In this document: one piece after another, positions 1 to 64,000 of the stretch
Numbering within the stretch: the stretch's first letter is position 1
How the letters are laid out: each line of letters begins with the position of its first letter
NCBI GenBank assembly: GCA_964016885.1
Contig: OZ024741.1
Coordinates: 17,484,001 to 17,548,000 of the forward strand
Length of the DNA: 64,000 nucleotides
Direction of reading: 5' to 3'
From: Eledone cirrhosa
Lineage: Eukaryota
The notes under the pieces: generated by a model
Told to the model about the DNA's origin: nothing
Databases searched by the model: none
The model's input: the letters and a program-made list of their open reading frames with translations, nothing else
Made by a program: the position numbers and the translations under genes

Positions 1-3000
1 CCGATACTGCCAATCAACCACCCTAACATGGTGTCCGACCCTCTACCGATACTACCAATCCACCACCCTAGCATGGCGTCCAACCCTCTACCGATACTAC
101 CAATCCACCACCATAACATGGCGTCCGACCCTCTACCGATACTGCCAATCCACCACCCTAACATGGCGTCCGACCCTCTACCGATACTGCCAATCCACCA
201 CCCTAGCATTGCGTCTGACCCTCCACCGATACTGCCAATCCACCACCCTAGCATGGCGTCCGACCCTCTACCGATACTGTCAATCCACCACCCTAGCATT
301 GCGTCAGACCCTCCACCGATACTGCCAATCCACCACCCTAGCATGGCATCTGACCCTCTACTGATACTGCCAATCCACCACCCTAACATGGCGTCAGACC
401 CTCTACCGATACTGCCAATCCACCACCCTAGCATGGCGTCCGACCCTCTACCGATACTGCCAATCTACCACCCTAACATGGCGTCAGACCCTCTACCGAT
501 ACTGCCAATCCACCACCCTAGCATGGCGTCAGACCCTCCACCGATACTACCAATCCACCACCCTAGCCTGGCGTCCGACCCTCTACCGATACTGCCAATC
601 CACCAGCCTAACATGGCGTCAGACCCTCCACCGATACTACCAATCCACCACCCTAGCCTGGCGTCCGACCCTCTACCGATACTGCCAATCCACCACCCTA
701 GCATGGCGTCAGACCCTCCACCGATACTACCAATCCACCACACTAGCATGGCTTTTGACCCTCCACCGATACTGCCAATCCACCACCCTAGCATGGCATC
801 AGACCCTCTACCGATACTGCCAATCCACCACCCTAGCCTGGCGTCCGACCCTCTACCGATACTGCCAATCCACCACCCTAGCCTGGCGTCCGACCCTCTA
901 CCGATACTGCCAATCCACCACCCTAACATGGCGTCAGACCCTCCACCGATACTACCAATCCACCACCCTAGCATGGCGTTTGACCCTCCACCGATACTGC
1001 CAATCCACCACCCTAGCATGGCATCAGACCCTCTACCGATACTGCCAATCCACCACCCTAACATGGCATCAAACATCTACCGATACTACCAATCCACCAC
1101 CCTAACATGGCGTCAGACCCTCCACCGATAGTGCTAATCCACCACCCTAACATGGCGTCAGACCCTCTACCGATACTGCCCATCCACCACCCTAACATGG
1201 CATCAGACCCTCTACCGATACTGCCAATCCACCACCCTAACATGGCGTCAGACCCTCTACCGATACTACCAATCCACCACCCTAACATGGCGTCAGACCC
1301 TCCACCGATACTGCCAATCGACCACCCTAGCATGGCGTCAGACCCTCTACCGATACTGCCAATCCACCACCCTAACATGGCGTCAGACCCTCCACCGATA
1401 CTACCAATCCACCACCCTAACATGGCGTCAGACCCTCCACCGATACTACCAATCCACCACCCTAACATGGCGTCAGACCCTCCACCGATACTGCAAATCC
1501 ACCAACCTAACATGGCATCAGACCCTCCACCGATACTGCCAATCTACCACCCTAACATGGCGTTAGACTCTCTACCGATACTGCCAATCCACCACGCTAA
1601 CATGACGTCAGACCCTCTACCGATACTGCCAATCCACCACCCTAACATGGCATCAGACCCTCTACCGATACTGCCAATCCACCACCCGAACATGGCGTCA
1701 GACCCTCTACCGATACTGCCAATCCACCACCCTAACATGGCGTCAGACCCTCTCCCGATACTGCCAATCCACCACCCTAACATGGCATCAGACCCTCTAC
1801 CGATACTGACAATCCACCACCCGAACATGGCGTCAGACCCTCTACCGATACTGCCAATCCACCACCCTAACATGGCGTCAGACCCTCTACCGATACTGCC
1901 AATCCACCACCCTAACATAGGATCAGACCCTCCACCGATACTGCCAATCCACCACTCTAACATGGCGTCAGACCCTCTACCGATACTGCCAATCCACCAT
2001 CCTAACATGGCGTCAGACCCTCTAACGATACTGTCAATTAACCACCCTAGCATTGCGTCAGACCCTCCGCCGATACTGCCAATCCACCACCCTAACATGG
2101 CGTCAGACCCTCTACCGATACTGCCAATCCACCACCCTAGCATGGCGTCCGACCCTCTACCGATACTGCCAATCTACCACCCTAACATGGCGTCAGACCC
2201 TCTACCGATACTGCCAATCCACCACCCTAGCATGGTGTCCGACCCTCTACCGATACTGCCAATCCACCACCCTAGCATGGCGTCCGACCCTCTACCGATA
2301 CTGCCAATCCACCACCCTAACATGGCGTCAGACCCTCCACCGATACTACCAATCCACCACCCTAGCATTGCGTCTGACCCTCCACCGATACTGCCAATCC
2401 ACCACCCTAACATGGCGTCTGACCCTCCACCGATACTGCCAATCCACCACCCTAACATGGCGTCAGATCCTCTACCGATACTGTCAATCCACCACCCTAG
2501 CATTGCGTCAGACCCTCCACCGATACTGCCAATCCACCACCCTAACATGGCGTCAGACCCTCTACCGATACTTCCAATCCACCACCCTAGCATGGCGCCG
2601 ACCCTCTACCGATACTGCCAATCTACCACCCTAACATGGCGTCAGACCCTCTACCGATACTGCCAATCCACCACCCTAGCATGGCGTTCGACCCTCTACC
2701 GATACTGCCAATCCACCAACCTAGCATGGCGTCCGACCCTCTACCGATACTACCAATCCACCACCCTAACATGGCGTCAGACCCTCCACCGATACTACCA
2801 ATCCACCACCCTAGCATGGCGTTTGACCCTCCACCGATACTGTCAATCCACCACCCTAGCATGGCGTCCGACCTTCTACCGATACTGCCAATCCACCACC
2901 CTAACATGGCGTCAGACCCTCCACCGATACTACCAATCCACCACCCTAGCATGGCGTTTGACCCTCCACCGATACTGCCAATCCACCAGCCTAACATGGC

Positions 3001-6000
3001 ATCAGACCCTCTACCGATACTGTCAATCCACCACCCTAGCATGGCGTCTGACCCTCCACCGATACTGCCTATCCACCACCCTAGCATGGCGTCAGACCCT
3101 CCACCGATACTGCCAATCCACCACCCTAGCATGGCGTCCAACCCTCTACCGATACTGCCAATCCACCACCCTAACATGGCATCAGACCCTTTACCGATAC
3201 AACCAATCCAACACCCTAACATGGCGTCAGACCCTCCACCGATACTGCCAATCCACCACCCTAGCATGGCGTCCAACCCTTTACCGATTCTGCCAATCCA
3301 CCACCCTAACATGGCGTCCTACCGTCCACCGATACAACCAATCCACCACCCTAGCATGGCGTCCAACCCTCTACCGATTCTGCCAATCCACCACCATAAC
3401 ATGGCGTCCTACACTCCTCCGATACAACCAATGCACCACCCTAGCATGGCGTCCAACCCTCTACCGATTCTGCCAATCCACCACCCTAACATGGCGTCCT
3501 ACCCTCCACCGATACAACCAATCCACCACCCTAGCATGGCGTCCAACCCTCTACCGATTCTGCCAATCCACCACCATAACATGGCGTCCTACACTCCTCC
3601 GATACAACCAATCCACCACCCTAGCATGGTGTCAGACCCTCCACCGATACTACCAATCCACCACCCTAACATGGCGTCAGACCCTCCACCGATACTACCA
3701 ATCCACCACCCTAGCATTGCGTCTGACCCTCCACCGATACTGCCAATCCACCACCCTAACATGGCGTCTGACCCTCCACCGATACTGCCAATCCACCACC
3801 CTAACATGGCGTCAGATCCTCTACCGATACTGTCAATCCACCACCCTAGCATTGCGTCAGACCCTCCACCGATACTACCAATCCACCACCCTAACATGGC
3901 GTCTGACCCTCCACCGATACTGCCAATCTACCACCCTAACATGGCGTCAGACCCTCTACCGATACTGCCAATCCACCACCCTAGCATGGCGTCCGACCCT
4001 CTACCGATACTGCCAATCCACCACCCTAGCATGGCGTCCGACCCTCTACCGATACTACCAATCCACCACCCTAACATGGCGTCAGACCCTCCACCGATAC
4101 TACCAATCCACCACCCTAGCATGGCGTTTGACCCTCCACCGATACTGTCAATCCACCACCCTAGCATGGCGTCCGACCTTCTACCGATACTGCCAATCCA
4201 CCACCCTAACATGGCGTCAGACCCTCCACCGATACTACCAATCCACCACCCTAGCATGGCGTCTGACCCTCCACCGATACTGCCAATCCACCACCCTAGC
4301 ATGGCGTCAGACCCTCCACCGATACTGCCAATCCACCACCCTAGCATGGCGTCCAACCCTCTACCGATACTGCCAATCCACCACCCTAACATGGTATCAG
4401 ACCCTTTACCGATACAACCAATCCAACACCCTAACATGGCGTCAGACCCTCCACCGATACTGCCAATCCACCACCCTAGCATGGCGTCCAACCCTTTACC
4501 GATTCTGCCAATCCACCACCCTAACATGGCGTCCTACCCTCCACCGATACAACCAATCCACCACCCTAGCATGGCGTCCAACCCTCTACCGATTCTGCCA
4601 ATCCACCACCATAACATGGCGTCCTACACTCCTCCGATACAACCAATCCACCACCCTAGCATGGCGTCCAACCCTCTACCGATTCTGCCAATCCACCACC
4701 CTAACATGGCGTCCTACACTCCACCGATACTACCAATCCACCACCCTAGCATGGCGTCAGACCCTCTACCGATACTGCCAATCTACCACCCTAACATGGC
4801 ATCAGACCCTCCACCGATACTACCAATCCACCACCCTAGCATGGCGTCAGACCCTCTACCGATACTGCCAATCCACCACCCTAACATGGTGTCCGACCCT
4901 CTACCGATACTACCAATCCACCACCCTAACATGGTGTCCGACCCTCTACCGATACTGCCAATCTACCACCCTAACATGGCATCAGACCCTCCACCGATAC
5001 TACCAATCCACCACCCTAGCATGGTGTCCGACCTTCTACCGATACTGCGAATCCACCACCCTAACATGGCGTCAGACCCTCTACCGATACTGCCAATCAA
5101 CCACCCTAACATGGTGTCCGACCCTCTACCGATACTACCAATCCACCACCCTAGCATGGCGTCCAACCCTCTACCGATACTACCAATCCACCACCATAAC
5201 ATGGCGTCCGACCCTCTACCGATACTGCCAATCCACCACCCTAACATGGCGTCCGACCCTCTACCGATACTGCCAATCCACCACCCTAGCATTGCGTCTG
5301 ACCCTCCACCGATACTGCCAATCCACCACCCTAGCATGGCGTCCGACCCTCTACCGATACTGCCAATCCACCACCCTAACATGGTGTCCGACCCTCTACC
5401 GATACTACCAATCCACCACCCTAACATGGTGTCCGACCCTCTACCGATACTGCCAATCTACCACCCTAACATGGCATCAGACCCTCCACCGATACTACCA
5501 ATCCACCACCCTAGCATGGTGTCCGACCTTCTACCGATACTGCGAATCCACCACCCTAACATGGCGTCAGACCCTCTACCGATACTGCCAATCAACCACC
5601 CTAACATGGTGTCCGACCCTCTACCGATACTACCAATCCACCACCCTAGCATGGCGTCCAACCCTCTACCGATACTACCAATCCACCACCATAACATGGC
5701 GTCCGACCCTCTACCGATACTGCCAATCCACCACCCTAACATGGCGTCCGACCCTCTACCGATACTGCCAATCCACCACCCTAGCATTGCGTCTGACCCT
5801 CCACCGATACTGCCAATCCACCACCCTAGCATGGCGTCCGACCCTCTACCGATACTGCCAATCCACCACCCTAACATGGTGTCCGACCCTCTACCGATAC
5901 TACAAATCCACCACGCTAACATGGCGTCCGACCCTCTACCGATACTACCAATCCACCACCCTAATATGGCGTCAGACCCTCCACCGATACTGCCAATCCA

Positions 6001-9000
6001 CCACCCTAACATGGCGTCAGACCCTCTACCGATACTACCAATCCACCACCCTAGCATGGCATCAGACCCTCCACCGATACTGCCAATCCACCACCCTAAC
6101 ATGGCGTCCAACCCTCTACCTACACTGCCAATCCACCACCCTAACATGGCGTCAGACCCTCTACCGATACTGCCAATCTACCACCCTAACATGGCATCAG
6201 ACCCTCCACCGATACTACCAATCCACCACCCTAGCATGGCGTCCGACCTTCTACCGATACTGACAATCTACCACCCTAACATGGCATCAGACCCTCCACC
6301 GATACTACCAATCCACCACCCTAGCATGGCGTCCGACCTTCTACCGATACTGCCAATCCACCACCCTAACATGGCGTCAGACCCTCTACCGATACTGCCA
6401 ATCCACCACCCTAACATGGCATCAGACCCTCTACCGATACTGCCAATCCACCAACCTCACATGGCATCAGACCCTCCACCGATACTGCCAATCCACCACC
6501 CTAACATGGCACCAGACCCTCTACCGATACTGCCAATCCACCACCCTAACATGGCATCAGACCCTCCACCGATACTGCCAATCCACCACCCTAACATGGC
6601 ATCAGACCCTCTACCGATACTGCCAATCCACCAACCTAACATGGTATCAGACCCTCCACCGATACTGCCAATCCACCACCCTAACATGGCGTCCGACCCT
6701 CTACCGATACTACCAATCCGACGCCCTAACATGGCGTCAGACCCTCTACCGATACTGCCAATCCACCACCCTAACATGGCATCAGACCCTCTACCGATAC
6801 TGCCAATCCACCAACCTAACATGGTATCAGACCCTCTACCGATACTGACAATCCACCATCCTAACATGGCGTCAGACCCTCCACCGATACTGCCAATCCA
6901 CCACCCTAACATGGCATCAGACCCTTTACCGATACAACCAATCCAACACCCTAACATGGCGTCAGACCCTCCACCGATACTGCCAATCCACCACCCTAGC
7001 ATGGCGTCCAACCCTTTACCGATTCTGCCAATCCACCACCCTAACATGGCGTCCTACCCTCCACCGATACAACCAATCCACCACCCTAGCATGGCGTCCA
7101 ACCCTCTACCGATTCTGCCAATCCACCACCCTAACATGGCATCAGACCCTCTACCGATACTACCAATCCACCACCCTAACATGGCATCAGACCTTCTACC
7201 GATACTACCAATCCACCACCCTAACATGGCGTCCTACCCTCCACCGATACAACCAATCCACCACCCTAGCATGGCGTCCAACCCTCTACCGATTCTGCCA
7301 ATCCACCACCCTAACATGGCATCAGACCCTCTACCGATACTGCCAATCAACCACCCTAACATGGCGTCCGACCCTCTACCGATACTACCAATCCACTACC
7401 CTAACATGGCGTCCAACCCTCTACCTACACTGCCAATCCAGCACCCTAACATGGCGCCAGACCCTCTACCGATACTACCAATCCACCACCCTAACATGGC
7501 GTCCAACCCTCTACCTACACTGCCAATCCACCACGCTAACATGGCGTCAGACCCTCTACCGATACTGCCAATCTACCACCCTAACATGGCATCAGACCCT
7601 CCACCGATACTACCAATCCACCACCCTAACATGGCATCAGACCCTTTACCGATACAACCAATCCAACACCCTAACATGGCGTCAGACCCTCCACCGATAC
7701 TGCCACTCCACCACCCTAGCATGGCGTCAGACCCTCTGCCGATACTGCCAATCTACCACCCTAACGTGGCATCAGACCCTCCACCGATACTACCAAGCCA
7801 CCACCCTAGCATGGCGTCAGACCCTCTACCGATACTGACAATCCACCACCCTAACATGTTGTCCGACCCTCTACCGATACTGCCAATCCACCACCCTAAC
7901 ATGGTGTCCGACCCTCTACCGATACTACAAATCCACCACGCTAACATGGCATCCGACCCTCTACCGATACTACCAATCCACCACCCTAATATGGCGTCAG
8001 ACCCTCCACCGATACTGCCAATCCACCACCCTAACATGGCGTCAGACCCTCTACCGATACTACCAATCCACCACCCTAGCATGGCATCAGACCCTCCACC
8101 GATACTGCCAATCCACCACCCTAACATGGCGTCCAACCCTCTACCTACACTGCCAATCCACCACCCTAACATGGCGTCAGACCCTCTACCGATACTGCCA
8201 ATCTACCACCCTAACATGGCATCAGACCCTCCTCCGATACAACCAATCCACCACCCTAGCATGGCGTCCAACCCTCTACCGATTCTGCCAATCCACCACC
8301 CTAACATGGCGTCCTACACTCCACCGATACTACCAATCCACCACCCTAGCATGGCGTCAGACCCTCTACCGATACTGCCAATCTACCACCCTAACATGGC
8401 ATCAGACCCTCCACCGATACTACCAATCCACCACCCTAGCATGGCGTCAGACCCTCTACCGATACTGCCAATCCACCACCCTAACATGGTGTCCGACCCT
8501 CTACCGATACTACCAATCTACCACCCTAACATGGCATCAGACCCTCCACCGATACTACCAATCCACCACCCTAGCATGGTGTCCGACCTTCTACCGATAC
8601 TGCGAATCCACCACCCTAACATGGCGTCAGACCCTCTACCGATACTGCCAATCAACCACCCTAACATGGTGTCCGACCCTCTACCGATACTACCAATCCA
8701 CCACCCTAGCATTGCGTCTGACCCTCCACCGATACTGCCAATCCACCACCCTAGCATGGCGTCCGACCCTCTACCGATACTGTCAATCCACCACCCTAAC
8801 ATGGTGTCCGAACCTCTACCGATACTGCCAATCCACCACCCTAACATGGTGTCCGACCCTCTACCGATACTACAAATCCACCACGCTAACATGGCGTCCG
8901 ACCCTCTACCGATACTACCAATCTACCACCCTAATATGGCGTCAGACCCTCCACCGATACTGCCAATCCACCACCCTAACATGGCGTCAGACCCTCTACC

Positions 9001-12000
9001 GATACTACAAATCCACCACGCTAACATGGCGTCCGACCCTCTACCGATACTACCAATCCACCACCCTAATATGGCGTCAGACCCTCCACCGATACTGCCA
9101 ATCCACCACCCTAACATGGCCTCAGACCCTCTACCGATACTACCAATCCACCACCCTAGCATGGCATCAGACCCTCCACCGATACTGCCAATCCACCACC
9201 CTAACATGGCGTCCAACCCTCTACCTACACTGCCAATCCACCACCCTAACATGGCGTCAGACCCTCTACCGATACTACCAATCCACCACCCTAGTATGGC
9301 GTCCGACCTTCTACCGATACTGCCAATCCACCACCCTAACATGGCGTCAAACCCTCTACCGATACTGCCAATCCACCACCCTAACATGGCATCAGACCCT
9401 CTACCGATACTGCCAATCCACCAACCTCACATGGCATCAGACCCTCCACCGATACTGCCAATCCACCACCCTAACATGGCACCAGACCCTCCACCGATAC
9501 TGCCAATCCACCACCCTAACATGGCATCAGACCCTCTACCGATACTGTCAATCCACCAACCTAACATGGTATCAGACCCTCCACCGATACTGCCAATCCA
9601 CCACCCTAACATGGCGTCCGACCCTCTACCGATACTACCAATCCGACGCCCTAACATGGCGTCAGACCCTCTACCGATACTGCCAATCCACCACCCTAAC
9701 ATGGCATCAGACCCTCTACCGATACTGCCAATCCACCAACCTAACATGGTATCAGACCCTCTACCGATACTGACAATCCACCACCCTAACATGGCGTCAG
9801 ACCCTCCACCGATACTACCAATCCACCATCCTAACATGGCGTCAGACCCTCCACCGATACTGCCAATCCACCACCCTAACATGGCATCAGACCCTTTACC
9901 GATACAACCAATCCAACACCCTAACATGGCGTCAGACCCTCCACCGATACTGCCAATCCACCACCCTAGCATGGCGTCCAACCCTTTACCGATTCTGCCA
10001 ATCCACCACCCTAACATGGCGTCCTACCCTCCACCGATACAACCAATCCACCACCATAGCATGGCGTCCAACCCTCTACCGATTCTGCCAATCCACCACC
10101 CTAACATGGCATCAGACCCTCTACCGATACTACCAATCCACCACCCTAACATGGCATCAGACCCTCTACCGATACTACCAATCCACCACCCTAACATGGC
10201 GTCCTACCCTCCACCGATACAACCAATCCACCACCCTAGCATGGCGCCCAACCCTCTACCGATTCTGCCAATCCACCACCCTAACATGGCATCAGACCCT
10301 CTACCGATACTGCCAATCAACCACCCTAAGATGGCGTCCGACCCTCTACCGATACTACCAATCCACCACCCTAACATGGCGTCCAACCCTCTACCTACAC
10401 TGCCAATCCAGCACCCTAACATGGCGCCAGACCCTCTACCGATACTACCAATCCACCACCCTAACATGGCGTCCAACCCTCTACCTACACTGCCAATCCA
10501 CCACGCTAACATGGCGTCAGACCCTCTACCGATACTGCCAATCTACCACCCTAACATGGCATCAGACCCTCCACCGATACTACCAATCCACCACCCTAGC
10601 ATGGCGTCCGACCTTCTACCGATACTGCCAATCCACCACCCTAACATGGCGTCCAACCCTCTACCGATACTGCCAATCCACCACCCTAGCATGGCGTCCA
10701 ACCCTCTACCGATACTGCCAATCCACCACCCTAGCATGGCGTCCAACCCTCTACCGATACTGCCAATCCACCACCCTAGCATGGCGTCCAACCCTCTACC
10801 GATACTGCCAATCCACCACCCTAACATGGCGTCAGACCCTCCACCGATACTACCATTCCACCACCCTAACATGGCGTCAGACCCTCCACTGATACTACCA
10901 ATCCACCACCCTAGCATGGCGTCCAACCCTCCACCGATACGACCAATCCACCACCCTAACATGGCGTCAGACCCTCCACCGATACTGCCAATCCACCACC
11001 CTAGCATGGCGTCCAACCCTCTACCGATACTGCCAATCCACCACCCTAACATGGCATCAGACCCTTTACCGATACAACCAATCCAACACCCTAACATGGC
11101 GTCAGACCCTCCACCGATACTGCCAATCCACCACCCTAGCATGGCGTCCAACCCTTTACCGATTCTGCCAATCCACCACCCTAACATGGCGTCCTACCCT
11201 CCACCGATACAACCAATCCACCACCCTAGCATGGCGTCCAACCCTCTACCGATTCTGCCAATCCACCACCATAACATGGCGTCCTACACTCCTCCGATAC
11301 AACCAATCCACCACCCTAGCATGGCGTCCAACCCTCTACCGATTCTGCCAATCCACCACCCTAACATGGCGTCCTACACTCCACCGATACTACCAATCCA
11401 CCACCCTAGCATGGCGTCAGACCCTCTACCGATACTGCCAATCTACCACCCTAACATGGCATCAGACCCTCCACCGATACTACCAATCCACCACCCTAGC
11501 ATGGCGTCAGACCCTCTACCGATACTGCCAATCCACCACCCTAACATGGTGTCCGACCCTCTACCGATACTACCAATCCACCACCCTAACATGGTGTCCG
11601 ACCCTCTACCGATACTGCCAATCTACCACCCTAACATGGCATCAGACCCTCCACCGATACTACCAATCCACCACCCTAGCATGGCGTCCGACCCTCTACC
11701 GATACTACCAATCCACCACCCTAACATGGTGTCCGACCCTCCACCGATACTGCCAATCCACCACCCTAGCATGATGTCCGACCTTCTACCGATACTGCGA
11801 ATCCACCACCCTAACATGGCGTCAGACCCTCTACCGATACTGCCAATCAACCACCCTAACATGGTGTCCGACCCTCTACCGATACTACCAATCCACCACC
11901 CTAGCATGGCGTCCAACCCTCTACCGATACTACCAATCCACCACCATAACATGGCGTCCGACCCTCTACCGATACTGCCAATCCACCACCCTAACATGGC

Positions 12001-15000
12001 GTCCGACCCTCTACCGATACTGCCAATCCACCACCCTAGCATTGCGTCTGACCCTCCACCGATACTGCCAATCCACCACCCTAGCATGGCGTCCGACCCT
12101 CTACCGATACTGTCAATCCACCACCCTAGCATTGCGTCAGACCCTCCACCGATACTGCCAATCCACCACCCTAGCATGGCATCTGACCCTCTACTGATAC
12201 TGCCAATCCACCACCCTAACATGGCGTCAGACCCTCTACCGATACTGCCAATCCACCACCCTAGCATGGCGTCCGACCCTCTACCGATACTGCCAATCTA
12301 CCACCCTAACATGGCGTCAGACCCTCTACCGATACTGCCAATCCACCACCCTAGCATGGCGTCAGACCCTCCACCGATACTACCAATCCACCACCCTAGC
12401 CTGGCGTCCGACCCTCTACCGATACTGCCAATCCACCAGCCTAACATGGCGTCAGACCCTCCACCGATACTACCAATCCACCACCCTAGCCTGGCGTCCG
12501 ACCCTCTACCGATACTGCCAATCCACCACCCTAGCATGGCGTCAGACCCTCCACCGATACTACCAATCCACCACACTAGCATGGCTTTTGACCCTCCACC
12601 GATACTGCCAATCCACCACCCTAGCATGGCATCAGACCCTCTACCGATACTGCCAATCCACCACCCTAGCCTGGCGTCCGACCCTCTACCGATACTGCCA
12701 ATCCACCACCCTAGCCTGGCGTCCGACCCTCTACTGATACTGCCAATCCACCACCCTAACATGGCGTCAGACCCTCCACCGATACTACCAATCCACCACC
12801 CTAGCATGGCGTTTGACCCTCCACCGATACTGCCAATCCACCACCCTAGCATGGCATCAGACCCTCTACCGATACTGCCAATCCACCACCCTAACATGGC
12901 ATCAAACATCTACCGATACTACCAATCCACCACCCTAACATGGCGTCAGACCCTCCACCGATAGTGCTAATCCACCACCCTAACATGGCGTCAGACCCTC
13001 TACCGATACTGCCCATCCACCACCCTAACATGGCATCAGACCCTCTACCGATACTGCCAATCCACCACCCTAACATGGCGTCAGACCCTCTACCGATACT
13101 ACCAATCCACCACCCTAACATGGCGTCAGACCCTCCACCGATACTGCCAATCGACCACCCTAGCATGGCGTCAGACCCTCTACCGATACTGCCAATCCAC
13201 CACCCTAACATGGCGTCAGACCCTCCACCGATACTACCAATCCACCACCCTAACATGGCGTCAGACCCTCCACCGATACTACCAATCCACCACCCTAACA
13301 TGGCGTCAGACCCTCCACCGATACTGCAAATCCACCAACCTAACATGGCATCAGACCCTCCACCGATACTGCCAATCTACCACCCTAACATGGCGTTAGA
13401 CTCTCTACCGATACTGCCAATCCACCACGCTAACATGACGTCAGACCCTCTACCGATACTGCCAATCCACCACCCTAACATGGCATCAGACCCTCTACCG
13501 ATACTGCCAATCCACCACCCGAACATGGCGTCAGACCCTCTACCGATACTGCCAATCCACCACCCTAACATGGCGTCAGACCCTCTCCCGATACTGCCAA
13601 TCCACCACCCTAACATGGCATCAGACCCTCTACCGATACTGACAATCCACCACCCGAACATGGCGTCAGACCCTCTACCGATACTGCCAATCCACCACCC
13701 TAACATGGCGTCAGACCCTCTACCGATACTGCCAATCCACCACCCTAACATAGGATCAGACCCTCCACCGATACTGCCAATCCACCACTCTAACATGGCG
13801 TCAGACCCTCTACCGATACTGCCAATCCACCATCCTAACATGGCGTCAGACCCTCTAACGATACTGTCAATTAACCACCCTAGCATTGCGTCAGACCCTC
13901 CGCCGATACTGCCAATCCACCACCCTAACATGGCGTCAGACCCTCTACCGATACTGCCAATCCACCACCCTAGCATGGCGTCCGACCCTCTACCGATACT
14001 GCCAATCTACCACCCTAACATGGCGTCAGACCCTCTACCGATACTGCCAATCCACCACCCTAGCATGGTGTCCGACCCTCTACCGATACTGCCAATCCAC
14101 CACCCTAGCATGGCGTCCGACCCTCTACCGATACTGCCAATCCACCACCCTAACATGGCGTCAGACCCTCCACCGATACTACCAATCCACCACCCTAGCA
14201 TTGCGTCTGACCCTCCACCGATACTGCCAATCCACCACCCTAACATGGCGTCTGACCCTCCACCGATACTGCCAATCCACCACCCTAACATGGCGTCAGA
14301 TCCTCTACCGATACTGTCAATCCACCACCCTAGCATTGCGTCAGACCCTCCACCGATACTGCCAATCCACCACCCTAACATGGCGTCAGACCCTCTACCG
14401 ATACTTCCAATCCACCACCCTAGCATGGCGCCGACCCTCTACCGATACTGCCAATCTACCACCCTAACATGGCGTCAGACCCTCTACCGATACTGCCAAT
14501 CCACCACCCTAGCATGGCGTCCGACCCTCTACCGATACTGCCAATCCACCAACCTAGCATGGCGTCCGACCCTCTACCGATACTACCAATCCACCACCCT
14601 AACATGGCGTCAGACCCTCCACCGATACTACCAATCCACCACCCTAGCATGGCGTTTGACCCTCCACCGATACTGTCAATCCACCACCCTAGCATGGCGT
14701 CCGACCTTCTACCGATACTGCCAATCCACCACCCTAACATGGCGTCAGACCCTCCACCGATACTACCAATCCACCACCCTAGCATGGCGTTTGACCCTCC
14801 ACCGATACTGCCAATCCACCAGCCTAACATGGCATCAGACCCTCTACCGATACTGTCAATCCACCACCCTAGCATGGCGTCTGACCCTCCACCGATACTG
14901 CCTATCCACCACCCTAGCATGGCGTCAGACCCTCCACCGATACTGCCAATCCACCACCCTAGCATGGCGTCCAACCCTCTACCGATACTGCCAATCCACC

Positions 15001-18000
15001 ACCCTAACATGGCATCAGACCCTTTACCGATACAACCAATCCAACACCCTAACATGGCGTCAGACCCTCCACCGATACTGCCAATCCACCACCCTAGCAT
15101 GGCGTCCAACCCTTTACCGATTCTGCCAATCCACCACCCTAACATGGCGTCCTACCGTCCACCGATACAACCAATCCACCACCCTAGCATGGCGTCCAAC
15201 CCTCTACCGATTCTGCCAATCCACCACCATAACATGGCGTCCTACACTCCTCCGATACAACCAATGCACCACCCTAGCATGGCGTCCAACCCTCTACCGA
15301 TTCTGCCAATCCACCACCCTAACATGGCGTCCTACCCTCCACCGATACAACCAATCCACCACCCTAGCATGGCGTCCAACCCTCTACCGATTCTGCCAAT
15401 CCACCACCATAACATGGCGTCCTACACTCCTCCGATACAACCAATCCACCACCCTAGCATGGTGTCAGACCCTCCACCGATACTACCAATCCACCACCCT
15501 AACATGGCGTCAGACCCTCCACCGATACTACCAATCCACCACCCTAGCATTGCGTCTGACCCTCCACCGATACTGCCAATCCACCACCCTAACATGGCGT
15601 CTGACCCTCCACCGATACTGCCAATCCACCACCCTAACATGGCGTCAGATCCTCTACCGATACTGTCAATCCACCACCCTAGCATTGCGTCAGACCCTCC
15701 ACCGATACTACCAATCCACCACCCTAACATGGCGTCTGACCCTCCACCGATACTGCCAATCTACCACCCTAACATGGCGTCAGACCCTCTACCGATACTG
15801 CCAATCCACCACCCTAGCATGGCGTCCGACCCTCTACCGATACTGCCAATCCACCACCCTAGCATGGCGTCCGACCCTCTACCGATACTACCAATCCACC
15901 ACCCTAACATGGCGTCAGACCCTCCACCGATACTACCAATCCACCACCCTAGCATGGCGTTTGACCCTCCACCGATACTGTCAATCCACCACCCTAGCAT
16001 GGCGTCCGACCTTCTACCGATACTGCCAATCCACCACCCTAACATGGCGTCAGACCCTCCACCGATACTACCAATCCACCACCCTAGCATGGCGTTTGAC
16101 CCTCCACCGATACTGCCAATCCACCAGCCTAACATGGCATCAGACCCTCTACCGATACTGTCAATCCACCACCCTAGCATGGCGTCTGACCCTCCACCGA
16201 TACTGCCAATCCACCACCCTAGCATGGCGTCAGACCCTCCACCGATACTGCCAATCCACCACCCTAGCATGGCGTCCAACCCTCTACCGATACTGCCAAT
16301 CCACCACCCTAACATGGCATCAGACCCTTTACCGATACAACCAATCCAACACCCTAACATGGCGTCAGACCCTCCACCGATACTGCCAATCCACCACCCT
16401 AGCATGGCGTCCAACCCTTTACCGATTCTGCCAATCCACCACCCTAACATGGCGTCCTACCCTCCACCGATACAACCAATCCACCACCCTAGCATGGCGT
16501 CCAACCCTCTACCGATTCTGCCAATCCACCACCATAACATGGCGTCCTACACTCCTCCGATACAACCAATCCACCACCCTAGCATGGCGTCCAACCCTCT
16601 ACCGATTCTGCCAATCCACCACCCTAACATGGCGTCCTACACTCCACCGATACTACCAATCCACCACCCTAGCATGGCGTCAGACCCTCTACCGATACTG
16701 CCAATCTACCACCCTAACATGGCATCAGACCCTCCACCGATACTACCAATCCACCACCCTAGCATGGCGTCAGACCCTCTACCGATACTGCCAATCCACC
16801 ACCCTAACATGGTGTCCGACCCTCTACCGATACTACCAATCCACCACCCTAACATGGTGTCCGACCCTCTACCGATACTGCCAATCTACCACCCTAACAT
16901 GGCATCAGACCCTCCACCGATACTACCAATCCACCACCCTAGCATGGTGTCCGACCTTCTACCGATACTGCGAATCCACCACCCTAACATGGCGTCAGAC
17001 CCTCTACCGATACTGCCAATCAACCACCCTAACATGGTGTCCGACCCTCTACCGATACTACCAATCCACCACCCTAGCATGGCGTCCAACCCTCTACCGA
17101 TACTACCAATCCACCACCATAACATGGCGTCCGACCCTCTACCGATACTGCCAATCCACCACCCTAACATGGCGTCCGACCCTCTACCGATACTGCCAAT
17201 CCACCACCCTAGCATTGCGTCTGACCCTCCACCGATACTGCCAATCCACCACCCTAGCATGGCGTCCGACCCTCTACCGATACTGCCAATCCACCACCCT
17301 AACATGGTGTCCGACCCTCTACCGATACTACCAATCCACCACCCTAACATGGTGTCCGACCCTCTACCGATACTGCCAATCTACCACCCTAACATGGCAT
17401 CAGACCCTCCACCGATACTACCAATCCACCACCCTAGCATGGTGTCCGACCTTCTACCGATACTGCGAATCCACCACCCTAACATGGCGTCAGACCCTCT
17501 ACCGATACTGCCAATCAACCACCCTAACATGGTGTCCGACCCTCTACCGATACTACCAATCCACCACCCTAGCATGGCGTCCAACCCTCTACCGATACTA
17601 CCAATCCACCACCATAACATGGCGTCCGACCCTCTACCGATACTGCCAATCCACCACCCTAACATGGCGTCCGACCCTCTACCGATACTGCCAATCCACC
17701 ACCCTAGCATTGCGTCTGACCCTCCACCGATACTGCCAATCCACCACCCTAGCATGGCGTCCGACCCTCTACCGATACTGCCAATCCACCACCCTAACAT
17801 GGTGTCCGACCCTCTACCGATACTACAAATCCACCACGCTAACATGGCGTCCGACCCTCTACCGATACTACCAATCCACCACCCTAATATGGCGTCAGAC
17901 CCTCCACCGATACTGCCAATCCACCACCCTAACATGGCGTCAGACCCTCTACCGATACTACCAATCCACCACCCTAGCATGGCATCAGACCCTCCACCGA

Positions 18001-21000
18001 TACTGCCAATCCACCACCCTAACATGGCGTCCAACCCTCTACCTACACTGCCAATCCACCACCCTAACATGGCGTCAGACCCTCTACCGATACTGCCAAT
18101 CTACCACCCTAACATGGCATCAGACCCTCCACCGATACTACCAATCCACCACCCTAGCATGGCGTCCGACCTTCTACCGATACTGACAATCTACCACCCT
18201 AACATGGCATCAGACCCTCCACCGATACTACCAATCCACCACCCTAGCATGGCGTCCGACCTTCTACCGATACTGCCAATCCACCACCCTAACATGGCGT
18301 CAGACCCTCTACCGATACTGCCAATCCACCACCCTAACATGGCATCAGACCCTCTACCGATACTGCCAATCCACCAACCTCACATGGCATCAGACCCTCC
18401 ACCGATACTGCCAATCCACCACCCTAACATGGCACCAGACCCTCTACCGATACTGCCAATCCACCACCCTAACATGGCATCAGACCCTCCACCGATACTG
18501 CCAATCCACCACCCTAACATGGCATCAGACCCTCTACCGATACTGCCAATCCACCAACCTAACATGGTATCAGACCCTCCACCGATACTGCCAATCCACC
18601 ACCCTAACATGGCGTCCGACCCTCTACCGATACTACCAATCCGACGCCCTAACATGGCGTCAGACCCTCTACCGATACTGCCAATCCACCACCCTAACAT
18701 GGCATCAGACCCTCTACCGATACTGCCAATCCACCAACCTAACATGGTATCAGACCCTCTACCGATACTGACAATCCACCATCCTAACATGGCGTCAGAC
18801 CCTCCACCGATACTGCCAATCCACCACCCTAACATGGCATCAGACCCTTTACCGATACAACCAATCCAACACCCTAACATGGCGTCAGACCCTCCACCGA
18901 TACTGCCAATCCACCACCCTAGCATGGCGTCCAACCCTTTACCGATTCTGCCAATCCACCACCCTAACATGGCGTCCTACCCTCCACCGATACAACCAAT
19001 CCACCACCCTAGCATGGCGTCCAACCCTCTACCGATTCTGCCAATCCACCACCCTAACATGGCATCAGACCCTCTACCGATACTACCAATCCACCACCCT
19101 AACATGGCATCAGACCTTCTACCGATACTACCAATCCACCACCCTAACATGGCGTCCTACCCTCCACCGATACAACCAATCCACCACCCTAGCATGGCGT
19201 CCAACCCTCTACCGATTCTGCCAATCCACCACCCTAACATGGCATCAGACCCTCTACCGATACTGCCAATCAACCACCCTAACATGGCGTCCGACCCTCT
19301 ACCGATACTACCAATCCACTACCCTAACATGGCGTCCAACCCTCTACCTACACTGCCAATCCAGCACCCTAACATGGCGCCAGACCCTCTACCGATACTA
19401 CCAATCCACCACCCTAACATGGCGTCCAACCCTCTACCTACACTGCCAATCCACCACGCTAACATGGCGTCAGACCCTCTACCGATACTGCCAATCTACC
19501 ACCCTAACATGGCATCAGACCCTCCACCGATACTACCAATCCACCACCCTAGCATGGCGTCCGACCTTCTACCGATACTGCCAATCCACCACCCTAACAT
19601 GGCGTCCAATCCTTTACCGATACTGCCAATCCACCACCCTAGCATGGCGTCCAACCCTCTACCGATACTGCCAATCCACCACCCTAACATGGCGTCAGAC
19701 CCTCCACCGATACTACCATTCCACCACCCTAACATGGCGTCAGACCCTCCACTGATACTACCAATCCACCACCCTAGCATGGCGTCCAACCCTCCACCGA
19801 TACTACCAATCCACCACCCTAACATGGCGTCAGACCCTCCACCGATACTGCCAATCCACCACCCTAGCATGGCGTCCAACCCTCTACCGATACTGCTAAT
19901 CCACCACCCTAACATGGCATCAGACCCTTTACCGATACAACCAGTCAACACCCTAACATGGCGTCAGACCCTCCACCGATACTGCCAATCCACCACCCTA
20001 GCATGGCGTCCAACCCTTTACCGATTCTGCCAATCCACCACCCTAACATGGCGTCCTACCCTCCACCGATACAACCAATCCACCACCCTAGCATGGCGTC
20101 CAACCCTCTACCGATTCTGCCAATCCACCACCATAACATGGCGTCCTACACTCCTCCGATACAACCAATCCACCACCCTAGCATGGCGTCCAACCCTCTA
20201 CCGATTCTGCCAATCCACCACCCTAACATGGCGTCCTACACTCCACCGATACTACCAATCCACCACCCTAGCATGGCGTCAGACCCTCTACCGATACTGC
20301 CAATCTACCACCCTAACATGGCATCAGACCCTCCACCGATACTACCAATCCACCACCCTAGCATGGCGTCAGACCCTCTACCGATACTGCCAATCCACCA
20401 CCCTAACATGGTGTCCGACCCTCTACCGATACTACCAATCCACCACCCTAACATGGTGTCCGACCCTCTACCGATACTGCCAATCTACCACCCTAACATG
20501 ACATCAGACCCTCCACCGATACTACCAATCCACCACCCTAGCATGGTGTCCGACCTTCTACCGATACTGCGAATCCACCACCCTAACATGGCGTCAGACC
20601 CTCTACCGATACTGCCAATCAACCACCCTAACATGGTGTCCGACCCTCTACCGATACTACCAATCCACCACCATAACATGGCGTCCGACCCTCTACCGAT
20701 ACTGCCAATCCACCACCCTAACATGGCGTCCGACCCTCTACCGATACTGCCAATCCACCACCCTAGCATTGCGTCTGACCCTCCACCGATACTGCCAATC
20801 CACCACCCTAGCATGGCGTCCGACCCTCTACCGATACTGTCAATCCACCACCCTAGCATTGCGTCAGACCCTCCACCGATACTGCCAATCCACCACCCTA
20901 AAATGGCGTCAGACCCTCTACCGATACTGTCAATCCACCACCCTAGCATTGCGTCAGACCCTCCACCGATACTGCCAATCCACCACCCTAGCATGGCGTC

Positions 21001-24000
21001 CGACCCTCTACCGATACTGTCAATCCACCACCCTAGCATTGCTTCAGACCCTCCACCGATACTGCCAATCCACCACCCTAGCATGGCATCTGACCCTCTA
21101 CTGATACTGCCAATCCACCACCCTAACATGGCGTCAGACCCTCTACCGATACTGCCAATCCACCACCCTAGCATGGCGTCCGACCCTCTACCGATACTGC
21201 CAATCCACCACCCTAACATGGCGTCAGACCCTCCACCGATACTGCCAATCCACCACCCTAAAATGGCGTCAGACCCTCTACCGATACTGCCAATCCACCA
21301 CCCTAGCATGGCGTCCGACCCTCTACCGATACTGCCAATCCACCACCCTAGCATGGCGTCCGACCCTCTACCGATACTGCCAATCTACCACCCTAACATG
21401 GCGTCAGACCCTCTACCGATACTGCCAATCCACCACCCTAGCATGGCGTCAGACCCTCTACCGATACTACCAATCCACCACCCTAACATGGCGTCAGACC
21501 CTCCACCGATACTACCAATCCACCACCCTAGCCTGGCGTCCGACTCTCTACCGATACTGCCAATCCACCACCCTAACATGGCGTCCGACCCTCCACCGAT
21601 ACTACCAATCCACCACCCTAGCCTGGCGTCAGACCCTCCACCGATACTACCAATCCACCACCCTAGCCTGGCGTCAGACCCTCTACCGATACTGCCAATC
21701 CACCACCCTAACATGGCGTCAGACCCTCCACCGATACTACCAATCTACCACCCTAGCATGGCGTTTGACCCTCCACCGATACTGCCAATCCACCACCCTA
21801 GCATGGCATCAGACCCTCTACCGATACTGCCAATCCACCACCCTAACATGGCATCAAACCTCTACCGATACTACCAATCCACCACGCTAACATGGCGTCA
21901 GACCCTCCACCGATACTGCTAATCCACCACCCTAACATGGCGTCAGACCCTCTACCGATACTGCCCATCCACCACCCTAACATGGCATCAGACCCTCTAC
22001 CGATACTGCCAATCCACCACCCTAACATGGCGTCAGACCCTCTACCGATACTACCAATCCACCACCCTAACATGGCGTCAGACCCTCCACCGATACTGCC
22101 AATCGACCACCCTAGCATGGCGTCAGACCCTCTACCGATACTGCCAATCCACCACCCTAACATGGCGTCAGACCCCCCACCGATACTACCAATCCACCAC
22201 CCTAACATGGCGTCAGACCCTCCACCGATACTACCAATCCACCACCCTAACATGGCGTCAGACCCTCCACCGATACTGCAAATCCACCAACCTAACATGG
22301 CATCAGACCCTCCACCGATACTGCCCATCCACCACCCTAACATGGCATCAGACCCTCTACCGATACTGCCAATCCACCACCCTAACATGGCATCAGACCC
22401 TCTACCGATACTGCCAATCCACCACGCTAACATGACGTCAGACCCTCTACCGATACTGCCAATCCACCACCCTAACATGGCATCAGACCCTCTACCGATA
22501 CTGCCAATCCACCACCCGAACATGGCGTCAGACCCTCTACCGATACTGCCAATCCACCACCCTAACATGGCGTCAGACCCTCTACCGATACTGCCAATCC
22601 ACCACCCTAACATGGAATCAGACCCTCTACCGATACTGACAATCCACCACCCGAACATGGCGTCAGACCCTCTACCGATACTGCCAATCCACCACCCTAA
22701 CATAGGATCAGACCCTCCACCGATACTGCCAATCCACCACTCTAACATGGCGTCAGACCCTCTACCGATACTGCCAATCCACCATCCTAACATGGCGTCA
22801 GACCCTCTAACGATACTGTCAATTCACCACCCTAGCATTGCGTCAGACCCTCCGCCGATACTGCCAATCCACCACCCTAACATGGCGTCAGACCCTCTAC
22901 CGATACTGCCAATCCACCACCCTAGCATGGCGTCCGACCCTCTACCGATACTGCCAATCTACCACCCTAACATGGCGTCAGACCCTCTACCGATACTGCC
23001 AATCCACCACCCTAGCATGGCGTCCGACCCTCTACCGATACTACCAATCCACCACCCTAACATGGCGTCAGACCCTCTACCGATACTGCCAATCCACCAC
23101 CCTAGCATGGCGTCCGACCCTCTACCGATACTGCCAATCCACCACCCTAACATGGCGTCAGAACCTCCACCGATACTACCAATCCACCACCCTAGCATGG
23201 CGTTTGACCCTCCACCGATACTGCCAATCCACCACCCTAGCATGGCATCAGACCCTCTACCGATACTGCCAATCCACCACCCTAACATGGCGTCAGACCC
23301 TCTACCGACACTGCCAATCCCCCGCCCTAACATGGCGTCAGACCCTCTACCGATACTGCCAATCCACCACCCTAACATGGCGTCAGACCCTCCACCGATA
23401 CTGCTAATCCACCACCCTAACATGGCGTCAGACCCTCCACCGATACTGCCAATCCACCACCCTAACATGGCGTCAGACCCTCTACCGATACTGCCCATCC
23501 ACCACCTAACATGGCATCAGACCCTCTACCGATACTGCCAATCCACCACCCTAACAAGGCGTCAGACCCTCTACCGATACTACCAATCCACCACCCTAGC
23601 ATGGCGTCCGACCTTCTACCGATACTGCCAATCCACCATCCTAACATGGCATTAGACCCTCTACCGATACTACCAATCCACCACCCTAGCATCGCGTCCA
23701 ACCCTCTACCGATACTGCCAATCAACCACCCTAACATGGCGTCCGACCCTCTACCGATACTACCAATCCACCACCCTAGCATCGCGTCCAACCCTCTACC
23801 GATACTACCAATCCACCACCCTAACATGGCGTCAGACCCTCCACCGATACTACCAATCCACCACCCTAGCATGGTGTCCGACCTTCTACCGATACTGCGA
23901 ATCCACCACCCTAACATGGCGTCAGACCCTCTACCGATACTGCCAATCAACCACCCTAACATGGTGTCCGACCCTCTACCGATACTACCAATCCACCACC

Positions 24001-27000
24001 CTAGCATGGCGTCCAACCCTCTACCGATACTACCAATCCACCACCATAACATGGCGTCAGACCCTCTACCGATACTGCCAATCCACCACCCTAACATGGC
24101 GTCCGACCCTCTATCGATACTGCCAATCCACCACCCTAGCATGGTGTCAGACCCTCCACCGATACTACCAATCCACCACCCTAACATGGCGTCAGACCCT
24201 CCACCGATACTACCAATCCACCACCCTAGCATTGCGTCTGACCCTCCACCGATACTGCCAATCCACCACCCTAACATGGCGTCTGACCCTCCACCGATAC
24301 TGCCAATCCACCACCCTAACATGGCGTCAGATCCTCTACCGATACTGTCAATCCACCACCCTAGCATTGCGTCAGACCCTCCACCGATACTGCCAATCCA
24401 CCACCCTAACATGGCGTCAGACCCTCTACCGATACTTCCAATCCACCACCCTAGCATGGCGTCCGACCCTCTACCGATACTGCCAATCCACCACCCTAGC
24501 ATGGCGTCCGACCCTCTACCGATACTACCAATCCACCACCCTAACATGGCGTCAGACCCTCCACCGATACTACCAATCCACCACCCTAGCATGGCGTTTG
24601 ACCCTCCACCGATACTGTCAATCCACCACCCTAGCATGGCGTCCGACCTTCTACCGATACTGCCAATCCACCACCCTAACATGGCGTCAGACCCTCCACC
24701 GATACTACCACTCCACCACCCTAGCATGGCGTTTGACACACCACCGATACTGCCAATCCACCAGCCTAACATGGCATCAGACCCTCTACCGATACTGCCA
24801 ATCCACCACCCTAACATGGTGTCAGACCCTCTACCGATTCTACCAATCCACCACCCTAACATGGCGTCAGACCCTCTACCGATACTACCAATCCACCACC
24901 CTAGCATGGCGTCTGACCCTCCACCGATACTGCCAATCCACCACCCTAACATGGCGTCAGACCCTCTACCGATACTACCAATCCACCACCCTAACATGGC
25001 GTCAGACCCTCTACCGGTACTACCAATCCACCACCCTAGCATGGCGTCAGACCCTCTACCGATACTGCCAATCCACCACCCTAACATGGCGTCTGACCCT
25101 CTACCGATACTACCAATCCACCACCCTAGCATGGCGTCCAACCCTCTACTGATACTGCCAATCAACCACCCTAACATGGCGTCCGACACTCTACCGATAC
25201 TACCAATCCACCACCCTAACATGGCGTCCAACCCTCTACCGATACTACCAATCCACCACCCTAGCATGGCGTCCAACCCTCTACCGATACTACCAATCCA
25301 CCACCCTAACATGGCGTCCGACCCTCTACCGATACTGCCAATCCACCACCCTAACAGGGCGTCAGACCCTCTACCGATACTGCCAATCCAGCACCCTAAC
25401 ATGGCGTCAGACCCTTTACCGATACTGCCAATCCACCACCCTAACATGGCGTTAGACCCTCCACCGATACTGCCAATCCACCACCCTAGCATGGTGTCAG
25501 ACCCTCTACCGATACTACCAATCCACTACCCTAACATGGCGTCAGACCCTCCACCGATACTGCCAATCCACCACCCTAGCATGGCGTCAGACCCTCTACC
25601 GATACTGCCAATCCACCACCCTAACATGGCGTCCGACCTCTACCTACACTGCCAATCCACCACCCTAGCATGGCGTCAGACCCTCTACCGATACTGCCAA
25701 TCCACCACCCTAGCATGGCGTCAGACCCTATACCGATACTGCCAATCCACCACCCTAGCATGGCGTCAGACCCTCTACCGATACTGCCAGTCCACCATCC
25801 TAGCATGGCGTCAGACCCTCTACCGATACTGCCAATCCACCACCCTAACATGGTGTCCGACCTCTACCTACACTGCCAATCCACCACCCTAGCATGGCGT
25901 CAGACCCTCTACCGTTACTGCCAATCCACCACCCTAGCATGGCGTCAGACCCTCTACCGATACTGCCAATCGACCAACCTAACATGGCGTCAGACCCTCT
26001 ACCGATACTGCCAATCCACCACCCTAGCATGGCATCAGACCCTCTACCGATACTGCCAATCCACCACCCTAGCATGGCGTCAGACCCTCTACCGATACTG
26101 CCAATCCACCACCCTAACATGGCGTCAGACCCTCTACCGATACTGCCAATCCACCACCCTAACATGGCGTCAGACCCTCTACCGATACTGCCAATCCACC
26201 CCCCTAACATGGCGTCAGACCCTCTACCGATACTGCCAATCCACCACCCTAACATGGCGTCAGACCCTCTACCGATACTGCCAATCCACCACCCTAACAT
26301 GGCGTCAGACCCTCTACCGATACTGCCAATCCACCACCCTAACATGGCGTCAGACCCTCTACCGATACTGCCAATCCACCACCCTAACATGGCGTCAGAC
26401 CCTCTACCGATACTGCCAATCCACCACCCTAACATGGCGTCAGACCCTCTACCGATACTGCCAATCCACCACCCTAACATGGCGTCAGACCCTCCACCGA
26501 TACTGCCAATCAACCACCCTAACATGGCGTCAGACCCTCTACCGATACTGCCAATCCACCACCCTAGCATGGCGTCAGACCCTCTATCGATACTGCCAAT
26601 CCACCACCCTAACATGGCGTCAGACCCTCTACCGATACTGCCAATCCACCACCCTAACATGGCGTCAGACCCTCTACCGATACTGCCAATCCACCACCCT
26701 AACATGGCGTCAGACCCTCCACCGATACTGCCAATCCACCACCCTAGCATGGCGTCAGACCCTCTACCGATACTGCCAATCCACCACCCTAGCATGGCGT
26801 CAGACCCTCTACCGATACTACCAATCCACCACCCTAACATGGCGTCAGACCCTCTACCGATACTGCCAATCCACCACCCTAACATGGCGTCAGACCCTCT
26901 ACCGATACTACCAATCCACCACCCTAGCATGGCGTCTGACCCTCCACCGATACTGCCAATCCACCACCCTAACATGGCGTCAGACCCTCTACCGATACTA

Positions 27001-30000
27001 CCAATCCACCACCCTAGCATGGCGTCTGACCCTCCACCGATACTGCCAATCCACCACCCTAGCATGGCGTCAGACCCTCTACCGATACTACCAATCCACC
27101 ACCCTAACATGGCGTCAGACCCTCTACCGATACTGCCAATCCACCACCCTAACATGGCGTCAGACCCTCTACCGATACTGCCAATCCACCACCCTAACAT
27201 GGCGTCAGACCCTCTACCGATACTACCAATCCACCACCCTAACATGGCGTCAGACCCTCTACCGATACTGCCAATCCACCACCCTAACATGGCGTCAGAC
27301 CCTCTACCGATACTGCCAATCCACCACCCTAGCATGGCGTCAGACCCTCTACCGATACTACCAATCCACCACCCTAACATGGCGTCAGACCCTCCACCGA
27401 TACTGCCAATCCACCACCCTAGCATGGCGTCAGACCCTCTACCGATACTACCAATCCACCACCCTAACATGGCGTCTGACCCTCCACCGATACTGCCAAT
27501 CCACCACCCTAACATGGCGTCAGACCCTCTACCTATACTACCAATCCACCACCCTAGCATGGCGTCTGACCCTCCACCGATACTGCCAATCCACCACCCT
27601 AGCATGGCGTCAGACCCTCTACCGATACTGTCAATCCACCACCCTAGCATGGCGTCAGACCCTCTACCGATACTGCCAATCCACCACCCTAGCATGGCGT
27701 CAGACCCTCTACCGATACTGCCAATCCACCACCCTAACATGGCGTCAGACCCTCTACCGATACAACCAATCCACCACCCTAGCATGGCGTCTGACCCTCC
27801 ACCGATACTGCCAATCCACCACCCTAGCATGGCGTCAGACCCTCTACCGATACTGCCAATCCACCACCCTAACATGGCCTCAGACCCTCCACCGATACTA
27901 CCAATCCGCCACCCTAGCATGGCGTCAGACCCTCTACCGATACTGCCAATCCACCACCCTAGCATGGCGTCAGACCCTCTACCGATACTGCCAATCCACC
28001 ACCCTAGCATGGCGTCAGACCCTCTACCAATACTGCCAATCCACCACCCTAACATGGCGTCAGACCCTCCACCGATACTGCCAATCCACCACCCTAGCAT
28101 GGCGTCTGACCCTCCACCGATACTGCCAATCCACCACCCTAGCATGGCGTCAGACCCTCTACCAATACTGCCAATCCACCACCCTAACATGGCGTCAGAC
28201 CCTCCACCGATACTACCAATCCGCCACCCTAGCATGGCGTCAGACCCTCTACCGATACTACCAATCCACCACCCTAACATGGCGTCTGACCCTCCACCGA
28301 TACTGCAAATCCACCACCTTAACATGGCGTCAGACCCTCTACCGATACTGCAAATCCACCACCCTAACATGGCGTCAGACCCTCCACCGATACTACCAAT
28401 CCGCCACCCTAGCATGGCGTCAGACCCTCTACCGATACTACCAATCCACCACCCTAACATGGCGTCTGACCCTCCACCGATACTGCCAATCCACCACCCT
28501 AACATGGCGTCAGACCCTCTACCGATACTGCAAATCCACCACCCTAACATCGCGTCGGACCCTCCACCGATACTGCCAATCCACCACCCTAGCATGGCGT
28601 CAGACCCTCTACCGATACTGCCAATCCACCACCCTAGCATGGCGTCAGACCCTCCACCGATACTGCCAATCCACCACCCTAGCATGGCGTCTGACCCTCC
28701 ACCGATACTGCCAATCCACCACCCTAGCATGGTGTCCGACCCTCTACCGATACTGCCAATCCACCACCCTAGCATAGCGTCAGACCCTCTACCGATACTG
28801 CCAATCCACCACCCTAACATGGCGTCAGACCCTCCACCGATACTGCCAATCCACCACCCTAGCATGGCGTCTGACCCTCCACCGATACTGCCAATCCACC
28901 ACCCTAGCATGGCGTCTGACCCTCCACCGATACTGCCAATCCACCACCCTAACATGGCATCAGACCCTCTACCAATACTGCCAATCCACCACCCTAGCAT
29001 GGCGTCAGACCCTCCACCGATACTGCCAATCCACCACCCTAGCATGGCGTCTGACCCTCCACCGATACTGCCAATCCACCACCCTAACATGGCATCAGAC
29101 CCTCTACCAATACTGCCAATCCACCACCCTAGCATGGCGTCAGACCCTCTACCGATACTGCCAATCCACCGCCCTAGCATGGTGTCAGACCCTCTACCGA
29201 TACTGCCAGTCCACCACCCTAGCATGGTGTCAGACCCTCTACCGATACTGCCAATCCACCACCCTAGCATGGTGTCAGACCCTCTACCGATACTGCCAAT
29301 CCACCGCCCTAGCATGGTGTCAGACCCTCTACCGATACTGCCAATCCACCACCCTAACATGGCATCAGACCCTCTACCAATACTGCCAATCCACCACCCT
29401 AGCATGGCGTCAGACCCTCCACCGATACTGCCAATCCACCACCCTAGCATGGCGTCTGACCCTCCACCGATACTGCCAATCCACCACCCTAACATGGCAT
29501 CAGACCCTCTACCAATACTGCCAATCCACCACCCTAGCATGGCGTCAGACCCTCTACCGATACTGCCAATCCACCGCCCTAGCATGGTGTCAGACCCTCT
29601 ACCGATACTGCCAGTCCACCACCCTAGCATGGTGTCAGACCCTCTACCGATACTGCCAATCCACCACCCTAGCATGGTGTCAGACCCTCTACCGATACTG
29701 CCAATCCACCGCCCTAGCATGGTGTCAGACCCTCTACCGATACTGCCAGTCCACCACCCTAACATGGCATCAGACCCTCTACCAATACTGCCAATCCACC
29801 ACCCTAGCATGGCGTCAGACCCTCTACCGATACTGCCAATCCACCACCCTAACATGGCGTCAGACCCTCTACCGATACTACCAATCCACCACCCTAACAT
29901 GGCGTCAGACCCTCTACCGATACTGCCAATCCACCACCCTAACATGGCGTCAGACCCTCCACCGATACTACCAATCCACCACCCTAACATGGCGTCAGAC

Positions 30001-30068
30001 CCTCCACCGATACTACCAATCCACCACCCTAACATGGCGTCAGACCCTCCACCGATACTGCCAATCCA
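1..30068 (-). repeat. 45-bp satellite array (~668 monomers, open at the left window edge); monomer = 5' head of the local tRNA-derived SINE
   Basis: + strand consensus CCACCACCCTA(A/G)CATGGCGTC(A/C)GACCCTC(T/C)ACCGATACT(G/A)CCAAT repeats without interruption to ...CCAATCCA at 30068. Its reverse complement matches the first ~44 nt of the SINE copies at 46520, 57682-57868 and 62145. Confidence 0.98.
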
Positions 30069-30188
30069 AGGTGATGATATCAGCAGCAATGGCGGCCGGG
30101 GAGAACAAATCCCTCAGTTGAACGTGTTGTCACGTTAATACATATTGTAAAATGTTGGATTGTGGTCAGTGTAGAAATATGAGCAACA

Positions 30189-30279
30189 ATACATACACAT
30201 ACATACATACATACATACATACATACATACATACATACATACATACATACATACATACATACATACATACATACATACA

Positions 30280-30315
<36 letters not shown>

Positions 30316-30660
30316 CATAGAGACGGAAACACACATACATACCTACATAGATACATACGTATATATATACAGAGACACACACACATACATACATACACAC
30401 ATACATATATACATATATACACAGAGACACACACACACACATACATACGTATATACACATACATACAGACAGACACACTGGCACAGACATACATACACAG
30501 ACACACACCCACATAGACCACATGCACGCAGACACACACCTACACTCACATCTACATACACACACACATACACATACACCTACACATACACACGCACACC
30601 CACCCATACATATACGTACACACACATTCACACACACATATACACACATGCACACACACG
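30189..30660. repeat. (ACAT)n and degenerate (AC)n microsatellite
   Basis: Read directly from the sequence. Confidence 0.95.
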
Positions 30661-30726
30661 TACTCATTGATAACATGTCATATGTCAACTGGAGCGACAT
30701 CTTGACAGACGGACGGAGAGACAGAC

Positions 30727-30727
<1 letters not shown>

Positions 30728-30762
<35 letters not shown>

Positions 30763-30798
30763 ATGCTGCTGCTGCTGCTGCTGCTACTGTTGCTGCTG

Positions 30799-30836
<38 letters not shown>

Positions 30837-30859
30837 CTGCTCCGCTGCTGCTGTTGCTG

Positions 30860-30908
<49 letters not shown>

Positions 30909-31169
30909 GCTCTGCTGCTGCTGTTGCTGCTGCTACTACTACTGCTGCTGCTGCTGCTGCTACTACTACTGCTGCTGCTGCTGCTGCTACTACTACTACT
31001 GCTGATGCTGCTGCTACTGCTGCTGCTGCTACTGCTACTACTGCTGCTGCTGCTGCTCCTGCTACTGCTGCTGCTGCTACTGCTGCTTCTGCTGCTGCTA
31101 CTACTGCTGCTGCTGCTGCTCCTGCTACTGCTGCTGCTGCTGCTACTACTACTACTGCTGTTGCTGCTG

Positions 31170-31201
<32 letters not shown>

Positions 31202-31364
31202 ACTACTACTACTACTGCTGCTGCTGCTACTACTACTACTGCCGCTGCTGCTGCTGCTGCTACTACTACTACTACTACTACTACTGCTACTACTACTACT
31301 ACTACTACCACTGCTGCTATTAATACTACTACTACTGCCACAACTACTACTACTACTACTACTG

Positions 31365-31408
<44 letters not shown>

Positions 31409-31816
31409 GCTGCTGCTGATGTGCCAGGAGTATCAATAGCAACACCAACAACATTAAGTATGTAATCTCCGCCAAATCAGTAAGACCATATCTACACATA
31501 TACATCACCACGACCATCACCACCATCACCACCACCATTACCACCAACACCAACACCATCACCACCACCATCACCACCACCATCACCACCATCACCACCA
31601 CCATTACCACCAACACCAACACCATCACCACCACCATTACCACCAACACCAACACCACCACCGCCACCATTACCACCAACACCACCACCGCCACCATTAC
31701 CACCTCTACCACCACCACCACCACCACCACCACCACCACAAGTACCTTCACCATCACTACTCCTCACCACCACCGTCACACCCATCCCCATCACCATCAT
31801 CACCATTACTACCATC
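30728..31816. repeat. (CTG/CTA)n followed by (CAC/CAT)n trinucleotide repeats
   Basis: Read directly; source of the poly-L/A/T/V pseudo-ORFs. Confidence 0.95.
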
Positions 31817-32120
31817 AAACTATAATTGTATCTAGGATGTCTTGACCGATTAGATCACATATCTCTGTAATTTCGAATGTTCCCATACATTGAACAGACA
31901 AGAAAGTTAATTAGTTTTTACTGGAGCAGAGTTTGGCTGAAAGAGAATTTGCTTCGAAATCACACCTCGAGCTGTTCACCGGAGAAACAATTGTAATACG
32001 TAATAAACTGTGTTCCGATACATCATTGATTCTTCGTTTTCCATATCATCATACTCTGCTCCGAAGGAGCATAGAGTGCTCAACCGGCATACCACCAATA
32101 GACGCATCCTAGCAACCATA

Positions 32121-32209
<89 letters not shown>

Positions 32210-32611
32210 TATATATATCTATATCTATATATATATATATCTAGAGAGAGAGAGAGAGACGCAGCTACCATAAATAGAACAAGAAGAATTTCTGGAATAT
32301 AAATTTGTAATTTCGAAAAAGACACCAAGTGAATCTATTAATTATCTTCAGACAACAAAGAGTTCCATATAACTAACAGGAAGTCTTCGGGGACTCTTTA
32401 GTGCGGGCCTTGGGTGGTTATTGTCTGATGTTTCATTCACTGTCTGACGAGATTCACACAGAAACCAGATGAACGTGACGTCATCAGTGAAAAATGCAAA
32501 TCACGGAGGATTTGCATTATTAGATTTGCATTATTATAACGCACAGACACACACACATATACATACATACAAACACACAGACACATATATATTTATATAC
32601 ATATATATACT

Positions 32612-32709
<98 letters not shown>

Positions 32710-32883
32710 AGTATGCATGTATATATGTATGTATATATATATGTATATTGCTATGCTATTGTTACACACACGCAAACATATATATGTATATATATTTGTC
32801 ATATATATATATATAAGTGTGTGCGTATTTGTGTATGTGTCTTTGTATGTGTACGTAAATACACAAGCATATATATATATATA

Positions 32884-34182
32884 TCTATATATAAAACGGA
32901 AGATGTCTGTCTGTGTGTGTGTGTATGATTTTTATGCATTTCCACATTTCTCTACCGATTTTGATGATTTTTTTCCCCAATGTGCTCCAAATTTACCAAC
33001 GATGGTCAACGCGTAATAAACTTTGCCCCAAATTTCCTGCTTCTATGAAAAAAAATCGATAAAACTAAATACATGCTGTAACCCTCTCTCTTACACGCTT
33101 ATTCACTCTCTCTACTACCCAACAGCGACAAAACTTCGTTCAGGGACGCGACATATTCAAAGTTTATGTCGCGTTCCTGCACCAACATCTATAGCACCTC
33201 TTTGTAGACGATATTGCGTGTCATCACTTGAGGAGTGTAAGCAAAAAGTTCATTCCTGCGCCCTACGCGGGAACAGTCAACATAAAGTTGGCCATGGGAG
33301 AAGCATGGCTCCCCAAATGGATGCCCGCCACCGACAATGTTTGCCCTTGTGACTTGTTAATGGACATGGCAAAACATGGTCTCACCGGGAATTGGGATCG
33401 CCGGAAATCGAACGGGATATCTGACGCCGAGAGGAAAAGGTTCATCCTTGGCAGTGTATTCGGCAGAATTGCCAGAAGTACAACACTATGGGTGTTGTCA
33501 TATTAATATTTAACCGATGAAAGTCATAACAAATAAATAATTTAAACATTCCGATTCATATGTCTATAGCATTAATCTGTTATATGAAGTGTTATTTTGC
33601 GGGTTGTTGTTTGCAATAAGCCGATTTAAAATACCCCAGAAAAGCCGTATGTCAATACGGAACTCTAATGACTCCCCCAACAGTTAAGTTATAGAGAGAG
33701 GGAATAATCTATTATAGAGAGAGGGAAAAGCGACGGAGAGAGTAAATCTAAGAAACTATAGGGAGGTGTGTTAAACCTCAAAGCGTGAAGAGAGTAGAGC
33801 AGTTAAATTATAGATAGGGGGAATGATCTATTATAGAAAGAGAGAAGAGCGACAGAGAGAGCGTTATGACTATGTTTGTTGTTGTATAAAATGATGTGTT
33901 GCTTAGTTTTCGAAGTTAAAACTATTTACTGGCGGACAGATCTGACACCCAGCGGCATCAGGGCCACCATCTTGCAACTTTGGTCTGCTAAATTCGCTAT
34001 TGGAAGATTATTAACCCATCATTGATTGTCCAAAATGCTAATTGGTTCGTAACTTTTAATAACCGGTTCAACTGCTTTATGCACTTAATTGATAAGCTTA
34101 TTCGCTTTCAAGCCATCTTTACCTGTATGTAACTTTTCATAGCAAATGAACAAACCCGAGCAACGCCGGGTTAAACTGCTAG
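32884..34182 (+). mobile_element. Non-autonomous Helitron (~1.3 kb)
   Basis: 5' end TCTATATATAAAA preceded by A. 3' hairpin CCCG-AGCAACGC-CGGG (34155-34170), then CTAG (34179-34182) followed by T, so inserted at A|T. Contains a Pif1-type helicase fragment. Confidence 0.8.
33263..33445 (-). pseudogene. Pif1/Helitron RepHel helicase C-terminal fragment
   Basis: DIPFDFRRSQFPVRPCFAMSINKSQGQTLSVAGIHL matches the QFP..FAMTINKSQGQTL motif of Pif1-family helicases; the frame is lost afterwards. Confidence 0.85.
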
Positions 34183-34248
<66 letters not shown>

Positions 34249-34325
34249 TATATACATATATATATATACATATATATATATACATATATATATATACATA
34301 TATATATATACATATATATATATAC

Positions 34326-34357
<32 letters not shown>

Positions 34358-34453
34358 GTATACATGTATATATATATACATGTATATATATATATATATA
34401 TATACATGTATATATATATACATGTATATATATATACATGTATATATATATAT

Positions 34454-34527
<74 letters not shown>
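34183..34527. repeat. (AT)n microsatellite with interspersed ACAT/ACATGT
   Basis: Read directly. Confidence 0.95.
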
Positions 34528-34531
<4 letters not shown>

Positions 34532-34677
34532 TAAAATAACAGATTAAAGTTTAAGCAAAGAATCGCTGCTTTCACCCTTAACGGGATCTTCTGAAACTAA
34601 CAAAGTCAATCTGTAAACGCAGAACTGGATATTTCAAAAAACGTTGCAACCGGAGGAAGACAGGAAGACGATACTTT

Positions 34678-34959
34678 GGTTCGTGGAAACGTTCGCTGGC
34701 AAAGAACGGGAAAAAACGAATAATACGTCATTAATAGGAGCGGTGAAAAACAATTACGCGCAAATACAGAACCACGTTTATGGTATAAAAGAGGTCATAG
34801 ACTAATGTTCTCTTAGGTGGTTCATAGAGACGTTCTCTGGCAATGAACGAAAAAAACGAAGATAATAAGTCATATGTGGACCGTGGAGAACAATAGCACA
34901 CAAAGACAAAACCACGTAAATGGTATAGCAGAAGTCGTAGACTAAAATTCTAACTAGGA
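34678..34959. repeat. Diverged ~141-bp tandem dimer
   Basis: GGTTC.T.GA.ACGTTC.CTGGCAA.GAACG...AACCACGT..ATGGTATA...GTC.TAGACTAA...TAGG occurs at ~34678 and ~34819. Confidence 0.7.
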
Positions 34960-35119
34960 GACCAAATGAATCTCCGCTACAGAGTTAAGAACAAAGTAAA
35001 TAAATACAATACAGAAGTTGTGTATGTACGTATCTGTTTGCGTGTATGTATTTATTTGTTTCTATTACTTCTGTATTGTATTTATTTACTTTGTTCTTGT
35101 ATATATTACATGTATATAT

Positions 35120-35208
<89 letters not shown>

Positions 35209-36045
35209 ATATATATACATGTATATATATATTTCGTTTCTGAATTTGTTTAGCAAGATTCTTTATCTGAAATCGTGTGTTGAAACCGATATTGTTATAC
35301 TTTGGGAGGGTCATGTTGCCAATAAGAAACACACGCACCAGTTGCTTTCACTTCAATTTATTATATATTTATAAATTTATAAATTTACAAATTTACAAAC
35401 TTATAAATTTCTGGTTGGTTGGTTGGTTCCACAACCAGATAGTTGTTTATATATAGTCATAGTCCTTTCGTCACACACTCTGTGACCTCTTCAGTGACTG
35501 GGGATTCCTTTCTTTGTTTCTGTGCCTTTCCTTTCTTCTATCCTACGCCATTTTGTTTCTGTGTGTGTGTTGTGTGCTCAGTTTGCGCATGCGCCACATC
35601 CGGGTGTCTGTGTGTGTTTGTGTTCATTTATCTATTTGTTTATTTATTTATTTATTTATTGTTGGTTGGTTGTTTGTTCTATGTGTGTGTGTGTTTTCAT
35701 TTTGTCCTGTGTGTGTTTTCATTTTGTCCTTAATTGTAAGTTGTTTGTTCTATGTGTGTGTGTGTTTTCATTTTGTCCTTAATTGTAAGTTGTGATGTTG
35801 CTGTTCCACTCATATTTTCTATTTAAATTTGGTTTCATACGCCCCATCATTGAGATGTCCCCAGATGTGTGTGACAGCACGGAGGACCTCCTCAGCAGAA
35901 TCGGCAGACCTCGCAAGGACTCTATATCTTTATGATATATTGTTTTTGTTTATGCCACGAAACTACGTAGTCGAGGAATTTAGGAGCAGTTTAGGTATGA
36001 TACATTTTATTACTAATTATATCTAAATGTTTCTTCTCTCTTCAT

Positions 36046-36082
<37 letters not shown>

Positions 36083-36100
36083 GTACAACACACACACACG

Positions 36101-36146
36101 ATGATCATGATGACGATGATAATGACGTTGATGATGACGATGTTGT

Positions 36147-36178
<32 letters not shown>

Positions 36179-36288
36179 GGTGGTTTTGGCGATGCCGTTG
36201 ATGATGATGAAGACGATGATGATGATAATTATGATAATGGTGATGATGATGATGATGATAATGATGATGACGGCGTTGGTGATGATGG
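36101..36288. repeat. (GAT)n trinucleotide repeat
   Basis: Read directly. Confidence 0.9.
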
Positions 36289-36514
36289 CAACAAAAGGAT
36301 TACATATTCTTTATTAACCTTTTCATTAATTCCAATAATATTTCAGAACCACTTCAAAACTAATTTGAAGGGATTTAGTAATATAAACTATTTGTTCTCT
36401 TGTGTTTATAACCTTACTGAAAGGTATTGACATAGAATTTTGATGGAATGAGAATTTGGTTTTGCGCTCTCACACAGTGGATATGTAAATACATTCGTGA
36501 GATTTATATCGCAT

Positions 36515-36703
36515 AATAATTGTTTCTACTTTTGGCACAAGGCCAGCAAATATCCCATTGTATTACTGGTACTTTATTTTATCGACCCCGTAAGGATGAA
36601 AGGCAAAGTTAACCACGGCGGGATTTGAACTCAGATTATAAAGGGACGTAACTCTTTGCTGCGAAGCATGGCGACTAACCATCTACCGATACTGCCAATC
36701 CAC
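36515..36703 (-). mobile_element. tRNA-derived SINE (satellite-donor family), single head, diverged
   Basis: Reverse complement shows the head, B box GAGTTCAAATCCC, central TTTGCCTTTCATCCTTACGGGGTCGATAAAATAAAGTACCAG and tail GCCTTGTGCCAAAAGTAGAAACAATTATT. Confidence 0.9.
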
Positions 36704-37101
36704 AAATAATATTCGATTTGTTTACAAGCAAACAACCACATTATTTTATGTGTTTTAGACGTTTATAGCCATCCTGTCTAGTGGTGACATAGAGAAACAA
36801 CTGACAACAGCGTTGTTTCTGGGTTATTGCCCTTTGTCAAGATTGTATATCTCTCTCTCTTTCTTGTCACTCACTAGAACTCGTGAAAATATATAGCAAT
36901 CTCTAAAGTATACAGCGGCTGATTAGCCTAATTTGCATATCGAGTGATCGACTTTGCCGAAAATTGAAATCAAGATTAGAATTTGGTTTTTCGTTCTAAC
37001 ATAGCAGATACGCTAGAACAAAAGGATGGTCGTCTACATACAGGGCGAAGTGAGGCTGTTTGATTGCAAACGAATAGAATATTATTATTATTCAATATAA
37101 A

Positions 37102-37573
37102 GAGGGCGGTGGATTGGCAGTAGCGGTAGAGCGTCGGACACCATGCTTTGCAGCATAGAGTTACGGCCCTCTACGGTCTGAGTTCAAATCCCGCGGAGGT
37201 TAACTTTGCCTTTCATCCTTACGGGGTCGATAAAATAAAGTACCAGTAATGTACTGTGTGTGACAGCTCACACCTATGCAGGTTTAGCTGGCCTCCTCCA
37301 AGGTATATTGGAGGTGTCTTGGGTGATTTAATGCTATGGACCCCAGTCCTATCATCTCATTTCTACAGCTGAGTAAACTGGAGCAACGTGAAATAAAGTG
37401 TCTTGCTCAAAGAAACAACACATCACCCGATCCGAGAATTGAACTCACAAACTTTCGATTGCAAGCCCAATGCTCTGACCACTAAGTCATGCGCCTTCTC
37501 CTGGGAGTACTGGGGTCGATTTAATCGACTTTCCCCTCTCCCCATTGCTGACCTTGTGCCTATAATAGAAACC
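37102..37573 (+). mobile_element. tRNA-derived SINE (long 3' variant) interrupted by a second SINE
   Basis: Starts GAGGGCGGTGGATTGGCAG; B box GAGTTCAAATCCC; 18-bp TSD ATTATTATTCAATATAAA at 37084-37101 and 37574-37591. Confidence 0.92.
37257..37506 (-). mobile_element. CORE-type tRNA-derived SINE nested in the previous SINE
   Basis: Minus strand: tRNA-like head (TGACTTAGTGG...GAGTTCAATTC), then CTTTGAGCAAGACACTTTATTTCACGTTGCTCCAGTTTACTCAGCTGTAGAAATG, which resembles the MIR/CORE domain. Flanked by GTACTG at 37251-37256 and 37507-37512. Confidence 0.75.
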
Positions 37574-37773
37574 ATTATTATTCAATATAAAACTCCCGAA
37601 TACATTTGATGGAATGTTTGTATCTAAATATAAACTCTTTAAAACCCAATATTTCTATCGTAGAACCAGAAGTAGTTTCAGACAGCTTGGAGGTAGTTTC
37701 AGACAAAAAGGAAGTATTTTCTTGAAATATGAATGTGTTGATTGTTCTGTTGCGACAATACTTCAAGATGTTC

Positions 37774-37865
37774 TTCTTCAAGATGATACAGACGTGAAGA
37801 TGATGTTCTTCAAGATGATACAGACGTGAAGATGATGTTCTTCAAGATGATAGAGACGTGAAGAT
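37774..37865. repeat. 32-bp minisatellite, ~3 copies
   Basis: TTCTTCAAGATGATACAGACGTGAAGATGATG starts at 37774, 37806 and 37838. Confidence 0.9.
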
Positions 37866-38139
37866 CGTCTTTATACCAACAATTTACAGAAACCAGCTGT
37901 GGTTTATTGGGTATTAAATGGCGGACGTTTAATGGGGATAGAGGGTGGTGGATAGTTATTGAAAGATCTGCTAACACTCCACTGGTGAAAAATACCTTGA
38001 ATGTTTGTAGACTGACTAGATGATAGACCGACACACAGACCGACACACAGACACAAAGTTTTACCAATAGAGAGAGAGTCGGTTTCTAACATAGACACAA
38101 GACTCTCTCATTAGAATTTACACAACATCAACTAGGTAG

Positions 38140-38579
38140 ATATGTATGTATGCATGCATGTCTAGATATGGATGTTATTGTATGTGTGGGTGTGTATGTT
38201 TTGAGTTGTATGTGTGCATGTGTATATGCTTTGCATCTGTACATGCGTATATGCAGTTATTAGATGCAGTGTATGTATGTATGTATGTATGTATGTATGT
38301 ATGTATGTATGTATGTATGTATGTATGTATGTATGTATGTATGTATGTATGTATGTATGTATGTATGCATATATATTTATGTATGAATGTATATATGTAT
38401 GCAAGTATTTAACTGCGTATGTGTGTGTATATGTATGCATGTATATATGGATGTAGGTATGTATGTATATATGTATGCATATATGTATATATATGTATAT
38501 ATGTATGTATATATGTATGTACATATCTATGTATGTATATATGTATATATGTATGTAGGTGTGTATGTATGTATATATG

Positions 38580-38666
<87 letters not shown>

Positions 38667-38721
38667 GCATGCATGTATATATGTATGTATATATGTATGT
38701 ATATATGTATGTATATATATA
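38140..38721. repeat. (ATGT)n/(AT)n microsatellite
   Basis: Read directly. Confidence 0.9.
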
Positions 38722-39333
38722 AATTTCAGGTCACCAGTTGGTGCTACTGGTAACATGTATCCCACCACAACCTGTCCCATGGTCGGGTCGTTGGCGACTA
38801 AACTGGCAACCCTACCAAGGTTTCTTGGTGAGGAGGGTGACTTTGGACATCCTGCAGGACTAAAAACAAAACCTGTCAAAGGCCAAAGGAGTTCTTAAGA
38901 GTCAATGGCCATCCAAAATCACCGGGAGAGATGACCCCTTAGCCTTTGTCAAGGCAGAATTCTAGGAGAAGGAAAACTCTGATATAACACCTGCAACCCT
39001 GATGGTATCCAATGATGTTGACATGTTCTTCTTTTTGGTAAATATCATCTTGGTTAAGAGAGTGGGACTGGCTTTGTGCAGTGCTTTTGCTCACTATAAA
39101 AGCTTCACGGCACAGGCATTGCTTTATATCTGGAGATCTCTCTGCACTTGTCGTCACATGGTACCATGGGCCCAGCACTGTGTGTCAATAATTGTCACAA
39201 GTGTAGTGTTTGTACCAGAGTTTTCAAGTCGCTGGCTGGACTAAAAAGTCACACTCGTTCAGCGCATCGGTAGGGTTCTCCTACATGGATATAAAGTAGT
39301 GGCCGTACTCGAAAACGAGTTGGCAGCCACCAT
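38722..39333 (+). mobile_element. Internally deleted RTE-type LINE derivative (putative 5' UTR plus 3' end)
   Basis: GGAGAAGGAAAACTCTGA (38965-38982) resembles an RTE 5'-UTR motif. 39196-39273 encodes [25 protein letters not shown], similar to the C-terminus of the RTE copy at 45619. It ends GAGTTGGCAGCCACCAT-(AT)n, like that copy. Confidence 0.6.
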
Positions 39334-39556
39334 ATATACATGTATATATGTATGTATGTATATATGTATATATATATATATATATAAATGTATATATGTA
39401 TGTATGTATGCATATATAAATGTATATATGTATGTATATATGTATGTAATGTATGTATATATGTATGTATATATGTAAGGAAAGGATGTTAAAATATTAA
39501 GCTAACATACATGGCTATGACAGCCGTTTGTTCGGACTTCGAGACTGTCTATATAA

Positions 39557-40550
39557 CCACCACCATCACCACCACCACCACCACCACCACCACCACCACC
39601 ATCACCACCACCACCATCACCATCACCACCACCACCATCACCATCATCACCACCACCACCACCACCACCACCACCACCACCACCATCACCACCACCACGA
39701 CCACAACAACAGTGGACAGCACACGCGGCAGTAACAACAACAACAACAACAGCAGCAGCAACAGAAATAGCACTAACAACAGCAACAACACCAACAACAA
39801 ACGTAGGAACAGCAACAACAAAACCAATAGCAACAACACCAACAACAGCAACAACAAAACCAACAGCAACAACAAAAGTAGCAACAGCAACAACACCAAC
39901 AACAACAACAGCAACAACAACAGCAACAACACCAACAACAGCAGCAACAACAGTAGCAACAGCAACAACACCAACAACAGCAACAACAAAAGTAGCAACA
40001 GCAACAACACCAACAACAGCAACAACAACAGCAACAACGCCAACAACAGCAACAACAACAACAGCAACAACAACAACAACAACAATAACAACACCAACAA
40101 CAATAACATCACCAACAGCAACAACAACAGTAGCAACAACAGCAGCAACAACAACAACAACAGCAGCAGCAACAGTAGCAACAACAACAACAACAACAAC
40201 AGCAACAACAACAACAACAACAGCAACAACAACCGTAGCAACAGCAACAACAACAACAGCAGCAGCAACAGTAGCAACAGCAACAACAACAACAGCAACA
40301 ACAACAACAACAACAGCAACAACAACAGTAGCAACAGCAGCAGCAACAACAACAACAGCAACAACAACAGTAGCAACAGCAACAACAACAGCAACAACAA
40401 CAGTAGCAGCAACAGTAGCAATAGCAGTAACAGCAGTATTACAACAGCAACAATAACAACAACAACAACATCAATAGTAACTTCAACAACAAAAACCGAC
40501 AACAGCAACAAGAACAAGAAGAACATAAGTAGAAAGGACAACAACAACAT
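39557..40550. repeat. (CAC)n then (AAC/AGC)n trinucleotide repeats
   Basis: Read directly; source of the poly-T/N/H/L pseudo-ORFs. Confidence 0.95.
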
Positions 40551-40930
40551 CTGTAGTAGCACTAGAATCCCCTCCCTGTTGAATGGTGGAGAGACGCTGT
40601 ACCTGACTCCAGGTAAACTTTCTCTAATGACCTCAATAAGGACGGATATGGCTGTCTAAATATCACATGTACACTTTATATACATACACACATACAGACA
40701 TACACATACATACATATACACATATACACACATAAAAGCATACACACATACATATACACATACACATATACACAGACATAAACGCATACACATATACAAA
40801 TATACACACACGGGTACACCCATACACATACACAACAAACACACACAGAGACATACAAACACACACATAAACATACATAGACACACATAAACAACAAACA
40901 CACAAAGGCAAACATGTACACACACACATC

Positions 40931-40978
<48 letters not shown>

Positions 40979-41051
40979 TATAAATATAAATATATATAGT
41001 GAGATAAGATAACAAGGACGATTGGTTACTCCTTCATTACGTTTATTGGTT

Positions 41052-41136
41052 GGTGACGCGCGTTTCGCCACTGATCAGCTCAAGGTTCGATCTGTATCGA
41101 TCTATCCCGACTCTGTTATCCGCGGCTCCTCAGACC
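41052..41136 (-). ncRNA. Type I hammerhead ribozyme motif (Penelope pLTR-type, long helix II)
   Basis: Minus strand GGT-CTGAGGA-GCCGC...GTGGC-GAAA-CGCGCG-TC-ACC; palindromic helix III, GUC site; helix I only 3 bp. Confidence 0.6.
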
Positions 41137-41458
41137 CTTGTAATGGTAATGGAAGAATGAATATACATGCCGTATGAGAAAGTCTGAAGTTCCTATGGCG
41201 GTCAGTGAAATTTGTTTTGATTGGTGGATTAATTCATGGGGATGTTATTGCCTGTAGTGTATATGTGTGTGTGTGTGTGTAGGGGGAGGGGTGTAGGTTG
41301 AAATGGATGGCGGTGTAGGGGTGCTAGACAGCTTGGCATGTAGATGTGGCTGATTTTCGTGTGGGGTGTGGATGTGGGGTGTGGTGCTGCGGTTTATGAT
41401 ACTCGATGAAAGGTTGCGGTGTTTAGGGTGGGTGTTATGTGTGGTAGTTACACACACA

Positions 41459-41546
<88 letters not shown>

Positions 41547-41702
41547 TAATAAAAACAATGAATAAAAACAAAGAACAAGTTCCTTATATTAAAAAATTCA
41601 TCATTTTACGATCGTTTCTAGGATATATATGTGTGTTGGTATGTATATCATATAGATCTATGTAAAAATATGACAAACTATCAGAGGAAATATACATACC
41701 TT

Positions 41703-41746
<44 letters not shown>

Positions 41747-41918
41747 ATACAATAACAGAGATAGCTTAAAGCTAAACTCTGACTGGTAACCATCTCACTC
41801 AACAAACATTAGGTTATATGTTAGTATAAACCCAATTTAAGTGTTTGGGGTGCTAACTAGATGTATCATGTGGAAAGCCAGTTGTATTATTTTATGAGAT
41901 ATAATTAAAGTTAAAATA

Positions 41919-41958
<40 letters not shown>

Positions 41959-41960
<2 letters not shown>

Positions 41961-42084
41961 AAAAAATGGGGAGAAGAATACTGCAGGTTGCACATGGATA
42001 ACATGTTATAAAATGAGTCCCTCATCAGTGATTTGCCAACGATCATAGATATTTCATTGCATTAAAAATCATATACCTCACGTT

Positions 42085-42086
<2 letters not shown>
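41959..42086 (-). repeat. Dispersed repeat, inverted copy of 54445-54575 (probable PLE-end fragment)
   Basis: Reverse complement aligns over ~128 bp with 54445-54575 (CCAACGTGAGGTATATG...CACTGATGAGGGACTCATTTTATAACATG...); both abut (TA)n. Confidence 0.75.
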
Positions 42087-42138
<52 letters not shown>

Positions 42139-42327
42139 AGATAAAGAAGTCGTAAAATATCGTAATGTGTTTGTTAATATTGGTGTAAGTATGGCTGTGT
42201 GGTTAAGGGTTCTACTCCACTGGGTGGCAACATGGAGAACTGCATTTTACTGTTGTCTCTCATTCGTCGAGGATTGTAAGTAGAATTTGGGGAATTTGAT
42301 AGAAAGAAGCCCGCCATACACACAGTG

Positions 42328-42440
<113 letters not shown>

Positions 42441-42453
42441 GTATATATATGTA

Positions 42454-42493
<40 letters not shown>

Positions 42494-42523
42494 CACATAT
42501 ATATATGTACATATTTATATATG

Positions 42524-42560
<37 letters not shown>

Positions 42561-42862
42561 TGCAAACTCTGCTAAGTATACTGCAATTGCTTGTCAGATT
42601 ATAGAGTTTGGTGCACTTTTAGGCTATGGCCAGTAACACGAAACTATAACATGTCCTGGACAAGCAATGCCTGTGATTTGAAGGTTTTTTATGTAGGGAA
42701 AGGCCTTGCACTCTACCAATCCCACTCTCTGAGCTTCGAAAACACTACCTGAAAAGGAGAACTAGTCAACAACATTGGATGCTTCCGAAGCCGCAGGTTT
42801 TTTTTTCAGAGTTTTCCCCTCTTAGCATATATATATATAAATATATGTGTGTGTGTGTGTGT

Positions 42863-43630
42863 AAAAGGTAAACAGAAATAACAACACAATCGGTACAGTA
42901 TATGGAAGGAATATATTAGGTTAACACTTGATATAGCAGGAAGAGGGTCTTAACGTTTCGGACGCTAGTCCTTCTTCAGAAGAAAGAATGAGAAATAACA
43001 TAGATTAAGGGGACGGGCGGGTTGGAATTGGAAAAAATGTCTTTAGATAAAAATAGCAGGTCCGTTCATGTTGACATCTCTTGCAAAACTGTTGGTGCTG
43101 GTGTTTTGTGTATGATATATTTTTTAGAAAAGCGGATGATGGCGCGCGTCTACCTGAAATGGAAAAAAAAAACATTTTGTAAAAAGAGTCATACTAGAGC
43201 ACGTGCGTAAGCATGAATTAGTGTGTGTGTGTGTGTGCGTACGAAGCTAACAAGAAATAAGTGTGTGTATGTGAGTAAAAGAGTGTGTGTGCATGTAAGT
43301 ACGAAGCTATGAGCAAAAGTATGTTAATATAAGGGTGTGTATCGGCATATATTAATAGTAAGAGAAGCTGCTAATGATCAAGAGAAAGCGATAGGAATCA
43401 AGGGGTGTGATAATGGACAGGGTATTAGAGAAATTGGGGAGGTGAGTTGAGTCCAAGAGGGGAATAGGACCCAAGACGGTGAATCAGACTTTGTTCAGTC
43501 CTGGTGCACGAGGCCTGTGATCCATTATGTAAAAGGACACCCAGGACTGAAACATGTTGGGAAGAATGACCAGGAGAACAGAAATGACGGGCGACAGGAG
43601 TATCCAAACCGAGTCGTATGTCCCTCATAT
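42863..43630 (-). mobile_element. 3' fragment of a Penelope-like element (Neptune-like GIY-YIG C-terminus plus 3' pLTR)
   Basis: Minus-strand ORF DIRLGLDTPVARHFCSPGH...EQSLIHRLGSYSPLGLN, with a downstream hammerhead at 42948-42983. Confidence 0.75.
42948..42983 (-). ncRNA. Minimal type I hammerhead ribozyme motif
   Basis: TCTT-CTGAAGA-A-GGAC(TAGC)GTCC-GAAA-CG-TT-AAGA. Confidence 0.65.
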
Positions 43631-43751
43631 ATGTATATATGATTCTAGTTCCTCTGAGGACTAACAAAACACCCAGGAGCTGGACTTATCGATGAATTAA
43701 CTGAGTGGAACGCATTACAACACCATGTTTACCTGTTTTTTCTACATTAAT

Positions 43752-43813
43752 TCTTACTGCCTGATGAGGTCACAGCCAATAATGGCTGTCACTGAAATAT
43801 ATATAGCAGAAGA
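43752..43813 (+). ncRNA. Minimal type I hammerhead ribozyme motif followed by a fold-back
   Basis: TCTT(A)CTGC-CTGATGA-GGTCACAGCCA(ATAA)TGGCTGTCACT-GAAA-TATATA-TA-GCAGAAGA; inverted repeat ~43798-43845 versus ~43860-43908. Confidence 0.75.
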
Positions 43814-44093
43814 TTAGAATAAACGAAGCCAACTTTAACATGTTTGACATGTGTAAGTGAAACATGTTAAAGTTGGCTTCGTTTATTCTAATTCTCTGCT
43901 ATATATATATTATATATAGCAGAGAATTAATCTGTGGATAACATTTCTGGTCTTAACTTGTTTTGAATTGGGATTACATTTTTTTTCCCATATCTGACGT
44001 TAAATATTTTTCATCTTGACGTAATAGTCACTTATATGTCTGAATTACTGTTGGCTTCTTCCTTACATTAATTTCTCTATTTTCATTTATATA

Positions 44094-44165
<72 letters not shown>

Positions 44166-44240
44166 CGTATATGATTTATTTCAATAGAAATAAATTATTT
44201 TTTAGTTGGCTACAGCAACGGAACTAGGACATTAAATATT

Positions 44241-44459
44241 GGTTTCTGATTTAGACACAAGGTCAATAATTTTGGGGAAGGGGAACGTCGATTAAATTGA
44301 CCCCAGTGCATTACTGGTACTTCAATTTATTGACCCGTGAGAATGAAACGCAAAGCTAACCTCGGCAGGGTTTGAACTCTGATCGTAAAGGGCCGTAACT
44401 CTAAGCCATAAAGTAGGTTGTCCGATGCTCCACCAACACTGCCAATCTACCATACTTAT
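44241..44459 (-). mobile_element. tRNA-derived SINE (long 3' variant), old and diverged
   Basis: Homologous to the other copies; 13-bp TSD GACATTAAATATT at 44228-44240 and 44460-44472. Confidence 0.85.
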
Positions 44460-44475
44460 GACATTAAATATTTAA

Positions 44476-44669
44476 AATAATTGTTTCTACTTTTGGCACA
44501 AGGCCAGCAATTACCCAGTACATTACTGGTATTTTATTTTATCGACCCCGTAAGGATGAAAGGCAAAGTTAACCTCGGCGGGATTTGAACTCAGAATGGC
44601 AAGGGCCGTAACTCTATGCGTCAAAGCATGGCGTCCGACCCTCTACCGATACTGCCAATCCACCACCTC
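44476..44669 (-). mobile_element. tRNA-derived SINE (short 3' variant), full length, single head
   Basis: Head GCATGGCGTCCGACCCTCTACCGATACTGCCAATCCACCACC matches the satellite monomer; B box and tail intact. Confidence 0.92.
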
Positions 44670-45051
44670 TTTAGAAATAATAACAATTTTGTTGGAATGC
44701 TGACTTTTGAGATTTTTCAATAGAAATAATTTCTATTAGACTAGAACTGTTATATTAATTTGAAATCAAGAAAATTCTGCCGGGAATCAAGGTCAGAACA
44801 TTACAATCTTAAGAGGAAATCTTAACCATAAGGTGACGTAATTTCAGGCAAAACCATATACGACCCAAAATACAACAAAGTTTAGCACTGAACAAATTCT
44901 AGGGTTTCGTGCAGTTCACTTAAAATTCTGCACGAGACAAAGGTATATTTTCAGAAACCTCTGCACCATCCCATACACATTTTCTTCTTTGCTAGCGACG
45001 GCAAACTTATCATTCCTACTTGACCTCACTTATATTAAATGGTTTCAATGA

Positions 45052-45130
<79 letters not shown>

Positions 45131-45341
45131 AATAGGATTTCGCTTCAGGCATAGCTTTATACAGATATGTATAAAGATTTCGTATTTCTAAAGAAACACG
45201 GTATGTTTACAGGAAACATTGAGGAAGCCGTAGCTATGCAAACACCGGGGCTAACACCCTCTGGTTCCTCTCGTTACACAGACGAGAAAACTATATATTT
45301 TCGACTGTTCTGAAGTCTAGCAGTTGCAAGCGGTGGGAGGG

Positions 45342-45385
45342 ACCGTCCTGATGAAGGCCAGTCAAGCCTGAAATGCATAGACGGT
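45342..45385 (+). ncRNA. Minimal type I hammerhead ribozyme motif inside a PLE-like fold-back fragment (~45128-45443)
   Basis: ACCGTC-CTGATGA-AGGC(CAGTCAA)GCCT-GAAA-TGCA-TA-GACGGT. Flanked by the inverted repeat AAACACCGGGGCTAACACCCTCTGGT (45240-45265) / ACCAGAGGGCGTTAGCCCCGGTGTTT (45412-45437). Confidence 0.8.
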
Positions 45386-45439
45386 TGTCCCCCTTGCTTC
45401 TGCTGGACATCACCAGAGGGCGTTAGCCCCGGTGTTTCC

Positions 45440-45476
<37 letters not shown>

Positions 45477-45533
45477 GTATACACACAAACACACACTCAC
45501 ACGTATATATATGTATATATGCATGTATGTATG

Positions 45534-45568
<35 letters not shown>

Positions 45569-45576
<8 letters not shown>

Positions 45577-47036
45577 TGCAAACTCGTGTTCGAGCATTGC
45601 CATTGCCTGATAAAATGCTCAAAAATGTGAGGCACGAATGTGGGTCTTTAAACCAGCCAAAGACTTACACACTCTTACATGGCAACTGTAGGCTCCCCTG
45701 AGACCTTCCATTGCTTTGTTCTGGCTGTGGGTTCTCGTGTGTCTTTTAAGACCTCCCATGATTGCACATTCCTTGCCACATTCCTTACATCTCAGATCAT
45801 AATCTACATGAGGTCCACTGATATGTTCGTGTCTAATCAAACCAGCTTTACTCAGCCAGACTCGACCACAGTGCTGGCAAACCAGATGATGTTCAACAGC
45901 AGACAGTTCAGAACAGTCTCAATCCTCACCTTCCTTTTCAGTGTTAGGTGTTCTCTTCGACGAGTTTCAAAGTGTTCACTTCCTGACTTGATCAATCGTC
46001 TCCACTTCACACGCTCGTCAGCCATTTTCTCCCATTCGTCAGATGAAATTCCAGCACAAGCCAAGGTGCCTCTGATACAGTCCCGGTACCGCCTTTTTGG
46101 TTTATGTGGTGGTCGCCTTCCTTCACACAGTTCTCCATAGAGACGTTGCTTTGGAATACGATATCAGACATCCGGACCACGTGACCGCACCACCTCAACC
46201 GATACCGAAAGATTATGCTCTCTATAGTCACGCACATGCTCCGTTCTAGAACTTCCAAATCACTGACGAACATTTTCCATCGCACCCCAAGTAACTTATG
46301 AAGAGATTGTTGATAAAATCTCTCCAGATCCTTGGGGAGCTTTCTGTATGTGACCCACGTTTCACAAACATAAAGCAAAGAGGAGACGACACAAGTCAGA
46401 TACACTTTCACCTTGGTTTCGATAGTGATACCTCGTCTGGACCATAAACGTTGATGCAGCCGTCCAAATACATCACTGGCTTTCTTGATTCTTAAGGATA
46501 CTTCATTATCATGTGTGCAGGGCGGTGGATTGGCAGTATTGGTAGAGGGTCGGACGCCATGCTTTGACTCATAGAGTTACGGCCCTTGCCATTCTGAGTT
46601 CAAATCCCGCCGAGGTTAACTTTGCCTTTCATCCTTACGGGGTCGATAAAATAAAGGACCAGTAATACACTGGGTAATTGCTGGCCTTGTGCCAAAAGTA
46701 GAAACAATTATCATGTGTGCATGAATTGTTCAACGTACTACCAAGGTAAAGAAACTTGTCAGCAACGTTTAGCCTCTTTCCGTACACGTACACACTTGGT
46801 GCAGTGTACTCGTTTCCAGGTGCTGGCTGATACATCACAACAGTCTTTTCCAAGCTTATTGTGACGCCCAAATCGCTGCAAGCTGCAGAAAATGAGTTCA
46901 TAATATGCTGCATGTCACTTTGTGAGTGTGCAAAAAGATCGCAGTCGTCTGCATACAAAAACTCTCGGCTTGTAGATGTTAATACATTTGTGCTTGCACC
47001 AAAGCGCCTGATGTTGAACAACCCTCCTGAAGTGCG
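45569..47036 (-). mobile_element. 5'-truncated, frameshifted RTE-clade LINE (RT C-terminal half plus C2H2 zinc fingers)
   Basis: FLYADDCDL, ISLEKTVVM, KFLYLGSTL, LLYVCETW, RLRWCGHVVRM and CKECGKEC...LKRHTRTH; 3' end GAGTTTGCAGCCATCAT-(AT)n; interrupted by a SINE. Confidence 0.9.
46520..46706 (+). mobile_element. tRNA-derived SINE (short 3' variant), full length, inserted in the RTE RT
   Basis: Perfect 15-bp TSD ATTATCATGTGTGCA (46505-46519, 46707-46721); A box TGGCAGTATTGG, B box GAGTTCAAATCCC. Confidence 0.95.
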
Positions 47037-47150
47037 ATTATTTAGTTTTATATAAAGTTAAATAAAAACGGCGTAAGCATTACAATACTATGGGAGGGAA
47101 CATGATAGTACCACTGATGATGTCGCAGATGTGTGACGGAAGAACTTGAT

Positions 47151-47210
<60 letters not shown>

Positions 47211-47212
<2 letters not shown>

Positions 47213-49660
47213 AACGAGTAGGACCCCGACGGCTGAGCTCAAGCCGTTTCGAAGGCTAATTCTGGACTAAATGAAAATTTTTATCCTGGTATTTCTTCCG
47301 CGACTGGGATTTAAAATAACCCTACAAACGTCCCTGACCCGAGTAAACTTCCTGGACGTTACCCTTGACCTTGATAATGATCTGTACTACCCATACAGGA
47401 AACCTAACTACAACCTGCACTACATGCACCGCCGGTCTAACCATCCTAGGAACATCACCAACAACCTGGTTAAAAACATCTCCCTCCGCATATCCCGTTT
47501 GTCAGCTAATGAGCAGATATTCGAGGAACATGCGCCTTATTACAACCAGGCCCTCAAGCGGAGTGGTTTCCGGGAGGAAATATCCTACTGTCCAGCTTCC
47601 ATTAGCGGAACCAGCAGGCGACACCGCCGCTCACGCAATGTAACATGGTTTAATCCTCCCCACAACGCCGAGGTGGCTACTCCTATCGGGAAAATCTTCT
47701 TTAGGTTCATTGAAAAACACTTCCCACTACAACACCGCTACCACAACATAATTAACAAAAATACCATAAAACTCTCTTACAGCACCACACCAAACTTTGC
47801 ACAACACTTCGTCTCCTCTAACAACAAAAAACTCAACCCCTATGGAAGAAATAACCTAAATAGCAGTGGAGAGCCGACCAGGAGGTGCAACTGTCCTGAT
47901 GGATCCATTTTCCCCCTCGACAACAGATGCAGAGATCGTAATGTGATCTACCAGTGCAACGTGAAGACAGACACCTCCAACAAAGCTTATATAGGATTAA
48001 CCGCATGTGACTTCAAGACCCGGCTATACCAACACAGACATACCTTCCGAAACCCGGCCCGGCGTCACACCACTACACTTTAGGGCCACATATGGGACCT
48101 CAAGGATAACAACATTACCTATGATCTCACTTGGAGCTTACTGTCCAGAGTCAACTCTTACACGGGAGGACGCCGTCCGTGCAATTTATGCTCGGAGGAA
48201 ACTTTACAAATGCTGTTTTCGACGGACCAACTCCTAAACAAGAAAGATGAACTGGTTACTGCATGTAAACACAGATTGCGTAGGACTTACCTCGCCCTCA
48301 AACCCCATAATGACCCCCGGGGGGGGGGGGGGGTTAGACTAGGGCTATAACACCCCACTTGCCGATTTTGTAATGGGTAACCCCTGCTTGCAAAGGTAGA
48401 CATTAGATCTTCTTTTATATCTTTTTATCGCTTCCTCTATATTTCCTTCTTCCCCCATCCCTCCCTAGTCCTTCCACCCCAGTCCTCTTTCTTTGTCGTC
48501 GTCCTTTTCATTTTCTCACCCACCCGAGGCAGCCCCTCGGTCCTTTGTAGCCTCAGTACCCCCACCCCTTCCCCTATTCTATGATAGATTTGGCTGATTC
48601 CGCTTTTTATAGCAGATGTGTTAGACCCCGGATACTTGCCTTCTTATCCGATCGCTGCCCCTTTTCCGTGCTTTCTATATTTCTTAGTGGTATCTTTGCT
48701 TTAATTTCTCGTATATCAGTATTTATATTGGGGGGGGGGGGAGGATTTTGAATTAATTTTCCGTATCAAATTTTACATATACTTCGTACGAGCATTTATG
48801 TAGTTTGCACTAGAATTTTTGTATCGTGGCGGCACCCTTAGAGATAGTATTAGTATTCTTTTTCGGAATTCTGAATTTTTATTTCGTATTAGTTTACTTT
48901 TTTGCACTGGGTGGTTGCTGGCCTTGTGCCTGGGGTAGAAACCTTTATTTCGTACTGGTCTCGGGACTCTGAATTATTATTTCGTGGTAGTTTCTTTAGT
49001 ATTTTGGCCCCCCACTTGTTGACCCGTCACCGTAAGATATACTCGGTTGATTACTTATACCTCTTAAAAGGGTATCATTATAATTCCGTCCCACCTAGTA
49101 AGCCTTTCTTTAGCCTAGCAGTACCAGTGAGAGACATGATAGCTGTCCTTAGGTCGTAGTAACCAGAAATTGTTTGTTTTTTTTTACATTTAATTGCTTT
49201 TTAACACTCTCGGTATTTTTCTATATATTTACCCCATATTGTTTTACTTATTGTTTCGACTTCCCCCCCCTCCCTCTCCCTAGTATCTTCTTTGACCTCC
49301 TGCCCAGCTGTAGTCGGCACTATCAACGCATGACTGGGTCTCCTCCACCCCTCTCCCTCTTTCTCCTACTGGCAGGTTCAGCTACCCCTTCCCTCCACAA
49401 ATTGCCATGATAGAATTATTATGTCTCAACAACAAACTTTTGACCAATCCTTGTGACAATCACTTTTACCATATATGGAATTACCCCTTGAGAAGCTCGG
49501 CTATTCAAATACCAGGATAAAAATGTTCATTTAGTCCAGAATTAGACGTCGAAACGGCTTGAGCTCAGCCGTCGGGGTCCTACTCGTTCCTATTACCCAC
49601 TCTACTACCCTAAGTATTGCGTTATGGTCCACCTGGTTTCTTATCACATTTCCTCCGTTA
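47211..49660 (+). mobile_element. 5'-truncated Penelope-like element (RT C-terminus plus GIY-YIG) with inverted 5' pLTR piece
   Basis: VNFLDVTLDL, SNHP, TWFNPP, IKLSYS, CNC and NVIYQC...YIGLT..DFKTRLYQHRHTF. Premature TAG at 48081-48083, after which the frame continues (HIWDLKD...CNLCSEE). 47211-47294 is an inverted copy of 49507-49590. (TA)n on both sides. Confidence 0.9.
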
Positions 49661-49715
49661 TTTATATATATATATATTTATATATAAAAATTAGAATTGG
49701 TGCTCTGAAATAGCC

Positions 49716-50212
49716 ATATAAATATGAATGTATATATAGTGTATTTTGCAATACACTTTATGCTTAATTAAAAGCATTTCGAAGACCTTATGCTATTGTT
49801 TTAGAGTAGTGACAGACTCACTTACTTTAATTTCAGCAAACAGGGGGAGATAAAGCTGACAAGGCCTTGTTTCTGCATTTATTGATGATTATCAAAGCCA
49901 ACTACTCCTCCCGTCTGCTGAAATCATGGATTTCTGCTTGACCGGCAACCGCTCTGTATAATCAGTTCCTGATTATTTACTAGAATTCTATAAGAACCAA
50001 ACATCCACGATTTCAGCAGACGGGAGGTGGCTTTGATAAGCATCAATAAATGCAGAAACAAGGCCTTGTCAGCTTTATCTCCCCCTGTTTGCTGAAATTA
50101 AAGTAAGTGAGTCTGTCACTACTCTAAAACAATAGCATAAGGTCTTCGAAATGCTTTTAATTAAGCATAAAGTGTATTGCAAAATACACTATATATACAT
50201 TCATATTTATAT
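49716..50212. repeat. Near-perfect ~500-bp palindrome (arms ~210 bp, spacer ~70 bp)
   Basis: 49716-49931 is the reverse complement of 50003-50212 apart from a ~6-bp indel and about 2 mismatches. Confidence 0.92.
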
Positions 50213-50367
50213 ATATTTATATCTACATTTTTAACCGTTGGTCAATCAATGATTAGATATAAAAGCGAAAACCAACCCAAACCAAACAGTGAGTGTGTTC
50301 TGTTATTATTCTGGCAATATTATAACAATATGACCCTCTCCAAGTATAACAATATATATATATAGAA

Positions 50368-50398
<31 letters not shown>

Positions 50399-50443
50399 AA
50401 GAGAGAGAGAGATAGAAAGATATATAGATAGGGAAAATAATAA

Positions 50444-50588
50444 TTGTTTCTACTTTTGGCACAAGGCCAGCAATTACCCAGTGCATTACTGGTACTTTAT
50501 TTTATCGACCCCCTAAGGAAGACACGCAAAGTTAACCTCGGCGGAATTTGAACCCAGACCGTAAAGGGGCGTAACTCTACGCTGCAAA
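50444..50588 (-). mobile_element. tRNA-derived SINE lacking the 45-bp head (5'-truncated)
   Basis: Body and tail present; homology stops at ...GCTGCAAA, where the head would begin. AAAATAATAA is duplicated at 50434-50443 and 50587-50596. Confidence 0.85.
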
Positions 50589-50834
50589 AATAATAACGAT
50601 TTGAAGATGCCCCTAATACTTGTATATAGAGATGTAAATTCATGTTACACAATGAAAAGTAATTGGTATAAAATAAATTATAGTCTTTTTTAAATAGGTT
50701 TGTAGAAATATTTGTGGTTATCTAATTAAGTTTCACCATGAGTAGCTTCACAAACTTGCCTTGTCATTCGTGTTTTGGTGTTTTATATATATATATATAT
50801 ATAAATATAAATACAGATAGATAAATATATAGAT

Positions 50835-50913
<79 letters not shown>

Positions 50914-51453
50914 ATCAGTGATGCAATTTGGAAATCAAAGAAGGAAAGGAAAAAGAAAGAAAAACAAAAAAAAAAAAGATTAAGAAATCAAGATATTACA
51001 CATTTAACTTATAATTCAATATTTCGGCTTCAAAAACACTTTATCATGAAAAAAGAAAAAAGTGATCTTAACTCTGATCTGCAGGTCATCAGCAACAGAA
51101 GAAATGTTACTCAACTTTATATTCTGAATATAACACTATCAACACACATGTTATACACCACACACACATGTTATACACCACACACACATGTTACACACCG
51201 CACATATCTCCACTAATCTCCAGTTTTCCCTTAATATAGAGATTTTACAGCAGAAATGGACGACATTCTAAAATACTTTTAACTGTATTTCTCACAAATT
51301 TATATGAAGTTGTGTAGTTATACAGACAGAGACACACACACACACACACACATGCACACACAAACATATACACATATATACACACACACTCACAAACACA
51401 CACACTCACACACATACACACACATTCATATATATATGTATGTATATATATAT

Positions 51454-51534
<81 letters not shown>

Positions 51535-51754
51535 CTTTTCCTGAGTCCCGTATTTTCGTTGGTGTGGTAATGCGGCTGGACTGCCGACCGCTATATTTCA
51601 TTTGCTAAGCTGTCTAAACGTAATGTTATTACTCTGGGGTTCTTTTCCCCATCCGAGTGCTAAAGCTACAGACCGAATATGCATTCGTTAGCTTGGCCGC
51701 GAACTAAAGCTTCGTTTATGCTGTACTAAAATTTGTATATATATATATATATAT

Positions 51755-51910
51755 GAAAAAGTATGACCCCGGCGACAGAGCTCAAACCGTCGAAACGGCT
51801 TGAGCTCTGCTGTCGGGGTCATACATTTTCCTATTACCCACTTTACTACCCTAAGTATTGAGTACTCTGGTGCGTTATGGTCCATCTGGTTCCTTACCAC
51901 AACTCTTTCG

Positions 51911-51913
<3 letters not shown>
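51755..51913 (+). mobile_element. Miniature fold-back Penelope end (same family as 47211-49660)
   Basis: Inverted GAAAAAGTATGACCCC...GAGCTCAA, then CGAAACGGCTTGAGCTCTGCTGTCGGGGTCATAC, then the tail TATTACCCAC...CGTTA; inside (TA)n. Confidence 0.8.
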
Positions 51914-51974
<61 letters not shown>

Positions 51975-51975
<1 letters not shown>

Positions 51976-53560
51976 AATTACATGAATCAAAGTTCTGTTC
52001 AAATCATTTATTCGCTTACAATTGTTTCTTCCAAACCGAGGTTTGATGTCTTCGGAGCAATATTTCAATGATTATTTACAAAGAATAAATGAGAGATTGG
52101 TGAAAAAGTAATGAAAATGAATATGGAGAAGTGAGAAATAATGTAGGATAAAGTGTGTGTGTGTGTGCTATAACCAATCTCAAGGTCAGAATATGTTGGA
52201 TAGATTGGTATGAGACAAGATGTTAAGATGAGATATTCAAACTAAATGTGTTTGTGTTATAATCCATCTCAACTTAAAATAAATATAAGGTGATACAGTG
52301 AAGAGGGCAGAAAACAAATAACAAATTAATAAAGAGAAATCAAGATTTAAGATTGGAACTTGAAAGTCAGAAATCTGGTAAATTAAAAGTGTTTGTGTTA
52401 TATAGATGTTGGCCAAATTATTATGGCTGTGTCCGATTCTATCTCTAGGCTATCATGGTGTCTGCTCCGCCTGGGTTGTTCCCTGTGGAATGAGGGGAGT
52501 TCACAACCTAGGGTGTTGTTATTGCCCATATAGCTTGAGGGAGGTCTGGCCGAGAGGTGTTTTCATGTTCTGTAGAAGTCCCTATAGCTTGAGGGGAGTT
52601 CACATCTTCTTGTGTTGCTACTGTCCATATATCTTGAGAAAGGTCCCGGCTCTAAGGTGTCTGCATGTCCCGAAGAAGTCGGTTCTGAGGTTTATCAGGC
52701 CGCTTCCACCTCTTAGTATCTCGAGGGTCTCGTTCAGGCATAGTTTGCATATGCAAGATCCCCCTTTATCGGGTGGTACTTTCCTGATTATGTACCAGGC
52801 CAGAGAGTATGGGGTCCTGTCCAGCTTAAGCTTCCAGATCAGGTCGGAGAGAGCTGTGCTTTTCCTTTTGGCCTCCTTCTTGAATGAATGGCGATGGTTG
52901 TACCAGCGGTCCTTAAAGCTCGTTGATGTGGCTCCTATGTAGAGGTGTTCGGAGTTGGGGGTTTTAACCCTACAACCGTACACTAGGTTCTTCTTGAGAC
53001 ATTCATTACCAAGGGGGCATGATTCGGGGTTTCTGCAGTTGCAGAGGGTGGTCGTCCTCTGCGTGCCTAGATTAGGGTTCTCGTTATGTGTTACATGTTG
53101 GTCTTCCCCCATGCTCGGTGGGGGGTCCTCGGGTCTGTTTGTGTTTCTTGGGTGGGCTCTGGGTCCCCCCTTCCCTCCTTTCACATGGTTCTGCTGAGTG
53201 TTTGTATTGCCATCTTCTGGTTGTGTGTGGTTTTTAAGCCTACTTCTGTTGATGCTAGCTATGTGTTGGGCCAAATTTCTCGTGGTGGAATACGAAAGCT
53301 TGACAGTGTGTCTGTTGAAGATCCTGTGGTATCTGTGGTCCCTCGGGAAGCATTTGTCAAGTGCTCCAAAGAATAATCGGGCCAAGCTTTTCTTTAAGGC
53401 CGCTGAGTAGGGTGGGTTGTACCACGTGATTTGTCGGTGTCTCCTCCTATATGTGTGGGTCGGGGGCTTCGTGATTTGTTGGAGATTTTTTGGGTTGCTG
53501 GTGGTTTCCGCACTGTTGCTTCCCCTTTGGGCTCTATGCTTTTTGTTATCTAACCTCACA
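51975..53560 (-). mobile_element. 5'-truncated Penelope-like element (GIY-YIG region plus 3' UTR)
   Basis: ITWYNPPY, VKLSYSTT, CNCR..CPL..ECL..NLVYGC...LYIGATSTSFKDRWYNHRHSF and CKLCLNE; decayed hammerhead at 52013-52059. Confidence 0.88.
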
Positions 53561-53601
53561 GGCGTACCGTTCGAACGTTCAACCATCTGGCAGAAGGGTA
53601 T

Positions 53602-53644
53602 ACGGTGCTGATGATAGCTAACAAGCTTGAAACTAGTACATCGT
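53602..53644 (+). ncRNA. Minimal type I hammerhead ribozyme motif
   Basis: ACGGTG-CTGATGA-TAGC(TAACAA)GCTT-GAAA-CTAG-TA-CATCGT; 6-bp helix I, palindromic helix III ACTAGT, GUA site; U.U mismatch closes helix II. Confidence 0.7.
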
Positions 53645-53811
53645 TCCGGTGTCAGTGTTGAACAAAAAGGTGACGTGGTTGCCTTAACACCGTACGGCAT
53701 AAATTCAGGCTGTTCAGTTTGTTTACAAACGAACAAAGCGGACGTTATAATAAGCGTCCGTTAAAATGATACGTACATATATGTATGTGTACCTGTATGT
53801 ATATATGTATA

Positions 53812-53927
<116 letters not shown>

Positions 53928-54041
53928 CATGCTACTGTACGTCTGTATACATATATGTATGTACGTATACATACATACTTACATTTAAGTAAGTGCCGTA
54001 CTAAGAGTGAGAAATGAAATTTCGTTTTCATTTTATTACAA

Positions 54042-54086
<45 letters not shown>

Positions 54087-54570
54087 TACTGCTCCCTCGT
54101 TCTCTCTGTTTCTCTTACTTTCTTTCGTCCCCTCTGCCATGTCAGTTAACACTTTCTCTCTACTGACCTCTTCCTCGCACTCCCACTCACTCAGTCCCTG
54201 TTTCTCCCCTTCTTTCTTCCTCCCGTTCGCTGTGAAAACGGTTTTCCTTCTTTCTAACACCGGATTCACTAGCGAAAGGTCTGTTTCTGACTCGCGCATA
54301 TATTCACACAGCTTATGCTGAAAGAATAACTATGTTGCTTGTGTTTATTTTCATCTTCGGTTAGCTTCCCCCTGTGTTGTTTACTTGTCTCACTCGCTTT
54401 ACGCGTTTCTATTGTCCTAATAACTTATTTTAGTTATTATCGCTCCAACGTGAGGTATATGATTTTTAATGCGATGAAATACCCATGATCGTTTGGTAAA
54501 TCACTGATGAGGGACTCATTTTATAACATGTTATCCATGTGCAACCAGCAGTATTCTTCTCACCCATATT

Positions 54571-54608
<38 letters not shown>

Positions 54609-54609
<1 letters not shown>

Positions 54610-54751
54610 AACAAAGGAATTGTGGTAAGGAGCCAGATGGTCCATAACGTACCAGAGTACTCAATTCGTAGGGTAGTAGAGTGGGAAATAGTACACTCTA
54701 GAAATAGCCGTCGAAACGGCTTGAGCTCTGCCGTCAGGGTCATACTTTTCC
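54609..54751 (-). mobile_element. Miniature Penelope end (tail plus inverted pLTR piece only)
   Basis: Reverse-complement tail joined to TCTAGAAATAGCCGTCGAAACGGCTTGAGCTCTG...CATACTTTTCC; within (TA)n. Confidence 0.75.
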
Positions 54752-54765
54752 TATATATATATATG

Positions 54766-54952
54766 TAACGAAGGAATTGTGGTAAGGAACCAGATGGACC
54801 ATAACGCACCAGAGTACTCAATACTTAGGGTAGTAGAGTGGGTGATAGGAAAAAGTATGACCCCGACGGCAGAGCTCAAGTCGTTTCGACGGCTATTTCT
54901 AGAAATAGCCGTCGAAACGGCTTGAGCTCTGCCGTCGGGTCATACTTTTTCT
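54766..54952 (-). mobile_element. Miniature fold-back Penelope end with a spacerless palindrome
   Basis: ~54-bp arms centred on TCT|AGA (54900/54901), plus the family tail; within (TA)n. Confidence 0.8.
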
Positions 54953-55053
54953 TATATATATATATATGGTAGTTGACACATTAACATCCAATATGTAGTG
55001 TCTGTAGGTTTTGTGTAAACCTCTACAAGACAGGAAGTTTATACATATGTGTG

Positions 55054-55159
<106 letters not shown>

Positions 55160-55219
55160 TGATGATAGATGTAAACAGAAACGGTAGGTTAATATTTTTG
55201 TTAAATGAGTCTGTAAGCC

Positions 55220-55415
55220 CACGTATGTGAGTGTGTCTGTGTGTGTGTGTCTGTGTTAATGTGTCTATGTGTCTGTGTGTCTATGTGTCTGTGTGTGTAT
55301 CTCTGTTAGTGTGTGTGTATGCACGTGCGCGTGAGTGTGTGTTTGTGTGAATGTGTCTGCGTGCCTGTGTGTATGTATGTCTGTGTGAGAGTGTCTGTGT
55401 GTCTGCGTGAGTGTT

Positions 55416-55457
<42 letters not shown>

Positions 55458-55744
55458 CGTGTGTGTGTCTGTGTGCGTGAGTGTGCCTGTGTGTATGTGT
55501 GCCTGTGTGTGCCTCTCTCTCTGTCTGTGTGTCTGTGTGAGTGTGTGTCGTTCTCCCAGTATATGTATGTGTATGTGTATGTGTGTATGTGTGTATGTGT
55601 GTATGTGTGTATGTGTGTAAGGTGTGTAAGTACCAGCAATGGCTTCAGAGCATGTCAATGCATCTGGACGAAATAAATGAACATTTAACCAAATATTGCT
55701 ACCAGCTAGAGAGTCTAAGTAGGAAGCACGAGTTGAGAAATTCC

Positions 55745-55784
<40 letters not shown>

Positions 55785-56083
55785 ACACACACACACACAC
55801 GCACACACACATATGTGGTTATAAATATATAATTTACACACACACACACACACATACACACACACGTGGTTATAAATATATAATTTACACACACACACAC
55901 ACACGCATACACACACATACACACACACACGCACACACATGTGGTTATAAATATATAATTTACACACACATACACACACACATACACACACATACACACA
56001 CACACATACACACACATACACACACACACGCACATACACACACACACACATATGTGGATATAAATATATAATTTACACACACG

Positions 56084-56120
<37 letters not shown>

Positions 56121-56480
56121 GTGTGTGTGTGTATGTATCTGTGTATGTGTGTATGTATGTGTGTGTGTGTGTGTAAATTATATATATATATATCCACATA
56201 TGCGTGTGTGTGTGTGTATGTGTGTGTGTGAATTTGTGTGTGTGTGTGTAAATAATATATATATAACCACATATGTGTATGTATGTTTTCATTTGAAAAT
56301 CTTCACAGCCTTCCTCCCCCGACTTGTGCCAGCAGAGACTACAGAAGCTGTGTACTTTTACATCCTTATTTTATAAACACACACATACACAGGAACATAC
56401 ACATATACACACATTACCACACACACACACATACACACCCATTACCACACATACACACACATACACACAGAGACACATAG
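55220..56480. repeat. Compound (GT)n/(AC)n region with an embedded ~30-bp repeated motif
   Basis: GTGG(T/A)TATAAATATATAATTTACAC occurs 4 times (55815-56080), with two degenerate inverted copies (56170-56280). Confidence 0.8.
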
Positions 56481-57681
56481 AATCATACACAACAAAGATT
56501 GTGATCGAAAATAAAAAATAGGATTACTTGTTTAATTGAAATAAAATATATCATCATCATCATTTTACATCTATTTTCCACACTTGCATGGGTTGGACGA
56601 GTTGTCATGTTGCAGCCAAAATCAGACGACTTTGTCTTGCTCAAAGACTATTTTGGCAAGGTTTGGATGGCTGGATGTCCTTCCTAATGCCAACTACTTC
56701 ACGGTGTGTACTAGGTTTGTTTTGTCTATAAACAATAGTTTAGAGAATCAGGTAAAATACCCTTATAGCTGCTACAGAGAATTAAACACTGTACAAAGGT
56801 TAATTCTGTCAACTAGTAACACCTCATATATAACAGGAATTTACCATCATTATTGTTGTACAGAAGCAACACAAATCATGATATTTGGAATGATCTAATC
56901 AACACTCACTGACAAATAGAAAATTTCTATCTGCACACAAAACAGTTCAGGATTTTAACCAAAGTAGTGAGAACTCTATATGTAAATATATACACAAAGC
57001 CTTTAGTTTATACATATTTCACTTTGGATTGTTGTAAAGGATGTAGATAGCTTCCGATAAAACTTTCAACAAAGACTGAAAATTGGGCCAAACTATTTAT
57101 CTTCTTCAATCAATGTAGATAGCTATAAATATATAAATATATTTACATATATATAGTACTTTCTTGGTGATTTATGAATGAAAAATTTCTAGTCCTGTAG
57201 AAATCATTTCTATAATAAAATATATTATGCCTATACTCTAACATATTCAGTACCTTTTTTAACTGAGGTCATCTCGCAATATACACCGGTAATCCACACA
57301 AACACACACATGCTACAAAGAAAGCTTTAAGCGATACTCTGACCAACTCCAAGGAACTTCAAACATCACTGGTGACAACTCGCTATATTATACTAAAAGA
57401 AGAGAAATAAATAAAGAAATATATAGAAATATATATTTTTGTAAATAAGACAATAGAATCGTGTGGAAATGGAAGCACCAATAGAAACATAAGTTTTAAA
57501 TCTCCGAAGCCGTTTATGAAAGTATTGAAGAAGACAAGAAAACACACTTCGATCTTCCGACGTGGAAGAGGCTCCTATCAGAAGAAACCGTCACCGATTC
57601 ATCATTTTTCTTACCTGTTGTACAAACCTGGTTGGACACAGAACACTGCACAAACGTTCTAATAGTTCTATAGAGTTATGA

Positions 57682-57936
57682 AATAATTGTTTCTACTTAA
57701 GGCACAAGGCCAGCAATTATCCAGTGCATTACCGGTACTTTATTTTATCGACCCCGTAAGGATGAAAGGCAAAGTCAACCTCGGCAGGATTTGAACTCAG
57801 ATCGTAAAGGGACGTAACTATGCTGCAAAGCATGGCGTCCGACCCTCTACCGATACTGCCAATCCACCAAATAATTGTTTCTACTTTTGGCACAAGGCCA
57901 GCAATTACCCAGTGTATTACTGGTACTTTATTTTAT
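57682..57936 (-). mobile_element. Head-to-tail SINE dimer: full copy (57682-57868) plus 3' fragment (57870-57936)
   Basis: The head ...GCATGGCGTCCGACCCTCTACCGATACTGCCAATCCACC runs directly into a second tail AATAATTGTTTCTACTTTTGGCACAAGG...TACTTTATTTTAT. Confidence 0.88.
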
Positions 57937-58461
57937 ATTTACAAATAATACATATGAATAAGCCATAGATGACGAACATCATTAAGTAATGTCAGTTTCA
58001 TGAGGAGATAAAACGTCTCCATCCTTTTGAAGGAAGGGAAAAAAAAAAAAAAAAAACGAGTATAAATCCTGGAAAACTAAGTCCGGTATTGAAAAAAAAA
58101 AAGAAAAAAAGAGAGGAAAAAAAAAATCACAAGGGATTGACACTCCAAATTCACTATTTTCCTTTTACTTTGCTCCACTTTTCAAATTAAATGACACGAC
58201 GGTTCAGTTATATTCAAATATTGTAAGCGCGTCCATTGAGAATATCGTCTTTGACAAACTGCTCAGTTGCTCGCATGTGTGCGTGCTGAATTCTGGGTCT
58301 TTCCGCTGGGAACAACCCCTTGTTTCTCCCCCCCCTCCCTTCCCTTTTTTTGTGTACATCCATCCATTCACTCATTCATTTACTGCCATTCTACCTTCCT
58401 GTGTCTCCCCCTCCATGCAGCCCCTTTTCGCTCCCGTTTTCTGGCACCTCCATATATATAG

Positions 58462-61400
58462 GTGAGCTATGCTGCCCTCTTACCAGCACTTTCCCTTCCA
58501 ACCACACACACCAGCCACCCACCCCTGATGTCGCTCGGTGCCCTAGTCTCCGGCCCCACGCCCCATCCCCCACCCCTCCAAATCGACACCTGCAGCACTT
58601 GCGGCACTACTAACAAACGGAAGAGGGGCCGGAACTGTTTGGGGTGCGGCTGCTTCCACCACCTCACCTGCGTTGGCTTGACTCGTCGAGCCTACAATGC
58701 CCTCGCAGCGTGGAGGTGCAGGAGCTGCCTCTTCCCCACGTCTTCCCAGCCACGGCCGTCTGGCACACCACCAGATGGGACAGCGAGCTTGCCTGACGCC
58801 CGAGCTTCGCTGGTCAACATCGCTCGGCTCAAGCGGCTCCGGAAGATCCCACTCAGGATCCCGAGAGTGGAACGGGTGCTGGTAGCCGATGCCGTCGCTT
58901 CCTCGATTGAGAGTGCCCTGGACTCCAATCGAGTCAGTGACTGGGAGCGGCTGTTCTATTTCGCCTCACTCGCCCTCGGCCTCCCCAGCTCTGGTGCTGA
59001 CCGGGGCAGCTGCTCAGCAGCAGCCTTCGTCAAGGCCAATGTCTCGTCATTTGGGCAAGCACCCATTCCAAGCGTGCCCAGGGACACCACACACCTTACC
59101 CTCAGGTAACCCCTATCCTCCACCCCCGAGACCAGCGCCAAGCGTTTGCGTGACCAGGTAAACGCAAAGCTTTACAGAGTTGTTGCCTCAGAGGATACTG
59201 TCCTCCAACCCACCGAGGAGATCTTGGCTGCTCTGCGGCTCAAACACACTGAGCCACCCACTGTTCTCAGACTCATACCCCCACCCGACCCCCACCTGCT
59301 CCTTGTGGCTACAGATGCGGGTCCTTCCCAGCTAGCAGCTGCGGAGGTGTTGATGGTTTCCGACCAGGCCACCTCAAGGAATTTACACCCCCCTCTCCGC
59401 TGAGGCCGGGCGCCGCCTTCTGAGTGCAATTGTGGCGCTCACCAATAGGCTCATTCATGGTGCCCTCCACCCTTACGCCCGAGGCCTCTTTTTTCCGGCC
59501 AGCCTCACCGCTCTCAGGAAGAAAGAGGGTGGCATACGCCCCATTGCTTTGGGCAATGTCTTCCGGAGGCTAGCTGCCAAGGTGATCTGCAAGTCTGTCA
59601 CACATGAACTGGGTGAGGAGTTTAGTCCGGTGCAACTGGGTGTCGGCGTGTCCGGTGGCTGTGAGGGAGCCTCTCATGCAATCAGGCAGTTCTTCAGCAG
59701 CTGCCAATCGGTAGCGGCATCCAGGGACTCCAGGCACCTCATTGTCAAGCTTGACATGAGGAATGCCTTTAACTCTTTACGCCGGGATCATCTGCTCGAG
59801 GCCTGCCTCAGCCGATCCTCCTCTGCATACCCGCTTGCCTACCTGTCATATGGAGCCCCGAGCATGCTCCTAGCTGCTGATACGGTCATACCCTCGGCTA
59901 CTGGGGTCCAACAGGGCGACCCTTTGGGACCCCTCCTTTCGCCCTTGGTGTTGACCACATCGCCCGGAGTATCACGGCCCCTCTCAACGTTTGGTATCTG
60001 GATGATGCTACGTTGGGCGGGCCCGTACGGACGGTCTGCCAAGACCTTCAATCGGTGATTCCAGCCCTGGCGGGAATCGGCCTCCAGGTCAACTCGGCCA
60101 AGTCGGAGGTGGTGAACGTCAGCCTTGATGCTGTGAGCTTTGCAGCCTCCGTCTTGGACGTGCGGTCCATTCTCCGCCAGGTTCAGGTGACCCCCAAAGA
60201 GGATGTCCCCATCTTCGGGTCACCGATCCACCCGATGGCCATCTGCTCCACCATCAGGTCCAGGCTTCAACAGCTCCAGACTCTCACGAGCCGACTGGGC
60301 TTGATTGACGGCCACCCAGCTCTCTTTCTGCTGAGGAACTGCTTCGCCATGCCGAAGCTCCTCTATACACTCCGCAGCACTCCATGCTACACCCAGACAT
60401 CTCTCCTCGCTGACCTCGATACTTGTATCCAAGCAGCAGCCGAGGGTATATGCAACGTCAAGTTTGACGACATAGGGTGGCAACAGGCCACTTTACCGGT
60501 CAGGTATGGCGGCCTAGGTCTCCGGTCCCCGATCTCACTAGCTTTGCCGGCGTATCTTTCGTCGGTAACCTCGTGCCGCGTCCTCGTCAGCAGGGTTCTT
60601 CAAAACACAACAGAACCCTCTGTGTTCAGAGAACGTGAGGCCGCCTGTGAGACGTGGGACCGGCTGGGACTTATCCCAGTAGACGTCCCTCCTCCTTCTC
60701 CCCCTGTTGACGTCAAGTCCCCGCAACGCACTTGGGATGCTATCCAGTGCAACCTGGCCTCAGACAGGCTCACGCGCCAGCTCGACCAGCACCGCCTTGC
60801 TTGTTTTCGTGCGGCCTCCAAACCCCACAGTGGTGCCTGGCTCCATGCTCTGCCCGCCTTCTCCACTGGCACACAGCTAGACAACCATAGCCTACGAATC
60901 GGCGTTTCCCTGAGGCTCGGCCTCCGGATCTGCCAGCCACACCAATGTCGCTGCAGTTCCACCGTGGACTCTTTCGGCCTCCACCCGCTTTCCTGTCGCC
61001 ACAGTGCCGGCCGCATTCCACGCCATACTGCCCTCAACGAGGTCATAAAGCATGGCTTGGAAGCTGCAGGCTTCTCTTCCCAGCTCGAGCCGGTGGGGCT
61101 GGATCGAGGGGACGGCAAAAGGTCAGATGGCATGACCATCTTCCCGTTCCGACGTGGCAAACCCCTCGTCTGGGATGCCACTTGCACCGACACTTTCTGC
61201 AGCTGCAACCTGGTGCAGTCTGCGACTGACCCAGGTTCTGCTGCACGTCGGACTGAGGAAGCCAAGCTCCTCAAATACCGGTCGCTCTCAGACAGGTTTG
61301 CGGTCGTTCCGCTGGCAGTGGAAACTTCTGGTGTCCTCGGCCCCAGGGCTACCTCCTTACTCACCACCATAGGCGCTGAACTGGCCAGCCGTAGGTGTGA

Positions 61401-61518
61401 GCCCCACGAGTTGGAGTGGCTTTTCCAGCGCGTCTCCCTTGCCGTCCCCCGGGAAAACGCCTTCTCCATTCTGTCCGCCGGGGCTGTGGGTGGGCCCCAT
61501 CGCGTACCATTACATTAG
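58462..61518 (+). mobile_element. Decayed CRE-clade non-LTR retrotransposon ORF (PHD finger, RT, CCHC, restriction-like endonuclease)
   Basis: RT motifs LRKKEGGIRPIALGNVFRRLAAK, QLGVG..GGCE, KLDMRNAFNS, GVQQGDPLGPLL and WYLDD. C-terminal C.C...D.FGLHPLSC...RH, KRSDG...LVWDATC.DT and K..KY..L...PLAVETSG. TAA at 59107-59109 and at least 2 frameshifts. Confidence 0.88.
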
Positions 61519-61774
61519 TTAAATACCATTCTTTCATCTCATACATATATATAATACATATCATGATAGACTCCCCTGTCATGCATTGACGTATGAGGGT
61601 TCAAGTTTTTCAGTTCAATTTTTTATGTTTATGCCTTAAATGGCATCTCAGTAAAGCTACTGATCTACACACCAACCCATTACCATACACACATTGGCAC
61701 ATGCACACACACACACACACACATACATACACACCCATTGCCACACATACATACATATACACAAACACACATAG

Positions 61775-61872
<98 letters not shown>

Positions 61873-62144
61873 TCTCTCTCTCCTCAAAAGAAAGGTTATA
61901 GTGGAGAGAGAGGTGCTGCACCTCAGTAAATTCGCTGAAAAGTGGGTGAATGTGGCGAAAATGGCCCGAGTGAATGGGCCTTCTCTGTATATAAACCTGT
62001 AGGTTGAGGAAGATAAACAGAGGGTGTTGAGGGTTGTTCTATCCACGGGGTGTAAAACAACCCCGCAGTAACATTCCCCCCCTATTGGGGATTTCGATTG
62101 TTTTATTTTTTATATAGTTTTTTGTTATTCATTATTGTTAAAGA

Positions 62145-62826
62145 GGGCGGTGGATTGGCAGTATCGGTAGAGGGTCGGACGCCATGTTAGGGTGGTGGAT
62201 TGGCAGTATCGGTAGAGGGTCGCACGCCATGTTAGGGTGGTGGATTGGCAGTATCGGTAGAGGGTCTGACGCCATGCTAGGGTGGTGGATTGGCAGTATC
62301 GGTAGAGGGTCTGACGCCATGCTAGGGTGGTGGATTGGCAGTATCGGTAGAGGGTCGGACGCCATGTTAGGGTGGTGGATTGGCAGTATCGGTAGAGGGT
62401 CTGACGCCATGCTAGGGTGGTGGATTGGCAGTATCGGTAGAGGGTCGGACGCCATGTTAGGGTGGTGGATTGGCAGTATCGGTAGAGGGTCTGACGCCAT
62501 GCTAGGGTGGTGGATTGGCAGTATCGGTAGAGGGTCGGACGCCATGCTAGGGTGGTGGATTGGCAGTATCGGTAGAGGGTCTGACGCCATGCTAGGGTGG
62601 TGGATTGGCAGTATCGGTAGAGGGTCTGACGCTATGTTAGGGTGGTGGATTGGCAGTATCGGTAGAGGGTCTGACACCATGCTTTGCAGCAAAGAGTTAC
62701 GCCCATTTATGGTTTGAGTTCAAATCCCGCCGAGGTTAACTTTGCCTTTCATCCTTACGGGGTCGATAAAATAAAGTACCAGTAATACACTGGATAATTG
62801 CTGGCCTTGTGGCAAAAGTAGAAACA
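62145..62826 (+). mobile_element. SINE with 12 tandem 45-bp heads followed by one body
   Basis: Heads start every 45 bp from 62145 to 62640. The 12th continues GCTTTGCAGC...GAGTTCAAATCCC...GTAGAAACA. 14-bp TSD ATTATTGTTAAAGA at 62131-62144 and 62827-62840. Confidence 0.95.
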
Positions 62827-63289
62827 ATTATTGTTAAAGATTTTATGTAAAACCCCCGCCGTCACGTCTTGTAATGTCCCATTTTTGTACTCCCCTGTGG
62901 CAAATAAAGAAAGATATCTATCTATCTGTCTATCTATCTATCGATCTATAGATCTATATGCGTCTCTACTTTTTCCTCCTTCTCGCCTTTCTCTGTGTTT
63001 TTACCTCACCTCTTCTCTTTCTGTGTTTTTCACCCATCTCTCCCCTTCGCCCTGTTTTACTACTCTTTCACCTCCTGCATCTCTCTCTCACCCCGTGTTT
63101 CTACCTATCAATCTCACTCTCTCTCTCTCTATTCCCACCCATCTCTCTCTCTCTCTCTTTCTATATCCCCCCCCTCTCTATGTTATCACCCTCTTAACCA
63201 ATTGCCCACTTCACCTCTCAAGTTAGAAGTTAGAAACCTCGTTCAGGTCACTAACTGCAATTTCTGTTATGGATTACCTGTGTGTGTGT

Positions 63290-63564
63290 GTGTGTGAGAG
63301 AGAGTGTGTGTGTGTGAGAGTGTGTGTGTGTGAGTGTGTGTGTGAGAGAGAGAGAGAGTGTGTGTGTGTGTGAGAGTGTGTGTGTGTGTGTGTGAGAGTG
63401 TATGTGTGTGTGTGTGTATGTGTGTGTGTATGTGTGTGTGTAATAGATAATTTATACTTCCAAACCTCTCAACAGTTCACTTGCATCTAATTTCAATGAT
63501 ACATACACACATACATACACACATACATAGACACACACAAACACACAATCACACACACACATAC

Positions 63565-63623
<59 letters not shown>

Positions 63624-63635
63624 TATATGTATATA

Positions 63636-63697
<62 letters not shown>

Positions 63698-63762
63698 TAC
63701 ATATATATGTATATATATACATGCATATATATATATATATATATGCATATATATATATATAA
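63290..63762. repeat. (GT/GA)n, (AC)n and (AT)n microsatellites
   Basis: Read directly. Confidence 0.9.
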
Positions 63763-64000
63763 GTAGACGAGAAAACAGAACCCAGATCCCCTCAGGGAAA
63801 TGGCCTTGCTCAGTATGTAGGAAAGGTGTAGGTAGGAACTCCATTCTCTGCCCCAAATGCAAACAATGGGTACACAAGAGATGTAGCGGGATCTCAGGAA
63901 GCTTAATTAAGAATGTAGGATTCACATGCAGCAGCTGTGCTGATACAGCAAGCAAACAGCCACAGGAAACAAGTACCACCAATCTCTGGGAGGGCCCTGT
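63763..64000 (+). mobile_element. LINE fragment (RTE-like, Cys-rich PHD-like insert), runs off the window
   Basis: The frame from 63792 reads [38 protein letters not shown]...FTCSSC, a motif I recall from invertebrate RTE ORFs; not verified by a search. Confidence 0.6.

Follow-up and report, generated by a model that had tools for sequence, protein, structure and literature searches.

A SINE with twelve tandem heads in Eledone cirrhosa, and a head-to-head junction that may spread among inserted SINE copies

The stretch analysed here, called the window, comprises 64,000 nucleotides (C2:17484001-17548000) of a 3.0-Gb assembly. On its plus strand, a 14-bp target site duplication (TSD), ATTATTGTTAAAGA, was found by a search of the 64-kb window at 62131..62144 (left copy) and 62827..62840 (right copy) only, and between the two copies lie 12 heads of a SINE, in an exact 45-bp period from 62145, followed by one SINE body. 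Head 1 (62145..62189) has the ordinary start GGGCGG, that is, C at unit position 4 (C4; bases are named in this way below), together with G33 and T43. Heads 2-11 (62190..62639) are 45-bp units with T4 and a mixture of G or T at site 33 and C or T at site 43, each ending in a common junction, and head 12 (62640..62684) is continuous with the body as in single-headed copies; all of heads 2-12 start with GGGTGG. The body (62685..62826) has a B-box-like motif at 62717-62728, a conserved central domain at 62742-62772 and a short tail. An earlier note on this DNA had described the perfect 14-bp TSD around heads and body, the contrast between GGGCGG in head 1 and GGGTGG in heads 2-12, and the single body with B box, central domain and tail, all of which were borne out. 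It had also spoken of 12 exact 45-bp repeats, which is right for the period but not for the units, as the heads comprise seven distinct sequences. The four combinations that it reported for two dimorphic sites were likewise recovered, sites 33 and 43 reading GT in four heads, TC in six, GC in one and TT in one.

The insertion interrupts a dispersed repeat, of which the left portion occupies 61884..62130 and the right portion 62841..62949 (both plus strand, delimited by comparison with paralogues). A first look for this host repeat (61884-62949) returned 2,154 candidates, the best matches being 82-88% identical. The target site was empty in all five of the paralogues fetched; three of them join exactly over one TSD-like target copy, and two have 4 additional bases there. 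Because these paralogues are empty, the TSD is a true mark of insertion, and what lies here is a SINE insertion of the ordinary kind, flanked by a TSD, with its head now in 12 tandem copies. In its body, it shares 98% identity with single-headed members of the subfamily.

The SINE belongs to a dispersed, high-copy, TSD-flanked family. Exact matches to the head end plus body start, counted genome-wide for the two main body starts, numbered 43,429 and 30,807, giving at least 74,236 head-plus-body copies. Five single-headed copies lie in the window: one at 46520..46720 (plus strand), used for comparison, has a 15-bp TSD, and four have heads near 36702 (minus), 37111 (plus), 44662 (minus) and 57866 (minus). 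A headless, 5'-truncated copy was seen at 50440-50590 (minus). Whole-SINE head-to-tail tandems were common (L028, L058, L075, L111, L164, L200, L243 and window position 57742). The head unit is the first 45 bases of the SINE and carries an A-box-like motif only, the B-box-like motif being in the body; the A-box-like motif has T where the consensus has A. ARAGORN and Rfam gave no tRNA or Rfam match for the SINE. The MetaSINE superfamily and octopus SINEs have a 66-bp Meta domain after a tRNA head, and the element here presumably resembles octopus SINEs and their Meta domain. Upstream of the 12-headed locus, a broken retroelement coding region in three frames covers 58462-61518 (plus); it contains a Pfam RVT_1 match (E 7e-9) within 59357-60055 and is possibly a LINE.

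A second array of the same head fills window positions 1..30068 on the minus strand. It had been described as a 30-kb array, a figure that neighbouring stretches correct: the window holds only its 5' third, and the whole runs from C2:17514068 to 17428070 (minus), 86 kb and about 1,912 units, and has a normal SINE body as its terminus beyond the window. At this array, no clear TSD is left. Internally, the part at 1-30068 repeats itself over a long range, with lags of 263 and 265 units (about 12 kb), and not as a short higher-order repeat. Elsewhere, arrays with 238, 368 and 369 heads likewise end in a body, and so do all nine found within 4 Mb of the start of C1. These nine (L077-L088), of 8 to 369 heads, stand within 2.6 Mb at C1:1.3-3.9 Mb and share local variants including G43, T15, T21 and 44-bp units. 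Array lengths of this order exceed what a SINE RNA could insert. Since arrays of 17-86 kb lie between SINE termini and are too long for SINE RNA, growth in place after insertion is secure, resting on array length and established SINE biology.

Multi-headed loci were counted with a pattern joining the junction, the last head and the body start, which, with up to 3 mismatches allowed, matched at least 379 loci; this lower bound is about 0.5% of the family, and an overlapping variant pattern gave 236. Copies of the kind that the earlier note proposed to look for beyond its own locus thus exist in number, with 2 to about 1,912 heads per multi-headed locus. Sample loci were picked by near-consensus patterns requiring the 45-bp junction; 111 were read in detail (2 to 41 or more heads), then 20 more. 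Among the 111, 23 were two-headed and 11 three-headed, and 1,101 of 1,124 internal units were 45 bp long, so that one junction register prevails. Exact junction 22-mers numbered 13,416 genome-wide (control, 0). After 10 of the 111 loci were left out as running off the fetched stretch or having other junctions, 56 of the 101 complete multi-headed copies had their own TSD of at least 10 bp, compared with 45 of 92 single-headed copies. Two loci, L163 and L234, have merely a partial upstream head. Head duplications with units of 29 or 41 bp, joined differently, were short and rare (L009:775-880, L018, L192), a rarity that rests on searches aimed at the 45-bp junction. At L104, the 3' part of the multi-headed copy contains a tandem duplication, situated beyond the central domain.

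The genome-wide comparison proposed in the earlier note was to test whether multi-headed copies have TSDs, share the junction and form one body subfamily; TSDs and junction were found, the single body subfamily was not. Multi-headed bodies fall in ten crude body classes. In a poorly resolved tree of 98 multi-headed and 106 single-headed bodies (204 rows), the multi/single label required 44 changes, 10 of them forced by well-supported branches; shuffled labels averaged 61, so the label is more clustered than chance, partly through sampling. Two two-headed loci 1.8 Mb apart share a rare body variant but differ in junction alleles, and the subfamily with that variant has 355 copies, of which none of 30 sampled was multi-headed (26 had single heads and four had broken heads without the junction). 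Among 22 pairs of copies sharing rare body variants, only two paired multi-headed with multi-headed. Position also sets the two kinds of copy apart. On the four large chromosomes C1-C4, and at a scale of tens of Mb, the median distance to the chromosome end was 19 Mb for 39 multi-headed loci and 103 Mb for 89 control heads (p 9e-12). When 30 consecutive heads on C1 were examined without regard to the junction, multi-headedness was limited to the two nearest the chromosome end. All seven two-headed loci on C1-C4 lay at most 84 Mb from an end, whereas 50 of the 89 controls lay more than 90 Mb away. The behaviour of multi-headed copies is not that of a mobile subfamily, nor was an array found to be inherited and spread with a body subfamily, as in an array-carrying retrotransposon. 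The proposal that multi-headed SINEs retrotranspose as a unit is therefore unsupported, given polyphyletic bodies, no multi-headed copy among the 30 subfamily members and a distal bias lacking in single heads.

Exchange between arrays was examined in 84 arrays, with CpG transitions, T33 and T43 excluded and L202 (frame shift) left out. Pairs less than 1 Mb apart (41 pairs) shared 0.39 rare variants per pair and pairs across chromosomes 0.037, roughly a tenfold difference, and none of 2,000 size-stratified shuffles reached 0.39; without the C1 tip cluster the values were 0.33 and 0.026. Bodies of neighbouring arrays were no more alike than those of random pairs (0.73 and 0.79; two loci without a body in view were left out of this body and head comparison), and their insertion sites differ. 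Segmental duplication of neighbours was rejected on these two grounds; 11 partial flank matches occurred in 5 of 39 near pairs. The sharing fits proximity-dependent conversion confined to heads. It bears on exchange among arrays and not on the seeding step.

The 12-headed locus and the 86-kb array, 32 kb apart, have in common T4 as well as the two alternative bases at each of sites 33 and 43, in agreement with the earlier remark that the same two sites vary in the large array, and three unit types of the 12-mer are present there exactly. These likenesses would suit a block copied whole from the neighbouring array, which we nevertheless regard as very improbable and, for this donor, largely refuted. 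The best 10-head match of the 12-mer within the 86 kb has 12 mismatches, exact matches are limited to two-head blocks, T15 and G25 are both absent from only 35% of 1,882 in-frame array units yet from all 12 heads, and the commonest site 33/43 haplotypes are TT and GC in the array but TC and GT in the 12-mer. The earlier suggestion that dispersed heads pick up satellite blocks by gene conversion or template switching is thus supported as to gene conversion, which gives the best fit, and fails as to a block from this neighbour. Thirteen loci mix G33 and T33 heads; in the 12-mer, the mixture over a body of the T33 subfamily suggests at least one outside template. The different head 1 needs just one imported junction and then local expansion, an expansion that is certain for the long arrays.

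Bases next to the junction bear on whether it was made at each locus or imported. Genome-wide, 425 of 3,954 perfect heads (10.7%) had T4, as did 5 of the 49 first heads scored. Last heads were scored in otherwise perfect multi-headed copies of one body class, where a 64-letter pattern found 21 with T and 17 with C (p 2e-11), and a like-for-like 62-letter pattern found 21 with T and at least 21 with C, about half either way. Two-headed members of that class had T4 in 5 of 11 last heads (p 0.004). With C4 in most first heads and T4 in excess in last heads, head 1 has the look of the recipient's original, and the bases that follow the junction that of an import. Of 11 private last-head variants in 29 two-headed loci, four were also present in head 1; since one donor-copying event would be expected to leave none, local homogenisation or cis duplication is needed as well. 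Head 1 was G33 in all 29, although T33 dominates many long arrays, so that long T33-rich arrays are not the usual donors; these would be short multi-headed SINEs, matched via the body. No site was encountered with a one-head and a many-head allele, and no second haplotype turned up for the window flank or for L008.

Two other accounts of the seeding step were weighed. In one of them, the head of each locus would be duplicated on the spot, independently of other loci, at a structural hot spot in regions of high recombination, with T4 and T43 as mutational by-products and exchange coming later. Private variants common to the heads of one locus, homogeneous arrays with locus-specific variants (L005, L007, L009) and the distal bias, which is equally compatible with it, all speak for this account. 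We nonetheless think it unlikely. No direct repeat bounds the 45-bp unit and none was found inside the SINE at the unit ends; the flanking direct repeats of 5-10 bp from which a minisatellite would start under the Haber-Louis model were absent. Flank microhomology was rejected as a cause of the junction, the flank being equal to the junction triplet in only 2 of 49 loci, and this, together with the common junction, makes independent local slippage unlikely, as the earlier note had argued. A junction hairpin was rejected as a DNA-level cause, four natural two-unit stretches folding no better than simple base shuffles (z -0.8 to 1.3); as RNA, a two-head stretch folded well (z -2.9). Other junction types were rare, with 29-bp and 41-bp units at the three loci named above, in searches aimed at the 45-bp junction, and nothing in this account explains why T is in fivefold excess at a single CpG.

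Alternatively, the junction could enter at insertion, either because multi-headed masters retrotranspose or because reverse transcriptase switches to array or short-head RNA, with local growth after. The unit starts exactly at the usual SINE 5' end and the TSDs enclose all heads; two- and three-headed copies are many; the partial upstream heads at L163 and L234 are such as a 5'-truncated multi-head RNA would leave; and the variants shared within two-headed copies are compatible with a common RNA template. On this account, however, multi-headed copies should be distributed like single heads, which the seven distally placed two-headed loci are not. No body subfamily is multi-headed as a rule, copies linked by rare body variants are seldom both multi-headed, and the ordinary C4 of first heads often gives way to T4 in internal ones. 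We give entry at insertion the same low probability as the hot spot. That the assembly is at fault, or that a few loci were segmentally duplicated, is hardly credible: the exact head number of the 12-mer could be mis-assembled, but hundreds of loci have distinct TSDs, bodies and private variants, paralogous sites are empty, and the heads are non-identical.

The best reading, to which we incline with some confidence, is that the junction is seeded by ectopic gene conversion and that local expansion follows. For the 12-headed locus itself, it is rather probable that the SINE inserted single-headed, gained the junction by ectopic gene conversion from a multi-headed copy and grew by out-of-register exchange. 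A break in the head would be repaired on another multi-headed SINE, through homology in the body and last head, and repair synthesis would pass the donor's junction and then re-anneal to the recipient's own head. The recipient retains its own TSD, 5' start and body, and would acquire the junction and linked variants. Once two heads were present, unequal exchange and conversion could alter their number and homogenise the middle heads, and adjacent arrays, which share variants, would go on trading them. Multi-headed loci are concentrated distally on the chromosomes, where recombination is presumably higher, and the process would be concentrated there too. The original head-to-head junction could have been made once by a deletion in a whole-SINE dimer. 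We consider the chances evenly balanced that the junction is contagious in the full sense, a single head-to-head join that originated on one or a few occasions and spreads by homology-directed repair through more than 74,000 SINE copies.

SINE-derived satellites are already known from squamates and from Alu, and the element described here is not a new class. Units of Alu minisatellites reportedly include roughly the first 44 Alu bases. The squamate satellites sSat1-3 are tandem repeats of part of a tRNA-SINE, with a few to more than 1,000 units (PMC10702118), and they agree with the present system in having one dominant unit at many loci, a terminal unit that runs into the SINE end, a subtelomeric bias and alternating sub-variants. 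Here, the unit is a part of the SINE shorter than the SINE, with 10 middle monomers where an sSat requires at least four; the last head leads on to the SINE terminus in the 86-kb array, in the nine C1-tip arrays and in the 12-mer; one unit dominates over many loci (1,101 of 1,124, in searches aimed at this junction); and the bias to chromosome ends is that given above for C1-C4. The systems differ, by description, in SINE family and animal group, in unit length (45 bp here, 67-290 in sSat1-3) and in the SINE region used, and both SINE termini and the TSD are usually kept here, an uncommon variant among sSat (PMC10702118). The available text of PMC10702118 holds no test of the route by which one unit reaches many loci, whereas here transfer from one inserted copy to another is indicated by bodies, positions and junction-linked variants. 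The multi-headed system works like the squamate satellites, with a seeding step that is unusually open to testing.

Alu-derived minisatellites are also built from SINE parts (Jurka and Gentles 2006, via PMC3389668, PMC6947457 and PMC9659126), but are reported to start from short flanking direct repeats (PMC3389668, PMC6947457), and none flank the 45-bp unit here. According to PMC3389668, known initiation models account for only 6% of the tandem repeats that stem from transposable elements, most of which are single-locus. Elements that move with an internal tandem array include SVA/LAVA with their VNTR (PMC4432496) and Helitrons with central repeats (PMC10048060); like these, the present SINE has a variable tandem array in a mobile element dispersed genome-wide, but SVA/LAVA and Helitrons travel with the array, while here the array tracks neither body subfamily nor family distribution. 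The molluscan case compared, PcH-Sat of the limpet Patella, is a 179-bp pericentromeric satellite derived from Nin-SINE and likewise traced to a SINE segment; the available portion of that report mentions no intact SINE frame or length series (PMC11121367), and both are present here. A literature search, with subscription papers mostly outside its scope, returned no account of head arrays of this SINE, nor of a junction passing between SINE copies.

By what route one tandem repeat comes to occupy hundreds of unlinked sites, and what produces its initial duplication, is a general open question. In this genome each array keeps a record of its birth in its TSD, first head and body subfamily, the full range from 2 to about 1,900 units is present, and junction-linked variants mark lineages, so that the way in which a satellite arises and spreads can be put to the test at individual loci, by asking whether, in different haplotypes, the same TSD encloses one head or many. 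If the junction is indeed contagious, inserted elements become growing arrays without transposition of arrays, and neighbourhood lineages can be read from the linked variants. Transfer of a junction after insertion would let dispersed SINEs become satellite DNA in situ.
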